DNA of 64,000 bases, taken from contig CAZGKV010000005.1 of assembly GCA_964526305.1 (NCBI GenBank), positions 41,546-105,545 of the forward strand. Reading direction: 5' to 3'. The position numbers and the translations under genes are program-made. Of the stretch, positions 1 through 64,000 are shown one piece after another. The DNA is from an uncultured Planctomycetales bacterium (GTDB lineage: Bacteria > Planctomycetota > MHYJ01 > JACPRB01). A model generated the notes under the pieces. The model did no database searches. It saw only the letters and a list, made by a program, of their open reading frames with translations, and had not been told where the DNA came from. Within the stretch, counting starts at the first letter, position 1, and every line of letters starts with the position of its first letter.

Positions 1-2
1 GG

Positions 3-626
3 TTCGACCCGAATCGTTTCCTGCATCGCGCGGCGTTCGAGGCGACGCAGGACCACCTCGCGGTCCTGGTGGAGAACTTCCACATCAAGAATCCGCTGCG
101 GGCGGGAATGGAACTCCTGCCGCTCAAGAACGCGGCCAAGCTGGAAGCCGCCCTCTTCGACCGGGCGCTGGCGGCGCTCGCGGAACGGGGGACGGTCGTC
201 GTCGAGAATCAGAAGGTGCGGCGCTCGACCTTCGCGATCCGCCTCTCCAAGGAGGATGCGGAGGCCGCCGCCGAGATCGAACGGCTTCTTCGCGAAACGC
301 GCTTCCAGACCCCCCGCCAGGACGAGCTTTATTCCCGCTTCAAGTACACGAAGGACCGCATCGATCGAGTGCTGGGATTGCTCGTGGACAACGGCTCGGT
401 CGCCTCGCTCAAGGACGGCGTCCTTCTCCACCGCGACACGGTGAAAGAGGCCATCGAGGTGGTGACGAAGGCGATCCGGGAACGGGGCGCGATCGAAGCC
501 GCCCAGTTCCGGGATCTGGTGGGTACGACGCGGAAATACGTCATCCCGCTCCTGGAGCATCTCGACGATCTCGGGGTGACTCAGCGGGTGGAAAACAAGC
601 GGGTTCTGCGCAAGAGTCCGAAGTGA
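3..626 (+). CDS. selB: Selenocysteine-specific elongation factor, C-terminal winged-helix (SECIS-binding) part; 5' truncated by window edge
   Basis: Frame is open from position 3. C-terminus FRDLVGTTRKYVIPLLEHLDDLGVTQRVENKRVL matches the SelB WH4 signature (SRKYAIPLLEYLD..G.T.R). Confidence 0.9.
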   Translation, partial: FDPNRFLHRAAFEATQDHLAVLVENFHIKNPLRAGMELLPLKNAAKLEAALFDRALAALAERGTVVVENQKVRRSTFAIRLSKEDAEAAAEIERLLRETRFQTPRQDELYSRFKYTKDRIDRVLGLLVDNGSVASLKDGVLLHRDTVKEAIEVVTKAIRERGAIEAAQFRDLVGTTRKYVIPLLEHLDDLGVTQRVENKRVLRKSPK

Positions 627-1192
627 CGGGGGAGCGATCGATCCAGGACGGGGACGTGGAACTGATGCTCCGTCTGCAGGGCGGAGACGAAGCCGCCTTC
701 GAGGACCTCGTTCGCCGTCATCAGCGCAACGTCCTGAACCTGGTGTATCGATATCTCGGCAACGCCGGCGATGCGGAGGACGTGGCTCAGGAGGTGTTTT
801 TCAAGGTCTACCGAGCGCGGCACCAGTACGAGCCGAAGGCCAAGTTCTCGACGTGGCTCTACCGCGTGACGGTCAACCATTGCCTCAACGAAATCCGCTC
901 GCGCAAGTCGCAGCCGGCGAGCTCGGAGCTCTCGGACGATCTCCTGAAAGACTCCGGAGTGATCAACCCGGACGCCAACCTCGACCGGGAAGATCTGCAG
1001 CACGCGGTCAAGGCCGCGGTCGACGCGCTTCCCGAGCATCAGCGGATGGCGGTGATCCTCGCCCGATACGAAGAGTTAAGCTACGAGGAGATCGCCGAGA
1101 CGATGGGGATCTCCCTCGAGGCCGTCAAGTCCGTCCTGCATCGTGCGAAGGAAACGCTGAAAGAGAAACTGCTTCACTTCGTCAAGCGCTGA
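623..1192 (+). CDS. ECF sigma-70 factor (SigW/RpoE-like)
   Basis: Region 2 (AEDVAQEVFFKVY, FSTWLYRVTVNHCLNEIR) and region 4 (YEEIAETMGISLEAVKSVLHRAK). GTGA overlap with the selB stop. Confidence 0.9.
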   Translation: MTGERSIQDGDVELMLRLQGGDEAAFEDLVRRHQRNVLNLVYRYLGNAGDAEDVAQEVFFKVYRARHQYEPKAKFSTWLYRVTVNHCLNEIRSRKSQPASSELSDDLLKDSGVINPDANLDREDLQHAVKAAVDALPEHQRMAVILARYEELSYEEIAETMGISLEAVKSVLHRAKETLKEKLLHFVKR

Positions 1193-1227
1193 TGTAATGC
1201 GCGGATGGTTCGCTCGTTAAACCTCCT

Positions 1228-1737
1228 GTGGAGCCGATGGCGCCCGTTCAAACGGATCTTCCCGCCGCCCTACGTCGCGTCGCTCCGGCTCTCTACGCCC
1301 TTGCCCGGGCGCGACTGGGGAATGAGCACGACGCGCAGGATGCGGTGCAGGAGGCCTCGCTTCGAGCGTTGCGGGCTCAGGAGACATATCGTCCGGGGGC
1401 GCCCCTCGAGCACTGGATCTTCCGGATCGCCGCGAACGTCGTGAAGGACATGGCGCGCCGGAATCGCGTCCGAAGGGAGGCGGCGTCGCACGGGCCGAAT
1501 GCGGACTTGTTCCTGGAGCCCGCGAAGGCAATGGAGCGGGAGGAAGACATCGGTCGAATCCACCGATGCCTTGGAGATTTGGATGCGGAGGAGCGCGCGC
1601 CTCTCCTTCTCCACCTCGTCCACGGCGTTCCCCAGGCCGAAGTTGCCGAGCTGATGGATCTCTCGGTGGAACATCTTCGAGTCCGTCTCTACCGCACCAT
1701 TCGCAAGGTGCGGCGAGCTCTCGGGATTGCGGAGTGA
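1228..1737 (+). CDS. ECF sigma-70 factor
   Basis: DAQDAVQEASLRA, WIFRIAANVVKD, VAELMDLSVEHLRVRLYR. Start could be ATG 1237. Confidence 0.85.
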   Translation: MEPMAPVQTDLPAALRRVAPALYALARARLGNEHDAQDAVQEASLRALRAQETYRPGAPLEHWIFRIAANVVKDMARRNRVRREAASHGPNADLFLEPAKAMEREEDIGRIHRCLGDLDAEERAPLLLHLVHGVPQAEVAELMDLSVEHLRVRLYRTIRKVRRALGIAE

Positions 1738-1740
1738 CTC

Positions 1741-2679
1741 ATGAGCTGTCCAAGGGGTGAAATCCAAGACGACGTCTACGGTTTTCTGGGACCGGACGAA
1801 TCGCGCCGGGTTCGCGAGCATCAAACTACGTGCGCATCCTGTCGCACCGCGACCGAACGCCTCGGACGGGAGCGTCAACTCCTCCTCCAAGCGGCCGAAC
1901 TGCTGATCCAGGAGAGCCCGAGGAACCGGCGCCGATTCCCCTGGATCTGGACCGGGGCGGCCGCCGCAGTGATGTGCGCGGGGACGCTCTGGATCGCCCT
2001 CGGAAACCTCCGATGGCCGCTCCCTCGCAATCCCGAGCGTTGGCTCGTTACTCCTCTGAACGACTCAGGGCAAGACCGGTCCGCCGGCGATGTGATCTCG
2101 CGGACCCGGGCGCATCGCGCATACCGGGGGAGTTTCGAGCTGGTGATTCGGGTCGGGAGGGCGCGGGAACCCGTTGTCTACCGAGGAGAATGGCTTTGGA
2201 TTCGGCCTGGGATCTTGTATCTGAACTTGTCGGGTTCGGATGGGACTCGTCGCCGCCTGATTCGGGTCGGAGACTCCGCCTGGTTGTATCACGAACTTGC
2301 GGGCGAGTGGCGGACGGCGGCAGATCTCGGCGTCTCGAAGGCCGGTCGGGGAGCGGAAAACCCCGATGATGTTCTTCGTCTACTGGCGCGCCATGTTCCC
2401 AACGCCCAGGGGGACATTCAACTCCGTCTTCCGGATCGGGAACTCCTGGGGCCGGAGTTCGACCACGTGCAAATCAGAGCGAGAGCGGTCGGAGGCCGGA
2501 TAGAGTCCTACGAGATCACCGCGGAGAACACGTCGGCCGGCGTCCAATGGACGTACGGAATCCGTTTCCTCGCCTTCGATGGCGACGAGAAATGGGAGTT
2601 TCGGAACAAGGGAGTCGTCCTTCCCATCCCGGAGCTAATCGAGAAGGAGATTCGTGATGCGCGGCGACGGTCTCAATAG
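1741..2679 (+). CDS. Zinc-binding anti-sigma factor with TM helix and extracytoplasmic LolA/LppX-like domain
   Basis: HQTTCASC (HxxxCxxC) near the N-terminus, hydrophobic WIWTGAAAAVMCAGTLWIAL, and position directly after an ECF gene. The fold of the C-terminal domain is inferred. Confidence 0.75.
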   Translation: MSCPRGEIQDDVYGFLGPDESRRVREHQTTCASCRTATERLGRERQLLLQAAELLIQESPRNRRRFPWIWTGAAAAVMCAGTLWIALGNLRWPLPRNPERWLVTPLNDSGQDRSAGDVISRTRAHRAYRGSFELVIRVGRAREPVVYRGEWLWIRPGILYLNLSGSDGTRRRLIRVGDSAWLYHELAGEWRTAADLGVSKAGRGAENPDDVLRLLARHVPNAQGDIQLRLPDRELLGPEFDHVQIRARAVGGRIESYEITAENTSAGVQWTYGIRFLAFDGDEKWEFRNKGVVLPIPELIEKEIRDARRRSQ

Positions 2680-2735
2680 ATCTCGCCACCGACGACCGAG
2701 CGGCGTTTAATAGCGGTGACAAAGCGGAGGAATCG

Positions 2736-3467
2736 ATGACCCACCTCTTGCTGGCGGCGGCGGTACTGGTTCAGGATCCGGCTTCCGACGCGGATAAGGC
2801 GATCAAGAAGCTTCGGGGCGAGAAAAGCTATCGCACGAAATTCAAGGCGACGATCGAAGCCCCTGGAAGCGACCCTCTCGTCGTGCAAGGGGAAAGCGTC
2901 TGGGTAAAGCCGGGTGTCCTCTACATTCAGTATTTGGGTTCCGGGGGAGACAACAAGCGGATCATTCGCGTGGGCGACAAAGTGTGGGTCTACCACGAAC
3001 TCCTGGCCGACTGGGTTTCCGGCGAGGAGATGGGAACCCCAGGCGCCGGGCGGGGGGTCCAAAACCCGGACGAGGTTCTCGCCGTGCTCCTTAAATATGC
3101 CCAGAAGGCGAAGACGGCGGACGGCGCACTGGAGATCGGATTCGCCGGAGGCGACATCGAGACCATCATGAAAGAACAAGCCAATTCGGGGAGCTTCGAT
3201 TGGAGGAAATCCAAAGCGGCGGCACGGCTCTTTCTCAAGGCGGGGGAAGTCCATCGGTTCACCAGCACCGCCGAACTGATCTCGGTCGAGGAGAGCCTCC
3301 GAGGAAAGATCGTGAAGTACTCCGCCGAAGTCGAGATCGTGAATACGAGTAGAGACACGAGTCTTAAGTTCACCATTGTGGATGAACGGACGAAACGGCC
3401 CGTAGAAGTACCCGTGCCCCCCTTCATCGAGAAGGAGATCTCGGGATACCTCGTCAAGAAACCGTAG
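2736..3467 (+). CDS. Exported protein paralogous to the C-terminal domain of the upstream anti-sigma factor
   Basis: Signal peptide MTHLLLAAAVLVQD and GGAGG RBS. WVKPGVLYIQ..IRVGDKVWVYHEL..GAGRGVQNPDEVL aligns with WIRPGILYLN..IRVGDSAWLYHEL..KAGRGAENPDDVL. Confidence 0.75.
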   Translation: MTHLLLAAAVLVQDPASDADKAIKKLRGEKSYRTKFKATIEAPGSDPLVVQGESVWVKPGVLYIQYLGSGGDNKRIIRVGDKVWVYHELLADWVSGEEMGTPGAGRGVQNPDEVLAVLLKYAQKAKTADGALEIGFAGGDIETIMKEQANSGSFDWRKSKAAARLFLKAGEVHRFTSTAELISVEESLRGKIVKYSAEVEIVNTSRDTSLKFTIVDERTKRPVEVPVPPFIEKEISGYLVKKP

Positions 3468-3512
3468 CGTCCGTCGAATACGGCGACGTCCGTCTCTCTC
3501 GCATGGCCTCCA

Positions 3513-3639
3513 CCCGGCTGGTGGTTCGACACCTCAGTTCGTGCGGGTTGCTTGGCCCTCGGGCCTCCGCAACCCCCAAGATCAAGCGCGACTCACCACG
3601 AGGGCAAGCAACTTATGGAATCGGTGCCCGGCAGTCGGG
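3513..3639 (+). ncRNA. Candidate structured RNA, rod-shaped with central bubble (6S RNA-like)
   Basis: Nested pairings by eye: 3513-3520 with 3632-3639 (one G-U, favouring the + strand), 3530-3533 with 3623-3626, and 3547-3561 with 3599-3612 (14 bp, one bulge). Central 13/10-nt bubble. Lies in a 220-nt gap between convergent genes. Confidence 0.35.
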
Positions 3640-3656
3640 CCTCCCGCAATAGCCTC

Positions 3657-3677
3657 AGTCCCGGCATCGCCGGGACT
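3657..3677. terminator. GC-rich hairpin between convergent genes, probable terminator
   Basis: agtcccggc-atc-gccgggact, a perfect 9-bp stem with only a weak U tract. Confidence 0.45.
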
Positions 3678-3689
3678 TCGTTCACGGTA

Positions 3690-4604
3690 CTACTCGATCA
3701 TGCTTTGACTCCACTCTTCGTCCAGGGACTGAAGATCTCCTAGGGATCCGCCGCGCAGTAGGGCTCCGATCGGATCTGCATGGACATCGCCTCGCTTGGA
3801 CAAGAGGACACGAATCAACGCCCAGGCCTCTGCGTAGGCGAGAAGAACGTTTCCGGAGTAGAATTCTTCTCTCGACATCGCGATCAGTCGGCGCAGAGGG
3901 ATCAGCGTGCCATCCTTCCGAGCGGCACGCAATCGTTCGCGATGGGCCGGAGAATCGGCACCCGGCACCAGCCTCCCTATGCCGACGGAATAGAACGTGA
4001 AGTACTCGGCCAGACCTTCCGTCAACCAGATCGGACGGGTCACTCCGAAAACCCGATGGAGATACTGGTGACAGAACTCATGCATCAGGGCGCAGACGAG
4101 GCCGTTCCGATTTCCTGAGTAGGGCACCACGACCTCGGCTCCACCCGGATCGTAGAAAGAGGCGGCTTCCGGCACTCCGCGACACTGGGCGTAGATCCGG
4201 AAGTCCTTCTCCTGGCGGAACACCCGGACGGAGAATCGAAGATCCGACGAATCCCCTCCCAGCATCTCCCGATGGAGCCGATGCGCCTCCTCCAAATAGA
4301 CTCCGGCCGCGCGCAACTCCGCGGGCGGGCCGTCGCTTCGAATGGCGAAGGAATCGGTCATCAGGAGAACCCACCCTGGGATTTCCAGTCGAAGCACCTC
4401 CCACTTTTCCGATCTTCGGCGAATCTCGCGCTCGGTGAAGGGGGAAGGCGCCCGCCGGCTTCCGTCGACGGGCGCCAGTGAGGAGGACCTGGAGCTTTTC
4501 GGCGCTTCCGGAGTCGGCATCCGAACGGGAATCTCCGGATGGGTCCGAAGAGCGAAAGGGGTCACAGGAAGGATCGGCACCAGCAGGATCAAGATCAGTT
4601 TCAT
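3690..4604 (-). CDS. Exported HExxH metallopeptidase-like protein (DUF1570-like)
   Basis: LMHEFCHQYLH followed by WLTEGLAEYF. Signal-like MKLILILLVPILP at ATG 4604. Confidence 0.7.
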   Translation of the reverse strand: MKLILILLVPILPVTPFALRTHPEIPVRMPTPEAPKSSRSSSLAPVDGSRRAPSPFTEREIRRRSEKWEVLRLEIPGWVLLMTDSFAIRSDGPPAELRAAGVYLEEAHRLHREMLGGDSSDLRFSVRVFRQEKDFRIYAQCRGVPEAASFYDPGGAEVVVPYSGNRNGLVCALMHEFCHQYLHRVFGVTRPIWLTEGLAEYFTFYSVGIGRLVPGADSPAHRERLRAARKDGTLIPLRRLIAMSREEFYSGNVLLAYAEAWALIRVLLSKRGDVHADPIGALLRGGSLGDLQSLDEEWSQSMIE

Positions 4605-4697
4605 CAGCGCCACCCATTTGTCCATCTGGATGGGCGAGGGATGCAAAGGGCATGCCGAGGAAAAGGGCACGGCGTTCCGCGGGAGTCGAGGAGGGAG

Positions 4698-4734
4698 GTT
4701 ACGATTCGTAACTGGAGAGGGGTAGAATCGTAAC
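4698..4734. promoter_or_regulatory. Palindromic operator-like site plus extra half-site in a divergent promoter region
   Basis: GTTACGA-T-TCGTAAC at 4698-4712 and a repeat half-site AATCGTAAC at 4726-4734. TACAAT -10-like hexamer at 4745-4750. Confidence 0.45.
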
Positions 4735-4756
4735 GCGGCCGCGGTACAATCGCGAA

Positions 4757-5929
4757 GTGAGACTCTCTCTGGTTCTCCTGGCGCTCGTCGGCTGCGCGAG
4801 CGGCCCCACGTTTCTCGCCGGAACGGCCGTCACGAATCTCACGCCGGATCATGCCGTGCCCTTGGGAGGCTATGGGGCCAGGAAGGGCAGACCCATGACG
4901 GGACTCCACGATCCCGTCCAGGCGAAAGCGCTCTGGCTCGAATTGGGGGAGCGGCGCATCTGCCTCGTCACCACCGATCTCATCGGGACCTCCGACGAAT
5001 TCCGGAGCGAGGTCGTGAAGCGGCTGCCTGCAGAATACCGCTGCGACCTGATCATCGCCGCCAGCCACAACCACTCAGGCCCTGGAGCCCTCACGCGCAA
5101 TCCGTGGCTTCAGATTGCAATGGGCAAGTTCGATCCCGAGCTCTACGAAACTTATGTTCGTAAGATCACCGATCTCATCGTCTCTTCCGCTCGAGCTCGA
5201 TCGCCGGCCCGCGTGGGGTTCGCAACCGGAAGCGCTCCCGACCTTCAGCGCAACCGGCGATCCAAGCACTATCCGGGCGCCGCGCCCCTCGACCCGGAAG
5301 TGCTGATCGCTCAAGTCGACGGCGGAGTCTTGGTCAACTATGCAGCGCACGGTACGGTGCTCGGGAGCGACAACTTTCTCCTTTCCGGGGATTGGCCGGG
5401 GGCGTTTCAGCGGGCCCTGGAGCGGAAGATCGCCAAGACGGTCCTCTATGCCAACGGAGCCGAAGGAGATCTGTCGCCGGTGCCCCCGGGTGGAACCGAC
5501 GACTTCGAGCGCTGCGAGCGGATGGGGGAGGCATTGGCCGCTCGCGTCGAATCTTGGATTCGGGAGGTCCGGCGAAAGCCCGCTCGACGACTGCTCTATA
5601 TAGAGGAAGCCGTTTCCCTTCCCAAGGCGACGCTTCCGCTCCTCCCCTCTCGAAGCGTGGTCGGCCTGCTCGTCGTCGACGAGACCGCCTTTCTCTGCGT
5701 CCCTGGGGAGATGTGCGCGGATCTTGGATTGGAACTCAAGCGCCGATTTCGCGAGCGGGGATTTCGGTTCGTGGCGATCTTGGGGTTGGCGAACGACCAT
5801 CTCGGGTACTTCCTGACCGAAGAACAGCATCGGAAAGGCGGTTACGAGCGCGACATGAGTCTCTATGGCTCGGGAATGGGGCCGTTTCTCCTCGAGGCCT
5901 TCGACCGGTTGGCGGCACGCGCGCGATAG
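4757..5929 (+). CDS. Neutral/alkaline ceramidase-family hydrolase, lipoprotein
   Basis: Lipobox LALVGC, ASHNHSGP, NYAAHGT, ANGAEGDLSP, LANDHLGY, GGYE. Confidence 0.75.
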   Translation: MRLSLVLLALVGCASGPTFLAGTAVTNLTPDHAVPLGGYGARKGRPMTGLHDPVQAKALWLELGERRICLVTTDLIGTSDEFRSEVVKRLPAEYRCDLIIAASHNHSGPGALTRNPWLQIAMGKFDPELYETYVRKITDLIVSSARARSPARVGFATGSAPDLQRNRRSKHYPGAAPLDPEVLIAQVDGGVLVNYAAHGTVLGSDNFLLSGDWPGAFQRALERKIAKTVLYANGAEGDLSPVPPGGTDDFERCERMGEALAARVESWIREVRRKPARRLLYIEEAVSLPKATLPLLPSRSVVGLLVVDETAFLCVPGEMCADLGLELKRRFRERGFRFVAILGLANDHLGYFLTEEQHRKGGYERDMSLYGSGMGPFLLEAFDRLAARAR

Positions 5930-5934
5930 CGCCT

Positions 5935-6471
5935 CTACTTTTTCGCTTCGAACTCGAGACAGACATGAGTCACCTTGCCGCTGGGCGAGGTGGTTTCCAT
6001 TCGTACGATCCAACCGGGAACGTCGCGGGAATACCAAGCCTGGGCGCGTCCGATTTCCTTTCCCTGGCAGTCGTAGACGACATCGGTGACGATGACGCAT
6101 CGAAGTTTTCGTCCCGCTACCTCTAGCTGCTCCGTCCCACGCTTCGGATTCGATCGGTGGAGATTCTTGCAGGTCGCGCAAGGCTCGGGGCGGGAGCTCG
6201 GCGGCTTGAGCTCGATCGGCGTCGGTTCGGTTTCAAACTCGCCGTCCCCGACTTTCACCTTCTGGACCGACTGGAGGAGGATGAGCTCTTCGTTCTTGGC
6301 CTGGAGGACGGTTCTCCCGGTGATGGTCGCGGAAGGGGACTCCACCCGATACCGGACCCAGGATCCTTTTTCGAATCGAACCCAGGCGTCCCAAGGGACG
6401 AAGACGATCGCGTCGTCGTCCGTTTTGGGGGAGTCTTGGAGGAAGAGGGAACAGACGAGCGTCAAGACCAT
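5935..6471 (-). CDS. Hypothetical exported protein
   Basis: Signal-like N-terminus, coherent 178-aa ORF, TATGAT 6 nt upstream of the ATG. Confidence 0.65.
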   Translation of the reverse strand: MVLTLVCSLFLQDSPKTDDDAIVFVPWDAWVRFEKGSWVRYRVESPSATITGRTVLQAKNEELILLQSVQKVKVGDGEFETEPTPIELKPPSSRPEPCATCKNLHRSNPKRGTEQLEVAGRKLRCVIVTDVVYDCQGKEIGRAQAWYSRDVPGWIVRMETTSPSGKVTHVCLEFEAKK

Positions 6472-6526
6472 AGCCAGATCATACCTCAGATGGAACTTCA
6501 GGGGGTAGCTCGCCGGCGCTCCCGGT

Positions 6527-7831
6527 CTACTGGAGCGCTCCCCGTCCCCGCTTCTGGGCCGCCTGGGTCCCGGAAGAGCTCAGCCAAATCGGTGTCGAGA
6601 GCCGGTCCTCCGTCCACGGCAGGACTTCGGCGGGAGTGACCTCGGCGAGGATCGGCACTACTCTCTGGAGCGCTTGCGTGAGACGCTCCTGGCGAGCCAA
6701 GTTGCCCTTTTCGGAAGGAACAACCGCCGATCCGTCCTGCGAAAAGAGATCCGCATCTTCTGCGGCAACCCGGTATGCGATCGCCGATTTCCAGAGATCC
6801 GATATGCGGTCGAGATGGGTGATCGCCAGACCGTCGACGGGACAGACAACGAGGGCGTATCGTGCGAGAACGAGGTCGGGCCAACCGACGCGAAAAGGTC
6901 GTGGCCACCCGCCTTCCTCCTGAAGATGCGGTTCGGGGAGACGCACGGCGAGTTCGGGCGACTCGGTCGGGAACGGCCCCTCGCCATGGCGCGTGAGATA
7001 CGTTCGCAGCACGCCGAGGCGGCGAACGGGCCCGTCGAATTTCGACAGAAGCGACTCCGTGCCTTCGCCGGTGCACGTGCTCCACGTGGTGTGCGGGTGG
7101 AAGCCTCTCCACTCGTCCAGGAGCACTCCCTGCGCACCCTCGAAGACGACCGTCCCTTCGATATCGTGCAGAGCCTCCTCGACGACCGCCGGCCCGACTG
7201 GCCGGATCGCCTCGAGCCACCGGTCTACGACATTGGGATCCTCAAGCATCGCCCGCTCGGTGCGCGCGAGAGTTCCGTCGGGGAATCCGCGGAACTCGGC
7301 ATGCAGCCGTTGCTGCGCCTGAGAGGTCTTGCGGCGCAGATCGGCGCCGCCAACGGCGAGATCCCGGGCGCGAATGGCATCCTCGGGATGATCGAGCGCG
7401 TCGCGGACCGCCTCGCCGATTCCCACCCCGCAGCTTCCGTGGCGCGCGGGGCCTCGCGCGAGCTCCCGAAGCCGGCCGGCGGCCTGATGGAACGGCGTGA
7501 CGATTCGAGCGCGGTCTGCTATCGAAAGGCGCTGTAGGGCGTCGGGAACGCCCACTTCCTGGAGTCGGCGGGCTTCGACCAGGAGCGCGGTGGGATGAAC
7601 CACGACATCCCGAGCCAGATAGGTGCGGACTCCAGGAACGAAACTTCCGGCGCCAAATTGGGCGAAGACGTGCCGGCGCCCGTCGGGAGCGACGACGGTG
7701 TGACCGGCCTGCGCGCCGCCGTTCCAACGCACGATGAGGCGAGCTCCTCGCGTGCGTGTCAGCCAGTCGACGACGGTTCCTTTGCCCGAATCGCCGAACG
7801 CGAGGTCGAGGACGATCCAGGCTTCGTTCAC
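6527..7831 (-). CDS. Adenylosuccinate synthetase (PurA)-like GTP-dependent ligase, divergent
   Basis: FGDSGKG P-loop, GGAQAGHTV, FEGAQGVLLD, TRHGEGPFPTE. GTG start at 7831 overlaps the vWA gene stop (GTGA). Confidence 0.85.
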   Translation of the reverse strand: MNEAWIVLDLAFGDSGKGTVVDWLTRTRGARLIVRWNGGAQAGHTVVAPDGRRHVFAQFGAGSFVPGVRTYLARDVVVHPTALLVEARRLQEVGVPDALQRLSIADRARIVTPFHQAAGRLRELARGPARHGSCGVGIGEAVRDALDHPEDAIRARDLAVGGADLRRKTSQAQQRLHAEFRGFPDGTLARTERAMLEDPNVVDRWLEAIRPVGPAVVEEALHDIEGTVVFEGAQGVLLDEWRGFHPHTTWSTCTGEGTESLLSKFDGPVRRLGVLRTYLTRHGEGPFPTESPELAVRLPEPHLQEEGGWPRPFRVGWPDLVLARYALVVCPVDGLAITHLDRISDLWKSAIAYRVAAEDADLFSQDGSAVVPSEKGNLARQERLTQALQRVVPILAEVTPAEVLPWTEDRLSTPIWLSSSGTQAAQKRGRGALQ

Positions 7832-8775
7832 GGAGCCGTCGAGGCGTCGGTATCCAGTCTTGGAAGAGGGACGCCGTCTTTCCCGAGAGTCGCCGCCCAC
7901 GGCGTCAGCGCTCGGACGACGGCCCCGATGCGATCGGGCGGATGTCCGCGGCGTTCCAATTCCTTCACGAGCGCCGCCACGTCCGCGAGAGCTCCCTCTC
8001 CGAGGGCGACGATTCCCGCCGCGACGGCGCAGGTGTCGGCCGGGCTTTCCATGGAAATGACTCGATCGCCCAAGACGTTACGCCAGGCGCGCTCGCACCG
8101 GACGCGGCGGTCGAGGTCGGGGATGAGGAAGAAGGGTTCGAGTGCGCGCTGCGCCTCGTCCACGACGACGGCGAGGGGGAGATCCTCCTCGAGTTCGTCG
8201 CCGAGGAGGCGTCGGACCGCCTCGCGCGAGAGCTGCGGGTAGGGTTTTTCGTCGCCGGTGAGGAAGAAGTAGCCTCGCTTGCCGCGAAGTCTCCGGCAGT
8301 CCATCTCGAGATGGCGCGCGGAGAAGTAGAGGGCGAGTTCGTACGACTCGTGGTCCCCCGGACCTCCGTGTCCCTCGAGCCAGCACCAGGTGAGCCACTG
8401 ATCCATGAGCTCGCCGGTCGACTCGAACTGTCCTACCTGGAGCGGCGCTTGATCGCTGAAGGCGTCTCCCACCGCCATGAAGAGCACTTGCGGGTCGGCG
8501 ATCCCAAGGTCGAGGAGCGTCCTGACGAAGCCCGGGAGCTCCTTCCGCGCGAGCCTCTCGGGGATTACTCCCATGGAGCCGGTCACGTCGAGGGCGAACG
8601 CGATCGCGAGGGATTGCGGATGTCCGACGCTGTCGCGACTTTCCCGAAGCTTTACCCCGAAGGGTTTCATCAGATCGTGGATGCGTTCCTGACGGAAGAC
8701 CTTCTGGATCGGCAGATCGGCGCGCTTTCGCGCGATCGCTTCGTGAGCCTCATAGCTGTATCCGCCGAATCCCAT
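7828..8775 (-). CDS. von Willebrand factor A (MIDAS) domain protein
   Basis: ALDVTGSM (DxTxS MIDAS), AVGDA, ESYELALY, FLTGDE. ATG at 8775. Confidence 0.8.
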   Translation of the reverse strand: MGFGGYSYEAHEAIARKRADLPIQKVFRQERIHDLMKPFGVKLRESRDSVGHPQSLAIAFALDVTGSMGVIPERLARKELPGFVRTLLDLGIADPQVLFMAVGDAFSDQAPLQVGQFESTGELMDQWLTWCWLEGHGGPGDHESYELALYFSARHLEMDCRRLRGKRGYFFLTGDEKPYPQLSREAVRRLLGDELEEDLPLAVVVDEAQRALEPFFLIPDLDRRVRCERAWRNVLGDRVISMESPADTCAVAAGIVALGEGALADVAALVKELERRGHPPDRIGAVVRALTPWAATLGKDGVPLPRLDTDASTAP

Positions 8776-8779
8776 CGTC

Positions 8780-9697
8780 TCACCGGGACAAGGAAAACGG
8801 GATGTACTTGGGGGGGCCGAACACGGTGCGGGCGACGGCATCGACTTGGTCCTTCAAGGCCCAGGCGTCGGTGGCCGAGCTCGGATCGGCGTTTCGTCGG
8901 AGAAGCTCCGCGAGCTCGGAGGGCACGACGGCCGGATCATCTCCGAGGGCGTAGAGGACGGCCCGAGCGCTCATCGCCACGTCGGCCGCTCCCTGCGCGG
9001 GTGCGGTCGCGCGAGACCAACCGACGAGGGCGACGCCGTGGTCGCGTGCGTGGACGAGAAGGTGCGGCGGGACGATCGCGCCGTGGGACCAACCCGCGCG
9101 GTGGAGCCACCCGAGGACCTCGAGCATCCGTTTCCAAAGCCAGATCGAGTGTTCCGGGGGGACTCCGCCGGGGTAGGCGGCCCGCACGTCCTCGAGGGTG
9201 TGGACGAAGCCGCTTCTCCAACGCAGCACCAAGACGGGGCGCTCCCCCTCCTGTCCGTTCATGCCGAGCCTCGCCGGGCCGCACGCCACCGGCTGAGGGA
9301 GGAGTCTCGAGAAGTGCGGAGTTCCCGGAGCCGAACTCTCCGGGATTTGTTCCAGCACCGCGAACTCGCGGGCCAGGACGCCCGGGTCCGCCGGCGCGCG
9401 AAGGACCTTGATCACGACCAACTCGGTCAGCCGCGAGTCGCGCCGGGCGAAGAAGACGTCCGAGCTCTCGCCGCGCGCGATTCGTCCGAGCACGCAGTAG
9501 CGGGCGGAGCCGACCCAAAGGCGCGGTCGAGCGGGATCGAGGAGAGCCTCCTCTTCCGGCGACGGCGCGGTGGCACGCCAAGTTCCCGAATGGACCGCGA
9601 GCGGCGACGCGCAGAACGAACAGCGGACGGTCCCGGACGGCGGAGGCGGCGGCAGAGGCGCGCCGCAGTTCGGGCAGCGGTGTTGCTGGTAGCTCAT
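8780..9697 (-). CDS. Zinc-ribbon plus degenerate Ser/Thr kinase-like (pseudokinase) protein
   Basis: CPNC...CSFC N-terminus. IARGESSDVF, VVIKVL, HGAIVPPHLLV (catalytic Asp absent), LVGWS in place of DFG. ATGA overlap with the upstream gene. Confidence 0.75.
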   Translation of the reverse strand: MSYQQHRCPNCGAPLPPPPPSGTVRCSFCASPLAVHSGTWRATAPSPEEEALLDPARPRLWVGSARYCVLGRIARGESSDVFFARRDSRLTELVVIKVLRAPADPGVLAREFAVLEQIPESSAPGTPHFSRLLPQPVACGPARLGMNGQEGERPVLVLRWRSGFVHTLEDVRAAYPGGVPPEHSIWLWKRMLEVLGWLHRAGWSHGAIVPPHLLVHARDHGVALVGWSRATAPAQGAADVAMSARAVLYALGDDPAVVPSELAELLRRNADPSSATDAWALKDQVDAVARTVFGPPKYIPFSLSR

Positions 9698-11223
9698 TGG
9701 GGACTGCGATATCCGCGACTCTCCAGCGTCGGAGGGACGAGGTGGTATGCCGGAATCCCGCCGCCGCCCAGGGCCTCGCGGCAGAGCCGCTCCCGATGGA
9801 TCGCACGAGAAAACGCTTGGCGCACCCGTTTGTCGTCGAACGGCTTCCCTCGAACGTTCAGCATCAGGAATGCGGTTCCAAACGTGACGGTCGAATGGAA
9901 GTCGGATCGGCCGCGAAGGCGCGCGAGCGATTCCGGCGAGACGGTCTCGAGATAGTCGCAGTCTCCCCGCTCGTACAGCTCGAGTGCCCGGTCGGGATCG
10001 TCGATCGGAAGCCAGCGCACCAGCTCCTGCTTCACGGACGCCGCGTTCCAGTAGCGGTCGTTCTTCGCGAGCAGGATGTGCTTGCTTGGGACATGCTCGA
10101 CAAGCCGGAACGGTCCGTTCGCGACGACCGTATCGCTCCAGACCGCGTCCGACCGGGCCGGGTGGAGCGGATACCGCGAGGCGAGTTCGAGGAAATAGGG
10201 AACGGGCGCTCGGAGGCGGACGACGAGCGTGCGGTCGTCTTGCACAGCGACTCCTACCGAAGAAGCGTCCCCCGTGCCCTTGTGGAATTCCTCGGCTCCG
10301 GCCAGCACGAAAAGCGCGGAGGCGCTCGGGGACTCCGTCGACGGATCGAGGATCCTCTTCCAGGCGTATTCGAAGTCTCTCGCGCGGACGGGCTCGCCGT
10401 CGCTCCACGCGGCCTCGCGGAGATGGAAGACGTACCGCAAGCCGTCTCCCGAGATCTCCCAGCGTTCGGCGATTCCCGGAACGGGCGCCAGGGTTCTGGG
10501 ATCCGGACGCACCAGGCCCTCGAAAAGGCAGACGACGATGCGCTCCTCGGAGACCTCCCGGACCTGCGCGGAATCGAAGACGTCGACCTCCCCACCGTTG
10601 TTGAGCACGAGCACTCCGGATCCGGATCCCTTGGCGACCTCGTTGAGCGGATGGAGGTCGTACCAGTTTTGGTAGATCCCCGTCACCTCGCGATCGCGGT
10701 AGAGGTTTTGACTCGCGAAGAAGTAAAGCGGGATCACGGGCAGCTCGTCGAGGAGGATCTCCTCCGCTCGCTGGAGCAGCCTCGTTCGCGCGGCGGCGTC
10801 CTGTTCGCGGGCGGCGCGGTCGAGGCAATCCTCGTACTCGGCGTTGGACCATCCGGTGGTATTGAACGGATTTCCCTTTCGCATCAAGTCGAGGAAGGCG
10901 ACGGGGTCCGGAACTTCGCCGACCCACGCTCGACGGAGGATCTCGTACTCGCCGCGATCCGCGGCGGCGAGCAGACCTTTCCAGTCCTGGATCGAGTGAT
11001 GGATCTCCACCCCGAGCCGCTCGTTCCATCGCTCGATGAGGCTCGTGCTCAGGCGGGTGGTCGTTCCGGTCGGATGGATCGTGAGGAGGACCTGCGGGAA
11101 ACCCTTTCCCTCGGGATAGCCGGCCTCGGATAGGAGGCGGCGGTCTTCGTCCGGAGCCTGAGACCTCGGCGACGACGAACAAGCAAGCATCGACAGGATC
11201 AGACCGGCCCGCAGTGTGCGCAT
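9694..11223 (-). CDS. Circularly permuted peptide ABC transporter substrate-binding lipoprotein (OppA/family 5)
   Basis: Lipobox MLAC. The normally C-terminal segment LLSEAGYPEGKGFP...PVIPLY...HPL comes first, then GSGSG, then the normally N-terminal segment VLNNGGE..LFEGLV..WSDG..GPF..PFDDKRVRQA..LVPP. Confidence 0.85.
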   Translation of the reverse strand: MRTLRAGLILSMLACSSSPRSQAPDEDRRLLSEAGYPEGKGFPQVLLTIHPTGTTTRLSTSLIERWNERLGVEIHHSIQDWKGLLAAADRGEYEILRRAWVGEVPDPVAFLDLMRKGNPFNTTGWSNAEYEDCLDRAAREQDAAARTRLLQRAEEILLDELPVIPLYFFASQNLYRDREVTGIYQNWYDLHPLNEVAKGSGSGVLVLNNGGEVDVFDSAQVREVSEERIVVCLFEGLVRPDPRTLAPVPGIAERWEISGDGLRYVFHLREAAWSDGEPVRARDFEYAWKRILDPSTESPSASALFVLAGAEEFHKGTGDASSVGVAVQDDRTLVVRLRAPVPYFLELASRYPLHPARSDAVWSDTVVANGPFRLVEHVPSKHILLAKNDRYWNAASVKQELVRWLPIDDPDRALELYERGDCDYLETVSPESLARLRGRSDFHSTVTFGTAFLMLNVRGKPFDDKRVRQAFSRAIHRERLCREALGGGGIPAYHLVPPTLESRGYRSPQ

Positions 11224-11224
11224 G

Positions 11225-12187
11225 CTATCGCCCCATCTCCCTTTCCCACGCGCCGACGGATCCTTCGGCGTCGTCCACGAGCGCCTTGAACGCATCGCGG
11301 TCGCGCGCGGCGTCCTTCAGCTCCTTCTCCAGCTTCTCGTTCGTCTTGTTCAGGTTCTTGATCTTCTCGTCCAGCACCCTGATTCCGGACTGCGCGGCTT
11401 TCCACTTCTTCTCCGCAGCCTCCATATCCTTCTTGAGTTTCTCTTTTTCCTTCTTGTCCTTCGCGCGGTCGTACTTGAAAGCGGCCTGTTTGAACGCCTC
11501 CTGGAGTTTCTTCTCCGCTTCGACGGCCGAGTTGTACTTCCGGAGGATGTCGTCCGAGTACTTCGGAAAGTCCTTGAGGGCCTTGTTGCATTTCTCCCAG
11601 CGGACGAGCGCGCTTTCATGTTTGGGCTTGCGAGTCTCGAGCTCTTTCTTCCAATGGGCCAGACGCTCCTTGCGATACTCGTCGATCGCGTCCAGGGCCT
11701 TGCCGATTTCGTCGAACTTGCCGATCCAGAGCTTGGCGATCGCGATCGCGCGATTGAAGAGGACCCCGCCGGTTTCGCGGTTCTTGTCGCCGGGCATCAC
11801 GCTCCGCGCGAAATAGTTCCGGATGCACTCCACGTCGTCGCTCGAGAACTTCTTGCGCACGGCGGAGGCCAGCTCGCCGGGCTCTTTGACCCGTTTCCGG
11901 TACTCGCCGAACTCGGTGCCTTGCTTTTCGTGGAAGTCGGTGGCCTCTTTGGCCAAGTTTCCAAGGCTCTGAATGAGGCTGGTCAGGGAGGAGCCGACCT
12001 GTTCCGCAAGCGTGCAGCAGGGGTCCGCGATCGACTTGTCGACCGTGTCGTCCTTCACCGGCTGCTCGCGCTTCGCGGCCACGGCCACGGCGGCCTTCCG
12101 CGCCTCGGAGAGGTGTTTCTTCGCTTCGGCGACGGAATCGGAGAAAAGGAGGGTACCGGCCAGGCCCAGCCACGCGTTCGCCATCAT
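11225..12187 (-). CDS. Exported Lys/Glu-rich coiled-coil protein
   Basis: Signal peptide MMANAWLGLAGTLLFS and heptad-like charged C-terminal half. ATGA overlap with the upstream gene. Confidence 0.75.
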   Translation of the reverse strand: MMANAWLGLAGTLLFSDSVAEAKKHLSEARKAAVAVAAKREQPVKDDTVDKSIADPCCTLAEQVGSSLTSLIQSLGNLAKEATDFHEKQGTEFGEYRKRVKEPGELASAVRKKFSSDDVECIRNYFARSVMPGDKNRETGGVLFNRAIAIAKLWIGKFDEIGKALDAIDEYRKERLAHWKKELETRKPKHESALVRWEKCNKALKDFPKYSDDILRKYNSAVEAEKKLQEAFKQAAFKYDRAKDKKEKEKLKKDMEAAEKKWKAAQSGIRVLDEKIKNLNKTNEKLEKELKDAARDRDAFKALVDDAEGSVGAWEREMGR

Positions 12188-14049
12188 TTGTGGACGTTCT
12201 CCTTCAGGATCTCGAAGCCTCCGCCGACGCCCCAACGCTGGAGTTCGCCCCATCCACCGGAGGTCTTCATTCGCCGGAAAGTAAGAACATAGACCCAGCA
12301 GCAGTCCCCGCGATCCACGGCCGCGTTGACTTGGATGAACTTGAAGTGCTCCCATACGTTGTTGTTCCCGTATCGAGCCCACAGGGCGCGCTCCGTCCAG
12401 TCGCTGTAGATTCCGACGCGCAGGATCGTGCGCTTGAGCTCTTTCCATTCGGTATTGAGAAGAGCCACGATCTCCGTTTCGATCTTGTCCCACTCGCCGC
12501 CGGTCATCGTCGGCTTGGCGAACCGCGCGTTGAGAATGCGCAGTTTCCTCGCGTCCTCTTCCTGTTTTAGAATCTTCGCCGCCCGCACGCGGACGGCGTC
12601 CAGTTCGGTCTGGGCTTCTCCGGCCCGCTTGGCCGCGCCCGTCATGCGATCGGTGAGCTCCCACTTGATCTGGCCTTCTTCCGTCTGGAGCGGGCACAGT
12701 ACCTGAATCAGGAAAATCATGTTCTGGGCGGAGACCGCGTCCGTGACGGCCTGCTCCGCATTGCTTTTCGCGTGCTCGCCCTTCTCCGCCCTCTCGACGG
12801 CCTCCCTTGCCACCTTCAGATTCAACTCCAGGCCGTGTTTCGCCTCTTCTGCCGCTGCAGTTTCGAGGATCGAGTAGACGGTCTTTCGCTCGCTTCCGAT
12901 TCTCGAAATCTTGAGAATGGCGTCACCCACGTCGAGCCCGAACTTCTTGCCGGTCTCTGCCGGATTCGGGTATTCCTTTTGAAACAGCTCGATCACTCCG
13001 GCCGCCCGATTCAGTTGCTCGAACACGTCGGGCAAGGTCGATCGAACCTTATCGAGATCGGGTTTTTCGCGCGCCTTGAGGGCCGCAGCAATGGCGTTCT
13101 CGAGGGCCCCCCTGGCCTTTTGGATGGGTTCGATTGCGGCCGCCAGTCCCTCGACAAGCTTCTGGAACTTGTCCTTTTCCGCTGACACGCCGCCTTCCAG
13201 GCCGGGGATGACCGAGTCATAGTACTTCGCTACGTCATCGAACTTCTCCATCGCCCACTTGAATCTCGGGTGTCCGGCGATCTCCGGCCGGTTCGAATAG
13301 TCCTTCAGGAACTGCTCGCGTTTCTTCTTGAGTTCGACGTACGCGTTCTTCACCCACCGGACCTTGCTGTCGACTTCCTCCCTCGCTTTGCCGGCTTCCT
13401 CTATCTTCTTGCGCAGAAACTCGATCTCGCCGCAGAAGTTTCCGAGCAGGCTCTTCTCGTTGCTGGGAATGCGTTTGATCGGCTCTCCCTCATGGACCCG
13501 GATTCCGGCTTCTTTCGCCTTGGCCTTCGCCGCGCTCAGGAGCTTCAATACGGAGACCACTTCGGAGTGATCGCTCGAAAATTCCTTTCCGTCTTTGTCC
13601 TTCGCTTCACCCCAGGTCTCGTCGGCGGACACAAGAGCCTCTTGCGTCGCGTCCAGGTCCTTCTTCTCCAGGGCTTTCAGCGCCTCGTCCACCAAGCGCC
13701 TGATCGCACTGAGGCCGGTCTTTACCCGGGCCGGAAGCTCCGGTCCCAGATTCACCCCGGCCTTTTGAGCCTTGTCGCGGAGATCGTCGAGCCGGTTCTT
13801 GGTCTTTACCACGGCCTCGAGGGCTTTCTGCTCGGCAGAAAGCCCCTTGTCCAGTTCCTCCCAGTATTTTAGGGCTTCGAGGAAATACTTGCGGACGAGA
13901 TCGGGCTTCTTCTTGGCCAACTGCGTCTCGGTCGAATCGAGGCTGCGCTTGATCTTTCCCAGGAGGTCTCTGGACTTCTGGTCCAGATCCTGCGCGTGGG
14001 TCGGTGCAGCGACGAGAGCGGCGGCCACCAGAAGCGAGGCGCAAGTCAT
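12184..14049 (-). CDS. Exported alpha-helical protein with C-terminal globular domain, function unknown
   Basis: Signal peptide ending APTHA, long amphipathic helical body, 621 aa with genome-typical codon use. Confidence 0.8.
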   Translation of the reverse strand: MTCASLLVAAALVAAPTHAQDLDQKSRDLLGKIKRSLDSTETQLAKKKPDLVRKYFLEALKYWEELDKGLSAEQKALEAVVKTKNRLDDLRDKAQKAGVNLGPELPARVKTGLSAIRRLVDEALKALEKKDLDATQEALVSADETWGEAKDKDGKEFSSDHSEVVSVLKLLSAAKAKAKEAGIRVHEGEPIKRIPSNEKSLLGNFCGEIEFLRKKIEEAGKAREEVDSKVRWVKNAYVELKKKREQFLKDYSNRPEIAGHPRFKWAMEKFDDVAKYYDSVIPGLEGGVSAEKDKFQKLVEGLAAAIEPIQKARGALENAIAAALKAREKPDLDKVRSTLPDVFEQLNRAAGVIELFQKEYPNPAETGKKFGLDVGDAILKISRIGSERKTVYSILETAAAEEAKHGLELNLKVAREAVERAEKGEHAKSNAEQAVTDAVSAQNMIFLIQVLCPLQTEEGQIKWELTDRMTGAAKRAGEAQTELDAVRVRAAKILKQEEDARKLRILNARFAKPTMTGGEWDKIETEIVALLNTEWKELKRTILRVGIYSDWTERALWARYGNNNVWEHFKFIQVNAAVDRGDCCWVYVLTFRRMKTSGGWGELQRWGVGGGFEILKENVHK

Positions 14050-14059
14050 TTCGATTCTC

Positions 14060-14941
14060 CTATGGGGTGATCGATTCCACGACCCATCTTCCGTCTTCGA
14101 GCGTCACCAGTACGGACGTGTCCTTGCCGACGCTCTTCCCTTCGTCGCTGACGCGCCGGAACATGATCTTCTTGCTCCAATGCGTGTCGGCCTTGTGGGG
14201 CGCCGACGTCTTGGTCTCCTCCCCCTTAAGGCTCCCCTCATGGATGTGCAGGAATTCGTATTTCTTCAAGGAGAGTTTCTCCGCCATCTTTCCGATGTTG
14301 TTCCAGGCGGTCTTGCAATCCATGTGCTTCTTCGCTTGCTGGCGGTCCACCCGGCTCCAGCAGGAGACGAATCCGTCCCAGTCGTTTTTGAAAACGGAGT
14401 CGTAACACTTCTCCGCGACCGTGAGCCAGGCCGTCAGGGATTTCGGGGAGACCAGATGAAAGGCTCCCTTTCCCGCTTTGAGCAGGGGCGGAAGAGTCGA
14501 AGTCTCCACGCCGTCCAGCGTGACGAGATCGTCCTTGGCATAGGCGGGATACCGGGGGTCGTAGCTGCGCAATTTCCATTCCCCTTCGCTCGCGCCGGAA
14601 GTCGTAAGCCAGGCCGCCTCCTGCTTGTCCAAAGTCAAAGGTCCGGAGACGGCACGGCGGACGTTCGCGGCCAGAAATTTGATCCGAAGTTCGAACGAGG
14701 GTTTTCCGACCTTGACCACGAGCTGCTTGTCGGGGGTGGCCTGCGCGATCTCCGCCTTTCCGTCCTTCACTTCCACCGCGGTGTCGCCCCAGAACACGGC
14801 GAGCTCCTCGGCGCCGAAGGGTTTGAGGGCGGAAAGATCGACCGTCACGGTCTCCCCCGCCGGGTCGATGCGCAGATGGGGGTCCCGTTCCTCCTCTTGA
14901 CCTGAAAACGCGGCGGACAGGAGAGCCCAAGCCATCAGCAT
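14060..14941 (-). CDS. Exported hypothetical protein
   Basis: Signal peptide MLMAWALLSAAFSGQ. First gene of a tightly packed minus-strand run. Confidence 0.75.
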   Translation of the reverse strand: MLMAWALLSAAFSGQEEERDPHLRIDPAGETVTVDLSALKPFGAEELAVFWGDTAVEVKDGKAEIAQATPDKQLVVKVGKPSFELRIKFLAANVRRAVSGPLTLDKQEAAWLTTSGASEGEWKLRSYDPRYPAYAKDDLVTLDGVETSTLPPLLKAGKGAFHLVSPKSLTAWLTVAEKCYDSVFKNDWDGFVSCWSRVDRQQAKKHMDCKTAWNNIGKMAEKLSLKKYEFLHIHEGSLKGEETKTSAPHKADTHWSKKIMFRRVSDEGKSVGKDTSVLVTLEDGRWVVESITP

Positions 14942-15098
14942 CGTTTTTCTCCCTGGGGCTCGAGAAGGCGTAGGCCGGAGGCTGGGGAAACGAAGACAAA
15001 GCAGTTGAGCTGGACTTCCCTCCCGACCCGCATTTCCCGTTGAATACTATCCCAGGGAATGAGATCGGGCAATGGAATCCGGGAACTTGCCGGGGTGA

Positions 15099-15150
15099 CG
15101 AGAAGGCGAAGAGGGGAGCCACGGAGCGCTCACGATGGAATCTGCGCCTC
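15099..15150 (+). repeat. Repeat B, copy 1
   Basis: 15116-15150 matches 16740-16774 at 31/35. CGAGAAGGCG precedes both copies, with an 8-nt insertion in this one. Confidence 0.7.
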
Positions 15151-15170
15151 CCAAAGTGGAGAATCCTCCG

Positions 15171-15230
15171 ACGCGTAGTCCCGCAGCCTTCGCTTCCGGG
15201 GAGGGTGATTCGCCCGGCGGACTCGCTCCC
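15171..15230 (+). repeat. Repeat A, copy 1 (60-bp direct repeat)
   Basis: 55/60 identical to 16621-16680. Confidence 0.85.
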
Positions 15231-15486
15231 GTGCCCCCGGACGCGCCGACATCTTCCCCTGGTGTGCCAAGGTCCCGAGCCCGTTGCCGCCTCCTCGTGG
15301 TTCTCCGGCAGATGGGGGACCGTTCCCACTGTGGAGTGCGCCCAGGCCTAGTTCGGGGGCAACGTGTACGCCGAGCGAGCGCCTTTTCCTTCGTGCCCTT
15401 GCGCGCGTAGGCGCGGGGAACAAGGCCTCGGCCGGCGGCGCTGTTCTTGGCAATATAACTGCCTTTTATGGTATAAAAACGGCAAT

Positions 15487-16617
15487 ATGATTTCCCGAAC
15501 CCTTCCCCCCCCGAAGGGGAGCTTCTTCCTGTTCGGGCCGAGGGGGACGGGCAAGTCCACCTGGGTCGGAGCGACGCTTCCCAAAGCGCTTCGAGTCGAT
15601 CTCCTCGATCAATCCACGTACCTCGATCTCCTTGGACACGCAGATCGTCTCGAAGCCCTGGCCGACGCGCGCGGCGTACGGGAGATCGTCGTGGACGAGG
15701 TGCAGAAACTGCCGGCGCTCCTGGACGAGGTCCACCGGCTGATCGAAACCCGCGGGTTTCGATTCGCGCTGACGGGATCGAGCGCGCGCAAACTCCGGAG
15801 GTCGGGTACGAATCTCCTGGCCGGCCGGGCCCGCACCTTGACGATGCATCCGTTCACGGCGAGCGAACTGGGGGACCGATTCAATCTGGCCCGAGCGCTT
15901 CGATACGGGATGCTTCCGGCGGCGTGGACCCAGGAAGACCCCGCCGGGTTCCTGCGGAGCTACGTCGGCACCTACCTCCGTGAAGAAGTGCTGCAGGAGG
16001 CGCTCGTCCGGAATCTCGCGCGCTTCAGCCGGTTCCTCGAAGCGGCGAGTTTCTCCCAGGCGGCGGTCCTGAACGTCCAGGCCGTGGCGGCCGGCTGCGG
16101 GATCAGCCGGAAGACGGTGGAGACCCACTTCGAATTGACCGAGGATCTTCTTCTGGCCGTGCGGCTGCCGATCTTCCAGCGCCGCGCCAAGCGGAAAGTC
16201 ACGGTCCATCCGAAGTTCTACTTCTTCGACGTGGGCGTCTATCGGGCGCTGCGGCCGCGCGGTCCGCTGGATCCGATGGAGGAACTCGATGGGGCCGCGA
16301 TCGAGACGCTTCTCTTTCAGTGCCTGCGCGCCGAGAACGCGAATCGCGAACTCGGATACGACCTGTATTACTGGCGGACCACCGACGGAACCGAGGTCGA
16401 CTTCGTGCTCTACGGCGAGCGCGGTCTCCGGGCCTTCGAGGTGAAGCGCTCGTCCCGATTCCAGGAGAGCGATCTCGCGCCGCTCCGAGTTTTCCTGGAA
16501 GACTATCCGATGGCGAAGGGCACCCTCCTCTACGGCGGAACGCGCCGCTACAGGTTCGGAGCGATCGCGGTGATCCCGTTCGGCGAGGCGCTCCTGGAGT
16601 TGGGAGAACTTCTCTAA
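15487..16617 (+). CDS. AAA+ ATPase with C-terminal DUF4143/PD-(D/E)xK-like domain (COG1373 type)
   Basis: GPRGTGKS Walker A, IVVDEVQK Walker B, LTGSSAR, HPKFYFFDVG, EVDFV...FEVK. Confidence 0.85.
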   Translation: MISRTLPPPKGSFFLFGPRGTGKSTWVGATLPKALRVDLLDQSTYLDLLGHADRLEALADARGVREIVVDEVQKLPALLDEVHRLIETRGFRFALTGSSARKLRRSGTNLLAGRARTLTMHPFTASELGDRFNLARALRYGMLPAAWTQEDPAGFLRSYVGTYLREEVLQEALVRNLARFSRFLEAASFSQAAVLNVQAVAAGCGISRKTVETHFELTEDLLLAVRLPIFQRRAKRKVTVHPKFYFFDVGVYRALRPRGPLDPMEELDGAAIETLLFQCLRAENANRELGYDLYYWRTTDGTEVDFVLYGERGLRAFEVKRSSRFQESDLAPLRVFLEDYPMAKGTLLYGGTRRYRFGAIAVIPFGEALLELGELL

Positions 16618-16620
16618 TCG

Positions 16621-16680
16621 ACGCAGGGTCCCGCAGCCTTTGCTTCCGGGGAGGGTGATTCCCCCGGCGGACTCGCTCCC
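16621..16680 (+). repeat. Repeat A, copy 2
   Basis: 55/60 identical to 15171-15230. Starts 3 nt after the AAA gene stop. Confidence 0.85.
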
Positions 16681-16730
16681 TAGACGCGCCGTCTGTACCA
16701 CGGTCTCAAATCCGGTTCCGGCGCCGTTGT

Positions 16731-16774
16731 CGAGAAGGCGAGCCACGAAGCGCTCACGATCGAAGCTGCGCTTC
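16731..16774 (+). repeat. Repeat B, copy 2
   Basis: See 15099-15150. Confidence 0.7.
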
Positions 16775-16783
16775 AAGCCGTAC

Positions 16784-18022
16784 CTATTTCCTGACGTGCA
16801 TCCGCAGGAGCAGTCCCTCCGCGCGCGCCCGAAGTTCCGAGTCCCGAGAGGTGCGAAGGACTTCCTGAAGCGTCGGCTCCGCGAATCGGCCGTAGCCGAG
16901 GATCTTCCGTTCCGCGTCATTTCGAACGTCGAGCGACTCGGAACCCAAATCCCGAATGTGCCGCCGGACGCGCTCCGTGTGCTCGGGCTCGAGAATCTCC
17001 ACGCGGCCCACCAGGACCCGCCGGAGCTCGACCGGCGCCGGAGAAACCGAGAGCGGCAGAAGGTCGTTCGTCATCGCCGGAGGAAGGACGTACAGAACTC
17101 GGGTTCCCTCCTGCTCGAAGTAACTGTCCGTCCATGTCTTGATCATCGCCTTCGCTTCCTTGCGGAAAAGACCTTCCGCCACGAGACACCCCTCCAGCTC
17201 TTCGCCGATCCGCCGGATCAGCTGATCTCGCGTCAGCCAGTTCTCGGAGAGGTCGAGAGCGACCTCGCGAGACTGACCGGATCGCACCGATTCGAGGAAG
17301 GCATACTTCCCCTTCCCGTCCTTCTTGACGGAGATCACGAAAACATGGGGCAGATCGGCCGCCGTAGGATTGGTGAGGACGAACTTCCCGTTTCCTTGAG
17401 CCTGGATGCCGAGGGGCAACTCGAAGTTCCCGACGCCGCGATAAAAGAGGAACTTCTCGTGCTCCGACTTTTCGTAGTCGTCTCCCCCGGGACAGACGCG
17501 GACAAAGGCAGAGTCCGTTTCGCGGGCAGGGTAGTAGTGGCTTTCGCCCTTCTCGCGAGGAAGATCGGGCTTGAGCTCTCCCTGGGGAATAATCCGGATC
17601 CGGCCCCACCGGAGATAGCCGTCGGCGATCGGGAGAGGGCGAGAACCGTCGCTCAACGGAGGGGCGTATTCCCGTACCCGGGGATACCATTCGGTGATGA
17701 GACCTTTGGGGAATCGGACCGACACATCGACCGTCATCTCGCGGTCGGAGTAGAAGTAGAGAACCGGAGTCTCCATCCGGGCCGTCGACTTGATCTTTCC
17801 CTCGTAGAGGCGGAACGACCCTCGGGTGCGATCGTAGACGAAGGAAGGGAGGTCGCTCGTCTCCAGAGGACGCCACTCGAGCATCGTGCCGTCGGATCCG
17901 TACACCGCGGTGAACGTCCCCCATTCGTGCACGATGAGGCGGTTCCGCTTGGCCTCGTCTTGACCGGCGACCTCGGTGGAAAGGGGCAACATCATCGCAA
18001 GGGCCACGACGCGTTTCATCAT
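16784..18022 (-). CDS. Exported conserved hypothetical protein (VHEWGTFT motif family)
   Basis: Signal peptide, LIVHEWGTFT, METPVLYFY, EWYP, FLFYRGVGNF, helical C-terminus. Confidence 0.75.
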   Translation of the reverse strand: MMKRVVALAMMLPLSTEVAGQDEAKRNRLIVHEWGTFTAVYGSDGTMLEWRPLETSDLPSFVYDRTRGSFRLYEGKIKSTARMETPVLYFYSDREMTVDVSVRFPKGLITEWYPRVREYAPPLSDGSRPLPIADGYLRWGRIRIIPQGELKPDLPREKGESHYYPARETDSAFVRVCPGGDDYEKSEHEKFLFYRGVGNFELPLGIQAQGNGKFVLTNPTAADLPHVFVISVKKDGKGKYAFLESVRSGQSREVALDLSENWLTRDQLIRRIGEELEGCLVAEGLFRKEAKAMIKTWTDSYFEQEGTRVLYVLPPAMTNDLLPLSVSPAPVELRRVLVGRVEILEPEHTERVRRHIRDLGSESLDVRNDAERKILGYGRFAEPTLQEVLRTSRDSELRARAEGLLLRMHVRK

Positions 18023-18093
18023 CGACCTCCGTTCTCCGTACCCGAAGTTGAGTAGAGTGAGAAGCCGCGACTACTACCGCTATAATCAGCCGC

Positions 18094-21000
18094 GTGTTCT
18101 TGGCCTTCGCGCGATGGTTCCTGCGGCTCCTGGGTCGGCTTGACCTCGTCTGGCTTGAGCTTTCGGGGGACGAGTCTCATGCGTGGGTGATCGCGAGAAC
18201 GGAAACCGGGCCGCTCCTCCCGGAGGGCCTCGCGCGAATTCGAGCCTCGCATCCCGCCTGTCCGTTCCTTCGCGGGCTGAAGGAGCATGAGGGAAACGGC
18301 CGCTACCGACTTGCCGGAGATCAAGTCTGGGCGTTCCTGGATGCGGTCGCCGGCACTCGAATGGCCCGGCTCGAAGCGGTCGCTCGCGTCCCCTGGAAAA
18401 AAGTCGCGTTCCGACCGCTCGAAGTCGAAGCGGCGATCGATTCGGCGGTGCCTTCCCTCGCGGTCCGCTACTCCGGTCAAGCCCGATGGGCGCGCGGGCG
18501 ATGGATGCGACTCGGGGACGAATGGTGGGACGCGAGGCTGACCGACGAGCACGCGGAGCTGGTTCTCAAAGGGAGCGTGACGTACGGCCCTGAGAGACTC
18601 CGTCACGTCCTGGCCGATTTCGCCCCTCTCTGGAACGTCCGGGGCACGATCTGGAAGTACGATCCGAATCGGTCGCTGACCCGCGCCTCCGCCGAGCCCG
18701 CCGAGGACGGTTCGATCGCGGTTCGCTGCGAGTACCTCGTCCGGCGCGAAGAGATTCGGCCGCTCCCCGGCGATGCGGGATGGGCCCTCGTGGGGGATTC
18801 GGTCGTACCTCTCCCCAAACTCACGCCGCTCTTGGATCGCGCGCTTCGCGAGGGACCCGTTCGACTGGATGCGGACGCGGCCGCCGCTTTCCTCGAGGGC
18901 GAGGGTGCGGCGCTCCTTCCGGGGGCCCGCGTTCTCACGAAGTGCCTCCCCGTCTTGACGGCGAGGATGGACGGGCAGGATCTCCTTCTCGAGATCGCGT
19001 TCGTCTGGGGAGAATCTTCCGTCGCTTCCGAGGGCGATCTCGCGGGGCGCCGGACCGTGCGGCGCGGGATGAACTGGTGTCGACTCGAGCCGGCGGCGCT
19101 CGAGGAGGCACGGTCCGCCCTTACCGCCGCGCTCCGGCGTGCCTTCGTGGACGCGCGAGTCGAGGGGACTCGGCTCCGCCTGCGAGAGGACGACGTCCCG
19201 GAGTTCCTCGCGCACGGGACCGGATGGCTTCCTTCGTGGAAGGTTCTCGTTCCCAAGGCGGCCCCCGCGGTAGTTCGGCCGCCGACCCGTCCGCAGTTCC
19301 GCGTAATTCCGATCCGGGAAGACGGGCTGGGAGGGATAGGACTCGAAGTCTCGTTCGATCTTGGCGGAGAAACGTTTTCCCTGGCGGAGTTGGCGATCGC
19401 GCGAAGAGAGGGAAGTCGGTGGGCGCGGAGGAACGACCGTTGGATCGAATTCGATCGCGGGATGGTGGCGCGGATTCTCGAACTGGCGCCACCCCGAGCG
19501 CCGATGGACCGCCCCCTCCCGGTAGACGCCCACACCCTTCGCACGCGAGTCGAAGGATGGAGGAGGATCGGCGCGGTCACCGTGGATCCCGAGGTTCTCC
19601 GCTTGCGAGCGGTGATGGACGCCGGCCGGCCGCCGCTCGCGTGGCCTCCGGCGCTCGCCGCCTCCTCGACCGGCGCCATGCGGATCCACGCCTGGATGGA
19701 GGCGTGTTCGGCTCTCGGGGTGAATCCGACGATGTATGCTCCTACGGATCGCGATACGTTCGCCGCGATGACGGGATTCCTCCTGGCGCGGAAGGAGCGT
19801 GGGGGACGGGGGCCCGTTCTCGTCGTCGCGGGAAACAAGCGACTTTCGGCCTGGACGTCGGGGCTCTCGACCCTTCTTCCGCTCCGGAGCCTCGTCCTGC
19901 GACGGAAGGCTCCGTCGCAGGAGGAAATCGCGGCGGCGGACGCCGTGTTGGTGGCGCCGAACTCCCTCGACACGGCGGTGTATCGCGCCGTCGAAACGCA
20001 TTGGGCCGCCGTCCTCTTCGATCAGATCGATCGGACGTTCGCCACCGACGAGTCCAAACCGTACCGAGCGGCCTCCCGGATTCGGGCGAGATTGCGCGTG
20101 GGTCTCGTGTCGGATCGCAAGGCCTTGGCGAAGGAGCCGAAGATGCGGGCCTTGCGCGGGCTGGTCTATCCCGGGATCGAGGACGAATCGCCGGCCATCT
20201 TCTCGCACGATCCGGAGCAAGGAGCGCATCTGATTCCCGTCTCTTCCCTCGCGACACCGGCGAGCCGGCCGGGGTCGGCGGCGCCCGGACCTGCGTATCT
20301 CGCTTGGCGCGATCAGTGGCGTCGCGGCGTGCCGACCCTCGCCCGGCCCGACTGGCTCCGCCGTCATGCCGGCGAGATCCTGAACCTCGAGGAGGATTCG
20401 GATTCGAAACGCGCCATCGGCAAGCTCCAGGCCCTGTGGCGCGCGTACCGCGCGACCCACGCGCGCATCGATGAGTTCATGATCGATTGGATCGCCGATC
20501 TCTACTATCTCCATGTGGGAGCCGAAGCGGGGTTGGCCTGGCAGTGGAAGCATGTCGATCTCGCGCCGAGTTTCCCCGAGATCGATCTCTTCGTGGAGTT
20601 CCAGCAGGGGCGCGCTCCTCTGGCGGCGTGGAGGAGATTGGCGGGGGTCCGTCCCGCCGGGAAGTTCTACGAGGAGCACCGAGAACTCGTGGATGCCGCC
20701 TGCGCCCGAGCCGTCGAATCCGCAGGGCTTCGACCGCCCGAGGGAAGTCGTCGCGTTCGACGAACGCTCTTCCAGGGAGCCGCGGTCCGAGCGGACTTCG
20801 CCCGGGAGATCGTTCTGGGACGCGCGCACCGGTGGAGTACGCTGGCGCCCGAAATCGCGGCGATCTTGAAACGCGCGGAATCGGAGCTTCGGTCCAAACC
20901 GGAAGCTCCCGTGCCGCCGCCCGTCCGGCTGGAACTCGACTTCGGTCGTGTCGAGAAGCTGAAGCAGGAGAGCGACGCGGTGCGGGAGATCCTCGCCGCG

Positions 21001-21630
21001 CCCGAGGACGAGCCCGTCGTCGAGGAGGAAGAGACGATCGGACCGGTGCGCACCGCCGACGGTCGCGTGCTCTACGCCAGTCTCGCCGCCACGCGCGCCG
21101 TGTGGAGGGACCTGGACTTCATTTCGCGTCAGGTGGTGACGGACGTCTACCGCGGTTCGGTGCGCAACGTGAGGGAACTCGAGATCCAGCTCCGGCCCAC
21201 CGGACGGATGCCTCTGGCGACGCTCGAAGAGATCAACGAGCGCGCGACCGAGCGTGTGGGAGATGCGCTCCTGGTGCTGGAAGGAGAGACCCTCGCGGCC
21301 AACGAGGAGTTCCACGACGAGCTCGAAGTCCTCATCGACGGCCGCGTCGTTTCGGCGGAGGAGTCGGACCCCTACCGCGCGCTGGTGGGTCGATTGACCG
21401 AGGCCGAGAAGACTCTGGTCGACGCCTTATGCCGGGAAGGATCTCTTCCCTCCTCGCGCGCGGACGGACTCTTGCGACCGATGGGGGCGATGGCGTCCCT
21501 GACGGCCGAATCGATCAACGAGAAGGCTCTCGAGACGGTGGGGGATATCGTACTCGCCGCGGACGGAGAGGCCTTCGCGGTCGAGGAGGACGATCTCGAG
21601 CCGTTGCGGAAGGCTACTTCCACTCGTTGA
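18094..21630 (+). CDS. TerB_N/TerB_C-domain protein fused to degenerate SNF2-like N-terminal region (Shango SngA-like)
   Basis: C-terminus LELDFGRVEKLKQESDAVREIL..EEINERATERVGDALL and ESINEKALETVGDIVL (two TerB_C-like units), central TerB_N-like segment, SNF2-like remnants lacking GKT/DEAx. Confidence 0.7.
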   Translation: MFLAFARWFLRLLGRLDLVWLELSGDESHAWVIARTETGPLLPEGLARIRASHPACPFLRGLKEHEGNGRYRLAGDQVWAFLDAVAGTRMARLEAVARVPWKKVAFRPLEVEAAIDSAVPSLAVRYSGQARWARGRWMRLGDEWWDARLTDEHAELVLKGSVTYGPERLRHVLADFAPLWNVRGTIWKYDPNRSLTRASAEPAEDGSIAVRCEYLVRREEIRPLPGDAGWALVGDSVVPLPKLTPLLDRALREGPVRLDADAAAAFLEGEGAALLPGARVLTKCLPVLTARMDGQDLLLEIAFVWGESSVASEGDLAGRRTVRRGMNWCRLEPAALEEARSALTAALRRAFVDARVEGTRLRLREDDVPEFLAHGTGWLPSWKVLVPKAAPAVVRPPTRPQFRVIPIREDGLGGIGLEVSFDLGGETFSLAELAIARREGSRWARRNDRWIEFDRGMVARILELAPPRAPMDRPLPVDAHTLRTRVEGWRRIGAVTVDPEVLRLRAVMDAGRPPLAWPPALAASSTGAMRIHAWMEACSALGVNPTMYAPTDRDTFAAMTGFLLARKERGGRGPVLVVAGNKRLSAWTSGLSTLLPLRSLVLRRKAPSQEEIAAADAVLVAPNSLDTAVYRAVETHWAAVLFDQIDRTFATDESKPYRAASRIRARLRVGLVSDRKALAKEPKMRALRGLVYPGIEDESPAIFSHDPEQGAHLIPVSSLATPASRPGSAAPGPAYLAWRDQWRRGVPTLARPDWLRRHAGEILNLEEDSDSKRAIGKLQALWRAYRATHARIDEFMIDWIADLYYLHVGAEAGLAWQWKHVDLAPSFPEIDLFVEFQQGRAPLAAWRRLAGVRPAGKFYEEHRELVDAACARAVESAGLRPPEGSRRVRRTLFQGAAVRADFAREIVLGRAHRWSTLAPEIAAILKRAESELRSKPEAPVPPPVRLELDFGRVEKLKQESDAVREILAAPEDEPVVEEEETIGPVRTADGRVLYASLAATRAVWRDLDFISRQVVTDVYRGSVRNVRELEIQLRPTGRMPLATLEEINERATERVGDALLVLEGETLAANEEFHDELEVLIDGRVVSAEESDPYRALVGRLTEAEKTLVDALCREGSLPSSRADGLLRPMGAMASLTAESINEKALETVGDIVLAADGEAFAVEEDDLEPLRKATSTR

Positions 21631-24600
21631 GGGAAAGCGCCTCGACCTCGTCTCGAGGTCCGAGCCCGTGTCCGGTGCGATGCCGGACCTCGGCCAAGAG
21701 GGCCCGGGGCTCGATCCTGTCGCCGAGAAAACCGATGTCCCAAAGCAGGAAGTTCTCGCGTCCTCTCGCCAGGAGTCGCGTTCCGCCCGCCCGAAAAGCC
21801 ACGCCGGCGATGTCCTCGCCCTGCCGGAGACTTCCCTCGACGGGTTCGCCCGTCTCGCACTCCCAGAAGCGGACGAACGGGTCGTCTCCGGTCGTGGCCA
21901 ACCATCGTCCGTCGGGGCTGAATTCGATTTCCATGCGAGAGCTACCGTGGCGGATCGTGCGACCCACGAGTCGGCCGGTTTCGGCGTCCCACATCCGGAC
22001 GAATCCGCTCGGAGTGCGGCCGGCCAGTCTGCGGCCGTCGGGGCTGAAACGCCAAACGCGGGGTTCCTCGTCCTTCGCGATGGCGTCGCCGATGGGCTCG
22101 CCGGTCTCCGCATTCCAAAGTCGAGCGGACCAATCCTTGCCCTCGCACAGAAGTCTTCGGCCGTCCGGACTGAACCAGACGAAATTCACCGGGATCGAAT
22201 GCTCCAGAATCTTGCCGGGGGGAGAGAGCGCCGGAGCGTCCCACAAACGGACGCTTCGATCCTCGCAGGCAGCGGCGATTCGGGTGCCGTCGGGACTCAC
22301 GGACCACTGGAGGATCTTGGCGGGGAGTTTGAGCGGAGTACCCCGTGGGCGTCCCTGAAGATCGAAGGCCGATAGGGTATCCCCCGAAGCCTCGAGGAAG
22401 AGGCGGCCGCCGTGGATGGCTCGCCAGTCTCCGAACTCCCCCGCTTGAGGGTTCGTCTTCACGCGGAGGCCCGACGCCAGGTCCCATAGAGATTCCACGC
22501 CCTCCGGAAGTCGGTGGGAGATTCGTCGTACGGCGAGCGTCACGAGGTGGGAGCCGTCGCCCGCGAAGCGAACCGAGGTGACGCCGCGGTCGTGTCCCAG
22601 TTCCGCCGAGAGAGCCTCCCCGGTCTCGACGCTCCAGACGCGTGCCGTCCGCCCGGTTCCGATGGCGAGTCGCTTTCCGTCCGGGCTGAAGGCGACGTCT
22701 CTGACTTCGTCGTCCAGAGGGAAGAGGCGGAGTCGAGAACCGTCGGAGGCGCGCCACAAGGCCGCGGACTTGTCCCAGCTTCCGGTGACGATGAGCGATT
22801 CGTCCGGACTGACGGCGATCTTGTCGATGTACGCCTCGTGTCGGAGGGGAGAACCGACGACCTCCCCGGTGGAAGCGTCGCGGAGTTCGAGGGTGGTGTT
22901 GTCGGTCTGCGCGACCAACCGCGTGCCGCGGAGAGCCGTCTCCCAACAGCCTTGTCCCCGAAAGGCGGAGCGCGGCGCGGGTTTTTCCACCGTCCAGACT
23001 CGGACCGGACCGCCGATTCCCCAGACGAAGAGGAGATCGGAGTCCGAACCGAATTCGATGCGGCCGACCGGCGAGTCCAGTCGCAGCGCCGATCCGAGCG
23101 CCTCGCCCGTGGTCCCGTCCCAGAGTCGAACCCGGCGATCCTGACTTCCCGTCGCGATAAGGCCTCCATCCGGGCTGATCGCGACGGCCGAGACTTCATA
23201 CCGGTGGCGCATCGCTGCGCCGATGGGCTTCCCTTGCCCCAAGTTCCACAGGCGCGCGGTTCCGTCCTTCGCGCCGGTGACGATCTTGGCGTCTCGAAGA
23301 GCCAGGCTGGTCAAGGGGGCGTCGGTGAGGAGAGGCTCCCCGACGGGCTTGCCGGTCGCCGCGTCCCATTTCCGGATCGATCCTCCCTTCCCCGCCCCGA
23401 GAAGCGTGGAGCCGTCGGAGGTGAACGCCACGGCGCACAGGTCGCTGTCGTTCACCTGTCCGCCGATCGAGCGATGCGACGCGAGATCCCAGAGTTCGAG
23501 ATAGCCGCTGGAATTGACCAGGGCTATGCGACGACTGTCCGGAGCAAACGCGACCAGGATCGGCCGGCTGATGAGATCGAGGTCCGGTTCCTCGCGCGCA
23601 CCGGTCTCCGCATCGCACATGCGCGCCGAGTAGGTCGGCATGCGGCGATCCAGCAGGAGATCGCCCGAGGAGGAGATCACGACGGCTTTCTTCCCGTCCG
23701 GAGTGAAGGCTGCCATGGCGGGATCGAGGCCGGGATGCCAAAGAGACAAGGTGGAAATTTTCTTGCCCGATTCCGTGTCCCAGAGTACGGCCCCCTCCCG
23801 TTCTACGGCGACGAGTCGTTTTCCGTCCTCTCGCAACGCCAGCGACTTGAGTCCCTTCGCGCGAACTTCGACGGAAAGTTTGGTCCCGGTTCGCGCGTCC
23901 CAGAGGGAGACCGAACCGTCGTCGCCGGCGATCGCCACTCTGCTCGACGCTCGCGCAATGGAGAGGAAGGGCGGGGTGCCGTGAGGTCCGAGGATGGCAC
24001 GCAGGGACGCCGTCGATCGGAGCATCATCGCGGCGCCCGCGCGGTAGCGTGGCAACGGGTCCGCCGCGAAGGCCTCGGCGAAATGCACCGCCGCGGCGGT
24101 GGCGTCGCCGCCCTCCGCCTCCTGATGGCCCATCAGGGCGAGGCTGTAGGCAAGCTTCTGTTTTGCGCGGCGTTCGCCCGATTCCGCCAACCGGCGCTGC
24201 TCCTCCGTCCGATCCCGTTCGGCGGTGACGTCTCGGACCCGTTGCTCCGCCTCGCGTTGCGCCCGGAGGGCCTCTCGCCGGGCGCGGAGGAGCTGACTGG
24301 TCCCGAACGCCGAACCGCCGAGGATCGCGAGGACCATCGCGGTCGTCGCGGCCCACAAGAGCGGCTGCTTTCGGATTTTCTTCGCGACGACGTAGGTCCA
24401 CGTCGGGCGCCGAGCGTACCGGAGAGGGTCATGTCGCCGGAACGCGGCGATGTCTTCCGCGAGCTGGTCCACGCTCGCATACCGCCTGCCCGGATCCTTC
24501 TCGATCGCCCTGAGGATGATGGCTTCGAGGTCGGGAGCGAGCCCCGGCGCGAGTCTTCGGGGCCACAGGGGCTCGGACGACAGCACTTGGGCGAGGATGT

Positions 24601-25411
24601 CCGCGGAAGTCTCTCCGACGAACGGAGGTCGCCCCGTCGTCATCTCGTAGAGGATCGCGCCGATCGAATAGACGTCGCTGGGCTTGTCCGCCCTCCCTCG
24701 CGCCTGCTCCGGCGCCATGTAGTTCGGCGTCCCCACCACGGCGTTGGTTTCCGTGAGTCCTGGGACGCTCGTTTCCTTGGCGAGCCCGAAGTCCATCACG
24801 TATACCTGCCCGTGCCGATCGATCATGACGTTCGACGGCTTGAGGTCGCGGTGGATGATTCCCTTGGAGTGCGCGTAGGACACCGCCTCGGCGATCTTCG
24901 CGACGGTCTCGAGCCGGTCGTGCTTCGGAGCGAGGGTCACGCCGTCCACGAGGTGCATCGCGATGAAGGGCGCGCCTTCGTGCTCTCCCACCTCGTAGAT
25001 TCTCGCGATGTTGGGATGGTCGAGGGAAGCCGCGAGCTGCGCCTCGCGGCGGAAGAAGGCCCGCGCCCGGTCGTCGCCGATCGATTTCAGGAACTTGAGC
25101 GCGACCCACCGGCGGAGGTCGGGATCCCATCCGCGATAGACGAGTCCCATGCCGCCGGACCCGATCTTGTCGACGCGCCAGAAGCGGCCGACCTTCGCGG
25201 CGGGGTCCTTCATCGCCTCGAGCGCTTCGGGCGGCACTCGAGTCTCGAGCGAGCGGATTTGCTCCGGGGTGAGAGGGAGATGCGCGAGGAGTCGCGTGCC
25301 GTGCGAGCGATCGTAGGATCGGATCGCGGACTCGACCTGTTCCCGCCGGATCCATCCGCGCTCGACGGCGAGCCGAGCGAGGTCGAAGTCGGCGTCGGAC
25401 GTGTCGGCCAT
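21614..25411 (-). CDS. Ser/Thr protein kinase with TM segment and WD40 repeats
   Basis: [23 protein letters not shown], then many AFSPDG/VRLWD repeats. Confidence 0.92.
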
Positions 25412-25414
25412 CCT

Positions 25415-25987
25415 CTACGATCCCAGTCCCTGCTCCGCGAGCATCGTGTCGAGCGTGGCGGACACCTCGAACTTTCCCGTCGCTTCCGCAATCCTCCGTG
25501 CCCAATCGCGGAGATAGGCCATATCGAGCTTGGTCCCTTGGCGGATGATGATGTCTTCGATATGGCCCAAGTCCTTGCGGCGATAGGCGGCGAGTTTGTA
25601 GAGGATGAGATCCTCGGCGGAGACGATGGGAACGGCGCGTTCGTACATCCGGATTCTGACGGAGCGCGCGAAGGCGCTCTCGTCGAACGGCGTAGTTCCC
25701 AACGCGAAATCAGCATCCCGTCCGCCCAGGGAGGCCACGAACCAGGTATCGATGAAGAACAGAGTCTCGGCTCTGGAGTTAACGTGAAACCCGTCCTGTC
25801 GCAGGACCCCGATGAGCCGACCCACCTCCTCTTCTCGGACCCGGAGGAGGAGATCGACGTCCTTCGTCGGGACAACCTGCCCCCAGGCGGGGAGGGCGAG
25901 CCCGCCGTAGACTACATAGGAAACTTTTTCCCGCTCGACAAGGTCGATCACGCGACGGAAGAGCTCGGCGAGCGCGATCTGGGTCAC
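25415..25987 (-). CDS. Nucleotidyltransferase-family protein (putative toxin/MNT-like)
   Basis: YGGLALPAWG...TKDVDL (G-G/DxD signature), DLILYKLAAYRRKDLGHI. Confidence 0.75.
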   Translation of the reverse strand: MTQIALAELFRRVIDLVEREKVSYVVYGGLALPAWGQVVPTKDVDLLLRVREEEVGRLIGVLRQDGFHVNSRAETLFFIDTWFVASLGGRDADFALGTTPFDESAFARSVRIRMYERAVPIVSAEDLILYKLAAYRRKDLGHIEDIIIRQGTKLDMAYLRDWARRIAEATGKFEVSATLDTMLAEQGLGS

Positions 25988-26187
25988 GACCGCTTCCAGA
26001 ACTTGGCGAGTCCGGGGGAAGGATCATGCCGCACGGGGACCTCGGGGAACCCACGATGGACCTCCTCGCAGAGCGCCTCGAATTCTCGGATGGACTCCTC
26101 CAGAGTGAGGCGACGAAGGCGCTCGCGATTTGCTGCGGCGTTCGCGGCCGCTAGGCGCTCCAGACTGCGGACCCATTTCTCGTCCAT
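25984..26187 (-). CDS. Small helical protein coupled to the nucleotidyltransferase (antitoxin-like)
   Basis: 67-aa ORF MDEKWVRSLERL... with GTGA overlap into the NTase start. Confidence 0.6.
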   Translation of the reverse strand: MDEKWVRSLERLAAANAAANRERLRRLTLEESIREFEALCEEVHRGFPEVPVRHDPSPGLAKFWKRS

Positions 26188-26223
26188 GGCGGCTATCATG
26201 ATACTTCCAGGGCGTTGGGGAAG

Positions 26224-28977
26224 CTACCGGCAGAGCTCTGCCAGCCTACGCTCCACGGAGGACCGCTCGCCCCATTCTCGGGGAGCGGAATCGAGGCAGA
26301 ATCGAAAATCCGCTGCGGCCGATTCGAGAAGGACGGGGGCCGCGGCCGGATCCATTTTGGAGAGATCGATGGAGAGGTTCGCTCGATCGAGTCTGGTCTC
26401 GAGAATCCGGGGGGCCAGCGCGATGGCCTGTCCATAGTTCTCCAGGGCCTGTCGCCAGGCGACCCGGGTCTGCTCGGGGTAGCCGTCTCGCGCAAGAAGG
26501 CTTCCGAACATTCGAAGGGTGTGGGCGCGGCCGATCCACGACAGTCGGTATCTCGGGTTGATGCGGATGGCCACCTCGTGGTCGCGCACCGCCGACGTCC
26601 ATTCTTCTGCGGACTCCTTGCGCCGTCCCGATGAGCCCAGACGGTCGGCCTTCGCGCGTCGGGCCCGGCCGCGCTGATTGTATCCGTCGGGATCTTGGGG
26701 ACGGAGGTGAACGACTCGATCCAGGTCGCGGATCGCCCCGTCGAAATCGCCGAGGGCAAGTCGAGCCTCCGCGCGCCACCGCCACGAGTCCGGAGCGTCG
26801 CTTTGGAGAGCGATGGCATGGGCGAAATCGCCCAGGGCGCCGAGCGCATCGCCGAGCGAGAGTCGAGCTTGCCCGCGGGTGAGACGGACCCCGGCTCCCA
26901 GAGGGCGGAATCGTTCCGTGGTGTCGATCAGGGAGAGCGCGTCCGCATGTCGGCCTTCGTATTGGAGAAGGGCCGCGCGGTTGCTCCAACTCTCGATGCG
27001 CGAGGGGTCGAGGGAGGAGGCCCGGGCGAAGTCGATCGCCGCCGCCGCCGCGGCCCCGTGCGAATAGAAGAGGGTCCCTCGATTGGTCCACGCCTCCGCG
27101 CGCCGAGGATCGAGCTCGATGGCACGGGAATAGTCACGGAAGGCTCCGGCCGCATCTCCATGCGCCTGCCGAACCGAGCCTCTATTCAAGTGAGCCCACA
27201 CATGACGAGGGTCATGATGGATGGCGTGCGACAGATGGCGGAGCGCCTGTTCGAAGTCGTAAAAGGCGCTTCCCTGGAGTCCGGTGACGTGTCCCCGAAG
27301 GAAATACAGTTCCGCTTGACGGGATCCCTCTCGCTCCGCTCGATCGCAAAGGCTCAAGACTCGCGCGAAGTTGCCTCGGATCCGCGCGACCTGCGCCTGG
27401 CCGAGGAGGGCGAAGGCGTGCAAGGAGTTGGACTCCTCCACCGCCTCGAACTCGCGCAGCGCGTCCGAGGGACGATGAAGGACCTCCAGAAGAATGCGGC
27501 CGCGAAGGTACCGGGCTTCGCCGAGCTTGCGGTCGAGACGAAGCGCCGCTTCATAGGCCGACAGGGCTTCTTCATATTCGCGGCGATTCTCGTGCAATCT
27601 GGCCTTGCGAAGCCAGGCATCCGAAGAGCCGGGATGGCGCCGGAGCCCTTCGTCCAGGAGTTCCAGAGCCTGCGCCCAATCGTTGGGCCGGTCCCGGAGC
27701 AATGCGAGTTTCGTTCGGATGGGACCGAAGACGGCCTCTTCCGCGGCCGTCGATTCTAGTCGGGTTCGATGAGCCGCAAGCTTGGACTCGCAGAGTTGGT
27801 ACAGGCGAGGATCGATGGAAATGCGCACGGCCGCGCGGTCCAGGAGCGTCTTGGCCTCCTCGTAGCGTCCCTCTTCTGCCCGGCGACGAGCTTCCGCCTC
27901 CCACGCCCGCGCTTCGCGGCGCTGGATCCCGTCATGAATGAGGAGAGCGCCCGAGGCGGCCAGGGCGGCAAGCGCGGCTCCCGCGAGGACTCCCCACCTG
28001 CGGACTACCGCTCGGCCGAGGCGCCGGACCGTCGAGGGCGGACTCGCCTGGATCGGTTCGCCGTCCAACCAGCGCGTCAGGTCTCCGGCCAGCGCGGCGG
28101 CGCCGGCGTATCGACTCGCGGGCCACTTCTCGAGACACTTCAGGATGATCGTTTCGAGATGGGCGTCCAGTCCGGGATTCCGTTTCCGAGGAGCGGGGGG
28201 CTCTTCCTGGACGATGCTGCGGAGCACCTCGAAGGCGTTCTCGGATCGGAAGGGAGGGCCTCCGCACAGGAGGTCGTAGAGGGTGGCTCCGAGGGCGTAG
28301 ACGTCGCTCCGAGGTCCGATGGCTCGAACCTGGCCGGTGGCTTGCTCCGGAGGCATGTACGAGGGAGTTCCGGCGACCAATCCCGTTCCCGTGACCGCAG
28401 GATCGAGAAGGGTGTGCTTCGCAAGCCCGAAGTCCATCACGAACACTCGAGGCCGGCCGTCCCGTTCCTCGACCATGATATTGTCCGGTTTGAGGTCGCG
28501 GTGAATCACGCCTTGTTCGTGAGCGTAGTGAACCGCCGACGCGGCTTCGCGTACCAGCGCGACGATCCGTCGAACGTCTCCCTTCGGGTGCCTCGCGAGC
28601 GTCTTCCCCTGGATGAGCTGCATCGCGATGAAGTGGCGGTCGTCGGTCTCTCCGACCTCGTACACCGCGGCGATGGCCGGATGGTTGAGGCGCGCCGCGG
28701 TCCGCGCCTCCCGGAGGAACCGCGCGAGCATGGCCGGGTCCTCGTTCCGCAGGAACTTGAGCGCCACCCATCGCCCTAGCGGCGTGTCCCACGCGCGCCA
28801 CACCTCTCCCATTCCCCCGCACCCGATCTTCGAGACCCGCACATATCCCCCGATCCGATTCGCGGGGATCTGCATCGCTTCGAGGACTTCCGATGGAACC
28901 GGCGGGGGGGAAGGCCGGGTGACCTCCCGTCCCAGGCGGAGCGCTTGTTCCGTGTTGGGTTGGAGTGCATCTTCCAT
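26224..28977 (-). CDS. Ser/Thr protein kinase with TM segment and TPR repeats
   Basis: GCGGMGEVW, HRDLKPDN, DFG, then multiple A..NRG TPR units. Confidence 0.92.
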   Translation of the reverse strand: MEDALQPNTEQALRLGREVTRPSPPPVPSEVLEAMQIPANRIGGYVRVSKIGCGGMGEVWRAWDTPLGRWVALKFLRNEDPAMLARFLREARTAARLNHPAIAAVYEVGETDDRHFIAMQLIQGKTLARHPKGDVRRIVALVREAASAVHYAHEQGVIHRDLKPDNIMVEERDGRPRVFVMDFGLAKHTLLDPAVTGTGLVAGTPSYMPPEQATGQVRAIGPRSDVYALGATLYDLLCGGPPFRSENAFEVLRSIVQEEPPAPRKRNPGLDAHLETIILKCLEKWPASRYAGAAALAGDLTRWLDGEPIQASPPSTVRRLGRAVVRRWGVLAGAALAALAASGALLIHDGIQRREARAWEAEARRRAEEGRYEEAKTLLDRAAVRISIDPRLYQLCESKLAAHRTRLESTAAEEAVFGPIRTKLALLRDRPNDWAQALELLDEGLRRHPGSSDAWLRKARLHENRREYEEALSAYEAALRLDRKLGEARYLRGRILLEVLHRPSDALREFEAVEESNSLHAFALLGQAQVARIRGNFARVLSLCDRAEREGSRQAELYFLRGHVTGLQGSAFYDFEQALRHLSHAIHHDPRHVWAHLNRGSVRQAHGDAAGAFRDYSRAIELDPRRAEAWTNRGTLFYSHGAAAAAAIDFARASSLDPSRIESWSNRAALLQYEGRHADALSLIDTTERFRPLGAGVRLTRGQARLSLGDALGALGDFAHAIALQSDAPDSWRWRAEARLALGDFDGAIRDLDRVVHLRPQDPDGYNQRGRARRAKADRLGSSGRRKESAEEWTSAVRDHEVAIRINPRYRLSWIGRAHTLRMFGSLLARDGYPEQTRVAWRQALENYGQAIALAPRILETRLDRANLSIDLSKMDPAAAPVLLESAAADFRFCLDSAPREWGERSSVERRLAELCR

Positions 28978-29033
28978 GCACTACCAGTATATACTCGCCG
29001 CGGGAGAATACTGCGGGTTCCTGCCGATAGAAC

Positions 29034-29240
29034 ATGAAGAAACCAGGAAGGGACGGAACGGAGCAAGGGCCTGGAGCGCGATGATCTGACGGGCAGAATC
29101 GTGGTCGAGCTCAGGACCGTGAAGGCACTCCACTTCGCCATCGGACGCCGGCATGGGCTTTGCCAAGCCGACGCTGGAGGGGAAGAGGGTTCTTGCCTCC
29201 GAGTGGCCGACACCGTGACGGCCGTTCCTGGTTTCCTCAT
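29034..29240 (+). pseudogene. Internally deleted GxxExxY-family gene remnant bounded by 16-bp inverted repeats
   Basis: ERDDLTGRIVVELRTVKAL and, in another frame, FAKPTLEGKRV resemble the start, VELK motif and end of GxxExxY proteins. ATGAAGAAACCAGGAA (29034-29049) versus TTCCTGGTTTCCTCAT (29225-29240) is 15/16 inverted. Confidence 0.55.
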
Positions 29241-29341
29241 AAGACCAGAGGTTGTTCCCCGTGCGTGGTATACCGCGAGGGTCGGCGAGGCCGGGTCGGA
29301 ATCCTGTTCCGCCCCGGCACGGTTTGGATTAGACTTCTCGC

Positions 29342-30679
29342 ATGCCCATCCCCAAACGCGAATCGACTCAGATCCTCTCCGCCCTCGCCGCGGGAGTCGT
29401 CCCGCGCGTAGGGCTCTCCCACGTCGCCGTCGGGCGCCTCCCCGAGATCGCGGCCCTGAAGCAGGACCTGGAGGCCGTCGGCGCAGGCGGCGCGGCGATG
29501 CGCTTCATCGTCGGGCGCTACGGGTGCGGGAAGAGCTTTCTGCTCCACCTCGTCCGCACCGTCGCCTTCGATCACAAGTTCGTGGTGGCCGACGCGGACT
29601 TCACGCCGGAGCGGAAGCTCTATGCGACCGACGGGCAAGCCGTCGGGATCTACCGCGAGCTCATGAAGAACCTCTCGACGAAGACGATGCCGACGGGAAA
29701 CGCGCTCCCGGCGATCCTCGAACGATGGATCTCGGACGTTCAGGCAACGCTCGCGACTACCGGACAGGCGCCGGAGCCCCAAGCCGTGGAGTCGAAGATC
29801 GTCGAGACCGCCAATGCCATGCACGAGCTGGTCCACGGGTACGACTTCGGCGTCGTCCTGCGGAGCTACTATCGCGGCTACCTCGAAGGCAAGGAGGAAC
29901 TTAAGCGGGAGGCCCTCCGGTGGCTGCGGGGGGAATTCTCGACCAAGACCGAGGCGCGCGAGAAGCTCGGCGTCCGCGTGATCGTGGACGACGACAACTA
30001 CTACGACTATCTCAAGGTGATGGGGCGCTTCGTCCACGACATCGGATACGCGGGGCTGCTCGTCAATCTCGACGAGGGCGTAAACCTCTACAAGATCACC
30101 CACGCGAACTCGCGGTCCCGGAACTACGAGAAAGTTCTCTCCATTCTCAATGACTGTCTCCAAGGCGGGGCGTCGCACCTCGGATTCCTGATGAGCGGAA
30201 CCCCGGAATTCCTCGAGGACACCCGCCGAGGGCTCTACAGCTACGAGGCGCTTCGGTCCCGCCTCTCGTCGAACCGGTTCGAGAAGGAGGGGATGCGCGA
30301 TCTCTCGGGCCCGGTGGTCCGGCTGACGACGCTGACGAACGAGGAGGTCTTCGTCCTCCTGACGAAGATCCGCGACGTCCACGTCCAGCACCACGGGACG
30401 CCGAAGCCGCTCGAGGATGCCGCGCTCCAGCGATTCATGGAGCTTTCCCTGCAGCGCCTGGGGGCGAAGGAATTCCAGACTCCGCGCGACGTGGTGCGCG
30501 ATTTCGTGAATCTCCTGAATCTGCTCCAGCAGTATCCGGACAAGAAGTGGGAGGATCTCCTGGGGCAGGTGCCGCCGGCCGCCCCTCCTACGTCGTCGGA
30601 AGCGAGCCCGGCACCGCCCGAAGAACCCGCGATTCCGGCCGCGGATCCGATGGAGCGCTTCAAGAACTTCCAAGTGTGA
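29342..30679 (+). CDS. DUF2791/BrxD-like P-loop ATPase (Shango SngB-like)
   Basis: LAAGVVPRVGL, GRYGCGKS Walker A, LLVNLDEG Walker B, GLYSYEALRSRL, TPRDVVRDF. Confidence 0.88.
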   Translation: MPIPKRESTQILSALAAGVVPRVGLSHVAVGRLPEIAALKQDLEAVGAGGAAMRFIVGRYGCGKSFLLHLVRTVAFDHKFVVADADFTPERKLYATDGQAVGIYRELMKNLSTKTMPTGNALPAILERWISDVQATLATTGQAPEPQAVESKIVETANAMHELVHGYDFGVVLRSYYRGYLEGKEELKREALRWLRGEFSTKTEAREKLGVRVIVDDDNYYDYLKVMGRFVHDIGYAGLLVNLDEGVNLYKITHANSRSRNYEKVLSILNDCLQGGASHLGFLMSGTPEFLEDTRRGLYSYEALRSRLSSNRFEKEGMRDLSGPVVRLTTLTNEEVFVLLTKIRDVHVQHHGTPKPLEDAALQRFMELSLQRLGAKEFQTPRDVVRDFVNLLNLLQQYPDKKWEDLLGQVPPAAPPTSSEASPAPPEEPAIPAADPMERFKNFQV

Positions 30680-30739
30680 TTTTGGGAATCTTCCGGCTTC
30701 TTCCGTCGTAGTATTAGACATCGATTTGGAGGGTGCGGA

Positions 30740-31228
30740 ATGCATGCGATGATGTTGGCGGCAGCGATGGCCGTCTCCGGGGCCCAGGCGCCCGCGGACG
30801 ACGAACCCACCTATACCGTCGTCGTTCAAGTCGACGGGATCTGAGGGCTTTCCTGAATCGAGGCCATTGCGAACGGCCTCGGATCCCTGGAAGGGGTCAA
30901 GGTGGACGCCGCGCACGACGGAAAGAAAAATCTGTTCAAGCTCTCGGTGAAGGAGAAGCAGGCGCTTACTCCGCTCAAGATTAAGGCCGCGGTGCCCGAG
31001 GGGTACGACTACAAGGGGGCCACGGTCACTATCACCGGAACAGTCTCGAAGGAAGGAGAGGAGTACTCCTTCAAGGCGCGGGGCTCCGGCCAAATCTTCA
31101 CGCTCAAGCCGAACGAGGCCGTGAAAAACGGCGCCGGCAAGGTATGGACGATCACGGGAAAGTGGTCGCAAGCCCAGGAGAAGAAGCCCGCGGTCATCGA
31201 GGTGACTTCGGCCAAAGAACCCAAGTAG
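30740..31228 (+). CDS. Exported HMA-like putative selenoprotein with two Sec (VDGI-U-GLS-U-IEAI), 162 aa
   Basis: GGAGG RBS, ATG 30740 and a signal peptide. In-frame TGA at 30842-30844 and 30854-30856 sit at the Cys positions of an HMA G-x-C-xxx-C loop. The frame continues into ORF-track 30902-31228. Confidence 0.75.
30857..30898 (+). promoter_or_regulatory. Candidate bacterial SECIS hairpin(s)
   Basis: cgaggcc/ggcctcg 7-bp stem (30859-30881) and a second gatccc/ggggtc stem (30882-30898) directly after the two UGAs. Confidence 0.55.
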
Positions 31229-31236
31229 TTCTTCGG

Positions 31237-31271
31237 AATCCTCCGAGGCGCGAGTCTCGGAGGATTTTTTT
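31237..31271 (+). terminator. Rho-independent terminator
   Basis: aatcctccgag/ctcggaggatt perfect 11-bp stem running into a T7 tract, 8 nt after the TAG. Confidence 0.85.
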
Positions 31272-31724
31272 CTAGACGGGGTGGACGGGATCTCCGGCGC
31301 GGATCCGGCCGGTAACCAATATCTCCGCGCGCAAACCGCCGCGATGGGTGAGGGCCTGCTGGACCCCGGGGACCGTCAACCGCTCCAGAGTGCCGCAGGG
31401 CTCGCAGAGCTTGATTCCCCGAAGGCGCGCTTCCCCGACCAAGAACTCGCGATCCACCAGATGGTTCAAGGGCACGCCTTCCGTGAGGATGTTTCGGCGG
31501 GATCGGAGCCCGGTAACCTCAATTCGATAGTCGCGGCGGATCGCCTCGAGCGCCTCCGATTCGATGAGCGTGACTTGCTTGGGGGGCGGCTTCTTCGGGA
31601 GGTGGAAGTAGCGATCCCCCTCGAGCCCTAATCCCTCCACGGCCACGACTTCCGAGACCGCCACGGGATCGGACCCCTTCGCGGGAGCGATGTGGATAGA
31701 GAGAACGCGACCGCTCCAAGTCAT
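31272..31724 (-). CDS. MOSC domain protein
   Basis: GLGLEGDRY, RQ-like VTLIESE, SRRNILTEG, LCEPC, RGGLRAEILVTGRIRAGD. Confidence 0.85.
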   Translation of the reverse strand: MTWSGRVLSIHIAPAKGSDPVAVSEVVAVEGLGLEGDRYFHLPKKPPPKQVTLIESEALEAIRRDYRIEVTGLRSRRNILTEGVPLNHLVDREFLVGEARLRGIKLCEPCGTLERLTVPGVQQALTHRGGLRAEILVTGRIRAGDPVHPV

Positions 31725-31753
31725 GGCGCGGCATGATACTCTTAGGGGAACGA

Positions 31754-33850
31754 ATGGTCGAACCCTTTGAGCGACTCGCCCCGTTTCTCCGCGAATTCGC
31801 GTGGACATCCGGATGGACCGCGCTTCGGCCGATGCAGGCCGCCGCGATCGAGGCGGTGCTCGACTCGGAGGACGACGTCCTCATCACCGCCGCGACCGCG
31901 GGAGGAAAGACGGAGGCGGCCTTTCTCCCGATCCTCTCGATCGTCCACGAGAGACCCGCTTCGTCGGTCCAGGCGCTCTATGTCGGTCCGCTCAAGGCGC
32001 TCATCAACAACCAATTCGAACGCCTCGAGGATCTGTGTCGGAAGGCGGAGATCCCCGTCACCAAGTGGCACGGGGACGCCGCGGACGGGGCGAAGGATCG
32101 ACTGGTGGAGGACCCGCGCGGGGTCCTCCAAATCACGCCCGAATCGATCGAGAGTCTATTGGTGAACCGGACACGATATCTCGAAAGTCTCTTCTCCGGC
32201 TTGGAGTTCGTCGTCCTCGACGAGCTCCACACGTTCCTCGGATCCGATCGCGGCGGTCAACTTCGTTGCCAGCTCGAGAGACTTCGGAAGTACACCCAGC
32301 GACGCCCTCGGCGCCTCGGACTCTCCGCCACGCTCGGCGATCCGGAGCAGGCCAAGCGGTGGATGAATCGGGATCCGGCGCGCGTCCGTCACGTCGGCGC
32401 TCCGCCGGGAGTCCAGGAGGTGCGGTTCGATCTCGATCACTTCGAGGATCGAGACGCGATGGCGCGGGATCTGTTCGCGCTGACCCGAAATCGCAAGAGC
32501 CTCATTTTCTGCAACTCGCGAGGCGAGGTCGAGGAACTCACCGTGAAGCTCAACGGTCTCGGTCGAGCCGAGGGAATCGAAGACCGATACCTTCCGCATC
32601 ACGGGTCGGTCTCGAGGGCCGTGCGCGAGGATGCGGAGGCGCGGATGAAGGATCGGGAGCGTCCTTCGAGCGTGGTATGCACGAGCACCCTTGAACTCGG
32701 GATCGATGTGGGCCGGATCGACCTCGTGGGGCAGATCGACGCCACCCATACGGTCGCCGCGATGGTGCAGCGTCTGGGAAGGAGCGGTAGGCGCGCCGGG
32801 CAAGCGCAGACGATGAAGGTCTACGCGACCGAGCGGGAGTCCTGGCAGAGCATTCCGTTTTCGCTCCTGCAGGCCGTGGCGGTCGCCGAGTTGTGGCGCG
32901 AGAAATGGTGCGAGCCTGTCCGGGAGCCTCGCAAGGCCTACCACGTTCTATTCCAGCAGCTTGTGTCGCTGGCGACGGAGCGGAACGGTCTGCCGCCGGC
33001 GGAGCTCGTCGGACACTTCTTCCGGAGCGGGGACTGGCAGGGAATCGAGGCCGAAGACTACGAGCTTCTCCTCCGTCACCTCGTGAAGGAGGACCTCCTG
33101 CAGCAGATGTCCGACGGTACTCTCCTACCCGGTCTGGCGGGAGAGCGGGTCGTCCGAGCGTACGATTTCTATGCGATGTTTCAGACGCCCCCGGAGCTCG
33201 AGGTGCGGGCGGGCGACCGCACGATCGGCCGATTGGCGGCCTCGCTCAAGCCGGGAGCCTGCTTCATGCTGGCCGGGGGCGTGTGGCGCGTGGAGAGCAT
33301 GACGCGCGACGAACTTCGTGTCGTGCCCGCGTCCGAGGGGGAGCGTCCTGCGTTCCGCGGGGTCGGAGGCCCGTCGGTTCATCCGCGCGTTGCGGCCCGG
33401 GCGAGAGAAATCCTCTGCGGGACCTCGGAGGTTCCGTATCTCTCGGCCGGAGCGCAGCGGAGACTGACGGCCGCGAGGGCGACGGGGCGCGAATTGGGAA
33501 TGGACCGTCGGGTACTCTTCGAAGGCGGGATCCTCGTGCCCTGGCTCGGCTCCGACGCGATGGAGACTCTGGCGGAGCTCTTCGCCTGGGCCGGGCTCGG
33601 CGCGGATTCCTCCCGACCGCCATGGATTCTGGATCTTCGGGGAGACGTGGCGGAGGCCGCGAGGCGGATCGTCCGCGCGCCTCCGGCGGCCTCGGAATTG
33701 GCCGAACGAAGGGAACGCGAGACGCTGACTTCGAAGAAGTTCGACGAGTACCTTCCTACCGAGCTCCTGCGGAAGAGACATGCCGAGGACGAGCTCGACC
33801 TCGCGCCGGCTCTCGAGTTTCTCCGCTTGCTACTTTCGGATATCCGCTAG
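31754..33850 (+). CDS. Lhr-like DEAD/DEAH helicase (Shango SngC/BrxHI-like)
   Basis: AATAGGKTEAA, LDELH, LSAT, HHGS, TSTLELGIDVG, QRLGRSGRR. Confidence 0.9.
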   Translation: MVEPFERLAPFLREFAWTSGWTALRPMQAAAIEAVLDSEDDVLITAATAGGKTEAAFLPILSIVHERPASSVQALYVGPLKALINNQFERLEDLCRKAEIPVTKWHGDAADGAKDRLVEDPRGVLQITPESIESLLVNRTRYLESLFSGLEFVVLDELHTFLGSDRGGQLRCQLERLRKYTQRRPRRLGLSATLGDPEQAKRWMNRDPARVRHVGAPPGVQEVRFDLDHFEDRDAMARDLFALTRNRKSLIFCNSRGEVEELTVKLNGLGRAEGIEDRYLPHHGSVSRAVREDAEARMKDRERPSSVVCTSTLELGIDVGRIDLVGQIDATHTVAAMVQRLGRSGRRAGQAQTMKVYATERESWQSIPFSLLQAVAVAELWREKWCEPVREPRKAYHVLFQQLVSLATERNGLPPAELVGHFFRSGDWQGIEAEDYELLLRHLVKEDLLQQMSDGTLLPGLAGERVVRAYDFYAMFQTPPELEVRAGDRTIGRLAASLKPGACFMLAGGVWRVESMTRDELRVVPASEGERPAFRGVGGPSVHPRVAARAREILCGTSEVPYLSAGAQRRLTAARATGRELGMDRRVLFEGGILVPWLGSDAMETLAELFAWAGLGADSSRPPWILDLRGDVAEAARRIVRAPPAASELAERRERETLTSKKFDEYLPTELLRKRHAEDELDLAPALEFLRLLLSDIR

Positions 33851-35170
33851 CCACCTCTCGACTTGGGCTCGATGGGGCCAGCCGGGAGGGGCGACCTCCA
33901 AGGCCCGCTCGAAGTCGGCCGCTGCGCCCTGCTTGTCGCCGAGCTTCAGGCGCACTCCGGCCCGGTTGGCCAAGGTGTCCGGAGAGGAAGGGTCGAGATC
34001 GAGGGCGGCCGTGAAGTCGCGGATGGCTCCCTCCAGATCCCCGAGTTTAGACTTGGCGATGCCGCGGTAGAGGAGCGCTCCGAAATTTCTCGGCTGGATC
34101 GCGAGAGCTCGATCGAAGTCTGCGATCGCTTCCTGCACTCGGGCCAGTTGGAGAAGGGCCGAACCGCGTTCGACGAACACCTCGGCATCTCTCGGATGGA
34201 GTGCGATGGCTTGCGTAAAGTCTCTGATCGCCTCCTCGGTCCTTCCCAGGGCCTGGTAGACTCGAGCCCGAAGACGTAACGCCCGCGGCAGTTTCGGTTG
34301 AAGGCGGATAGCTTCTTCGGCGTCTCGAAGGGCGTGGTTCCACGCTTCCTTCGCGTCCAGTCTCCGGCTCTCTTGAAGTCGGGCCACCGCGATCCACGCC
34401 TTGCCGAGGCCCAGCCAGGCCTCGACTGAGCCTGGCTCTTTGGCGATGGCCGCGTCGAAGTCCGTCGTTGCCTTGGCCAGCGCGCTGGTCGGATCCGCGT
34501 CGAATCGGGCGGCGGCCAATCGGACATGCCCGCGCTCGACGAGCGAGGCGGCCGAGCCGTCCAGCTCCACGGCGCGACTCGCATCTTCGATCGCCCGCTC
34601 CAAGGCCTGCTTGGATTCCGCTCCGGAATCGCGCGCCAAGCGAGTCCAGTACCGGGCTCGCAGTCGGAAGGCGTTCGCCGATCTTGGGTTCAGGCGGATC
34701 GCGCCATCCAGATCGGGTCGGGCATCCTGACCCAGTTCGAATTTCAGTTCGGCGCGGAGTTCCCTGTGGGCCGACTCGTTGGGGGCGAGTTCGATGGCGC
34801 GGTCGGCGTCCGCCAGGGCTTTCTCCCCTTCCCCCAGCCCGGCGTACGCGCGGGCGCGCCCCGTGTAGGCTTGGGCTCGGTGGGGGTTCTCCGAGAGGCG
34901 TTTCGTGAAGTGCTCGAGGGCTCCGCGGAAATCGCCCGCCTGGAGCAACTCGAAGCCGCGGGCCAAGTCGTCGTTGGTTGCGAGGGATTCTCCGCACTGG
35001 GCGCAGAAACGGTCCTTCGGTTCCGCCGCAGTTCGGCACTTGGGACAGGAAGGCGGGGTGGACTTCTGCCCGCACTGGGTGCAGAACTTGGACCCCTCGC
35101 GCAGAGGGGAGCCGCAGCGGGTGCAGTCGTCCGCGAGGACCAGGAGGAGCGACACGAGGAGAGCGATCAC
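33830..35170 (-). CDS. Exported double zinc-ribbon plus TPR protein
   Basis: Signal peptide, CTRC..CTQC..CPKC..CAQC, then TPR repeats. Confidence 0.8.
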   Translation of the reverse strand: MIALLVSLLLVLADDCTRCGSPLREGSKFCTQCGQKSTPPSCPKCRTAAEPKDRFCAQCGESLATNDDLARGFELLQAGDFRGALEHFTKRLSENPHRAQAYTGRARAYAGLGEGEKALADADRAIELAPNESAHRELRAELKFELGQDARPDLDGAIRLNPRSANAFRLRARYWTRLARDSGAESKQALERAIEDASRAVELDGSAASLVERGHVRLAAARFDADPTSALAKATTDFDAAIAKEPGSVEAWLGLGKAWIAVARLQESRRLDAKEAWNHALRDAEEAIRLQPKLPRALRLRARVYQALGRTEEAIRDFTQAIALHPRDAEVFVERGSALLQLARVQEAIADFDRALAIQPRNFGALLYRGIAKSKLGDLEGAIRDFTAALDLDPSSPDTLANRAGVRLKLGDKQGAAADFERALEVAPPGWPHRAQVERWLADIRK

Positions 35171-36231
35171 GGTTCACCTCTCTTTCGTCGGGCTTCATCG
35201 CGGAGGGGGGCCAGCCGGGCTCGCAGTGGAGGGCGGAGTTCGATAGCCCGTGTCCAGTCGGCGATGGCCGGATCGTACCGCCGGAGGGCGAAGTAGGCGG
35301 CGCCGCGCGCCTCGAGGGCGTCGCCGTCGTTCGGGCGGAGCTCCAGGGCGCGACTCAGATCGTCGATCGCGAGGAGGGGCTCGGCGCCGGCGAGCCGCGC
35401 TCGTCCCCGTCCCACGAGGGCATCGGCGTGGTCGCGTCGGCGGTGAAGGACCTCGGAGTACTCGGCGACCGCGTCGGAGAAGCGGCCGAGCGAAATCAGG
35501 AGACGACCCCGTGCGAGGCGCGCCTCGGCGGATTCCGGCGCCAAACGCACGGCCTCGTTCGCGTCCTCTAAGGCTTCGGCGAAACGGCGCTGGGCGGCTC
35601 GGGCGCGAGCGCGAACCAGATGGGCGGGGGCGGTCTTGCGGATCGCGAGGGCGCGCCGAGCGGCCTCGGTCGCTTCCGCGAATTCACCTCGGAGAATACG
35701 GAGATCCGCAAGGCGAAGCCACAGCCCGACGTCCGCCGGGTCCAAGTCGAGCGCCTCCTGAAGGAAGAGGAGAGCGGCGTTCCGTTGAGGCACACCGTTC
35801 TCGCCTCGAAGGTCGGCCAGCCGAATGAGGGCGTCGGCGCGGGAGGCGCGCGCTCTCGTGCTCTTCGGATCCAGCCGAAGCGCCTGGGCGAAGTCCTCGA
35901 TGGCGGCGCGGAGATCGACTTCCTCCTGGGCGGCGAGAAGGTGGATCCGTCCCCGGTCGAGCCAGAAGGAGGCGCGGAAGCCATCGAGTTCGAGGGCGCG
36001 ATCCGCATCCAGGCGCGCTGCGGCGAGATCGCCCCGGGCGGCCCGGGCGCGCGCCCGCTTGGCCCACGCCTCGGCGTTCCGGGGGTCCCGCTCAATCGCC
36101 GCGCCGGCGTCCCGCTCCGCCTCCTCCGCGTCCCGGATGGGGGTACCGCACGAGGCGCAATACCGCGCCCCTTCTCGTGCCGATTCGCCGCACAAGGCGC
36201 ACTCCGACACGAGGAAGAATAGGAGAATCAC
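35167..36231 (-). CDS. Zinc-ribbon plus TPR protein
   Basis: Hydrophobic start, CALC..CASC, TPR repeats. GTGA overlap with the next gene. Confidence 0.8.
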   Translation of the reverse strand: MILLFFLVSECALCGESAREGARYCASCGTPIRDAEEAERDAGAAIERDPRNAEAWAKRARARAARGDLAAARLDADRALELDGFRASFWLDRGRIHLLAAQEEVDLRAAIEDFAQALRLDPKSTRARASRADALIRLADLRGENGVPQRNAALLFLQEALDLDPADVGLWLRLADLRILRGEFAEATEAARRALAIRKTAPAHLVRARARAAQRRFAEALEDANEAVRLAPESAEARLARGRLLISLGRFSDAVAEYSEVLHRRRDHADALVGRGRARLAGAEPLLAIDDLSRALELRPNDGDALEARGAAYFALRRYDPAIADWTRAIELRPPLRARLAPLRDEARRKRGEP

Positions 36232-36275
36232 GATTCCCGAATCATAGGGTACGGGGATCCTTGGATCAAGGAGAC

Positions 36276-36349
36276 CCGATGATATAGAAATAGCCAGGCT
36301 TCTTTTATATCATGATATAAAAGAAGCCTGGCTATTTCTATATCATCGG
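36276..36349. repeat. Perfect 74-bp spacerless palindrome, AT-rich
   Basis: 36276-36312 is the exact reverse complement of 36313-36349. Arms are 13/37 GC. Confidence 0.95.
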
Positions 36350-39300
36350 ACGGAAAGGCGGCTGGGACGAGAGGAGCCGCGCTGCTCCGGCGTGTAGTAC
36401 TCGTAGACGCTGGAAACGGGCACGGTCGCACGAAGGGGGAAGCGGGGACGGAGCGTGTATTCGAATTCGAACTGTCGGCCCTTGGCCACGCGGCCGAAGT
36501 AGAGCGCGATCTGGCGGCCGGCCAGGGTGTACTTGTCGATGGTCTTCTCGCGGACCATCTCCTCGAACGGCTCACGGTCGACGTCGAATCCCGGCGGGAT
36601 GCCGAGATCCACGATCACCATGAAGGTCCCCTCGCCATGGTAGGCCATCCGGGCTCGTGCCTTCAGCGGCTCGTTCCGTGCCATTTCGGTACGATCGTAT
36701 CGAACCTCAATTTCCAGGGGAGGTTGCGTCTCCGGCGGCACCCGGTCCCAGGGCAGATAGTACCGCCCCGTCACCTGTACGCTCGCCCGCAAGTCTCCGT
36801 CCGCGTCGATCTCGACTTGGTTTACGCCTGGGCCCGTAAGCGCCGTTACATCCACGGCTTGGGCGACATCGAAGTTCGTTCCGTCGATCGGCCGGAATCC
36901 CTCGCCGACCTCACGTCCGTTGACACGCAGGCGAAGAGCGACCCCCTTCGCGGGCGGTTTCGACTTGCCCGCCTCCAGGAGAGCCTTGAGCGCGAGAATG
37001 GTGGCCTGTGTCGACCCCCAGGCGCCGGTCGCGTCCTTGTCCCGGGCGATTGCGGACAAGCCTCCGTCCGCCACGGGAGAATCGCGGAGCGCCATCGTTG
37101 CCAAGGCCGTCGTCTCGACCCCGCCGGACTTTCCCCAGGAATAGAAAAGTCCTTGCCCGGGCATCGTCCACCGGGCCGCACCCTGCTCCCGCGTAGCCAT
37201 TCCCTCGAGCCGAGCCAGGATTCGCGGGTCGGGGTGGGCGTTGGCGATGAGAGCGAGCGCATATGGATCTTCCAGCTTTTCCCATCGCGATTGCAGGTAC
37301 GCGACCGCTCGGGCGTTCGGACGACCCGCCGCGCGGAGCGCCCAGGCCACGTACGCGGTTGTCGCGACCGGGTCCGACCCACTCCATCGTTTTTCGCCCG
37401 ACCAGGATCCGTCGGAATTCTGTCGCGACAGGAGAAGTCGTACCGCCCGATCGATGACGGCCGAATCCACGGGGTGGACCTTCGCCATATCGACGAACTC
37501 GAGAACACCGTACGCCGTGAGAACGGTGTTCGCCGGCGCCTTTCCGTACCAGTCGAACCCGCCCCCCGACACCTCGAAAGTAAGAAGCCGCTGGTATCCC
37601 TGGCTCAGCGCCTGCTCCAACTTCATCTGCCACTCGGGCGTCAACTGACGCGTCTCCTTGAGATAACCCATCACGAGTACGTTCGGATAGGTCACGCTCG
37701 TGGTTTGTTCGAATCAGCCGTAGGGCATCCGCACGAGCGCTTCGAGCCCGGTGACGATCTCCGAGAAGCTCGACGGATAGAGGCGCACCCAGGTGCGGTG
37801 CGCGCCTTCGATCGACTCGCGGGGAATCTCGACCTGGAGCCGCGAAGAGGTGCGAAGTCGATCTCCCGCGGCGAAGGGGAAGGCCTTGCCGTCGGGCATG
37901 ACCTCGAGGGTGCGCGCGACGCGATCCGCGAAGCTTGCCGCGGTGGCCAGGACCTCGAGCCGATGCGTCCCGAACTTCGCCGCGCGGATCCGATAGAGGA
38001 TCGAAGTCACGCGCTGCGGCTCGACTTCGACGGACTTCTCGGCCGGATCCAGAAGATCGATCCCCGCCTCCGCGGTAAAGCGAAGCGTCACGGTGTCGCG
38101 CTTGTCCGTAAAGTTGTACACCGCGACGGGAACCCAAAGCTCGTCCCCTTGCGTCAGCGAAACGGGCAGATCGAGATCTACGAAGAAGGGCTGGAAGACT
38201 TTGATGCCGTCCACCCCGCTCCCCAGCCGACCGTCGCGGGAAACCGCGCTCATCGTCATTCGCCAGGTGGTGATCGAGTCGGCGCCTCGGAACCGCACGC
38301 GAGCCCGGCCGTGTTCGTCCGTGAGGATTTCCGAGTTCCAATAGAGCGTTTCCGGGAACCACTCGCGCAGGCGCGGGGGATCGGACTTGGCGGGATCCGA
38401 CTTGGATCCCGTCGCGCCGCCTCCCCCCGTCGTTTCCGATCGCAAGGCCATGCCTTTGGGGTGTTGCGAGAACAAGGCGAAGAATCCTCCGCACAACAGA
38501 ATCCCGCACACGACTGCCTCGGCGACGATGCAACCGACCCGGCCACGGACGGCCTCGCGCACTGCGTACACGAACGTCCCGATCACGAGGACGAGGAAGA
38601 ACGCGATGCCGGCGATCGCTCCGGCGATTCGCGCCCGCTCGTTGTGTCGATTGATCCACCGGTTGATGGTGTCTTGCTTGTCCCCATGTCGGCAGCGCGC
38701 GACCGCACGGTTCTCCTCGGATTCCTGCGCCGCCGCGGCCCGGACTCGATCCGTCATCGGCGCTTTGAGCTGGTACCGCGGCTTCAGGAGGTCTTCGACG
38801 ATTCGGAAATAATCCCGCTCCAGCCCGGGCCGCGCCTCCGCAAGGGCGTAGACCGCCTCGTCCACGACTCCCAAGGTGATCGCCGAAACGACCGGCCGAC
38901 CCGTGGAGTCCAGGACTTCGAACTCGATGGAGATTTCCTCTCCGGGCCGGTACTCGCTCTTCGATAGCTTCGGCCGGATCTGAAGCTCCGTCGGAAGATC
39001 GACGATGACCACTCTCGAGTCGCGGACGATGTCGCCGTCCTCACGGATACGGTAGGCCGAAAGTCGCACGGTGCCGGTGAGTTCCGTCGGAAGATCGAGA
39101 GGAAGCACGCCCCGGCCGGCCCTGACCTCAAGCGTGCGGGTCAGGATCGTCTGGTCGTTTTTCACCAGGTCGACGAAAAGCGTGAGATCGCGCGCGGCAT
39201 ACGCCGTGACGGAGAGCGTCTCGCCGGCCCGGGCGGTGGGCTCAACCTGGAGAGCGAAATCCTTCGCCCCGAGTCGGCTGGAAGGGTGATACGTGAGAGA

Positions 39301-40698
39301 GGCACGCCGTCCGGCTCCGTCTTTCGCGTCGATCCGAACCGGATCGAGCCGTCGTCCGATCGCGACGACTCCGACTCCCGCGGAATCGGTCGCGACCGAC
39401 CCCCCCGGAGTGGTCAGCTCGCATCGGGCGGGCCGTCCGTCCGGATACGTCGTGATCACGAAGAGCGAATTGTCGATTCCGGCGACCACTTCTCCGAACA
39501 CCGGCACGACCTCGATTACGATCGGGTCCCGAGAGACGGGGATGCGGATCTTCTTCCGCTCGGTCTGCCCCGCTCCGTCCACCACCGTCGCTTCGAGCGG
39601 GACGTCCCCCTCGTGGGGCGTCAGACGCATCTCGAAAGTCCACCGCCCGTTCGAGTCGAGCCGTCCCGACAGCCGCTCCGGGCCGGAAAGCTCGACGCGG
39701 CCGTCGGCCACCGGCCGGGGAAAAAAGTACCGCGCCTCGACCGTCCCCCGAATCGTGTCGCCGGGCGCGTAGAAGGAAGAATCCGTCGTTACCGTCACGC
39801 CGAATTTCGGAAGGACATATCGACTCACCTCGACGGTGCGTTCGCTCTCGACGGCGGCGACGCGCGCCCGGATGCGCCATCGTCCGAGGATTACCTCGTC
39901 GGCCAGGCGGAAATCGACCGCGAAGATCCCGAAGTCGGAGGTCGTCCCTTCCTTCTTGTAGACCTTCGTTCCGTTCGGGTCCTCGATTTCGATGACGGCC
40001 GACGTCCGCGCGTACGGCTTCATCCGGAAATTGTCCATCGTGAGGGAGCGGATGTGGATCTCTTGCGTCGGCTGATACACGGGCTTGTCGGTGGTGAGGA
40101 GGATGCGGGCGGGTCGTTCGATGCGGATCGATCCGGTGAGCGTATCCGATGCCAGGGCGGAAGAGACTTCCACCGTGAGCGTCGCGGCGCCTTCCAGGTC
40201 GCTCGGAAGATCGAAAGCGAGCTCCGCGGAGCCGTTCGACGCGGTCTGGGCCGCCGGCGATTCCAGAACGCGCTCGCCGATTCGGACGCGCCCGCGAACG
40301 CTCGCGCCGGCGACGGGCCTCCCGCCGCGGTGATCCGAGACGAGGACGCGCGCCACGGTGCGCGTGCCCGAATGCCAGAGCGTCCCCGCGACGACGTGGA
40401 CCTCCTGCGGATCCGCCTCTTGGACATTGACCCAGACGAGGCCCGCCGTCATGGCGACGAGGACGAGCGCGGCCGCCACCGCCGGAATTCGCCACCACCG
40501 GCGGCGCCGAACGAGCACCGGCTTGGCGCCGGGGGGGGCGAATCGTCCCGCCGCCCGTTCCAGCTCCGCGTCGGCTCCTCGGAACTGTTCGAGACGGCTC
40601 CGGCACTTCGCGCACTCGGAGAGATGGCGCTCCATCTCCTCGCGGTCGGCGAGCTCGCCGTCCAGGTATAGGCTGAGCTTGAGGTCGTCGCAATCCAT
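36343..40698 (-). CDS. zf-HC2 anti-sigma/alpha-2-macroglobulin fusion with in-frame UGA at the thioester Cys (putative selenoprotein, 1451 aa)
   Basis: N-terminal HLSECAKC and TM helix, MG-domain motifs (TDKPVYQP, YVLPKF), FPETLYW, FQPFFVDLDLP. RMPYG-TGA(37716-37714)-FEQTTSVTYPN continues in frame into TED and receptor-domain sequence. Confidence 0.8.
37672..37702 (-). promoter_or_regulatory. Candidate bacterial SECIS hairpin for the macroglobulin UGA
   Basis: Starts 11 nt after the UGA: cacgag/ctcgtg (6 bp) plus cgt/acg (3 bp), with an 11-nt loop beginning with G 20 nt after the UGA. Confidence 0.55.
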
Positions 40699-40700
40699 CT

Positions 40701-41162
40701 TCACACCTTTCCCGAGATCATCGCGCGAACTCGGTGGAGTTTTTCGCCGACGGCGGTCACCGTCATTCCGAGAACTTCCGCAATCTGGGCGTACGGCATC
40801 CCGTCGACATATCGAAGAAGGAGAATCCGGCGGTAATCCTCCCGAAGACCGTCGACGAGCCGCATCACATGGGCGATGCGGTCGTCCGGTTCCTCGGGGC
40901 GGGGCGCGGCCAGGTCCATCGCGTGCTCCTCGATCGACACGGTAGCGCGGCGGGACCGGAGGACGTCGATCGCCGCGTTCCTCGTCAGCGTGTACAGCCA
41001 GGTTTTCCGATGGAGGACGCCGTCGACGGATTTCCACGCGCGGAGGAAAACCTCCTGCGTTAGGTCGTCGGCGGCGCTTTCGTCGCGGAGGTACGCCCGC
41101 GCGAGAGCGCGAACCATGCGTTCATGCTCGCGCACGAAGGCGTCGAAGTCCGCGCCGGTCAT
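40701..41162 (-). CDS. ECF sigma-70 factor, cognate of the macroglobulin-fused anti-sigma
   Basis: ADDLTQEVFLRAW, KTWLYTLTRNAAID, YAQIAEVLGMTVTAVGEKLHR. Stop lies 2 nt before the anti-sigma ATG. Confidence 0.88.
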   Translation of the reverse strand: MTGADFDAFVREHERMVRALARAYLRDESAADDLTQEVFLRAWKSVDGVLHRKTWLYTLTRNAAIDVLRSRRATVSIEEHAMDLAAPRPEEPDDRIAHVMRLVDGLREDYRRILLLRYVDGMPYAQIAEVLGMTVTAVGEKLHRVRAMISGKV

Positions 41163-41232
41163 CGGATTCTCCCGGCTCCGAAAGTGGGACGAAACGGGGC
41201 GGGGGGATCTTAGAACAAAAGTCCCGCGAGAA

Positions 41233-43872
41233 TCAATCCGTCGGAAGGTCCGCCGCCAGACGTACTCCGATGTGCATGCTGGCGGTCCGGGGCGGGAAGG
41301 TGGCGCGGGAGGCCGATCTGCAGTAGCGGGAAGAGCTGCTCCACCCTCCGCCTTTCACCGCCCATACGGAGAAATCCTCCGAGCGGGTGTTGAGCCAATT
41401 GGCGATCACTCCCGCCATGTCCCGCACTCCGAACGGAGACTCGTCCGCGGGAAAGAGCCCGATGCGTTCCTGGACGCTCTTGCGCTCCAGGTATTCCATC
41501 GGGCGGGATCGTTCGGAGGCGGCGAACGCGAAATCGAACCGGTCCCCCCAGGGAAAACACCGCCCGTCCGCGCCACGGGCCGCCTTTTCCCATTCCTCCT
41601 CCGTCGGGAGTCGAAAGCGCCACCGGTTGTTCCGCTTTTGGGAATACCAGCGCGCATACGCAATCGCATCCTCGAGCGAGATCCCGACGAGCGGTTCATC
41701 GGGATTCCAGTAGAGAAGCGTGAACTTCTCCCCCTCCGTATTCCAAAACGTGCCTCCGTTGTCGAGTCGCGGCTGGCGCTTTCGCGCCTGCGCCGCCGTG
41801 TGCGCGGAGCGATCGTTGAGAAAGTCCAGATACTCGCCGGCCGTTACGGAGAATCGAGCGAGGAAGAAGGAGCCGACAGTCCGGGGGCGGCGCTCGCCCG
41901 GACCTTCGAGTCCTTCTGCCTCCGGATCGCTCCCCGCGATCGTCGCTCCTTCCGGGACGTAGACGAATCCCGCCGGGATGGCGTCCCCCGGGAGGAGCGC
42001 GATCTCGGCGCGGACCGGTCGATCGGGTTCCAGGAGGACGGGGAAACGAGCCTGGGCGAACCCCGCCTTCTCGAAGAGGACCAGATACGAACCCGGCGGG
42101 AGCGACAAGGGGAAGGAGACCTCGTTTTGTTCTCCGGTGTGGAGCCGGTAGGCGCTCCCGTCACGCGCGCTCTTCTTGGCCTCCTCGGGCGAGTCGAAGG
42201 GGAGCGCATCGACTCGAGGGAGGTCGACCTCGCGGGTTCTTCCCTTGGAGTCGCAGGGCAGCGGATGGAGTCGGACGTTTCTCTCTTCGTACCGGAAAAG
42301 CCATGCGCGGGCCCCGGCGGGACGCGTGAGGAGAGTGAGGGACACTCGAACCTCGAACCGAGCCCGATGTTCGGGACCGCCATAGTGCAAAACCTTCTTC
42401 TGCCACCACTCGGCTTCGGCGCGATTCCGGCCCGCGACCGCGCGCTCGTAGCGGGAGAGATAGAGATCCGCCAGAAGGGTGCGGGCCTCGAGGATTCCCG
42501 GATCGAAGGCGAGCGCCGTGAGGGCGGAGAGTTCGGACTCCTGCTCTCGGGCCGCGGCTTCGCGCCGAAGGACGTCGATCCGCGCCTCCAGCTTCCACAC
42601 CTGTTCCTTTTCCGAAGCGGGGGTGGAAGAGGTCAGCGAAGGTTTCCGGATGGACGAAAGCTCGGCGAGGAGTCGGTCTCGGGAGACCAAGGCTTCTCGC
42701 GCCCGGATCATCTCCTGGGCGATTCGGGCGCCCCGTTCGGCCGCCGTCCGATCGGGATCCAATCGTCGGGTCTCGGTGTAGCACTCCAGCGCGCGACTCC
42801 AGCGCCCGTCTCGGGCGGCACGGTCTCCCTCGGCGAGCCAACGGCGGGCGGCCGCCTCACGCCCGGCGGAACGGTAGGAGGAAACACCGCCCGTGCCTGC
42901 GGCGAAAACCGTCGCGGCCAGGAGAAGCGTGGTCCAGACCTTGTGCCGGCGCACGAAGCGCCCGAGTCGGCGAAGCACCCCGATGGGTCGCGCGAGAATG
43001 GAGGCGCCGTCGAGGAACCGGCGCAGGTCGTCGGCGAACGCCTTGGCCGTCGAATAACGGTTCGTGGGCCTCTTCTCCAGCGCCTTGAGGACGACGTTCT
43101 GGAGATCTCTCGGAACCGCGGGATTGAAGCGGCGGAGGGGCGCGACTTCTCGCGCCCGAACCCGGTCGAGAATGACGACGGGATTCGGTCCTTCGAAGGG
43201 GGCCTGCCCGGTGAGGAGTTGGTAGAGCGTCGCGCCGAGGGAGTAGACGTCGCTCCGGGCGTCGCAGTGTTCCCCGCTCGCCTGCTCCGGAGACATGTAG
43301 GCGGGAGTCCCAATGATCACGCCCTGGCTCGTGATCGTGGTTCCCCTCTCCGCCACGCGGGCGAGACCGAAGTCCATGACCCACACGTGGCCGTTGCGGT
43401 CGAGCATCAAGTTGAGCGGAGTCAGGTCGCGGTGGACGATTCCCTTATCGTGCGCGTAGTGAACGGCGTCCGCGGCGTCCCGGACCACCTCGACGGCCCT
43501 CCGGAGCGGCAATCGCAGCTCGTGCAGCGATTTCCCGTCGACGAACTCCATCGCGATGAAGGGCTTCCCCTCGATCTCGCCGACTTCGTGGATGGGGACG
43601 AGGTGCGGATGGCTGAGCTGCGCCGCGAGTTGTGCCTCGCGCATGAAACGCTTGGCGTCCTCCGGATGGGGAGAGTTCAGGAATTTCAGCGCGACGATGC
43701 GGTTGAGCTTGAGATCGCGCGCCCGATAGACGATCCCCATCCCGCCCCGCCCGAGGAGTTCGAGGTCTCCGTACCGCGCGGGCGAGGGAACGGAGGCGGA
43801 TCGCTCGCGCTCGTGCTCGAGGAGGCCCTCGACCACTCGGTCGAGCGAGGGTTCAAGCTTCGAATAGCTCAT
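41233..43872 (-). CDS. Ser/Thr kinase - TM - TPR-like - FGE/SUMF1 (C-type lectin fold) domain protein
   Basis: GRGGMGIVY, HRDLTPLN, DFG. C-terminal RLPTEEEWEKAARGADGRCFPWG, SPFGVRDMAG. Confidence 0.9.
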   Translation of the reverse strand: MSYSKLEPSLDRVVEGLLEHERERSASVPSPARYGDLELLGRGGMGIVYRARDLKLNRIVALKFLNSPHPEDAKRFMREAQLAAQLSHPHLVPIHEVGEIEGKPFIAMEFVDGKSLHELRLPLRRAVEVVRDAADAVHYAHDKGIVHRDLTPLNLMLDRNGHVWVMDFGLARVAERGTTITSQGVIIGTPAYMSPEQASGEHCDARSDVYSLGATLYQLLTGQAPFEGPNPVVILDRVRAREVAPLRRFNPAVPRDLQNVVLKALEKRPTNRYSTAKAFADDLRRFLDGASILARPIGVLRRLGRFVRRHKVWTTLLLAATVFAAGTGGVSSYRSAGREAAARRWLAEGDRAARDGRWSRALECYTETRRLDPDRTAAERGARIAQEMIRAREALVSRDRLLAELSSIRKPSLTSSTPASEKEQVWKLEARIDVLRREAAAREQESELSALTALAFDPGILEARTLLADLYLSRYERAVAGRNRAEAEWWQKKVLHYGGPEHRARFEVRVSLTLLTRPAGARAWLFRYEERNVRLHPLPCDSKGRTREVDLPRVDALPFDSPEEAKKSARDGSAYRLHTGEQNEVSFPLSLPPGSYLVLFEKAGFAQARFPVLLEPDRPVRAEIALLPGDAIPAGFVYVPEGATIAGSDPEAEGLEGPGERRPRTVGSFFLARFSVTAGEYLDFLNDRSAHTAAQARKRQPRLDNGGTFWNTEGEKFTLLYWNPDEPLVGISLEDAIAYARWYSQKRNNRWRFRLPTEEEWEKAARGADGRCFPWGDRFDFAFAASERSRPMEYLERKSVQERIGLFPADESPFGVRDMAGVIANWLNTRSEDFSVWAVKGGGWSSSSRYCRSASRATFPPRTASMHIGVRLAADLPTD

Positions 43873-44587
43873 TCCACTCTTCCCGGAGAGTGGCTTCGTC
43901 GGTCACCGTATCCGTGAGCTCGGCACGGATCTCCGCCCGAATCATCTCCCGGACTTCGAAGAGGTAGTTTCGAACGTCGCTCTCCTTCACTCCGATCTTC
44001 TCGGCGACTTCGGCATAGGTCGGACGAAGCCCGGAAGAGGCCAGCTCGTACTCCTCGTACGCGCGGTAGAGGACTTCTCGTCCCCGCGATAGCAGCCGCT
44101 CGCGCACGCGTCCGAGGGCGAGCCTCACGACCTCGGCGGTCCAAGTGCGATCGAAGATCTTCTGGGGATCCGTCGTTCCGTCGGGAATCTGGTCTTGAAG
44201 CACGAGGTTGGGATCGTCCAGCGGGAGGATCTTCTTCCCGCCTCCCCGCTTGAGCCGTTGCAGGGCTTCGTGCTCGTGCCCCAGGAATCCGCCCAGGAGG
44301 ATACGCAGGTATCTTCGGAAACTGCCCCGCTCCGGGGAGTACTTGGTCAAGGCCTCTCCCTCGAAAAGCCAGAGGAAGAAGGCCTGCGTCAGATCCTTGG
44401 TATCCTCGTTGGTCTTGGCCCAGCTCAAGCGGATGAAACGGTATACCGGCTTCCAATACCGCAGGCAGAGCTTCTCGAACGCGACGCGGTTTTGGTTCAG
44501 CGGCTGATGGATCTTCGAAATCAGGCTCCACGTCGTCACCGGGAAGGTGGAGTCGCGGCCGCCGATCGAAGTGTCGTCGAATTCCAT
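43853..44587 (-). CDS. ECF sigma factor, kinase-associated planctomycete type
   Basis: FPVTTWSLI N-terminal motif, YWKPVYRFI, DLTQAFF, KRGGG, YAEVAEKIG. 20-nt overlap with the kinase start. Confidence 0.85.
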   Translation of the reverse strand: MEFDDTSIGGRDSTFPVTTWSLISKIHQPLNQNRVAFEKLCLRYWKPVYRFIRLSWAKTNEDTKDLTQAFFLWLFEGEALTKYSPERGSFRRYLRILLGGFLGHEHEALQRLKRGGGKKILPLDDPNLVLQDQIPDGTTDPQKIFDRTWTAEVVRLALGRVRERLLSRGREVLYRAYEEYELASSGLRPTYAEVAEKIGVKESDVRNYLFEVREMIRAEIRAELTDTVTDEATLREEWNELFEA

Positions 44588-44781
44588 CTGCGCTCGAGTG
44601 TACGACAGGAACGCGCGGTTTGGTTACCCATTCGAAGAGGACGCGAAGCCCTCCAGCAGCTCCCGCGCGCGCGCGAAGGTCTCTTCCGCCCCGTTCCGAG
44701 CCTCCTCGGGCAGCTCGCCGAAGTCGGCCAGGGCCTCGTCGACCCCCGGCGGATGTGGGGCAGGATGAAATCGAGGCGGAG

Positions 44782-47361
44782 CTATTCCGGCGGCAGCGAG
44801 GCTGCGAGGCGAATGCCGATCGATCCGAGATTGGTCTTCTTGTTGTAGTAGTTCCGAAGGGTCGCTCGGGCATAGTGCGGGGAAAGGCTCCAAACTCCCC
44901 CGCGAGCCATCCCTAGCGACCGTACGTTTTCCACGGGAGAGCACCAATTGGCCATGACGCCGGCCATGTCTCGAACCCGGAAGGGAGATTCGTCCGCGGG
45001 AAATAGCCCGCCCGAGTCCGCGAAGCGCTTCGCTCCCCCCTCGGGCCGCGAGTGTTCGGTGGAGGATAAGGCTGGATCGTAGCGGTTTCCCCAGGGGTAA
45101 AACCTTCCGTCGGCTCCCCGCGCGGCCTTTTCCCATTCATCCTCGGTCGGAAGTCGAAAAACCCAGCGACCCCCGCCCCGAGTCTTCGTGTACCACTTCG
45201 CATACGCCTCGGCGTCTTCGTACGTGACCCACGATACGGCGGCGTCCGGTCGGAAAAGTCGGGAGTACTCGAAGCGACCGTTCAGTTCGATCCAGGTGGG
45301 TTTCTCATCCGAGAACCGTGGGACGTGCCGCCGGGCTTCCTCGAGTCCTAGATCCTGAAGAAAGAGCGCGTAGTCCGCGCAGGTGACCGAATACTGATCG
45401 AGGATGAATCCCGGAACCCACGTGCGCATCTCGTCGCGCCCGCGAGGCATGGCGTCCTTCATCGGATCCCCACCGAGGATGCACGGCCCCTCGGGTATGT
45501 AGAGGAAGCCCCGGGGCATCTCGGATGCGGGCAGGAGCCGGACCTCCATTTCGATCGGACTCGCGACTCCGACCCAAAGCGGAATCCGCATGTCCGCGAA
45601 GCCCTCGCGTCGCAAGAGGACCAAATAGGAACCGGGCATGAGGCGGACCGGGAATAGGATCTCGTTGAATGCGTCCGTCGCAAGAGGATAGGCGCTTCGA
45701 GTCCGGTGGGCGAGTCTCTCCTCCTCCGAAGCCGTCAGAGCCAGGGCATCGACGGAGGGAAGGTGACCTCGCCGAGTACGGCCATCCTCCGCGCACGGCT
45801 CCGGGATCATCCGAAGATGGTGGAGCACGTACCGGTAGAGAAACGCCCGTGTCCCTTCGGAGCGGGTGCGGAGCTCGACCTTGGAGACGGCACGATTCCG
45901 AAACTCCCCTTTCCCGTCTTCGAGGCCTCGTCGAAGCCAGTCGTCCAGTCCTTGGGTGTCGCGAGTCTCCCACGCTTCGACGGATCGGGCCAGATCGGCT
46001 TGGATGAGGATGTCGCGGGCCGCGCGCGAATTGGGATCGAAGGCCAAAGCCTCCCGTGCTGCGTGCATGGCCTCGTCCTCCTCTTCGCGTGCCCGGCGCT
46101 TCAAGTCGTGGAGTTCCTGCTCCCGGCCCCATCGAGCTTCCTTGGCGGAAGCCAGGGCGGAGAGTTCTACGGCGATCGGAGCGAGGGAGGCCGCTCGACG
46201 GCGGGCCTGTTGTGCGCGATCGAGAGCCTTGGCGGCGCGTCCAAGCGCCTCCGAGGTTTTTCGGCGGGCCAGGATCGAAGAGTCCTCGGGCGCGAGCCGC
46301 TCGGCCTGAGTGAAAAACTGGGCGGCTCGATCCCATTCGCCTCGCCGAATCTCGGCTTCCCCCGATTCCACCAGAGCCTTCCGTCGCGCGTGCTGGAGGA
46401 ACGATCGCACCGTGAGGGTGCCGGCCACCGCGGTCGCAGCAGCCAGCGCCACCCCGATGCCGACGGCGGACGCCCGGTGGTGCCGGATCCATCGAGCCAT
46501 CCTACGCGCGGGTCCCGGAGGCCGTGCCGTAATGCTCTGATCCTGAAGGTAGCGGGTCAGATCGTCGGCGAACTCCTGGGCCGTCGGATAGCGGCGGGCG
46601 GGCTCCTTCTCGAGCGCCTTGAGGCAGATCGTCTCGAGATCCGGCGAGATCGTAGCGTCCAGGAGCCGGGGAGCCCTGGGATCCGATTCCGTGATCTTCG
46701 CGAACACCTCCATCGGGGTCTTTCCGAGGTGCGGAGCTCGCCCCGTGATCATCTCGTAGAGAATGGCTCCGAGCGCATATACGTCGGTCCGAGGAGTGAT
46801 TTCATGAGCCCGGCCATGGATCTGCTCGGGCGCCATATAGAGGGGCGTACCGAGGGTCGATCCCGACCGCGTCAGGGCGACATCGGTATCGACGAGGTGC
46901 GCCAGTCCGAAGTCGGCGATCTTCGGATCGCCGTCGGCGGTCACCAAGATGTTCTGCGGTTTGAGATCCCGATGGACGATCCCGTGCTGGTGCGCGTAGG
47001 CGACGCCTCGGGCGATTCGTTCCAGCATCCAAAGGCGGCGTTCGAGAGAGGGCCTCCGGAGTTCGAGGTGGCGATCCAGGGGTTCTCCCTCGACCAGCTC
47101 CATCACGATGTAGGGACGGCCCCCGGATTCGCCCACGTCGTACACCGGAACCAGGGCGGGATGGGTCAGCTTCGCGGCGACCTCCGCCTCGCGGCGAAAC
47201 CTCTGGACGGAGGAGATATGGGGATCGAAGTCGTCCCGAAGGACCTTGAGCGCGACCGTGCGATTGAGCTCTCGATCGAAAGCGCGGTAGACTACGGCCA
47301 TCCCACCGCGGCCGAGTTCTTCGGCGCGCTCGTATCGACCTTGTCCGGGATGGTCGGTCAT
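44782..47361 (-). CDS. Ser/Thr kinase - TM - FGE/SUMF1 domain protein
   Basis: GRGGMAVVY, HRDLKPQN, DFG, RLPTEDEWEKAARGADGRFYPWG. Confidence 0.9.
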   Translation of the reverse strand: MTDHPGQGRYERAEELGRGGMAVVYRAFDRELNRTVALKVLRDDFDPHISSVQRFRREAEVAAKLTHPALVPVYDVGESGGRPYIVMELVEGEPLDRHLELRRPSLERRLWMLERIARGVAYAHQHGIVHRDLKPQNILVTADGDPKIADFGLAHLVDTDVALTRSGSTLGTPLYMAPEQIHGRAHEITPRTDVYALGAILYEMITGRAPHLGKTPMEVFAKITESDPRAPRLLDATISPDLETICLKALEKEPARRYPTAQEFADDLTRYLQDQSITARPPGPARRMARWIRHHRASAVGIGVALAAATAVAGTLTVRSFLQHARRKALVESGEAEIRRGEWDRAAQFFTQAERLAPEDSSILARRKTSEALGRAAKALDRAQQARRRAASLAPIAVELSALASAKEARWGREQELHDLKRRAREEEDEAMHAAREALAFDPNSRAARDILIQADLARSVEAWETRDTQGLDDWLRRGLEDGKGEFRNRAVSKVELRTRSEGTRAFLYRYVLHHLRMIPEPCAEDGRTRRGHLPSVDALALTASEEERLAHRTRSAYPLATDAFNEILFPVRLMPGSYLVLLRREGFADMRIPLWVGVASPIEMEVRLLPASEMPRGFLYIPEGPCILGGDPMKDAMPRGRDEMRTWVPGFILDQYSVTCADYALFLQDLGLEEARRHVPRFSDEKPTWIELNGRFEYSRLFRPDAAVSWVTYEDAEAYAKWYTKTRGGGRWVFRLPTEDEWEKAARGADGRFYPWGNRYDPALSSTEHSRPEGGAKRFADSGGLFPADESPFRVRDMAGVMANWCSPVENVRSLGMARGGVWSLSPHYARATLRNYYNKKTNLGSIGIRLAASLPPE

Positions 47362-47469
47362 CGCGGATTGGATTCCCGGAATTGCATGATTCCTGCAAAC
47401 TCTCCGCGGGTCAGTCCGTTACTAGAACATGGAGATTCGAAATCGAGTATATCACGCTTCGGTAAGGAG

Positions 47470-47703
47470 ATGACCGTGCCGTCCGATTCGAGGGTGGTGG
47501 AGATTCGAGCGATTCTCGTCGCCTGTCTTCGCATGGCGCTGCTTCGCCGGCGTGCCCGATTCCTGGAGGAATCCGGCCATCATGCCATGGCGACTCTGGC
47601 TTGGCTTGCGGCGGGGCATGTCGAGACTCACGTGCGTCAGGAAACGCGGCGGATCTTTTCGGGACTCTCGAGGGCCGCCCCCGAAACCGCTGGAAGGCCC
47701 TGA
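47470..47703 (+). CDS. Small helical protein (77 aa), paralog of 51341-51526
   Basis: AAGGAG upstream (GTG 47476 is an alternative start). LRRRA..L...G..A.A..A..AA...E and P.TA.RP motifs are shared with 51341-51526. Confidence 0.55.
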   Translation: MTVPSDSRVVEIRAILVACLRMALLRRRARFLEESGHHAMATLAWLAAGHVETHVRQETRRIFSGLSRAAPETAGRP

Positions 47704-47890
47704 CCGAGAATAACCGAAGCCTTCTTCCGGAAGACCGGATGTACCGCCATATCGCCAAGACGATCGGGTTACTGTTCGGGGCTCCGGAGGCGACGAAGAT
47801 AGCCGCGGATTCCGCCGATTTTTGGGGCATCCGATCGCCACTTCTCATCGACGGTCCTTGACTCTACCGCTCCTGAACGCTTGCGTCGAA

Positions 47891-50545
47891 CTAATCGCGA
47901 GGGAGCGAAGCGACGAGTCGGAAACCGTCGGAGAGGGTGGCGCTCGACGCTAGGGCTTGGCATGCGTAGGTAGCTCGGGCGGCATTCGGGAGCGAATTGA
48001 AGCTGCCCCCCAGAAGAATCGGCTGCGTTCGGCCCTCCTCTATCCAGGCTCCCCAATTGCCGACGACGCCCGCCATATCGCGGACGCCGAAAGGGGATTC
48101 GTCGGCGGGAAAGAGGCCGATCGGTTCCGCGAACTCTGCATCGTCGGTTTTCGGCCGCGAGTTCTGGGTGCGGGATAGGATGGAATCATAGCGATTCCCC
48201 CAAGGGAAAACCCTCCCGTCCGCGCCGCGGGCGGTCCTTTCCCACTCATTTCGGGTGGGCAAGCGGAAGGTCCAAGATCCGGGGTGGGTCTTCGTATACC
48301 ACCGGGCATACTCCCGAGCGTCCTCAAAGCTGATCCCTCCCACGGCATCGTCGGGACGAGACATGCGGAAAACCTTGTCCCGTTCCCAGTGGCCCTTGGG
48401 CGCGAGCCATAAGGGTCGCCCGATGGCCGTTCTGGGACCGCGACGGAATGCCTCCTCGAAGGTGTGATGCGCGCGGTCCTCGAGGAAATCGAAGTACTCG
48501 GCGCAGGTCACGGAGAAGCGGCCGACGATAAACCCGCCGACCGTGGCCCGCGACTCCTCGCGATAGTTGAGAACGGCGTCGCCGATAGGATCTCCTCCCA
48601 GGATACAGGGACCCTCCGAAACGTAGACGAAACCTGAAGGCAGAGCCGCCTGCTCCGGGAGACGTACGTCGAGGACGATGCTTCCTCCGGTTCCGATCCA
48701 GAGGGGAAGTCGTGTTTCAACAAGACCCTTTTTCTGGAAGACGAGCAGGTATGACCCCGGCAAGAGGGAGAGGGGGAATCGGACCTCATTGAACGAAGTC
48801 GATGGAAGCGGATACGCTTTTCCGGCGCGGCACGCGGCTTTGGCGGCTTCGTCCGCGTTCACGGGTAAGGGATCGATCTCCGGGAAAACCGCCTCGAGCG
48901 TGGAGCCATTGGAATCGCAGGGAAGCGGAAGCAGTCGGAACTGTCGCTCGAGATATCGGAACAGGAAGGCTTGGGCGCCTTCCGGCCGGGTTCGGATGTC
49001 CACTTCGGTGCGGACCCGTCTTCCGAACTCGTCCGAACCCACCGCCAGGCCTCGGCGGAGATTGTCCTCCATGCCCGGGTGATCCCGAACATGGAAGGCG
49101 TCCGCGCACCGGTCGGCAAGGATGTTCACCAAGATCTCTCGGGCCGGGCGGAGAGAGGATTCCAAGGCCAGCGCTTCTTGTGCATTCTGCATCGCGGTTT
49201 CCTCGTGCTCGCGCGCTTCTCGCCGCGCTTCCTCGATCTGCGCGCGGGCCGACCACCTCTCCCGTTTCGTGGCGGCGGATTCGCCCTGGATTTCGCGAGT
49301 CACCGTCGTCGAGGCCGCTCGATTCCGCGCTTGGGAACGGCGATTCATCGAGGGGGTCGCGCGCGCCATGGCTTCCGATGCTCGCTTTCGTGTCCGAGTC
49401 TCCGGAGCCAAGCGCTCGACTTGGGAATAGAGCTCGGCGGCTCGGGACCACCGCTCCTCGTGCATGGCTTGGTCCGCCAGGGCGCGAAGACCGAGTATTC
49501 TCTTCGACCTCACGTGGGATTGAATGGCCAGAGTCGTCCCCAATGCGGCGCATCCCACGATGGCGACGGCGAGACCGGCCGCGAGCGCCTTGTGCCGGCG
49601 GATCCATTGCCCCATTCTCCGGAGGGGCCCTGGACGGCGGGCGAAAATGGGGCGGTCCTCCAGAAACCGGCGCAGGTCGTCGGCGAACTCGCGGGCCGTC
49701 GGATACCGGCGTGCCGGGCTCCTCTCCAGGGCTTTCAAACAAATAGTCTCGAGGTCGACCGGAATGGAGGACGAGACCTTGCGCGGCGCCATGGGGTCCG
49801 AATCGGTGATTCGAGCGAAGATCGCGGCGGGCGTGTCGCCGCGATGCGGGGGAGAGCCCGTGAGCATCTCGTAGAGAATCGCGCCGAGCGCATAAACGTC
49901 CGTCCGCGGCGAAATGTCGGTCGGCTTCCCGCGCACCTGCTCCGGGGCCATGTAGAGCGGTGTTCCCACCGCCGTGCCGGTGCGAGTGAGGGTCACGTCG
50001 GTGTCCGTGAGATGCGCCAACCCGAAATCGGTAACCTTGGGTTCCCCGCCGGGCGTCACCAGGATGTTCTGAGGCTTGAGATCGCGATGGATGACGCCGT
50101 GGTCGTGGGCGAAGGCGACTCCCCGCGCGACCCGCTCTAGGAGGATCACCAAGGCCGTCCGGCTCGGCTTCCCCTCCTTTTGATGTCGATCGAGAGAGAC
50201 CCCTTCCACGAGTTCCATCACGATGAAGGGGCGAGCGTCTTCGTCGCCGATGTCGTACACCCCCACCAACGACGGATGTGTGAGTTTCGCGGCCACCTCC
50301 GCCTCGCGGCGGAACCGTTGGAGAGTGGAGGCGGAGAGCTCCGTATCCTCCCGCAAGACCTTCAAGGCCACGGGCCGATTCAGCTCCCGATCATGGCCCC
50401 GATACACCACCGCCATCCCCCCTCGGCCGATTTCTTGGAGGCGTTCATATCGGCCGGGTTGAGCTTCCGAGTGTCGGTCCCTCTCGTGCGCCCGAAGGCC
50501 GTCGAAGAATCGCCCGACCCCGGACTCACTCTCGGAGGAGTTCAT
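47891..50545 (-). CDS. Ser/Thr kinase - TM - FGE/SUMF1 domain protein
   Basis: GRGGMAVVY, HRDLKPQN, DFG, RLPTRNEWERTARGADGRVFPWG. Confidence 0.9.
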   Translation of the reverse strand: MNSSESESGVGRFFDGLRAHERDRHSEAQPGRYERLQEIGRGGMAVVYRGHDRELNRPVALKVLREDTELSASTLQRFRREAEVAAKLTHPSLVGVYDIGDEDARPFIVMELVEGVSLDRHQKEGKPSRTALVILLERVARGVAFAHDHGVIHRDLKPQNILVTPGGEPKVTDFGLAHLTDTDVTLTRTGTAVGTPLYMAPEQVRGKPTDISPRTDVYALGAILYEMLTGSPPHRGDTPAAIFARITDSDPMAPRKVSSSIPVDLETICLKALERSPARRYPTAREFADDLRRFLEDRPIFARRPGPLRRMGQWIRRHKALAAGLAVAIVGCAALGTTLAIQSHVRSKRILGLRALADQAMHEERWSRAAELYSQVERLAPETRTRKRASEAMARATPSMNRRSQARNRAASTTVTREIQGESAATKRERWSARAQIEEARREAREHEETAMQNAQEALALESSLRPAREILVNILADRCADAFHVRDHPGMEDNLRRGLAVGSDEFGRRVRTEVDIRTRPEGAQAFLFRYLERQFRLLPLPCDSNGSTLEAVFPEIDPLPVNADEAAKAACRAGKAYPLPSTSFNEVRFPLSLLPGSYLLVFQKKGLVETRLPLWIGTGGSIVLDVRLPEQAALPSGFVYVSEGPCILGGDPIGDAVLNYREESRATVGGFIVGRFSVTCAEYFDFLEDRAHHTFEEAFRRGPRTAIGRPLWLAPKGHWERDKVFRMSRPDDAVGGISFEDAREYARWYTKTHPGSWTFRLPTRNEWERTARGADGRVFPWGNRYDSILSRTQNSRPKTDDAEFAEPIGLFPADESPFGVRDMAGVVGNWGAWIEEGRTQPILLGGSFNSLPNAARATYACQALASSATLSDGFRLVASLPRD

Positions 50546-51242
50546 TCCACTCGGACTCGAGGTCCTTCAGGGTGCGTACCGTCTCGGCGAGTTGAGCTCG
50601 TAGCTCCGTTCGGATGGCGTCGCGGACGACGAAGAGCATCTTGCGGATTTCGCTCTCGGTCAGGCCCAGGCGGGTCGCCAGCTCCGCGTAGGAAGGCGGT
50701 TGGGGGCCGCCGGCGTTCTCGTACTCGTCGTAGACCTCGAGGGCTTGGCGCTTTCCCGCGGATTCGAAGCGCTGCCGGACCTCGCGAGTGGCGTTTCGGG
50801 CGAGTTCGGAGAGCCACGCGCGGTCGAATTCCGCTTCGGGATCGTCGCTCTTGGGATCGGCGACGGCCAGGGTGTTGGGATCGTCGATGCTGAAGACGCG
50901 GACGCCGCCGCCGCGTTTCAGCCGGTGGAGGGCTTCGTCTTGGTGCCAAACGAACCGGTTGAGCAGGACCTTGAGGTAGTTGCGGAAGCTCCCGAAGTCC
51001 GGGAGGTAGCGCTGAAGCGCGTCCCCTTCCAGGAGCCAGATGAAGAAAGCCTGCGCGAGATCCTTGGCGTCTTCGTTGGAACGGATCCGGGCCACCCGCA
51101 GGTAGTGGTAGACGGGCTTCCAGTATTTTCGGCAGAGTTGCTCGAGTTTCTCGCGACCGCCTCCGGACGCCCCGACCCCCGACCATGTCGTTTCGGGAAA
51201 GCCGACGTCCTGCCCTCCCCAGCTCGTATCGACCGGTTGCAT
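50526..51242 (-). CDS. ECF sigma factor, kinase-associated planctomycete type
   Basis: FPETTWSGV, YWKPVYHYL, DLAQAFF, KRGGG. 20-nt overlap with the kinase start. Start taken at ATG 51242. Confidence 0.85.
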   Translation of the reverse strand: MQPVDTSWGGQDVGFPETTWSGVGASGGGREKLEQLCRKYWKPVYHYLRVARIRSNEDAKDLAQAFFIWLLEGDALQRYLPDFGSFRNYLKVLLNRFVWHQDEALHRLKRGGGVRVFSIDDPNTLAVADPKSDDPEAEFDRAWLSELARNATREVRQRFESAGKRQALEVYDEYENAGGPQPPSYAELATRLGLTESEIRKMLFVVRDAIRTELRAQLAETVRTLKDLESEWNELLRE

Positions 51243-51340
51243 TTTTTTCTGCGGAACGGGCGGCCTCGAACACGGAATCAAGAGGAGCGCCGTTCAGGCC
51301 TTAGTATAGCACGGACGGAAGCCGTCGATGGGAGGCCGCC

Positions 51341-51526
51341 ATGAAAGAGGTATTGGCGAAACCGCAGTCCGATCGGGCGAGTGAGCTCCGCAGGCGCGCG
51401 GAGCAACTTCGAAGCGCAGGACGTCCTGCGTTGGCGGAGATGGCCTTGGCGGCGGCCATGGAACTCGAGGACCAAGCTCCTCCGAAAACCGCCGATCGAC
51501 CCGAGACGTACGGTTTCAAGTCGTAG
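51341..51526 (+). CDS. Small helical protein (61 aa), paralog of 47470-47703
   Basis: GGGAGG RBS at normal spacing, divergent from the ECF gene, shared motif with 47470-47703. Confidence 0.6.
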   Translation: MKEVLAKPQSDRASELRRRAEQLRSAGRPALAEMALAAAMELEDQAPPKTADRPETYGFKS

Positions 51527-51571
51527 CGCACCCCTGGTCTAGCGTCGCCGCGCGTGCTACCATGCCGCGCC

Positions 51572-53080
51572 ATGAAGGTCGCGCGCTCGCGATCGGGCAT
51601 GGTCGTCGCCGCCCATCCCCTCGCGGCCGAAGCGGGCCGCGAAATCCTCGCGGAGAGCGGTAACGCGGTCGAGGCCGCGGTCGCGGTCGCCCTTACGCTC
51701 GGCGTGGTCGAGCCGCAGGCGTCCGGCCTCGGCGGCGGGGCGATGATGATGATCGCTCCTCAGGGCGATCCCAAGGCCACCGTGTTCCTCGACGGCCGCG
51801 GACGAACTTCCTCTCTTCATGCTGAGGATTACGTCTACCCCAAGCGCGTGATGCTCCCGTGGGTGCCGAAGACAGGACCGATGTCGGCGACGATCCCCGG
51901 ACTCGGTCGTCTCCTGGGGACCGCCCTCCAGCGCTATGGAGGAAAGACGCCGCTTCCGCGCCTCGTGCGCCGCGCGATGCAAGCGGCGGCGGACGGATTC
52001 CCCGTCGGCGAAGTCCTCATCTATTGTTCTTCGCTCTTCGAGGGAACGATCCGCCACTATCCCGAAGCCGCGAAGATCTTTTACAACACCGGACGGCGCT
52101 TCGAGCCGGGCGAACGATTGGTGCAAAAGGATTTGGCGCGTACGCTCCGCCTCATCGCGGAGCGTGGCTTCGAAGTCCTCTACACGGGCGAAGTCGGAAT
52201 CTACATGACTCAGGCGGTCAACGCGACCGGTCCCGTGTGGGGAAAAGAGGATCTCGCGAAGTATGAGGTCAAGATCCGCGAGCCGCTCTGGGGAGAGGTG
52301 GCGGGCCACCGCATCGCGACGGCGCCGCCGCCGAGCCGCGGAGGGGCGGGGATTCTTCGCGCGCTCGAATCTCTGAATTCCGCGCCTTCGGATCCCGCCG
52401 AGCGGATCGCCTTTTTCCTCCGCGAGATCGAGCGCATCTTCCGCGCCCTCGATCCGATCATCGGCGATCCGGACGTCATGACCGTGGACCTCGCGCGCGT
52501 CGCGAGCGGAGAACCCCACGCTCCGGGTGCCGGGACGAGCCACTTCACGATCGTCGACCGCGAGGGGACGGTGGTGACGATGAGCCAAACGATCGGGCAC
52601 TTCTTCGGAAGCGGCCTCGTCGTCCCCGGATACGGGATCCTCCTCAACGACGACATTTCGGACATGGAGCGGAAGCCCGGCCATCCGAACAGCGTCGGGC
52701 CTTCGAAGCGGCCGGTGGCGAACATGTCGCCGACGATCGTCTTCAAGGGGCGGCCGCGGATCGCGCTCGGTACGCCCGGCACCGTCCGAATCTTTCCCGC
52801 GATGACGTGCGTGCTCTCGAACATGCTCCATCTCGGGATGGATCTCGAGTCCGCGGTCGCGGGGGGACGCGTCCACTGGGAAGACGGCCGGGCGTTTCTC
52901 GAGGGGGATATCCCCGCCGAGGTGCGCTCCCGGGTCCGTGTCCTGTACGGCGGTGCGCTCGACGAGCGCCGCGCGCGGGATCTCTTCTTCGGCGGCGTGC
53001 ACGCGGTCGAGATCACCGAGGACGGCACGATCGTGGGCGTGGCGGACCCGCGGCGCGATGGCGTGGCGCTCGGGTCCTAG
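51572..53080 (+). CDS. Gamma-glutamyltransferase-family (Ntn hydrolase) protein without signal peptide
   Basis: GGNAVEAAVA-like, EPQASGLGGG, nucleophile TSHFTIVDREG, FGSG, MSPTIV, GVADPRRDG. Confidence 0.85.
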   Translation: MKVARSRSGMVVAAHPLAAEAGREILAESGNAVEAAVAVALTLGVVEPQASGLGGGAMMMIAPQGDPKATVFLDGRGRTSSLHAEDYVYPKRVMLPWVPKTGPMSATIPGLGRLLGTALQRYGGKTPLPRLVRRAMQAAADGFPVGEVLIYCSSLFEGTIRHYPEAAKIFYNTGRRFEPGERLVQKDLARTLRLIAERGFEVLYTGEVGIYMTQAVNATGPVWGKEDLAKYEVKIREPLWGEVAGHRIATAPPPSRGGAGILRALESLNSAPSDPAERIAFFLREIERIFRALDPIIGDPDVMTVDLARVASGEPHAPGAGTSHFTIVDREGTVVTMSQTIGHFFGSGLVVPGYGILLNDDISDMERKPGHPNSVGPSKRPVANMSPTIVFKGRPRIALGTPGTVRIFPAMTCVLSNMLHLGMDLESAVAGGRVHWEDGRAFLEGDIPAEVRSRVRVLYGGALDERRARDLFFGGVHAVEITEDGTIVGVADPRRDGVALGS

Positions 53081-53511
53081 CGAAGGACCGCGACGATTCC
53101 GAAGAGCTGCGCGACTCCTTGCGCGAGAGAAGCGGAGGATCCGGCGAGTCGCTCGGCGGCGAACCGAACCCGCTCCAATTCCCCTTCGTCCAGCCAAGTT
53201 CCGTGCCTTTCGCATCGGTGGATCGTGATCGTCGTTCTCGGATAGTGGAATTGGTCCATCGACCCGGAGCACGCGGGACACGCCAGGGCGCCGCCGCCGG
53301 TTGCAAGGACGGCCCGCCCTCGGATGACGCCGATGGTTCGGAGTTCCTCCTCCGTAAAAGCGGTTCGATCTTTGAGTACGGTTTTCAGTTCGCTGGAATC
53401 GAGCCAGACTCCGCGACAGCCGTCGCAGCAGCCGGCGGGGACCTCGAGAAAGGCCCCTTTCGTCAGGGCTTTTCCGCAGCGGGGGCAGGGGGCGGACGTT
53501 TTCTCAGCCAT
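53077..53511 (-). CDS. Tandem zf-TFIIB zinc-ribbon protein
   Basis: CPRC..CDGCRGVWLDSSEL and CPAC..CERHGTWLDEGEL. TATACT upstream supports the start. Confidence 0.75.
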   Translation of the reverse strand: MAEKTSAPCPRCGKALTKGAFLEVPAGCCDGCRGVWLDSSELKTVLKDRTAFTEEELRTIGVIRGRAVLATGGGALACPACSGSMDQFHYPRTTITIHRCERHGTWLDEGELERVRFAAERLAGSSASLAQGVAQLFGIVAVLR

Positions 53512-54278
53512 CCTCCGATCCAGAAGTATACCGCGCGGAGGAGCCATCGCGGCGAAACTCGACCGAGCGCGATGAGAAACCAAGCCCGGAAGCTGGGAAT
53601 GACCATGGCTCTTCCCCGTTCGAATCCTCGGAACGCCGCCCGGGCGCATCGCTCGGGCGAGAGAAGAAAGATCTTCGGAATGTCATGGCCCGTCGGATTC
53701 CCCGCGACCTCGACGAACTCCGTCGCAACGGGTCCCGGGCAGACTTGCGTCACGACCACCCCGGTGCCGTGGAGTTCGAGCCGAAGGCATTCGGTGAAGG
53801 CGGTGACGAAGTGTTTCGCTCCGGAATAGAGCCCCATGCCGGGAATAAAGGTCAGTCCCCATCCGCTCGAGATGTTGAGGATGCCGCCGCTCCTCCGCCG
53901 GAGCATCCCCGGAAGGAGCCGGTGGATGAGCTGCGCGACGGCGGTGATGTTGATCCGAAGGAGGAAATCGATGCGCTCCCAGGAGACGTTCTCGAAGAGT
54001 CCCACGTCGCCGATGCCGGCGTTGTTGACGAGGACGTCCACCTCTCCGATCTCCGCGAGCAGCCGGTCCACGGCCGCTGAGTCGGTGAGATCGCAGGGGT
54101 GGACCGCGATGTCGAGCCCCGGCCGACCGAGCTCACCGGCCAGCGCGTGGAGCCGCTCCTCGCGTCGCGCGACGAGGATGAGCCGCTTTGCGCGCGGGGC
54201 GAAGAGCCGGGCCAACTCGCGGCCAATGCCGGAGGAGGCGCCGGTGACGAGGACGGTCCCGTCGAGGGGGGGCTTCAT
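53463..54278 (-). CDS. Short-chain dehydrogenase/reductase (SDR)
   Basis: TGASSGIG, NNAG, NISS, YSGAK. Confidence 0.9.
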   Translation of the reverse strand: MKPPLDGTVLVTGASSGIGRELARLFAPRAKRLILVARREERLHALAGELGRPGLDIAVHPCDLTDSAAVDRLLAEIGEVDVLVNNAGIGDVGLFENVSWERIDFLLRINITAVAQLIHRLLPGMLRRRSGGILNISSGWGLTFIPGMGLYSGAKHFVTAFTECLRLELHGTGVVVTQVCPGPVATEFVEVAGNPTGHDIPKIFLLSPERCARAAFRGFERGRAMVIPSFRAWFLIALGRVSPRWLLRAVYFWIGGWLRKRPPPAPAAEKP

Positions 54279-54418
54279 CGGCGGGGGAGTTCGGGGGACT
54301 TTCTCGGGGAGGGTCGGGCCTTGCGAAGGTCGACGACCGCCGCGGTGATGGCGGCGAAGAGGGCGGCGCCGAGGGCGGCGGCGACCCAGACGGTCCAGCG
54401 CGCGCGGTGCGAGGACAT
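54275..54418 (-). CDS. Small single-TM protein (47 aa), not in ORF track
   Basis: MSSHRARWTVWVAAALGAALFAAITAAVVDLRK...; its stop overlaps the SDR start (ATGA). Confidence 0.5.
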   Translation of the reverse strand: MSSHRARWTVWVAAALGAALFAAITAAVVDLRKARPSPRKSPELPRR

Positions 54419-54516
54419 GATTAGGCGGAGGCTTTACCAGAAAGAGAGTGCGGAGTCCAGATTCCCTCACTGCCGGCTTGAGGTTGTCGTAGAATCCGGG
54501 GCGAGGGCCCGAATCG

Positions 54517-56316
54517 ATGGCACGCACGTTTCTCCTCTCCGGCGCGGCCGTTCTCTTTCTCACCTCGGGGGGCGCTCCGGCCCAGGATGCCAAGACGAAG
54601 GAGTACGACCTCGCGTGGAAGCTCCCCCACGACCGCGCGGCCGTCTACGAGGTGTGGGACGTCCCCACGCGGACGCGCAAGGGCGAGTTTTGGCTGTTGG
54701 GGTGTGAGTGGGAGCGACGCGTAGGGGCGACGGATCTGCGCGACATTGGATATCGATTCCTTTTTCGCAAGCCCAAGGAGACGGCCCGAGTCGGCGGCGA
54801 TTGGGACTTCAAAGAGCTCGGTTTCGGAATTGTCCCCGTTGCCGTTCCGGGAGCTCCTCCTTACGAAGCCGTCGGAAGATACCGTCTTCGGCAAGTGAAG
54901 ATCGCTTCATTGGAAGAAGCGATCAAGGCGGCCAAGGTCTCGAAGGCTGCTCCGAAGGGTTCGATGGAGCTCGGTTGGGTAGACGGGCAAGTCTTCCTTA
55001 CGCGACAAAGCTGGGTAGGCGGGAAGCTGAAGTCATCGGAGAAGACTCCCTCCATCGTGATCACGACGCTCGCCATCATCCGAATGAGCGACGGGGCGGT
55101 GGTCGGAGGGCGTGTACACATCGTGGGGAAGGGACCGGTCTACGCCAGCATGGGCGATCCGGGCATCTCTAAGCTTGACGGGGAGCTTGAGATCCTCCTG
55201 CAACAGCCGCTGGTCGAGTTGAGCCGCATAGGGTTGAAAGATCGAGTCGACCGCGCCGTGGAGCGGGGCGTCAGGTGGTTGAAGTCCAAACAGAATGCCG
55301 ACGGAAGGATTTCGGATCCTGTGGACGGGGGACCGGGCGCCACGGCACTGGCGGTTCAGGCTCTCGTGCACTCCGGCGTTCCGCTCGAGGAAGATTCGAT
55401 CAGGAGAGGGTATTCCTACATTTCGAAACGTGTCGGACGAACCTATGATATTGGCCTTCAACTCATGGCGATCGAGGCGAAGTACATGCCACAAGGAACC
55501 CTCGAGAGCATCGACACGTATTCCGAAGAGAAGTTTCGTGCCGAGGTCACGAAGCGAATTTCACCTGCGGACAAATACATTGTCGAAGGCGCCGCGAAGA
55601 CGCTTATTGATGGCCAGGACAATGAAGGCGGCTGGAGCTACGCGGCCGGGGGGTGTGCGGATCTCTCGAATACGCAATACGCGATTCTGGGGCTTAAGTC
55701 GGCGTCCCGGTTGGGGGTCGCGGTGCCTGCAATTACTTGGAGAAAGTCACTGGGATTCGCTCTGCAGAAGATGAAACTTACAGGAGAGGACGCAGTGCTT
55801 GAGTGCATATTCAAGAGCGGAAAAACAGAGGGACGAAAAGCTCAATTGTGTGGGTGGGTGTACTCTACCAAGTACGATGATATCACTGGATCAATGACAA
55901 CGGCTGGGCTCACGATCCTTGCAGTCTGTCGCAGTGAGTTACTTCGGTCGAAAGAGTGGACGAGCGAGACACTGCAAAAGAGTACACAAGACGCGGAATG
56001 GGGGGGGCTAGCCTGGCTCGAGAAGTACCTCACCTTTAGAGGCACCCCGCCCGAGGGGCTTTGGTACCACGCCGCCTTTCTCTACTACTATATCTATGGA
56101 GTCGAACGCGTAGGACTCCTCCTCGACCTCCAGAGGATCGGGCAGCACGATTGGTATGGCGAAGGAGCCGCCATCCTTCTTTCCTGGCAGCGAGAGGATG
56201 GACGGTGGGAAGGCCCCCAACGGGTCCCCGTGCTCGAATCTTCGTTCGCCCTACTCTTCCTCAAGCGGACGACGTTACCGGTACCCATACCGACGGGCAA
56301 CGGCAAGAACCCATAG
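54517..56316 (+). CDS. Exported prenyltransferase/squalene-cyclase-repeat (alpha-alpha barrel) protein
   Basis: Signal peptide, WLKSKQNADG, GGWSY, DLSNTQYAILGL, YYIYGVERVG, WQREDGRW, FALLFL. Confidence 0.8.
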   Translation: MARTFLLSGAAVLFLTSGGAPAQDAKTKEYDLAWKLPHDRAAVYEVWDVPTRTRKGEFWLLGCEWERRVGATDLRDIGYRFLFRKPKETARVGGDWDFKELGFGIVPVAVPGAPPYEAVGRYRLRQVKIASLEEAIKAAKVSKAAPKGSMELGWVDGQVFLTRQSWVGGKLKSSEKTPSIVITTLAIIRMSDGAVVGGRVHIVGKGPVYASMGDPGISKLDGELEILLQQPLVELSRIGLKDRVDRAVERGVRWLKSKQNADGRISDPVDGGPGATALAVQALVHSGVPLEEDSIRRGYSYISKRVGRTYDIGLQLMAIEAKYMPQGTLESIDTYSEEKFRAEVTKRISPADKYIVEGAAKTLIDGQDNEGGWSYAAGGCADLSNTQYAILGLKSASRLGVAVPAITWRKSLGFALQKMKLTGEDAVLECIFKSGKTEGRKAQLCGWVYSTKYDDITGSMTTAGLTILAVCRSELLRSKEWTSETLQKSTQDAEWGGLAWLEKYLTFRGTPPEGLWYHAAFLYYYIYGVERVGLLLDLQRIGQHDWYGEGAAILLSWQREDGRWEGPQRVPVLESSFALLFLKRTTLPVPIPTGNGKNP

Positions 56317-56318
56317 GA

Positions 56319-57332
56319 CTACCACTGAAGTTGAAGCTCGAGCCCCGCGCCCCCCGTCCATCCTTGGACGTCTCCAAACAACCGCACGAATTGCCCCGCG
56401 ATTCCGATACGAAACGACGGGGCGAGTCGGATCGATCCTCGCACCATCGGACCCGCGAGGAAGCCGAACAGAGTTCGATCCTCGACGGATTCGGTCTCCT
56501 CGATCGATCCGCTCCGCGTGACGGTCATCTCGGTCAGCCGACCCACATAGACTCCCCCCAGGATTCCCACCTCCGCGGTGAGAAGTCCGTCGGGGGTGGC
56601 GAAGCGCTTGAGGATCGGCGCCGCGCCCATCTCGATAAGCCATAGCCGCCCGCTCAGGTCGAATCGATCCGTCACGGTCCTCGGGGGGTCGGCCGGTGGG
56701 GGTTCCTCCTCCTCTTCGCGCCCCTCGGGGGGACGTTCCGGGGGAGTGGAGGCCACCAATCGGGTCACCTCCAACGGGTCGCTTTCGAAACTCCCCGAAA
56801 GATACCGGCCGAAGACGTCGAACTCGAATTCCCCGAACGCCAAACGAGTCGAGAGCATTCCGCCCGGCATCCCCTCGAGCTGGATCGAGTCGAAGTCGAC
56901 CGCGCTCAGATCGGAAGGGAACGTCGTCGATAGCCTGGGAACCTCCACTCCCGTAGGAATCTGAAAGAACCCCCCAGTCGAAATCGATCGGAAGGGGGCG
57001 ATCGACATCGGAATCGGCTCCGGGATCGGGCGCTTCTCTTCGTCCTCTTGGTCCTCTCCGGGCGCGGGAGAGGTGAAAAGCGACGCGGGACGGTTGCGCT
57101 CGCGCTTACGCCAGTGGCAACGGGTGTTGAAGGAGAAGCCGCCGTTGGGGTGACGGAGCTCGAGCGTGTCGGGGTGACCGGCGTCCGTCACCCCATCCTC
57201 GCGCTCTTCGTCGAAGTACTCGTCGAGCCGGAAGTTGACGTGACTCTGTGAGCCCCGGATCGAGTTGCGATCCTCGGAGATGGGGCGCTCTTGAGCGATT
57301 CCCATCATGAGAGCCGTAAGCAATGGAGTCAT
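56319..57332 (-). CDS. Exported protein, possible outer-membrane beta-barrel
   Basis: Signal peptide, amphipathic beta strands in the C-terminal half, terminal aromatic (LELQLQW). Confidence 0.6.
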   Translation of the reverse strand: MTPLLTALMMGIAQERPISEDRNSIRGSQSHVNFRLDEYFDEEREDGVTDAGHPDTLELRHPNGGFSFNTRCHWRKRERNRPASLFTSPAPGEDQEDEEKRPIPEPIPMSIAPFRSISTGGFFQIPTGVEVPRLSTTFPSDLSAVDFDSIQLEGMPGGMLSTRLAFGEFEFDVFGRYLSGSFESDPLEVTRLVASTPPERPPEGREEEEEPPPADPPRTVTDRFDLSGRLWLIEMGAAPILKRFATPDGLLTAEVGILGGVYVGRLTEMTVTRSGSIEETESVEDRTLFGFLAGPMVRGSIRLAPSFRIGIAGQFVRLFGDVQGWTGGAGLELQLQW

Positions 57333-59290
57333 GGCGAATGCCTCCGCTTCCGGAAGGTCAGAATAGGAGTGCCTGTTGAATCAAACTGCATCTCACCCCT
57401 TTCCCAAGAGGACATGTCAATCTCCTTCGCCTCCCCCGTCTTGGGATCGTACGTCGCACCGCCGCGGTCCATCGGCTTTCTCCCCCCCGGCGTCCAAGTA
57501 CCCACCTTCTGGCCGGTGTAGTAGTCGGTGTACCCCGAGCCCTGGAGCGGCCAGCGGCCGCGCGGGTACTGGGTTCCGGACGGCTGGGTGCCCCCCACGA
57601 GATCGCCGACCGCCGGCGTGGAGGTGTGCGGCGGGATCGTGATGTAGACGTTTGTCACGCTTTGCGCATTTGCATCGGAGCCTCCGCGCTCGTGCGTCGT
57701 GGGCCGCTCTCCGCCGTCGCGCGGCACCAGATTGGATAGCGTCGAGAGGGATTGGAACGCCGTCCCCGCCTCGCGCGCCAGGGCGTCGCTCATGAGCGCG
57801 TTCGACATTCCGCCCACGACTGGACTGTCGAGGAGCGACTCGGACGATCCTCCGCGCGGGTCGGGCCCGACGAAGAGAATCGGCGTCACGTGCGGGAGAC
57901 GGCCCGTGTTCGTAATCACCTTCGTCGGCGCGCCGCCGCCCCCGCGCGGCAGGACCGACGGCGCGGGCTCGCCCAGGAATCCGCCGTCGCGCCAGAGGTA
58001 CGAACGCCGATACGTAAACCACGCCACCGCCGGGAAGCGCTCGGCCGGGAGCGAGGAGAGATCGATGCGCACCGTCTCGTCGCTCTTTTCGGGCGTGAGC
58101 GGCCGCGACGTCACCGTCGCCCCGGACGTCGGACGACCCGTGCCGTGTGCGACGAGGAGACGCTCCGAGACCGCCTTCGAGGTTTCGAAGCACGAGAGAT
58201 GGACGTCCGCCCGCGTCGCCGGCGCACGCGCGGGAAGCATCACGGCCGCCCGCGGCGGAACCGGGACCGAGGTCACGACATGGCCGTCGCGCCCGGACAA
58301 CACGGAGATCGGCTCCGGAGCGGGGCCGTCGGCGCTGAGACCCTCGGGCATCGGGAGCACGAAGACGCGGCCGACCATGACTCCGTCCGCCGCCACGACG
58401 TCCACGAGAAGATCCGGCGCGAGCACCGCGTCGCCGTACGCGGCGTAGGCCTCCTCAAGCACCTTGCCGTGCTTTTTCCTGGGATCCGCGAGGAAGAGAA
58501 GGAACTGCCGATCGCTCCGCGGAAGCGCGAACGCCCAGAGGGAGCCGAGCCTCGTCTCTCGCGGCCGGCCCGCGAAGGGCTGGGCCGCGAGCGTCGAATC
58601 CGCGGCACCGAGGTCGCGCACCCGAGCCACCAGCGCGTCCGGGAGCGCATAACTCGATCGCGGCGATCCGTCCGCCGCCTTCATCTCCTGCGCGGGCGAG
58701 ACGAACGCCACCGTCTGCGGCGCGTCGGCTCGGACATCGAGGACGAGCCCCGGTCGATCGACGGGCTTTCGCACGAGGTCGCCCGGAAAGAGATGCGCAT
58801 GGTATCCCCATTTGCGCGTATCGTTGAGTCGAATCTTCCCGCCCGCGTCGGCGAAGAGCGTGACCTCCGGCGTCTCCTCGAGCGCCTTGGCGAGATCTCC
58901 GAGACAGCTTCCTTCGCCGCCGAGCGGATGGGGTTCGAAGAACGTAACCTCCACTTGGAGGATAGGATCCCGCGAATGTCGGCGCGGATACCACGTCGAA
59001 GGCGGGATCGAGGTCCGCACCGTCTCCGTCGGAGAGACGGCGACCTCGGTCCGCGAGGAGGAGACTTCCGCGACATCGCGCTTCGGGAAGACGCGAACGC
59101 GGCCGTTCGACTCGATCGAGAGATCGTGGGCGTCGACGGAAACGATCCGCCCCGAGATCGACTCGCCCGATTTCAAGCGAACCACGTCGCCCGTCTCCTG
59201 ACGAGTCGAAGCGGTCGGGGTCTCGGAACGCGGGGAGCCCGCGCACGCCACCAGCGCGGCGACGGCCAGGGAAGCGAAAAGAGCGCGCAT
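57329..59290 (-). CDS. Lipoprotein, hypothetical
   Basis: Lipobox ALVAC at ATG 59290, VRLKSGESISGRI small beta domain. ATGA overlap with the next gene. Confidence 0.7.
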   Translation of the reverse strand: MRALFASLAVAALVACAGSPRSETPTASTRQETGDVVRLKSGESISGRIVSVDAHDLSIESNGRVRVFPKRDVAEVSSSRTEVAVSPTETVRTSIPPSTWYPRRHSRDPILQVEVTFFEPHPLGGEGSCLGDLAKALEETPEVTLFADAGGKIRLNDTRKWGYHAHLFPGDLVRKPVDRPGLVLDVRADAPQTVAFVSPAQEMKAADGSPRSSYALPDALVARVRDLGAADSTLAAQPFAGRPRETRLGSLWAFALPRSDRQFLLFLADPRKKHGKVLEEAYAAYGDAVLAPDLLVDVVAADGVMVGRVFVLPMPEGLSADGPAPEPISVLSGRDGHVVTSVPVPPRAAVMLPARAPATRADVHLSCFETSKAVSERLLVAHGTGRPTSGATVTSRPLTPEKSDETVRIDLSSLPAERFPAVAWFTYRRSYLWRDGGFLGEPAPSVLPRGGGGAPTKVITNTGRLPHVTPILFVGPDPRGGSSESLLDSPVVGGMSNALMSDALAREAGTAFQSLSTLSNLVPRDGGERPTTHERGGSDANAQSVTNVYITIPPHTSTPAVGDLVGGTQPSGTQYPRGRWPLQGSGYTDYYTGQKVGTWTPGGRKPMDRGGATYDPKTGEAKEIDMSSWERGEMQFDSTGTPILTFRKRRHSP

Positions 59291-59298
59291 CGAACCTC

Positions 59299-61143
59299 CT
59301 ATGGATGTTTCATCCGAATGCTTCTGAGCGCGACGGACCCGCCGCCGGCGCCGAGCTTGAGCCCAGAATCCAAGACACCGTCGAGCGACCACACGAGGCG
59401 CCCGTCCGCGAAAACCGACACGCCATTCCCGTGCGGAAGAACGGCGACCTCCGCGACGGGAGGGATCTTCGTACGCCGCTCGACTCGAGGCCTCCCCTCC
59501 TCCATCCGGAACAGCGTGATCGAATCGCGTGAGACATCGAACCACCGAGTGGGCGAGAGCGCGACTCCGAGAGCGGCCTCGCTGTGAAATCGGATTCGGT
59601 ATCCCGAGCTTGCCGCCGAGGTCTTGCGGAGAACCCAGGAACCGTCCGACAGGAGAATCTCGCCGCCCTCGAACCGCACCTTGCCTTCGCGATCCCACCC
59701 GAGGAACTCGACTTCTCCGACGAGCTCGTGCGAAAAGCCCGCGAGGGTCTCCTCCGCGCGGAGCTCTGCCTCGAGAGCGTCCACGGGTTCGAAGGCAAAT
59801 CGCAGATTCTTGGGGACATGGGAACACGCCTCTCTGAGCTCGGCCAAAGTGGCGCGGCGTTCCGAACAGATCGTGCCGACGATGCCGGGCAAGTACGACC
59901 AATACGCGGGGTCCGTGAGGAGCGCCGGATCCGCGGCGGGTCTTCCGGTCCGGCGGCGCTCCTTTTCGGCGTCGAGGAAGAGTCGCGCGTAGGAAGTCGG
60001 AGGAGGCTGAAGATCCGAAGACCAGATGCTCCGGATGGCGGCGAGCTCCTCGGCGGTCGGGATATGAGAGGGGAGCCAGGATTCGAAGGTCTCTTCGCGG
60101 CCCGGCCCCCATCGGCCGAACGGGCGAAGAGCGACATCGGGCTCCGAGAGAAGCTCGGTTGCGGCCGGTCCCGGTTCGTGCTTCGAGGGAGTCGCGAACA
60201 CGCCGAGAGATACCACCGGAGGGGCAGTCCGCTCCGGACGGAATACGGCCACCGCCGTCACGCCCACGCCCGCGGCGATCCAGAGAAGCGGCCGCGTTGC
60301 TCGGCGTCGCGGGGCCATGGCGCGATCGAGATCCGCAATGAGATCCGCGTAGCTCGCGTACCGACGGCTCGGCACCTTCTCGAGGCACTTGAGGATGACC
60401 GCCTCGAGCGCCTTGCTCAGCGCCGGATTCAGCCGGCGCGGCGGCTCGATGGGTTCGTTGCAATGCTTATAGAGGAGGTCGAGAGGCGACCCGCTCTGGA
60501 ACGGCGGTCGCTCGGTCACCATCTCGTAGATCACGCATCCGAGGGAATAGAGATCGGAGCGGAAGTCGATCTCGTCGCCCCGGGCGAACTCGGGGGCGAC
60601 ATAGGCGGGCGTGCAGGTCACGGACTGGCTGTCGGTAACCTTGGCGCGGCCGAGCTCCGCGGGCTTGGCCAGCCCGAAATCCGCGAGCTTCACCGACCCG
60701 TCGTCGCAGACGAAGATGTTTCCGGGCTTCACGTCGCGGTGGAGGATTTCGGCGCGTTGGGCCGCCTCGAGGGCTCGGGCGACTTCTTTCGCGATGCGGG
60801 CCGCCTCGCCGTCCGACAGTCGGCCTCCGGAAAGGAGCTGCTCGACCGTCTTGCCCTGGATCCGTTCCATCGCGATCCACCCGCGGCCGTCGGTCCGACC
60901 TGCCTGGTAGACGGCGACGATTCGGGAATCCTGGAGTCGGCCGAGGGCAAGCGCCTCGCCGTGGATTCTCCGAAGAAACTCCTCGAGGGCTTCGGGGCTC
61001 TCGGCCCGCGAGGCATCCATCACCTTGACCGCGACGATTCGGTTGAGGGAGATCTGGAGGGCTTCGTAGACGATACCCATTCCCCCCCGGCCGAGCTCGC
61101 GATCGAAGTGGACCTCGAAATCCCCCCAGACGGCGGCGTTCAC
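59299..61143 (-). CDS. Ser/Thr protein kinase with TM segment and extracytoplasmic domain
   Basis: GRGGMGIVY, HRDVKPGN, DFG, APE, SDLYSLG. Confidence 0.9.
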   Translation of the reverse strand: MNAAVWGDFEVHFDRELGRGGMGIVYEALQISLNRIVAVKVMDASRAESPEALEEFLRRIHGEALALGRLQDSRIVAVYQAGRTDGRGWIAMERIQGKTVEQLLSGGRLSDGEAARIAKEVARALEAAQRAEILHRDVKPGNIFVCDDGSVKLADFGLAKPAELGRAKVTDSQSVTCTPAYVAPEFARGDEIDFRSDLYSLGCVIYEMVTERPPFQSGSPLDLLYKHCNEPIEPPRRLNPALSKALEAVILKCLEKVPSRRYASYADLIADLDRAMAPRRRATRPLLWIAAGVGVTAVAVFRPERTAPPVVSLGVFATPSKHEPGPAATELLSEPDVALRPFGRWGPGREETFESWLPSHIPTAEELAAIRSIWSSDLQPPPTSYARLFLDAEKERRRTGRPAADPALLTDPAYWSYLPGIVGTICSERRATLAELREACSHVPKNLRFAFEPVDALEAELRAEETLAGFSHELVGEVEFLGWDREGKVRFEGGEILLSDGSWVLRKTSAASSGYRIRFHSEAALGVALSPTRWFDVSRDSITLFRMEEGRPRVERRTKIPPVAEVAVLPHGNGVSVFADGRLVWSLDGVLDSGLKLGAGGGSVALRSIRMKHP

Positions 61144-61605
61144 TAAACCTTAACCCTCCCCGGAAGGCGGATTTCCTACCAGAAGGCCTCCGGGCAATCA
61201 AGCTCAACCTTCCGTGCGTCCAGGGAGGGAAGAATCGACGCGGAAAATCGGTTCCTAAGAGCTTAGGGATGGGAGGGCCAGAAGGCGGCGAAGAGAACCG
61301 CGGATGATTCTCGTCGGGGAGCTGGGCTAACGCGGAAGTGACTCCTCCCGTCGGATCCTCCTTGACCGAATTCCGGGGGATCGGCGGTTTCTCCCGGTCC
61401 CTCCCGAAGCGGCCCAGTAATCGCTCACGTGTTTCTTCAACGGGGAGTCCACGAAGCACACCAAGAAAGAACGGAAATCCCCTCGGATGGAGCCGGCCGA
61501 TTCTCTGCGGAGACCCCGATGAGGCAGAATGGAAGCCAGGGCGAGTCCGTGATCTTGGTGCGAGGTGGCAAAGAAGCCCGCGAACGCTTCCATCGCTCCT
61601 TCTCG

Positions 61606-62967
61606 CTATTTCGCCCGCTTTTCGATCCGCCATTCCAAATTCTGAGTCCCCCACACGCCCCATTCCAGGGCCGGAATCAGGGTCCCTTCTCCTCCGAAGG
61701 CACGCTCACAACCCACGAGATAGAGGAACTCTCCCTGCAGAGCGGTCGCCATCACGGAGCTTGGACCGGGGGTATCGCTGCGTACGACCCCCTCATTTCC
61801 GAAATTTGAGACCAGAGCTCCGGTACCCAGGAGGCGCTTCTCGATTCGCCACTTCTGATCGTTCGCGCCGGAAAGGCTGTCCCACCCGGCGAGGTAGAGA
61901 TGCTCTCCGTCGATGGCCAGGCTGATCAATTCGGCGTCGCCGCCCGATAGAGGTTCCGTGACGACTCCCTGATTCCCGAATTCCCTCAGGAGAGACCCGT
62001 CGACCGGGCTTCGCTTCTCGATGCGCCACTCGGCACGACCATCCGGTGTATTGCGGTCCATGCCGGCGATGTAGAGCCCCGTGGAATCGAGCAACAAGCC
62101 GTTGATGTACTCGCTGGACGGGCCTACGTCTTCCACAACTACCCCCTCGATTCCGAATTCTCGAACCGGGGAACCGTCGATCTTATTTCGCTTCTCGATT
62201 CTCCATCTCGCCCCCCACCAACTACCGCCTGTGCCGCCAGAGTCGTATCCGGCAACGTACAGGGCCGAACCATCGGCGACGACGCGGTAATAGTCGTCGT
62301 CGTCCCCTGTCCATTCGCCGATGAGCACCCCGTTCTCGCCGAATCCCGGAATCAGCGAGCCGGTGTTCTTGTCGCGCTTTTCGAGTCTGGCGCGAGCGGT
62401 GCCCCAGTCCGATTCGCGATCGTACCCGGCAAGATAGAGGTGGTCGCCGTCGACGACGATGCAATGGAGTCCCTCGGTGCCTCCGCTGGGGTTCTCTGTC
62501 ACTTCGCCCACAAGGGAACCGTCCATGAGTCGCCGCTTTTCCATGCGCCATTGGGCGTCGCCCCACTCGGTCTTGCTGTCGATCCCGGCCACGTACATGA
62601 ATTCACTGTCGATCGCGATCGCCGTGGCTTGATCGGTGTAGGGGCTAGGATTGTTCACGACGACGCCTCCTGTGCCGAATTCGGATACGAGCTCGCCGTC
62701 CCTCAGCCGCCGCTTTTCGATGCGCCACTGCGCGTTGCCCGGATCCGAGTCGAAACCCGCCACGTACATGAATCGCGAGTCGGTGGCGACCGCGATGGGG
62801 AAATCGGTCGAGAAACTGGGCCCGTGAGTCACCACTCCCTCCCGACCGAATCCTTGGATGAGGTCGCCGCTTCGGAAGGAAGGTGGGGTGGCCGCCTCCG
62901 GCGGATGATCGACGCTCTCACAAGCGGCCAGCAAGAGGAGTCCAAGCCATGAGGACGGTCGAAACAT
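61606..62967 (-). CDS. Lipoprotein with seven WRIEKR beta-propeller repeats
   Basis: Lipobox LLAAC at ATG 62967. Seven copies of hYhAG.D...WRIEKR...G.L...FG..GVV, with the last blade completed by the N-terminal FGREGVV. Confidence 0.8.
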   Translation of the reverse strand: MFRPSSWLGLLLLAACESVDHPPEAATPPSFRSGDLIQGFGREGVVTHGPSFSTDFPIAVATDSRFMYVAGFDSDPGNAQWRIEKRRLRDGELVSEFGTGGVVVNNPSPYTDQATAIAIDSEFMYVAGIDSKTEWGDAQWRMEKRRLMDGSLVGEVTENPSGGTEGLHCIVVDGDHLYLAGYDRESDWGTARARLEKRDKNTGSLIPGFGENGVLIGEWTGDDDDYYRVVADGSALYVAGYDSGGTGGSWWGARWRIEKRNKIDGSPVREFGIEGVVVEDVGPSSEYINGLLLDSTGLYIAGMDRNTPDGRAEWRIEKRSPVDGSLLREFGNQGVVTEPLSGGDAELISLAIDGEHLYLAGWDSLSGANDQKWRIEKRLLGTGALVSNFGNEGVVRSDTPGPSSVMATALQGEFLYLVGCERAFGGEGTLIPALEWGVWGTQNLEWRIEKRAK

Positions 62968-63079
62968 CGTAGGCCTCCTTCCCGACTCACCGCTTCCTTT
63001 GAGACGCGCCCCGTATTTTCGCCGGGAGATTCTCCGGAGTCGTGCGCAGTACATGTCGGAACGGAACGAGGAGGACCTC

Positions 63080-63277
63080 ATGCGCGTGGGACCGGCGCTT
63101 ATCGCGGTAACGCCGGCGGGATGCCCCGGAGGGGGCGGGGGACTCGACGACGACGCGCGCTATCCCGCGTTCGCCGGGCGGGGCGACGGCCTCGTCCACG
63201 CGGTCTACTCGCACGGGGCCTCCGAGGAGACGGAGCCGTATTCGGTGTACGGCACGCGCCGCGCGTCGGCTCCATAG
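63080..63277 (+). CDS. Short hypothetical ORF, possibly a lipoprotein gene remnant
   Basis: Strong GAGGAGG RBS and a degenerate signal ending AGC. Only 65 aa. Confidence 0.3.
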   Translation: MRVGPALIAVTPAGCPGGGGGLDDDARYPAFAGRGDGLVHAVYSHGASEETEPYSVYGTRRASAP

Positions 63278-63341
63278 ACTACGGCGCGCTTGATTTTTCC
63301 TTGGAGGGATCTAACTTACAGCGGAACGAGAGGGGGACAGG

Positions 63342-63848
63342 ATGCGGATTCGCGAGGACGTCTATCGACTCTGCGGTTGCGGAAGCGTCCGGAAGTACCA
63401 GTTCTGCTGTCTGGACCTTCACCGGGAACACCCCATCGCATCGACTCGGACCGGCGCCATCGGCGCAGGCCCCAATGGAGCACCGCTCGTCCTCCTCGAC
63501 TTGGCGAAAGGGCTGGGGCCCTCTTCCATCTCGGCGCGCGACAAGGAGTCGTTGATCGCCCGAATTGCGCGTCGAATCTCGGTCCCGGACGTCGTGCGGA
63601 CTCTGTCCGGAACTCTCTCGCCGGAATCTTCCTCGGCCCTTCGTGACGTGGCCGGATCCGGAGGCCGCATGGCGTACGAAGAATTCACGCGCCGGCACGG
63701 ATCCGATGACAAGGACTCCGATCTGTGGAGTCGGTTCCCACCCGCGTCGACACTGGGACGCCTGAAATCGATCGCCCTCCTGGCGGAAGGCACCATCGGT
63801 GCTCGGGAGCTCGTCGTCATTCCAGCGGAAGTCCGCGGGGCGTTATGA
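63342..63848 (+). CDS. SEC-C-like metal-binding motif protein
   Basis: [13 protein letters not shown] resembles CxCGSGKKYKxCC. ATGA overlap with the next gene. Confidence 0.6.
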
Positions 63849-64000
63849 GCCATTTCATCATGCAGATCGAGGGTCTGCGGAAGGTCTACGATCGTCGCGC
63901 GGTGATCGAGGACATCAGCCTCTCCTTCTACCACGGAGCCAAGATCGGCGTCCTCGGCGCGAACGGCGCGGGAAAGTCCACCTTGCTTCGGGTCATGGCC
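63845..64000 (+). CDS. ettA: ABC-F energy-dependent translational throttle protein, 5' part only
   Basis: [30 protein letters not shown] matches the EttA/ChvD N-terminus. Confidence 0.85.

Follow-up and report, generated by a model that had tools for sequence, protein, structure and literature searches.

The locus analysed here raises the question of what a homologue of adenylosuccinate synthetase (PurA) does when the loop that binds aspartate in the canonical enzyme has been rebuilt and its gene sits in an array with genes for a vWA protein and a kinase-like protein. The window is a stretch of 64,000 nt from an uncultured Planctomycetales bacterium. The original prediction described three tightly coupled genes, and ORF calls and translation match that description: the kinase-like and vWA genes are separated by a 4-nt gap, and the vWA and PurA-like genes share a GTGA overlap (Table 1). 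The pseudokinase start also overlaps the stop of an upstream solute-binding-protein gene (SBP_bac_5), which a comparison of loci shows not to be a conserved neighbour of the cassette. A scan of positions 5800-11600 returned no promoter-like sites and six terminator-like sites, against 4.2 expected, an uninformative outcome. The possibility that the array is a decaying pseudo-operon was considered and rejected, because the departures of the window's three proteins from highly conserved columns (7/137, 0/51 and 1/35) are no greater than those of other family members.

Table 1. Features of the three-gene cassette in the window (coordinates counted from the first nucleotide of the window).
Feature	Position	Strand	Evidence or remark
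PurA-like ligase gene, 434 aa (P0003), GTG start within GTGA overlap	6527..7831	-	PF00709, 211 bits
T338-H-L-D341, counterpart of canonical TKLD	6809..6820	-	alignment
Remodelled loop E305-EGGWPRPFRVG-W317, counterpart of canonical aspartate loop G(A/T)TTGRxRRCGW	6881..6919	-	alignments
P-loop G13-D-S-G-K-G18	7778..7795	-	canonical form GDEGKGK
vWA (MIDAS) protein gene, 315 aa (P0002)	7828..8775	-	predicted model, Foldseek, PHROG 2971 (5.5e-43)
MIDAS motif D63-V-T-G-S67	8575..8589	-	alignment of 54 sequences
Zn-ribbon pseudokinase gene, 305 aa (P0001)	8780..9697	-	AlphaFold pLDDT 90.9, PHROG 3043 'kinase' (8.2e-11)
Degenerate catalytic/activation-loop region H205-G-A207 ... H212 ... H220 ... 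G226	9020..9085	-	alignment A4
N-terminal zinc ribbon C8, C11 ... C26, C29 (CPNC...CSFC)	9611..9676	-	translation, alignment
ATGA overlap of upstream SBP_bac_5 stop and pseudokinase start	9694..9697	-	ORF calls

The PurA-like protein belongs to the PF00709 superfamily (211.2 bits against a cut-off of 27, with residues 6-361 covering profile positions 1-349 of 416), and its top match in the PDB is PurA itself (3ue9, 2.6e-39). It nevertheless falls below the cut-offs of the NCBIfam purA equivalogs (154.1 against 395.55 for TIGR00184, 178.4 against 402 for NF002223). The motifs named in the original prediction were all found in the translation, where GDSGKG, AGHT, EEGGWPRPFRVGW and THLD align with canonical GDEGKGK, AGHT, G(A/T)TTGRxRRCGW and TKLD. 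Across an alignment of 46 sequences (A3), P-loop residues G13, D14, G16, K17 and G18 are invariant, as are the catalytic residues D14, K17 and H44 (within GDSGKG and AGHT in the window) and D341, and H339 is at least 90% conserved. Family and fold are shared with canonical PurA, and so are the motifs kept throughout the clade: GDxGKG with the P-loop Asp and Lys, NGGxQAGH, GH(T/N), EGAQG, the guanine Asp of T-x-L-D, and SxGP.

The motifs that differ were compared between 24 vWA-linked PurA-like proteins and 7 canonical sequences. In all 24, the TTGRxRR loop has been replaced by a WQGxFR-type loop carrying a one-residue deletion, its two threonines and two arginines being gone; TRVG reads TRHG (Val to His), the window included; and the lysine of TKLD, the guanine-specificity motif, is replaced. 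GTTxRGIGP becomes G(S/T)CGxGxGE in the vWA-linked sequences, which also lack the second P-loop lysine (n = 24). The roles of the replaced residues in the aspartate and IMP sites are those that we take from structural work on E. coli PurA. As judged from these alignments, the replacements in the aspartate loop, TRVG and TKLD are a mark of the whole clade and not of local decay, since they are common to all the members aligned. The remodelling put forward in the original prediction has to be divided: the loss of TTGR and of the RR pair is clade-wide, whereas the exact WPRP is lineage-specific, WQG being present in all 45 other members of A3. The family consensus over the 46 sequences is GWQGxFRxG, and the window copy departs from it, or next to it, at N304Q, Q310P and G311R, in each case against 45/45 other members.

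A non-housekeeping role had also been proposed for this gene, and the genomes agree: a separate canonical purA is present on another contig of the same genome (599 bits, against 211 for the window copy), and canonical gene and paralog occur together in 5/5 other cassette genomes tested. In a phylogenetic tree, the canonical PurAs are split from all vWA-linked sequences by a branch with 100/100 support and a length of 1.99, and the branching among the PurA-like proteins is not in line with taxonomy. The tree contains no PurZ sequence. An entry labelled 'Acinetobacter phage MD-2021a' is in fact a bacterial contig, on which a canonical purA is flanked by hisZ and other housekeeping genes; it was entered as a canonical row. 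The relation to PurZ (N6-succino-2-amino-2'-deoxyadenylate synthase) was assessed by profile. PurZ is altered in its substrate use but has kept aspartate as a substrate, and its gene is accompanied by MazZ, DatZ and DpoZ, not by a vWA gene. It is, like the protein studied here, a phage-borne PurA paralog, and both fall in phrog_1211 of PHROGs, but the window protein reaches only 44.4 bits on the PurZ model (NF038379), against a cut-off of 300.

The vWA protein has no match among Pfam (vWA models included), NCBIfam or PADLOC profiles, and was assigned from its fold. A predicted model (pLDDT 92.8) matches 117 PDB chains at E <= 0.001, and the matches listed are all vWA or integrin I-like domains, among them the vWA domain of TFIIH p44 (7lbm_3), integrin beta I-like domains, collagen VI and the NorD vWA. 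In the 54-sequence alignment, no variation is seen at MIDAS residues D63, V64 and S67 or at G174-D175-E176, and the conservation of T65 is at least 90%. The family is large (2,404 clusters at 50% identity), and most of its members carry a C-terminal tail motif that the window's vWA lacks. The window copy may therefore behave differently from other cassettes, because its vWA has no tail motif and its PurA-like loop departs from an otherwise invariant WQG. A search for longer vWA relatives found no genuine fusion of vWA and PurA-like domains; the four long proteins that it returned look like read-through or frameshifted ORF calls, with Arg-rich junk linkers and internal 'MG.G' starts. A structure prediction for the complex of PurA-like and vWA proteins scored 0.00 without folded controls, and hence weighs neither way.

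The third protein was predicted to be a kinase homologue lacking both catalytic aspartates and bearing an N-terminal zinc ribbon, and both features were recovered. The window protein has no Pfam match; its homologue at one other locus (L040) matches Pkinase at 54.8 bits, and the best Foldseek matches of the window protein's model are PknG (4y0x, E 2.2e-9), GAK and PknB (E about 1e-9). The ribbon's CxxC...CxxC pattern is seen in translation and alignment alike, with C11 invariant and C8, C26 and C29 at least 90% conserved over 55 sequences. In the window, the HRD aspartate is replaced by A207, the DFG aspartate by G226, and the catalytic-loop asparagine position is occupied by H212. Of the same 55 sequences (A4), 32 have A at position 207, 16 have D and 7 have another residue; 53 have G at position 226, and all 55 carry H205, H212 and H220. 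The two catalytic aspartates never occur together, either in these bacterial proteins (0/55) or in the viral kinase-fold partners (0/31), and their N-terminal module is a zinc ribbon in the bacterial proteins, whereas most phage ones carry a J domain.

A survey of 78 bacterial and 80 viral loci bears out the very tight linkage of the PurA-like gene to the vWA and pseudokinase genes. All three stand in the same order at 70 of the 78 loci in bacteria, which span several phyla, and this is beyond chance. The PurA-like gene comes after the vWA gene, in the same orientation, at 72 of the bacterial and 78 of the viral loci; the two viral misses lie at contig edges, and four of the six bacterial ones end at or within 600 nt after the vWA gene, which leaves L068 and L144 as true exceptions. 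The pair of vWA and PurA-like genes forms the obligate unit, and the pseudokinase is accessory. Among the 78 bacterial loci, no other gene cluster recurs in more than 7, the flanks vary, and those recurrent neighbours that were tested against Pfam are generic (Ser/Thr kinases, response regulators, CNNM, ABC transporters, DEAD helicase). In 39 of the 80 viral loci, a 123-aa protein without a Pfam match is encoded upstream of the vWA gene; with an hhalign probability of 0.15, it is unrelated to the pseudokinase and so not a fragment of it. The cassette was found in about 200 cluster C mycobacteriophages, in hundreds of large phages, on many viral contigs of jumbo size and on megaplasmids; among species-representative bacterial genomes, at least 576 stretches carry it. 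The module belongs to phages at least as much as to bacteria, and a role in conflict, if there is one, may be on the phage side.

One of the closest counterparts is the gp249-gp250-gp251-gp252 region of Catera, a cluster C1 mycobacteriophage (Bixzunavirus), where kinase-fold, vWA and PurA-like genes follow in the same order. Identity to the window is 39% for the vWA and 41% for the PurA-like protein, and the Catera enzyme carries the TRHG, WQG and THLD motifs of the family. The Catera kinase partner differs in having an N-terminal J-domain HPD motif in place of the zinc ribbon, with Asn and Asp kept at both metal-ligand positions, and an additional 88-aa gene stands between the vWA and PurA-like genes, unlike in the window. 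The records label these products only as 'serine/threonine kinase', 'hypothetical protein' and 'PurA-like adenylosuccinate synthetase'. A sister cassette (L041 and L042) comprises AAA+ ATPase, vWA, PK-like barrel and PurA-like genes. No functional description of the cassette was found in the searchable literature, and the words 'adenylosuccinate' and 'PurA' are both absent from the main texts of PMC7159879 and PMC7824862. The arrangement also recalls the AAA+/vWA pairs NorQ-NorD and CbbQ-CbbO, in which a vWA MIDAS protein is encoded beside the enzyme that it supposedly services; those systems have an ATPase, whereas the present cassette has none and carries a pseudokinase in that slot.

In canonical adenylosuccinate synthetase, GTP serves to phosphorylate a purine nucleotide at its 6-oxo group. 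The PurA-like protein, a second copy in every host tested and encoded behind a vWA gene throughout the loci surveyed, appears to retain the machinery for this step and to have lost every residue of the L-aspartate pocket, together with several ligands of the IMP 5'-phosphate. With the catalytic machinery kept and the aspartate pocket lost, it would most likely activate a purine-type substrate with GTP, possibly a nucleotide other than plain IMP, for attack by a nucleophile other than aspartate; a 6-substituted purine compound of a non-canonical kind would result. The reading that we favour, at a confidence somewhat short of even, is thus that of a mobile, largely phage-borne cassette encoding a GTP-dependent ligase that joins a purine nucleotide to a non-aspartate partner, with the vWA protein as an obligate component. 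The cassette would be self-contained and horizontally mobile, its obligate core being the MIDAS vWA gene followed by the PurA-like gene, and the chromosomal copy in the window would be an acquired copy of a phage-type cassette. The vWA protein would act as a physical partner or adaptor of the enzyme; the kinase-fold protein, presumably incapable of classical phosphotransfer, would be a scaffold or sensor, its zinc ribbon or J domain linking the pair to other factors. The likely role would be manipulation of nucleotide or cofactor pools during phage-host conflict. We infer from sequence the different substrate, the use of GTP and the regulation by vWA and pseudokinase that the original prediction had advanced, and we likewise infer complex formation and the biological role of the cassette. 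Binding of aspartate in a new mode, or with help from a partner protein, is a caveat to this best reading.

That caveat taken to its end gives a different enzyme, namely an auxiliary, differently regulated adenylosuccinate synthetase that still uses IMP, aspartate and GTP, holds aspartate in the rebuilt pocket or with help from the vWA protein, and serves phages and some bacteria in rebuilding adenylate and indirectly NAD pools. The catalytic motifs are all kept, as such an enzyme would need, and the gene neighbourhoods also point this way: NadE and an NMNAT-like gene lie directly upstream of the cassette at 3 of the 78 bacterial loci, related vWA genes stand between an NMNAT-like gene, a PK-like barrel gene and NadE, the pair adjoins PRTase_3 and NUDIX genes in Rhizobium phage RHph_TM30 (gp018-019), ribonucleotide reductase genes in Vibrio phage pv27 and NUDIX genes on Rhodococcus and Allorhizobium plasmids, and nucleotide-metabolism genes are common in phages. 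These recurrent neighbours (NadE, NMNAT-like, NUDIX, PRTase) fit the replenishment of pools as well as they fit a new product. However, the loss of the TTGRxRR threonines and arginines and the neighbouring Val to His change in 24/24 vWA-linked sequences, the scores well under the purA equivalog cut-offs, and the canonical purA already present in every host tested make us regard an auxiliary synthetase as rather unlikely. The activated nucleotide could alternatively be attached to a protein amine, either on a substrate that the vWA adaptor or the pseudokinase presents or on these partners themselves. Trp, Gln, His and Phe where a small-molecule dicarboxylate pocket would be, the obligate pairing of the enzyme with a protein-protein interaction domain, and vWA C-terminal tails made of short lineage-specific motifs that vary with the type of upstream partner are all consistent with protein modification, but the window's own vWA has no such tail, and we know of no precedent for protein modification by the PF00709 family; of the readings weighed here, this one strikes us as the least probable.

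A further reading is a bacterial defence or abortive-infection cassette of the TerY-P type, in which vWA and pseudokinase sense infection and the PurA-like enzyme is the effector, either burning GTP futilely without a nucleophile or making a toxic or signalling nucleotide. According to PMC11090510, TerY-P triads consist of a TerY-like vWA protein, a PP2C phosphatase and a Ser/Thr kinase fused to a zinc ribbon, and are, with related modules, linked to defence; both systems are three-gene mobile cassettes with a MIDAS vWA and a zinc-ribbon kinase fold, although the kinase fold in the window lacks catalytic residues and has its ribbon at the N-terminus instead of the C-terminus. The variable flanks, the spread over several phyla and a tree that does not follow taxonomy also suit defence, as do weak PADLOC-DB 2.0 matches of the kinase to PD-T4-6 kinases and PglW (best 1.1e-4). 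Against it, the vWA and PurA-like proteins have no match in that database, and the cassette has no PP2C gene, or any phosphatase among the three gene clusters conserved across loci, the PurA-like enzyme taking the third slot. Furthermore, lytic and large phages carry the core pair in abundance, and in them it lies within regions of replication and nucleotide-metabolism genes, and the closest ESM Atlas clusters are 90% and 63% viral. We accordingly consider a defence cassette improbable, less likely than an auxiliary synthetase and somewhat more likely than a protein-modifying enzyme.

The non-aspartate ligase that we favour admits a bolder version, about which we are doubtful: the PurA-like proteins may constitute a new class of GTP-dependent purine ligase whose product would be new to biochemistry, either an adenine nucleotide that is N6-substituted or directly aminated, or an adduct of nucleotide and protein. 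If this were true, large phages would rebuild or disguise adenylate and NAD-type pools against nucleotide-depleting host immunity, the enzyme would be tied to host chaperones or signals through J-domain or zinc-ribbon pseudokinases, and the bacterial triads would be captured copies. PurA, which normally begins the synthesis of AMP, is a textbook enzyme, and PurZ is a phage paralog of it able to rewrite DNA chemistry. The proteins described here form a second and much larger clade of PurA paralogs, with a rebuilt amino-acid pocket and a genetic tie to a vWA protein. Whether the outcome is a new nucleotide or a pool enzyme for immune evasion, both phage biology and annotation would profit from it, the latter because PurA-like genes are now automatically named 'adenylosuccinate synthetase'.

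The three cassette genes are closely packed on the minus strand (see the table of features). The ATG of the kinase-fold gene in turn overlaps the stop of an upstream solute-binding-protein gene (ATGA, 9694-9697), which is not kept as a cassette neighbour at other loci, and a simple promoter and terminator scan of positions 5800-11600 found none above shuffled expectation. The product of the upstream gene looks circularly permuted: it matches Pfam in two stretches, the best aligning residues 271-524 with profile positions 2-251, and its N-terminal third resembles the C-terminal part of its family.

Features of the window and of related loci (L-numbers denote loci of relatives, except L025, which is in the window's own genome)
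Feature	Location	Strand	Remark
Kinase-fold gene, 305 aa	9697..8780	-	First of three, head-to-tail
vWA gene, 315 aa	8775..7828	-	Starts four bases past stop of kinase-fold gene
PurA-like gene, 434 aa	7831..6527	-	GTG start overlaps vWA stop as GTGA
SBP_bac_5 gene	window 9694-11295	-	Upstream of kinase-fold gene
SelB C-terminal winged-helix domains, then ECF sigma factor	window 69-1189	+	Window start
Second vWA paralog	contig 9, 69011-69922 (L025)		Own genome
Gene for helical protein, ~123 aa	L193:5630-5998		Directly upstream of vWA; 38 other viral loci
AAA+ ATPase (classic-clade), vWA, pyruvate-kinase-like barrel, PurA-like	L041:6588-12261, L042:554-6804		Sister cassette
NMNAT-like cytidylyltransferase, vWA, PK-like barrel, glutamine-dependent NAD synthetase	L043-L054 (e.g. 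L044:544-4537)		Sister cassette, Myxococcota

The vWA protein was matched in 22 of 401 genomes of the window's phylum, and all three genes were present, within 1.5-kb flanks, in 9 of the 27 loci there other than the window's own. A scan of species-representative genomes returned at least 576 relatives, the best 78 loci of which were analyzed and span Myxococcota, Chloroflexota, Burkholderiales, Verrucomicrobiota, Acidobacteriota, Planctomycetota, Lysobacteraceae and others. The gene-neighbourhood survey suggested in the original prediction bore the triad out, since the three genes keep their order on one strand in 70 of these 78 loci. Only the kinase is missing in two, where the contig begins just upstream of vWA, and the PurA-like gene is missing in four, where the contig stops at or soon after vWA, leaving two true exceptions (L068 and L144). 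No further conserved neighbour was common to more than seven of the 78, the neighbours being generic. Apparent vWA/PurA-like fusions look artefactual.

In IMG/VR, with at least 547 relatives, the PurA-like gene lies downstream of vWA on the same strand in 78 of the best 80 loci, the other two ending at contig edges. A kinase-fold gene is found upstream in 24 (tblastn) or 31 (clustering) of these 80 loci, and a 123-aa helical protein takes its place in 39. This protein, mostly found where the kinase is absent, belongs to no Pfam family and was discarded as a kinase relative, having no profile similarity to the pseudokinase. Many viral cassette contigs are 100-390 kb long, with neighbouring genes for DNA ligase, RecA-like, helicase, Ro-like TROVE-vWA and R2K ATP-grasp proteins. 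GenBank phage records matching the PurA-like protein number 247, and those matching the vWA protein 219; Mycobacterium cluster C phages account for about 200 in each set, among them Catera, which encodes a kinase (gp249), a vWA protein (gp250, 39% identity), an 88-aa protein (gp251) and a PurA-like protein (gp252, 41% identity). The phage PurA counts are inflated by two records, L148 (CAKLQH020000034.1) and AGRM01000005.1, that are listed as phage but evidently come from bacteria: one is a contig carrying alaS and hisZ along with canonical purA, and the other is a Salmonella genome scaffold. The vWA/PurA-like pair adjoins PRTase_3 and NUDIX genes in Rhizobium phage RHph_TM30 and anaerobic ribonucleotide reductase genes in Vibrio phage pv27. 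The vWA protein also occurs on 21 plasmids, and the three genes adjoin a NUDIX gene on one Rhodococcus and one Allorhizobium plasmid.

The PurA-like protein scores 211 bits against PF00709, 178 and 154 bits against the NCBIfam purA equivalogs (cut-offs 402 and 396) and 44 bits against the PurZ model (cut-off 300). Its closest solved relatives are ordinary PurA structures (3ue9, 2.6e-39; 1ade, 3.1e-35), and its database relatives, at up to 59% identity, are named 'adenylosuccinate synthetase', 'PurA-like' or, in PHROGs, '2-aminooxy adenylosuccinate synthetase'. On contig 19, the same genome encodes a canonical purA (599 bits), and all five other cassette genomes examined carry exactly one canonical purA (520-602 bits) and one paralog (178-252 bits); the cassette gene is therefore not the sole purA of its genome, the case that the original prediction had set against a non-housekeeping role. 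In a maximum-likelihood tree of 31 sequences, rooted at midpoint only, a 100/100 branch 1.99 long separates the canonical PurAs from all vWA-linked sequences. Of the two comparisons proposed in the original prediction, with PurA and with PurZ, the tree covers the one with PurA. The bacterial triads cluster with Catera gp252 and the Rhodococcus plasmid copy (93/92); the triad of genome G176, of a type with an N-terminal J-domain partner, and the AAA+/PK-like variant form separate branches, and copies from the Rhizobium phage, the Vibrio phage and the Allorhizobium plasmid cluster together on long branches. Triad branching is out of step with taxonomy, a pattern that fits horizontal transfer: for example, Variovorax falls with one Lysobacteraceae and two Verrucomicrobiota, while Archangium falls with Chloroflexota.

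Active sites were compared in an alignment of 7 canonical PurAs and 24 vWA-linked proteins, comprising 17 from bacterial triads (about ten phyla-level groups), 2 from a sister cassette, 3 from phages and 2 from plasmids. The vWA-linked clade retains GDxGKG, GGxxAGH, EGAQG, GPxP, the Asp of T-x-L-D and mostly SxGP, and the catalytic base Asp, catalytic His and P-loop Lys are still present. Other motifs differ in the clade, and these changes are invariant or at least 90% conserved in a 46-sequence alignment of PurA-like proteins.

Active-site motifs of canonical PurA and their counterparts in vWA-linked proteins
Canonical PurA	vWA-linked clade	Extent
QGGxNAGHT	NGGxQAGH(N/T)	23/24
GTTxRGIGP	G(S/T)CGxGxGE	
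DxDxGTYP(F/Y)VTSS	DEWxGFHPHTTWS	triad type
TRVG	TRHG	24/24
G(A/T)TTGRxRRCGW	xxWQGxFRxG, shorter by one residue	
Lys of TKLD	replaced	24/24
Second P-loop Lys	absent	

In the E. coli enzyme, the L-aspartate (hadacidin) pocket is built from the TTGRxRR loop, through its Thr-Thr and both its Arg, and from the TRVG Val; Asn38, Thr129 and the partner-subunit Arg143 hold the IMP 5'-phosphate. On these presumed roles, all the aspartate-pocket and IMP-phosphate residues are altered in the PurA-like enzymes. The window loop, GGWPRPF, is itself atypical, with N304Q, Q310P and G311R each set against 45 of 45 other alignment members; overall, the window protein deviates at 7 of 137 highly conserved columns, the family range being 0-11 apart from two outliers at 40.

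The kinase-fold protein has no Pfam match, but its fold is supported by a model (pLDDT 90.9) matching PknG, GAK and PknB at E about 1e-9, by PHROG 3043 'kinase' (8e-11) and by a homologue in L040 that exceeds the Pkinase cut-off. Its database relatives reach 52% identity. Among 55 bacterial sequences, the VAIK Lys is kept in 54 and the helix-C Glu in 51; the HRD-Asp position (207) is Ala in 32, Asp in 16 and another residue in 7, the catalytic-loop Asn position is always His, the DFG-Asp position is Gly in 53 and Asp in one, and none has both catalytic Asp residues. His 205, 212 and 220 are invariant, suggesting a conserved non-kinase site instead of mere decay, and each Cys of the zinc ribbon's four is either invariant or at least 90% conserved. 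Asp is absent from position 207 in all 31 viral kinase-fold partners. An N-terminal HPD (J-domain) motif is present in 25 of them, Catera gp249, L039 and L040 also being of this type, and CxxC pairs in only two, both Variovorax-like.

The vWA protein, up to 75% identical to database relatives named 'hypothetical', is the most conserved of the three and has no Pfam, NCBIfam or PADLOC match. Its model from a 54-sequence alignment (pLDDT 92.8) matches vWA and integrin I-like domains (TFIIH p44, 7lbm_3; integrin beta subunits; collagen VI; NorD), and its D63-x-T-x-S67 and G174-D-E motifs do not vary. When 1.84 billion representatives were searched by profile, 2,404 clusters matched at E <= 0.001, 1,110 of them at E <= 1e-30; viral sequences make up 90% and 63% of the closest ESM Atlas clusters, which share no common Pfam family. 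Comparison of C-termini across L068-L228 revealed a short lineage-specific tail on most homologues. Examples from Myxococcota read SG(H/Y)RR; many Burkholderiales and Verrucomicrobiota have WWKRLFG, and phage proteins have acidic-hydrophobic ...EE(M/I)(M/I)L or ...G(V/I)xxL (e.g. EEMML, GVIKL). The window protein ends ahead of the tail position and carries none. Which tail motif is present seems to go with the kind of upstream partner. The second vWA paralog of the genome (46% identity) has no kinase or PurA-like gene nearby; downstream of it lie two membrane proteins with similar N-termini, one with TPR repeats. A second, tail-less vWA paralog also lies in or beside the triad in some Myxococcota cassettes (L073, L075-L077, L121, L140, L068), L068 having two vWA genes and no PurA-like gene.

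The data show that the cassette is mobile, that vWA and PurA-like proteins constitute an obligate pair and that the kinase-fold protein is a non-catalytic accessory; from gene linkage, we infer that the partners form a complex. The conserved phosphoryl-transfer residues argue that the PurA-like enzyme is probably active. Across the clade, other strongly conserved residues stand in for its aspartate pocket and for part of its nucleotide-phosphate site, which points to putatively changed substrates and not to decay. Given both features, we therefore favour, tentatively and with somewhat less than even confidence, a GTP-dependent ligase making a non-canonical 6-substituted purine compound. A true adenylosuccinate synthetase, specially regulated for pool replenishment, would agree with the retained catalytic residues; set beside the remodelled pocket, it appears unlikely. 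A TerY-P-like defence cassette with a GTP-burning or toxic-nucleotide effector is, we consider, quite unlikely, the vWA protein being one that PADLOC does not match, and a protein-nucleotidylating enzyme is improbable. A functional account of the cassette was not found in full-text literature searches or in term look-ups in the main text of comparative-genomics papers.

Distant vWA relatives (about 30% identity) sit in two other gene arrangements, one of which retains a PurA-like protein with a WQG loop and T/S-G-L-D, and the other suggests that the vWA family also partners NAD-synthesis enzymes. NadE lies directly upstream of the triad in three loci (L094, L102 and L110), one of which has an NMNAT-like gene too. 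Across these arrangements, the vWA family is linked again and again to nucleotide or cofactor enzymes that consume NTPs.

Follow-up and report, generated by a model that had tools for sequence, protein, structure and literature searches.

A natural circular permutant among cluster C solute-binding proteins in a Planctomycetales genome and its permuted relatives

The locus and its coding sequence

The window, i.e. the whole 64-kb stretch of DNA that was analysed, carries on its minus strand an open reading frame at 9694-11223, which is complete: it starts with an ATG (the beginning reads MRTLRAGLILSMLAC) and encodes 509 amino acids followed by a TGA stop. The following features were assigned to this gene for a solute-binding protein (SBP) and to its direct neighbours.

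8780-9697, minus strand: zinc-ribbon and protein-kinase-like gene, downstream; its ATG overlaps the SBP stop codon (ATGA)
9694-11223, minus strand: coding sequence of the circularly permuted SBP_bac_5 lipoprotein (ORF list, Pfam, PDB HSPs, AlphaFold2)
9709-10614, minus strand: residues 204-505, the canonical N-terminal two-thirds, i.e. domains I and II plus the beginning of lobe 2 (PDB alignments, Foldseek)
10615-10641, minus strand: junction E195-V-A-K-G-S-G-S-G203, linking the former C-terminus with the former N-terminus of the mature protein (sequence, family alignment, model)
10642-11142, minus strand: residues 28-194, the canonical C-terminal third of OppA/DppE, i.e. most of lobe 2 and the last strand of domain I (PDB alignments)
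10915-10917, minus strand: Glu103, an Asp in all other members (motif RRGWIGDY, here RRAWVGEV; leave-one-out conservation, alignments)
11179-11223, minus strand: putative signal peptide with lipobox (MRTLRAGLILSMLA-C15; direct reading of the sequence, relatives)
11225-12187, minus strand: coiled-coil gene, upstream; a gap of 1 nt separates it from the start codon of the SBP

An alternative in-frame ATG for the SBP exists at 11295, but its use would create an overlap with the upstream gene. The latter is preceded by an ORFan coiled-coil gene (12184-14049), for which the homologue search returned itself alone. The signal peptide, read by eye from the N-terminal stretch given above, is plausible and imperfect: its h-region is short (AGLILSMLA) and one Arg falls within the strict PROSITE lipobox window. 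In the family alignment, the relatives display clear lipoboxes at the aligned position. The mature protein behind the lipobox Cys15 would begin with SSSPRSQAPDEDRRLLSEAGYPEGKGFP, and the C-terminus reads GGGIPAYHLVPPTLESRGYRSPQ, directly followed by the stop. The initial annotation had described a protein that begins after the lipobox with the canonical end and terminates after the PAYHLVPP..GY segment, which agrees with the sequence. All 509 codons can be read without interruption, and the G+C content and codon pattern resemble those of the surroundings, with codon-position G+C values of 0.68/0.49/0.80, i.e. a host-like GC3 of 0.80, in a genome of 65% G+C.

Chain order, permuted relatives and origin

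The Pfam model SBP_bac_5 (PF00496) matches the protein in two stretches with 240 bits, compared to a gathering cut-off of 32.4. When the PDB was searched with phmmer, every top match consisted of two strong HSPs in swapped order, with E-values of approximately 1e-60 to 5e-71. In the best PDB sequence match, DppE of B. subtilis (8ay0), query residues 195-499 align to 14-325 (i-E 4e-48) and residues 32-185 to 353-507 (i-E 1e-19). The same swapped pattern was found with OppAIV (4gl8; 28-194 to 355-523 and 204-501 to 31-339) and with OppA of B. subtilis (8are; 29-183 to 355-509). Such a pattern is far beyond chance. The canonical N-to-C chain order, seen in every solved relative inspected and in 105 full-length canonical proteins, is absent from the window protein, and the NCBIfam OppA equivalog model NF011684 scores it with 225.8 bits, far below the cut-off of 947. 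The initial annotation had proposed a natural permutation with the C-terminal third in front and had expected two HSPs in swapped order from a search with SBP_bac_5; the Pfam stretches, the swapped PDB HSPs and the permuted relatives described below all bear this out. Thus, homology searches and the model confirm the predicted product of 9694-11223 as a real natural circular permutant of a cluster C (SBP_bac_5; OppA/MppA/DppE-like) SBP.

Structure prediction, which had also been recommended, gave a confident AlphaFold2 model (pLDDT 83.4, pTM 0.80), which is compact and has strands flanking the junction; pLDDT near the junction is approximately 76-85, and residues 211-227 are of low confidence. 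Among the Foldseek matches MppA (4toz) ranked best, together with OppA, over approximately 330 columns with a TM of about 0.5. Here, the N-part alone was superposed, because Foldseek depends on chain order. In family 5/cluster C SBPs the N- and C-termini are neighbours within the sheet of domain I (PMC10924461), which agrees with the earlier argument that the old termini share a domain and that their join is sterically feasible. The lobe boundaries of the same study place the cut of the window protein inside lobe 2. The chain would therefore start in lobe 2 (old residues from about 350 to the end), enter domain I via the old C-terminal strand and reach the old N-terminal strand by way of a short Gly/Ser junction, KGSGSG. 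Domains I and II would follow, after which the chain would return to lobe 2 and end at the point where canonical proteins run on into the 'LLxEAGYP' helix. A cut within lobe 2 and a join at touching old termini would preserve the Venus-flytrap cleft as well as both hinge crossings. The sole change resulting from the permutation would be the position of the lipid anchor: since the join lies at the old termini, the anchor is predicted to move from domain I to lobe 2, as the proposal of a relocated membrane anchor had it.

A homologue search with the window protein was done against 5.8 billion proteins, and the order of the top 120 was classified by piecewise BLAST. The 13 best relatives (41-51% identity), which come from independent assemblies and samples, all have the C-part before the N-part and are colinear with the query; ten of them align over 93-98% of the query, and of the remaining three, two are fragmentary and one carries a large insertion. 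The next 105 full-length matches are all of canonical order. In the family alignment A1 (13 sequences, 62% mean column identity) the ends are common to all, the junction reads HPLNEVvKGDGSGtLV and G201 is invariant. We refer to these proteins as permuted type A, with the start 'A(R/K)xLLAEAGYP', the end 'PAYHxVPPxxxGY' and an HPLxEV-G-rich-LVxNN junction, all of which are present in the window protein. Hence, the permutation is not a one-off event: by homology, the protein is a member of a small conserved permuted family, in line with the suggestion to look for further permuted homologues, which turned out to share order, ends and junction type. Current annotations call permuted proteins 'oligopeptide-binding protein' or 'hypothetical' and do not indicate the swapped order.

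The family also bears on the question whether the arrangement could be an artefact, i.e. a local misassembly, an engineered insert in which a pair of BamHI sites encodes GSGSG, or the remnant middle of a tandem N-C-N-C gene. The sequence GGATCCGGATCCGGA (reverse complement of the plus strand) lies exactly at 10615-10629, where it had been noted before, and encodes G199-S-G-S-G203; it does resemble a synthetic linker, and natural tandem fusions contain the same internal C-to-N join. Nevertheless, the 13 relatives from independent samples and assemblies have a common order, common ends and a KGDGSG-type junction, which argues against both a misassembly and an engineered construct. The idea of an engineered linker was rejected because the relatives have the same junction. 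So the GSGSG junction is present as annotated, but it is not a special linker, being a variant of the family-conserved G-rich KGDGSG. Furthermore, the window ORF is equipped with a signal peptide and a stop codon of its own, its G+C content and codon pattern fit the surroundings, and queries with canonical and permuted SBPs match the window only inside this ORF, with no SBP remnants in the flanks. Taken together, we regard an artefact as extremely improbable.

Among permuted SBPs, at least three distinct cut points were found, including that of a Firmicutes type B. Canonical and permuted proteins have the conserved patterns in common, so that a contig scan with the family alignment, the loci of which were re-classified by piecewise tblastn, was dominated by canonical OppA loci; it also yielded one locus from Planctomycetota (L008) and the Firmicutes type B loci. 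Moreover, tandem SBP-SBP fusions, each encoded by one ORF, occur as well (P0123, P0132, P0150 and others); they are built as N-C-N-C, and a short linker joins C to N inside them. In HMMER alignments, the whole window protein is colinear with an inner part of such tandem fusions (e.g. P0121; query 31-501 to 1477-1974). These fusions, which reach up to 2,843 aa, share with the window protein the join of C-part, short linker and N-part; in contrast, they have canonical starts and ends and at least two full domains, whereas the window protein has new termini and consists of one domain only. A neighbour-joining tree built on 're-linearised' sequences never placed the permuted proteins as a whole in one clade; only the clade of the second SBPs was fully supported (bootstrap 100%), whereas the main clade, in which the window protein falls, received a weak 43% and all type A sequences taken as one group 0%. 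This tree does not resolve single versus multiple origin, and therefore the count of events is based on cut points and not on the tree. We suppose that tandem binding-protein genes were fused in frame and then lost their outer parts. Such a fusion-then-truncation origin would fit the several cut points and the existing tandem fusions.

Gene context of the relatives and divergence of the window copy

The gene context of the relatives is informative for their function. All permuted relatives with checked flanks (L001-L009, representing five operon versions) adjoin OppB. OppB and OppC are both present at L001, L002-L004, L006-L007, L008 and L009; at L005 only OppB is seen and the contig ends there. 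The gene order in the relatives is permuted SBP, OppB, OppC, permuted SBP. Since they adjoin OppB/OppC, the permuted fold is likely to serve ordinary ABC importers, and from this context we infer that the permuted family comprises ordinary Opp-type receptors. Recycling genes were checked at L001-L004, L006 and L007: a full cluster of AnmK, a MurQ-like SIS protein and a GH3 (NagZ-like) enzyme lies alongside in two versions (L001 and L006-L007), and at L002-L004, AnmK and the SIS gene occur but GH3 is absent. The gene neighbourhood together with the weak best-match similarity to DppE and MppA suggests that the relatives probably bind cell-wall-derived peptides or muropeptides.

The window copy was annotated as an orphan, which is true for the window but not for its permuted relatives. 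A tblastn search across the 64 kb with the operon genes of a relative gave no match to OppB/OppC, and Pfam detected neither BPD_transp_1 nor an Opp ATPase in the 30 largest candidate ORFs of the window (stop-to-stop frames selected by length and third-position G+C). Likewise, AnmK, MurQ-like or GH3 recycling genes are not found near the window copy. The partner transporter is therefore hypothetical.

This copy is also the divergent outlier of its family, and it lies between lineage-specific coiled-coil genes and the kinase-like/PurA-like module. In a leave-one-out analysis of conservation, it changes 28 of the 120 family-invariant positions and keeps 92, compared to 0-8 changes in the other full-length members. 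Six residues are deleted in the conserved 'EKHGxxWTxP' region, and residues 211-227 behind the junction are divergent, although strongly conserved in the relatives; because this segment is also of low confidence in the model, the binding site may be altered or impaired. Among the changed positions is Glu103, a conservative replacement; the residue aligned to it in OppA and DppE of B. subtilis is the Asp within the GDF/PDY motif. The Asp at this position (OppA Asp419) presumably binds the alpha-amino group of the peptide.

The changed invariant positions, the deletion, the short and imperfect signal peptide and the low-confidence segment would all be expected from a redundant paralogue that decays after separation from its transporter. 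Such decay seems very unlikely to us, given a frame of 509 codons that stays uninterrupted in a genome of this high G+C content, codon-position G+C values typical of expressed genes, start and stop codons translationally coupled to the neighbours, the confident prediction of the overall fold, and the majority of invariant residues being kept. We rather assume a divergent paralogue that has lost its permease linkage and most likely still binds a peptide-like periplasmic ligand with altered specificity, its permease being encoded elsewhere in the genome. As a whole, the explanation by a natural permutant of fusion-loss origin, with Opp-receptor relatives and an unlinked paralogue predicted to bind peptides in the window, has in our view a good probability.

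Another explanation starts from the operon itself, in which the orphan SBP would act as a transporter-independent sensor or scaffold for secreted coiled-coil proteins upstream and for zinc-ribbon kinase-like, MIDAS-motif and PurA-like proteins downstream. The genes are indeed tightly packed, with the 1-nt gap on the upstream side and the ATGA overlap with the kinase-like gene; no permease was found in the 64-kb window, and the changes at otherwise invariant positions suggest an altered function. However, the kinase-like gene belongs to a family of Myxococcota homologues found in loci that have no SBP, and in two Myxococcota contigs the kinase-like/g7828-like/PurA-like module occurs with 54-74% identity and no adjoining SBP. 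The upstream coiled-coil gene gave no homologue in the database search. Therefore, co-occurrence does not support a functional link. Moreover, on inspection the kinase-like protein has no membrane-spanning segment that could receive a periplasmic signal. Among the neighbours, g7828 received its assignment from PHROGs alone, with none from Pfam, NCBIfam or PDB sequence searches, and PADLOC reported nothing for the SBP and only weak kinase or coiled-coil noise for the neighbours. As the permutation is compatible with normal transport in the relatives, it is no evidence of a sensor role, and this part of the initial annotation is not supported. We consider a sensor or scaffold unlikely. A related version, in which the permutation is recurrent and undescribed in cluster C and the lone window permutant has left transport to become a lipid-anchored periplasmic receptor for a phage-related kinase-like/PurA-like module, is quite unlikely as well.

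Comparison with known binding proteins

Few bacterial receptors have been studied as intensively as the cluster C SBPs (OppA, DppA, MppA, NikA and their relatives), which are also in wide use as scaffolds for biosensors. The existence of a conserved permuted family in Opp operons would imply that new termini in lobe 2 are compatible with their fold and that transporter service survives a shift of the lipid anchor to the opposite lobe. It further suggests that nature reached the permuted state repeatedly through tandem fusions, and it offers evolution-tested permutation sites for protein engineering. Because intermediates and several end states survive, these proteins provide a clean case for the fusion/truncation route to circular permutation.

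Compared to OppA, MppA and DppE (SBP_bac_5, cluster C), the window protein shows homology over both parts, retains the RxxW..(D/E).xDP motif region and likewise has a lipoprotein or periplasmic location. It differs from them in that the C-terminal third comes first and in that the anchor is placed on lobe 2 instead of domain I; furthermore, the window copy lacks adjacent transporter genes, though its permuted relatives adjoin OppB/OppC. The literature searched contained no description of natural circular permutation in cluster C or OppA-type proteins, the only case being TpMglB-2 of cluster B. Accordingly, a natural permutation in cluster B was already known, and the permuted family within cluster C appears to be new. 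TpMglB-2 (Tp0684) from Treponema pallidum is a circularly permuted glucose-binding lipoprotein of 'Type Ic / Cluster Bc', which founds a subfamily and has retained ligand binding (PMC4990184). There, three strands of the N-lobe were transferred to the C-terminus, which makes an extra fourth hinge crossing necessary (PMC4990184). Both proteins thus represent natural circular permutations in a ligand-binding lipoprotein of an ABC transporter. Nevertheless, TpMglB-2 is a sugar-binding cluster B protein that shares no sequence-level homology with the window protein, and in the latter, according to the lobe boundaries in PMC10924461, the chain would be cut inside one lobe, with no need for an extra hinge crossing.

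Swapped order in the window protein

The product of the ORF at 9694-11223 (the window protein) is assigned to SBP_bac_5 by Pfam with 240 bits against a cut-off of 32.4, in two stretches, and in a comparison with all PDB sequences every top match aligned in two strong local segments whose order was swapped, as the initial annotation had expected. With B. subtilis DppE (8ay0), window residues 195-499 correspond to 14-325 and residues 32-185 to 353-507, and the order is likewise swapped relative to Borrelia OppAIV and B. subtilis OppA. The glycine-serine junction claimed in that annotation was also found: G199-S-G-S-G203, encoded by GGATCCGGATCCGGA at 10615-10629, is placed exactly between the segment matching the canonical C-terminal third (C-part) and that matching the N-terminal two-thirds (N-part). 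Its description of the protein was correct in every detail that could be checked. The gene and the features discussed with it are:

6527-9697, minus: module of kinase-like, g7828 and PurA-like genes, downstream of the SBP
9694-11223, minus: permuted SBP ORF, ATG start (MRTLRAGLILSMLAC...), 509 residues
11225-14049, minus: two coiled-coil genes with signal-peptide-like N-termini, directly upstream of the SBP
63956-64000, plus: ABC-F-like Walker A (11 residues), start of a gene cut by the window end

The stop of the upstream gene lies one base ahead of the SBP start codon, the SBP TGA overlaps the downstream ATG as ATGA (9694-9697), and the composition and codon-position G+C of the gene resemble those of its neighbours. 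The public gene call (P0001) starts at Met12 (MLACSSS..., 498 aa), whereby the signal peptide is lost; judged by the family alignment and operon spacing, the ATG at 11223 fits better as the start.

With the 13-sequence family alignment as input, AlphaFold2 gave a confident model (mean pLDDT 83.4, pTM 0.80), which is weak only at the signal peptide and residues 211-227 and has predicted strands on either side of the junction. Foldseek searches with the model against the PDB returned MppA, OppA, DppE and relatives with E values of about 1e-19 to 1e-20. These alignments extend over about 250-330 columns with TM about 0.4-0.5, a partial coverage which is expected because an order-dependent aligner meets a permuted chain. 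[quoted passage not shown] Therefore, the C-to-N join is sterically trivial. The new ends of the window protein are equivalent to DppE residues about 326-352 and, according to the alignments, probably lie within lobe 2, so that the two hinge crossings would be kept.

A conserved permuted family and its operons

Permuted homologues, which the initial annotation had considered, were found when 5.8 billion proteins were searched with the window protein. The best 13 matches, from different samples and sources, are 41-51% identical to it and all colinear with it; one alignment covers 93-98% of the query in ten of them; of the other three, two are fragmentary and one contains a large insertion. The matches after these cover no more than about 60% or 33% of the query. 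When each half was used separately in BLAST, the C-part lay before the N-part in 13 of 13, and all of the next 105 full-length proteins had the canonical order. In sequences and alignment, the family begins with a signal peptide or lipobox followed by '...A(R/K)xLLAEAGYPEGKGFP...', passes through the junction 'HPLNEVvKGDGSGtLVINN' with an invariant G201, and ends with '...GGQxPAYHxVPPxxxGY'. The KGSGSG of the window protein is thus a variant of this family-conserved Gly-rich junction. The window protein belongs to a class of permuted peptide-binding proteins that is both conserved and recurrent.

Misassembly or engineering is excluded as far as sequence data allow, the layout being shared by 13 relatives and the composition being neighbour-like.

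The flanks of the relatives comprise five distinct operon versions, each of which places the permuted genes within an Opp-type operon. The gene order is permuted SBP, OppB, OppC and second permuted SBP at loci L001, L002-L004, L006-L007 and L008; at L005 two permuted SBPs are followed by OppB at the contig end, and at L009 (type B, see below) OppB and OppC lie upstream of the permuted SBPs. No Opp ATPase genes were called beside the L001, L002, L006 and L008 operons. The second permuted SBP, about 38-40% identical to the window protein, has a longer junction ('LEGxGAPADGVL') and falls in a clade of its own (100% bootstrap). Its positions after OppC are:

L001: 13470-14996
L002: 13437-15005
L006: 4386-5915
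L008: 5540-7132

Recycling genes were checked at L001, L002-L004 and L006. The operon adjoins AnmK, a MurQ-like SIS protein, a GH3 (NagZ-like) enzyme and an aminotransferase at L001 and L006; at L002-L004 it adjoins AnmK and the SIS protein without GH3, with the aminotransferase in L002. DppE is a murein-tripeptide binder (PMC10924461). This operon context, together with DppE as best sequence match and MppA as best fold match, suggests that the permuted family may take up cell-wall-derived peptides or muropeptides. The operons show that proteins with the permuted chain order work with ordinary ABC importers, and that linkage to a transporter holds for the class in general.

Other cut points, tandem fusions and origin

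An exhaustive HMMER search covered 1.84 billion cluster representatives. Its best 150 matches, which were classified, contain about ten further permuted clusters and about a dozen single-ORF tandem fusions, N-C-N-C(-N-C...), of up to 2,843 residues, in which the whole window protein aligns colinearly over the internal C-to-N join. The three fusions inspected (P0123, P0132, P0150) are uninterrupted, with a signal peptide or membrane-anchor-like hydrophobic N-terminal segment. By their domain order, the tandem proteins are putative multi-receptor fusions of the OppA family. The ends differ between permuted proteins:

Type A: the window protein's own cut point
Type A' (P0158, P0239): start about 15 residues later ('KPFPxxxLLYNT'), end '...ARKLLREAGY..'
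Type B (P0192, P0240, L009, L010, L013): start about 45 residues earlier ('DLRVRQALxLAIDR'), end 'GTYYYxFN'
Type B coordinates: L009 7779-9467 and 9698-11338; L010 731-2386; L013 1-1197
Tandem SBP_bac_5 proteins, two to at least four domains: P0121-P0124, P0126, P0127, P0129, P0132, P0137, P0141, P0144, P0150

The type B loci L009, L010 and L013 belong to Peptostreptococcaceae/Clostridiales MAGs, and L009 carries two tandem copies downstream of OppB/OppC. Several cut points, extant fusion intermediates and tandem pairs of permuted genes, as at L005, fit an origin by fusion then truncation, or by a shifted gene boundary, the classical route of circular permutation. Together they show that the permutation occurred, or had its ends trimmed, more than once; neighbour-joining on the re-linearised sequences did not settle the number of events.

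The window copy, its surroundings and known systems

The orphan state noted in the initial annotation holds for the window copy but not for its Opp-operon-linked family. OppB and OppC gave no tblastn match anywhere in the 64-kb window, and Pfam found no permease or Opp ATPase in the 30 largest candidate window ORFs (picked by length and third-position G+C). The sole ABC-like Walker A is the ABC-F-like fragment at the window end, by eye not of an OppD/F-type ATPase. Of 120 positions that never vary among the other members, 28 are changed in the window copy; the corresponding figure for the remaining full-length proteins is 0-8. The changed positions include 103 in the RRGWIGDY motif (Asp to Glu), probably the counterpart of the Asp that binds the ligand's alpha-amino group in OppA, and the conserved 'EKHGxxWTxP' region is six residues shorter. 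A decaying gene, or a transporter-independent role, are minority alternatives for such a divergent orphan. We favour a periplasmic lipoprotein that is still a working binding protein, with altered specificity, and relies on a permease encoded elsewhere, since its gene is intact, has a host-like composition and shows translational coupling to both neighbours.

These neighbours do not account for the window copy. The larger coiled-coil protein (12184-14049, 621 aa) has no relative but itself among 5.8 billion proteins, and the downstream module is kept at 54-74% identity in two other Myxococcota contigs (L088 8001-12328; L089 8001-12114), the SBP being absent from it in both. Hence, the sensor role once proposed gained no comparative support. 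A homologue from Stigmatella bears the name 'gp247'. The module itself, in which each of the three genes matches a phage protein family, consists of a zinc-ribbon/protein-kinase-like gene (phrog_3043 kinase), g7828 with a MIDAS-like DVTGSMG motif and no Pfam match (phrog_2971), and a divergent adenylosuccinate-synthetase-like gene (Pfam 211 bits, under the NCBIfam purA cut-offs; phrog_1211 PurZ/PurA-like). It could be phage-derived and nucleotide-modifying or defence-related. Elsewhere in the window lie:

18061-21630, plus: large TerB_C-domain protein
29333-30679, plus: BrxC/BrxD-family ATPase (PF10923, 520 bits)
31700-33850, plus: Lhr-like DEAD-box helicase
36343-41121, minus: bacterial alpha-2-macroglobulin-like pair, a MG2/A2M/bait-region gene, then a TED and receptor-binding-domain gene
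21614-28980, 41233-50566 and 59299-61149, minus: six large Ser/Thr protein kinases fused to WD40, TPR or FGE-sulfatase-like domains, three of them paralogous kinase-FGE genes in tandem

The first three, within about 15 kb, could be a defence-island-like region. The kinases, taken with the homologues of the kinase-like gene, suggest that the window may derive from Myxococcota.

The window protein and its class are relevant to binding-protein structure, protein evolution and biosensor engineering. Our search of the full-text literature, with subscription journals mostly outside its coverage, brought up no account of a naturally permuted protein in the OppA-type cluster. The window protein is homologous to OppA, MppA and DppE but lacks the colinear order that defines them, and it scores far under the OppA equivalog cut-off. 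TpMglB-2 of Treponema pallidum is a natural circular permutant of a transporter binding protein and founder of 'Cluster Bc' (PMC4990184); in contrast to the window protein, it comes from another cluster, which binds sugars, and requires one additional hinge crossing.

Follow-up and report, generated by a model that had tools for sequence, protein, structure and literature searches.

A candidate exported HMA-type selenoprotein with two selenocysteine codons and a hairpin for each in an uncultured Planctomycetales bacterium

Does a reading frame that is interrupted by two TGA codons only a few codons apart encode a protein with two selenocysteine (Sec) residues and, if so, how would both codons be decoded? 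This question is raised by a locus in the window, which is the 64,000-nt stretch of DNA from an uncultured Planctomycetales bacterium that was analysed here. All the features described below are on its forward strand. The preceding gene ends at an in-frame TGA (30677-79), and the first start codon past it is the ATG at 30740, with a Shine-Dalgarno-like GGAGG (30728..30732) 7 nt before it. As read directly from the sequence, the full CDS (30740..31228) contains 162 codons and a TAG (31226-28). Its translation is MHAMMLAAAMAVSGAQAPADDEPTYTVVVQVDGI*GLS*IEAIANGL...KEPK*, where the two internal stops are UGA1 (30842..30844, predicted Sec35) and UGA2 (30854..30856, predicted Sec39). An intrinsic terminator follows at 31235..31274. 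It is made of a 15-bp stem (31235-31268; dG -25 kcal/mol, z = -4.99), a 4-nt loop and then a U run, and it contains an 11-nt perfect inverted repeat; a simple terminator scan made no call for it. The first-pass annotation of this DNA had listed a ribosome-binding site, the ATG, both TGA codons, the TAG, a terminator and two hairpins, and all of them are present where it had placed them. It had also remarked that the mechanical ORF list catches only the tail of the gene, and this list does indeed contain just 30902-31228 (108 aa). Two other public assemblies, possibly of same-sample origin, have the identical sequence of the gene and, thus, an assembly error is unlikely.

The N-terminus, MHAMMLAAAMAVSGAQA (30740..30790), resembles a signal peptide, and the conserved D-E-P-T-Y that begins the predicted mature protein is located directly after it. 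A short hydrophobic N-terminus is common to all the full-length homologues, and lipoboxes (VWGC, SGGC, LVAC) are seen in some homologue clades. These sequence features suggest that the protein is exported and that some of its relatives are lipid-anchored.

Homologues of the gene were recovered by several searches. A word-indexed protein search with the full protein, in which U was written as C, matched only the window's own 108-aa tail. The exhaustive search of representative sequences was conducted with residues 40-162 of the window protein as the query. When related loci were searched for, a broad alignment (A1) gave no conserved block and a narrower alignment was successful. Altogether, 23 distinct homologous genes were recovered, including the window gene. 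Ten have TGA at both positions, U-G-x-x-U (window, L003, L004, L024, L005, L025, L026, L027, L014, L009), and nine have TGA and then Cys, U-G-x-x-C (L007, which is a Planctomycetota MAG, L008, L010-13, L017, L018, L030). The other four genes encode Cys at both positions (L016, L019, L020, L022), and C-G-x-x-C was also found in further full-length homologues that are known as protein only (P0003, P0013, P0034-36, 38, 44, 48, 51, 60). The UGA1 column is therefore Sec in 19 genes and Cys in the others, and the UGA2 column is Sec in 10 and Cys in the others. With U written as C, 17 full-length sequences show no variation in the two columns or in the Gly that follows the first one. Conservation of the reading frame extends to either side of the two UGA codons in the 19 Sec-form genes, the flanking residues are conserved as well (D-E-P-T-Y...V-U-G-x-x-[UC]-[IV]...G-V-K), and upstream of UGA1 lies the conserved N-terminal segment D-E-P-T-Y-x-V-x-V.

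The first-pass annotation had proposed that two UGA codons at exactly both Cys positions stand for Sec. This idea gained support, since TGA occupies one or both positions in many independent homologues. It had named homologues without Cys or Sec at these positions as evidence against itself, and the full-length homologues turned out to have Cys at exactly both (e.g. ICGNDC, NVCGRDC, NVCGKSC). No homologue truly starts at the tail, the other finding it had named; the short entries in databases result from truncation by gene calling. In public annotations, the Sec forms are divided into a stub of 31-42 aa and a tail of 99-137 aa.

Two hairpins are found downstream of the UGA codons, and they abut without a spacer (30881/30882). 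On the basis of folding and family comparison, hairpin 1 (30859..30881; CGAGGCC-AUUGCGAAC-GGCCUCG) is a candidate SECIS for UGA1 and hairpin 2 (30882..30898; GAUCCC-UGGAA-GGGGUC, or GAUCCCU-GGA-AGGGGUC) is a candidate SECIS for UGA2. In the window, the loop of hairpin 1 starts 21 nt past UGA1, or 24 nt past it if inner U-A pairs give a GCG triloop, and only 9-12 nt past UGA2. The loop of hairpin 2 starts 31-32 nt past UGA2 and 43-44 nt past UGA1. The distances of the first-pass annotation, a loop G 24 nt past UGA1 and a second loop 31 nt past UGA2, were thus reproduced, the former with the GCG triloop. By itself, the window's 101-nt hairpin region folds no better than shuffled sequences (z = -0.77) and, therefore, the hairpins exceed chance only through comparative evidence. 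Rfam gave no matches at gathering thresholds over the whole window.

The published bSECIS model has a UGA-to-loop distance of 16-37 nt, a loop of 3-9 nt with G in its first two positions, a stem of at least 4 bp and an MFE <= -7.5 kcal/mol (PMC13188914). Across the family, hairpin 1 is 21-27 nt from UGA1 and 9-15 nt from UGA2; the spacing rule of the model is compatible with UGA1 alone for hairpin 1 and with UGA2 alone for hairpin 2. Relative to UGA2, hairpin 2 agrees with every element of the model in 10/10 sequences, and its loop in the window, U-GGA-A, fits the published pattern. Relative to UGA1, hairpin 1 agrees in spacing, stem and energy in 19/19 sequences, and it follows the loop-G rule directly in only 14 of them. 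In the five exceptions (window, L004, L014, L027 and L009), a G is among the first two positions of the loop only if the inner pairs are drawn differently, which in the window means the GCG triloop.

The presence of the hairpins across the 23 genes was tallied by folding fixed segments, with an MFE <= -7.5 kcal/mol counted as stable. Hairpin 1 was stable in all 19 Sec forms compared to 1/4 Cys forms. Hairpin 2 was stable in all 10 double-UGA forms compared to 1/13 others, and its co-occurrence with UGA2 has a Fisher p of about 1e-5, calculated without correction for phylogeny. The one exception is L008, a single-UGA form that retains hairpin 2. In the three single-UGA lineages, where a Cys codon stands at the UGA2 column, hairpin 2 persists in one and has decayed in the other two; the Cys-Cys clade shows decay of both hairpins. 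A sister pair shows the same contrast, as L027 (double UGA) has hairpin 2 and L007 (UGA then Cys) does not.

Base pairing and codon usage provide further comparative evidence, as compensatory changes and frozen synonymous codons are seen in both hairpins. In 11 aligned sequences, 89.5% of the cells pair, compared to 28-45% with slid partners, and seven pairs have changed on both sides, which none of 500 shuffles reached. Hairpin 2 is 100% paired in these sequences. Its synonymous sites are frozen in the double-UGA forms, with Arg as CGC in 9/9, Leu as CTG in 10/10 and Gly as GGC in 9/10. The sole Gly exception (GGG) is the window. Its Arg position is occupied by Ser (UCC), and the two changes, CGC to UCC and GGC to GGG, amount to a compensatory swap from G-C to C-G. 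Within the loop, Glu is encoded by GAA in six of eight double-UGA forms and by GAG elsewhere. Synonymous-codon shuffles agree with selection on the hairpins at the RNA level. Some of the conservation of hairpin 2 is at the protein level, since the sequence of the hairpin overlaps that of the conserved peptide G-R-L-E-G-V.

The encoded protein was compared to known folds at the family level. The N-terminal part is an HMA-like domain with a ferredoxin fold of the CopZ/MerP type (approximately 30809..31048), as the first-pass annotation had suggested. Four lines of evidence favor this. A profile of the family matched ATP7B, CopA and CopZ domains in the PDB (E 5e-6 to 1e-3) when it was built from the full-length alignment A4; alignment A3 gave nothing because most of its rows have no N-terminus. 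Seven of 17 family members match Pfam HMA (PF00403) at E <= 1 (best 5.9e-8), and P0032 scores 25.8 bits against a gathering threshold of 24.8 bits. The window protein alone has no Pfam HMA match and is below every Pfam and NCBIfam threshold. The AF2 model of the Cys homologue P0038 (pLDDT 91) has the beta-alpha-beta-beta-alpha-beta order (E17-24, H30-41, E46-52, E57-63, H70-83, E92-106), with the HMA fold fused to a C-terminal OB fold. Finally, Foldseek with this model matched CopZ 6ff2 (TMt 0.77), ATP7B and MerP 1osd, and the HMA-domain matches have TM-scores of 0.6-0.77 on the target. The loop that follows strand 1, together with the beginning of helix 1, holds the U-G-L-S-U motif. The first-pass annotation had equated this motif with the metal-binding loop motif of HMA domains; its spacing is C/U-x3-C/U instead of the canonical CxxC. 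In the profile alignment, the second U/C residue falls on the second HMA Cys and the first lies one position before the first HMA Cys. The HMA metal motif M-x-C-x-x-C is absent, and the family motif is [VI]-[UC]-G-x-x-[UC].

The C-terminal 65-70 aa are an OB fold (approximately 31019..31219) with an invariant A-R-G-S motif; the first-pass annotation had not recognised it. The AF2 model of window residues 88-162 (pLDDT 87; E7-18, E21-26, E32-36, H39-42, E48-56, E65-72) forms a barrel of five strands, with a helix placed between the third and the fourth, which is the OB arrangement. Among the PDB matches listed by Foldseek for these residues, almost all are OB-folds (Stn1, RPA, AspRS N-domain, NlpE, YgiW), and Pfam DUF5818 gave weak matches. 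The first OB strand continues the last HMA strand, and this shared strand would join the HMA-type domain rigidly to the small OB domain. The OB domain has no recognisable metal site.

The comparative evidence, which consists of UGA/Cys exchange at aligned columns within a conserved frame, favors the selenoprotein reading, and we infer that both UGA codons specify Sec and not another amino acid. The locus thus probably encodes a 162-residue pre-protein, with Sec at both UGA codons, that is exported, combines HMA-type and OB domains, carries a soft-metal site and is decoded with one hairpin per UGA. The Sec pair in the motif I-U-G-L-S-U-I would lie where strand 1 ends and helix 1 begins. CopZ, MerP and the metal-binding domains of P-type ATPases have their two Cys ligands at this place, with x2 instead of x3 spacing. 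The U-x3-U pair may form a bis-selenolate site for a soft metal, e.g. Cu(I), Hg(II), Ag(I) or Cd(II), in the periplasm, and the metal-free pair could close to a diselenide. As for decoding, the comparative data suggest that hairpin 1 presents SelB·Sec-tRNA to UGA1. By the time the ribosome is four codons further on, it would have drawn that hairpin's 5' arm into the mRNA channel, and the adjacent hairpin 2 would then present a second SelB complex to UGA2. We propose that hairpin 2 serves UGA2 because the 5' arm of hairpin 1 would already be inside the channel. This division of labour between the hairpins is drawn from the sequences, and it agrees with the first-pass idea of one hairpin per Sec, which the spacing and the pairing of hairpin 2 with UGA2 (10/10 compared to 1/13) support short of proof.

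Other readings of the two UGA codons were considered. Public gene calls treat the locus as if two nonsense mutations had left a stub of 34 aa and, translated on its own, a tail of 108 aa. Such a pseudogene or split gene was rejected, and is effectively refuted, since TGA stands at both of these codons in 10 divergent homologues with 31-48% protein identity to the window protein, frame and residues are conserved on both sides of the UGA codons with no further stops or frameshifts, the HMA fold spans both codons, and hairpins lie downstream of both. Genome-wide reassignment of UGA was also rejected: TGA terminates three of nine checked window genes, where UGA is an ordinary stop. Another possible explanation is that one or both codons are read as Cys by a SECIS-dependent tRNA of the tRNA(ReC)/selC*-type, giving a C-x3-C or U-x3-C product. 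According to PMC13582414, which cites Vargas-Rodriguez 2018, tRNA(ReC)-like tRNAs read UGA as Cys given a SECIS, and they are enriched in genomes with UXXU hydrogenases. Cys decoding is nevertheless very unlikely here, as no positive evidence points to such a tRNA in the window organism, and UGA and hairpin are kept across very divergent lineages even though forms with Cys codons exist. This maintenance suggests that the UGA state gives something that Cys does not. The 64-kb window contains no tRNA-Sec and no tRNA genes at all, and no selA, selB or selD was detected among the 19 window ORFs scanned with Pfam, which speaks against Sec decoding. In its favor, Sec machinery is known in some Planctomycetes (PMC4807772).

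The two remaining alternatives accept Sec and concern its decoding and its role. Both UGA codons could be recoded by one SECIS, either hairpin 1 alone or a stacked unit of both hairpins, which might form since they abut. Hairpin 2 might then slow the ribosome, stabilise the mRNA or just reflect the G-R-L-E-G-V peptide. A precedent is the 2026 study of UXXU [NiFeSe] hydrogenases, in which CXXU and UXXU forms are alike in SECIS architecture and one SECIS was proposed (PMC13582414), and the persistence of hairpin 2 in L008 is consistent with this. However, the extra UGA in our family is downstream and not upstream. Only 2-5 nt separate it from the base of hairpin 1, and the 9-15 nt between it and the loop of this hairpin fall short of the consensus minimum of 16 nt. 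The loss of hairpin 2 from the other two single-UGA lineages and the Cys-Cys clade, and the frozen synonymous codons and compensatory swaps, which indicate RNA-level selection specific to double-UGA forms, also speak for a dedicated hairpin 2, and we consider a single SECIS unlikely. A role other than metal binding is somewhat unlikely. It would make U-x3-U a redox centre (diselenide/selenol) of a periplasmic oxidoreductase, or of a peroxide or electrophile scavenger, on an HMA scaffold. The majority of selenoproteins in bacteria have a redox function and carry Sec in a CxxC-like motif (PMC9312934, PMC2398784), and the x3 spacing and invariant Gly are unlike the metal-binding GMxCxxC. Genes for metal homeostasis are also absent nearby, and no gene neighbourhood that could support a metal role is conserved across the loci examined. 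On the other hand, the protein is like metallochaperones in its fold and in the placement of the two residues, and there are already selenoproteins of HMA type with a metal-binding annotation (NF041115 and the MerT/CopZ-like NF045683). HMA domains are not known to act as oxidoreductases. As for the neighbours themselves, ECF sigma/ExbD genes lie downstream in L004 and L024 and a Leu/Phe-tRNA transferase gene in L005/L006 and one other contig; those at the remaining loci are unrelated.

Assuming the preferred reading of two Sec residues with a hairpin for each, the family has been wholly missed by current annotation, as all the public Sec forms found are split and their tails are nameless. How two UGA codons a few codons apart are decoded is an open question that was raised in 2026 for the UXXU hydrogenases (PMC13582414). 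The series of U-U, U-C and C-C forms, with one hairpin per UGA, makes it directly testable by a small reporter. Two selenolates on an envelope metallochaperone scaffold, if confirmed, would be a model for Se versus S ligands in the handling of soft metals (Cu, Hg, Ag). In a macroglobulin gene of the same window, the codon of the thioester Cys is an in-frame UGA with a hairpin downstream. This context favors the Sec reading, and UGA recoding in this organism would in turn bear on that neighbouring gene. We suggest, tentatively, that the locus could be the first natural case of an adjacent, separately dedicated SECIS pair (UGAs 12 nt apart), in an exported HMA-OB bis-selenolate soft-metal protein whose family is absent from the searched catalogues.

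Literature searches for UxxxU and for HMA selenoproteins with SECIS elements found nothing, and NCBIfam release 20 contains no model for the family. The window gene defines a probable selenoprotein family that is undescribed in the literature and libraries searched. One related entry is NF041115, "UxxU_metal_bind", which is named "putative mercuric reductase" in an Olavius symbiont study and in selenoproteome reviews of 2022 and 2026. It is likewise a small HMA-type protein in which both Cys of the metal motif are replaced by Sec, and soft-metal binding is predicted for it. Its motif is UxxU, compared to U-G-x-x-U with three intervening residues here, and its profile is a single domain of 74 positions, whereas the present family has a predicted signal peptide and, in addition, an OB-fold domain. 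Its cut-off is 95 bits and the score of the window protein is 12.6; among 17 family members, the best E is 1.6e-3. Membership was rejected because of the score below the cut-off, the x3 spacing and the extra OB domain. NF045683, a MerT/CopZ fusion-like family, is also an HMA-related Sec module with a predicted heavy-metal role, and differs in being a membrane transporter fusion; two family members gave weak matches to it (best E = 1.7e-3) and the window protein gave no significant match.

MerP and CopZ (PF00403) share the beta-alpha-beta-beta-alpha-beta order and two chalcogen ligands at the strand-1 loop and helix-1 N-terminus, as seen in profile and structural matches. MerP is an exported Hg(II)-binding protein, and the window protein is predicted to be exported too; CopZ is a Cu(I) chaperone. 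Both have Cys instead of Sec, no OB domain, and GMTCxxC instead of [VI]-[UC]-G-x-x-[UC]-[IV]. Matches to the MerP model (TIGR02052) were weak and confined to 6/17 members (best E = 8.3e-4), and no mer genes are near any locus examined. The OB domain superposes on YgiW/BOF (TMq 0.63) and the NlpE C-terminal domain (TMq 0.70), which are also located in the envelope. This likeness is at the level of the fold only (13-19% identity) with no shared motif, and nucleic-acid-binding OB folds score equally. The UXXU [NiFeSe] hydrogenases resemble the family in having two close UGA codons in a metal-ligand motif and a mixture of U and C states across lineages (PMC13582414). They differ in that their SECIS is the same in single- and double-Sec forms, whereas in the window family a second conserved hairpin tracks the downstream UGA.

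The gene at 30740-31228 on the forward strand was found to have the anatomy described in the first-pass annotation. A Shine-Dalgarno-like GGAGG (30728-30732) lies 7 nt before ATG 30740, the first start codon past the upstream gene's terminal in-frame TGA (30677-79). The reading frame runs to TAG 31226-28 and translates as MHAMMLAAAMAVSGAQAPADDEPTYTVVVQVDGI-TGA-GLS-TGA-IEAIANGLGSLEGVK...TSAKEPK-TAG, with in-frame TGA codons at 30842-44 (UGA1) and 30854-56 (UGA2); only 30902-31228, 108 aa, was caught by a mechanical ORF list. Two adjoining stem-loops, hairpin 1 (30859-30881) and hairpin 2 (30882-30898), follow the second TGA. Just behind the stop is a terminator (31235-31268) with a 15-bp stem and then a U run (dG -25 kcal/mol, z = -5.0), on which a simple terminator scan made no call. 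Identical DNA is present in two other public assemblies. TGA terminates three of the nine genes checked in the window and, therefore, UGA has not been generally reassigned.

A word-indexed protein search matched solely the window's own tail, and an exhaustive HMMER search with query residues 40-162 gave 29 relatives. Two of these are full length, with a hydrophobic N-terminus and Cys at exactly both motif positions (P0003, ...WTVVVEVDAKSICGNDCITAIANGL...; P0013, ...TVVIELGNVCGRDCVALLEKAL...). Many others start 1-6 residues past the second position, as expected of truncated gene calls. Another 46 proteins came from a profile search, among them eight more full-length C-G-x-x-C forms. The DNA fetched 5' of each short form contained a signal-peptide-like start, then D-[DE]-P-T-Y-x-V-x-V and either V-TGA-G-x-x-TGA-[IV] or V-TGA-G-P-S-TGC-I, all in the frame of the annotated tail. 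Thus, the proposal of an upstream HMA-like segment with two Sec positions was borne out by full-length and short relatives alike. Ten distinct genes have two UGA codons (U-U: the window, L003, L004, L024, L005, L025, L026, L027, L014 and L009), nine have UGA then Cys (U-C: L007, from a Planctomycetota MAG, L008, the lipoprotein clade L010-L013, L017, L018 and L030), and four have Cys-Cys (C-C: L016, L019, L020 and L022), with further protein-only Cys-Cys entries. The invariant columns of a 17-sequence full-length alignment were both U/C positions, the Gly next to the first one and, in the C-terminal domain, five residues. By the standard bioinformatic criterion, Sec/Cys pairs whose flanks are conserved (as applied in PMC1976440), this is a predicted selenoprotein family. 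A pseudogene was excluded because such pairs and flanks are present among the homologues. Sec use is documented in Planctomycetes (PMC4807772).

The motif of L009 is a variant, F-U-M-T-G-V-C-U-Q (L009:3055-3075), with UGA codons 18 nt apart and an extra Cys adjoining the second Sec; it has both hairpins, with a distance from UGA2 to hairpin 2 that equals that of the other forms. The Gly codon after UGA1 (window 30845-30847) is GGG in 8/10 double-UGA and 5/8 single-UGA forms, and all four Cys-Cys forms have GGC or GGA there. This GGG bias may reflect an influence of codon context on UGA recoding. In public annotation, every Sec form found is split into two ORFs, a stub of 31-42 aa (only 24 aa in L004, where it is cut at the contig end) and an unnamed tail of 99-137 aa; JGI labelled the tail of one truncated member 'copper chaperone CopZ'. 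As a family, these proteins escape current annotation.

With the window sequence alone, the 101-nt hairpin region folded no better than shuffles (z = -0.77), so the hairpins are a real observation that, in a single sequence, is not beyond chance. Homologues were compared with the U of UGA1 as position 0. Hairpin 1 (about +15 to +41; MFE <= -7.5 kcal/mol) was found in 19/19 Sec forms versus 1/4 Cys-Cys forms. Its sequence and even its register vary among lineages: the stem is CGAGGCC/GGCCUCG in the window and L014, GAGCUCCU/AGGAGCUC in L005, CGCAUC/GAUGCG in L007 and L027, and GUGAAGUC/GACUUCAC in L004 versus GUGAAGC/GCUUCAC in L024, and the lipoprotein clade has GACGUGCU-GGA-AGCGCGUC. Hairpin 2 (+40 to +56, over codons G-R-L-E-G-V) reads G(G/A)CGCC-UGGAA-GGCGUC in nine double-UGA forms; in the window it reads GAUCCC-UGGAA-GGGGUC, with an Arg-to-Ser change (CGC to UCC) that is paired with GGC to GGG, so that a G-C pair is converted to C-G. 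Across 11 aligned sequences, 89.5% of cells were base-paired versus 28-45% with slid partners, hairpin 2 was paired at 100%, and 7/13 pairs changed on both sides, which was matched by 0/500 shuffles.

Synonymous sites in hairpin 2 are frozen in the double-UGA forms, and synonymous-codon shuffles agree. The Arg codon is always CGC (9/9) and the Leu codon always CTG (10/10; CTC and CTG are both used at other conserved Leu columns), Gly is GGC in 9/10 (mixed at other conserved Gly columns), and the loop Glu is GAA in 6/8 (other conserved Glu columns are each GAG in 7-9 sequences). A stable hairpin 2 was present in 10/10 double-UGA forms versus 1/13 others (Fisher p about 1e-5, without correction for phylogeny). 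A neighbour-joining tree, built from the protein part downstream of the hairpins, placed at least three separate U-C lineages and the C-C clade among the U-U forms. Hairpin 2 was lost in L007 (sister of the U-U form L027), the lipoprotein clade and the C-C clade; L008 alone among U-C and C-C forms retained it.

The bSECIS consensus comprises a stem of 4 bp or more with a loop of 3-9 nt, a G in the first two loop positions (N1-G-[G/U]-N-N2), a UGA-to-loop distance of 16-37 nt and an MFE <= -7.5 kcal/mol (PMC13188914). Hairpin 2 (loop U-GGA-A) agrees with all four constraints for UGA2 (31-32 nt) but is too far from UGA1 (43-44 nt). The spacing of hairpin 1 fits UGA1 (21-27 nt) and not UGA2 (9-15 nt), and its loop G was found directly in 14/19 sequences. 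When UGA2 is in the A site of the ribosome, the 5' arm of hairpin 1, starting 2-5 nt on, is inside the mRNA channel and must melt. The most economical reading is one putative SelB-binding hairpin per UGA, in which hairpin 1 would serve UGA1 and hairpin 2 would serve UGA2. This had been guessed in the first-pass annotation and gains support from the spacing and from the co-occurrence of hairpin 2 with UGA2, with the specificity of each hairpin putative. The two hairpins could instead form one stacked unit, or hairpin 2 could have another role; L008, a U-C form that keeps hairpin 2, argues a little in this direction, which we consider unlikely. It is far less probable that UGA is decoded as Cys through SECIS-dependent insertion by tRNA(ReC), to which a study of UXXU hydrogenases pointed (PMC13582414).

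The window protein alone reached no Pfam or NCBIfam threshold, with weak matches to CopZ (15.8 bits) and the UxxU HMA-type family NF041115 (12.6 bits). At the family level, the HMA relationship is clear. The family profile matched ATP7B, B. subtilis CopA and CopZ domains in the PDB (E from 5e-6 to 1e-3), and Pfam HMA matched 7/17 members (best 5.9e-8). An AlphaFold2 model of the Cys homologue P0038 (pLDDT 91, pTM 0.83) has the order beta-alpha-beta-beta-alpha-beta. Strand 1 is followed by a loop that holds the first Cys, and helix 1 carries the second in its first turn; Foldseek matched the model to CopZ, MerP and ATPase metal-binding domains (TM-scores on target 0.6-0.77). The HMA-likeness noticed earlier is supported by all of these, with a qualification on the spacing. 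In the profile alignment, the second Cys/Sec aligns with the second HMA Cys and the first sits one residue before the first HMA Cys, so the family motif is C/U-x3-C/U, not CxxC.

The last HMA strand continues into the C-terminal domain. When window residues 88-162 were modelled (pLDDT 87), five strands were obtained, the third and fourth separated by a helix, and almost all of the Foldseek matches listed were OB folds, including two envelope proteins, NlpE (C-domain, TMq 0.70) and YgiW (0.63). The C-terminal domain is, as modelled, an OB fold; two members had weak matches to Pfam DUF5818. The A-R-G-S motif of the OB domain is invariant and may mark a site for a ligand or partner. The N-termini point to export, with support from lipoboxes in some clades (VWGC, SGGC, LVAC). 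These replace a plain signal-peptidase-I-type end in L010-L013, L017, L018, L030 and L020, which are presumably lipid-anchored versions of the same protein.

No gene neighbourhood was conserved across the examined loci. The window gene is near a BrxD-like ATPase, a MOSC protein and an Lhr helicase, and L004 and L024 have an ECF sigma factor and an ExbD-like gene downstream. The sole other recurring neighbour seen is a Leu/Phe-tRNA protein transferase gene, directly downstream at L005:3934-4512 and L006:1155-1733 (one lineage, assembled twice) and likewise on the contig that encodes P0040, a separate protein. The gene upstream in the window (29342-30679, forward strand) scored 520 bits with Pfam BrxC_BrxD and 174 bits with the NCBIfam BrxD equivalog versus a cut-off of 350. 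Its neighbours are Ser/Thr kinases with TPR or WD40 repeats, and no further BREX genes were seen there. Since the neighbourhood is not conserved and the gene carries its own RBS and terminator, the functional call rests on the fold. We favour a predicted soft-metal-binding site of two selenolates on an exported metallochaperone scaffold, by analogy with NF041115 and NF045683, both themselves predicted only. A redox role, with a diselenide, is the main alternative and seems rather unlikely, if not markedly so. Overall, the double-Sec HMA-like interpretation is supported, and the metal or diselenide chemistry is putative.

The window also contains an alpha-2-macroglobulin-like gene (36343-41037, reverse strand) with a single in-frame TGA at 37716-37714. 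This TGA sits exactly at the thioester cysteine of the canonical CxEQ (…VRMPYG-TGA-FEQTTS…) and is followed by a hairpin (dG -22.3 kcal/mol, z = -2.25). If it is read as Sec, a selenoester would replace the thioester. The term 'Macroglobulin' does not appear in the 2026 selenoproteome review.

Among described entities, NF041115, a 'metal-binding (seleno)protein', comes closest. The present family falls far below its model cut-off and differs in its motif spacing, its additional domain and its signal peptide. Neither the 2022 nor the 2026 selenoproteome review lists an HMA+OB, UxxxU or planctomycetal exported family like this one, and a full-text search of open-access literature found none. Therefore, within the literature covered, the double-Sec HMA-like proteins represented by this gene form a new family. 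More original than the protein family is the tandem-hairpin arrangement. In the UXXU hydrogenases, the added UGA is upstream of a SECIS that has not changed, and one SECIS was proposed for both codons (PMC13582414), whereas one hairpin per UGA is favoured here.
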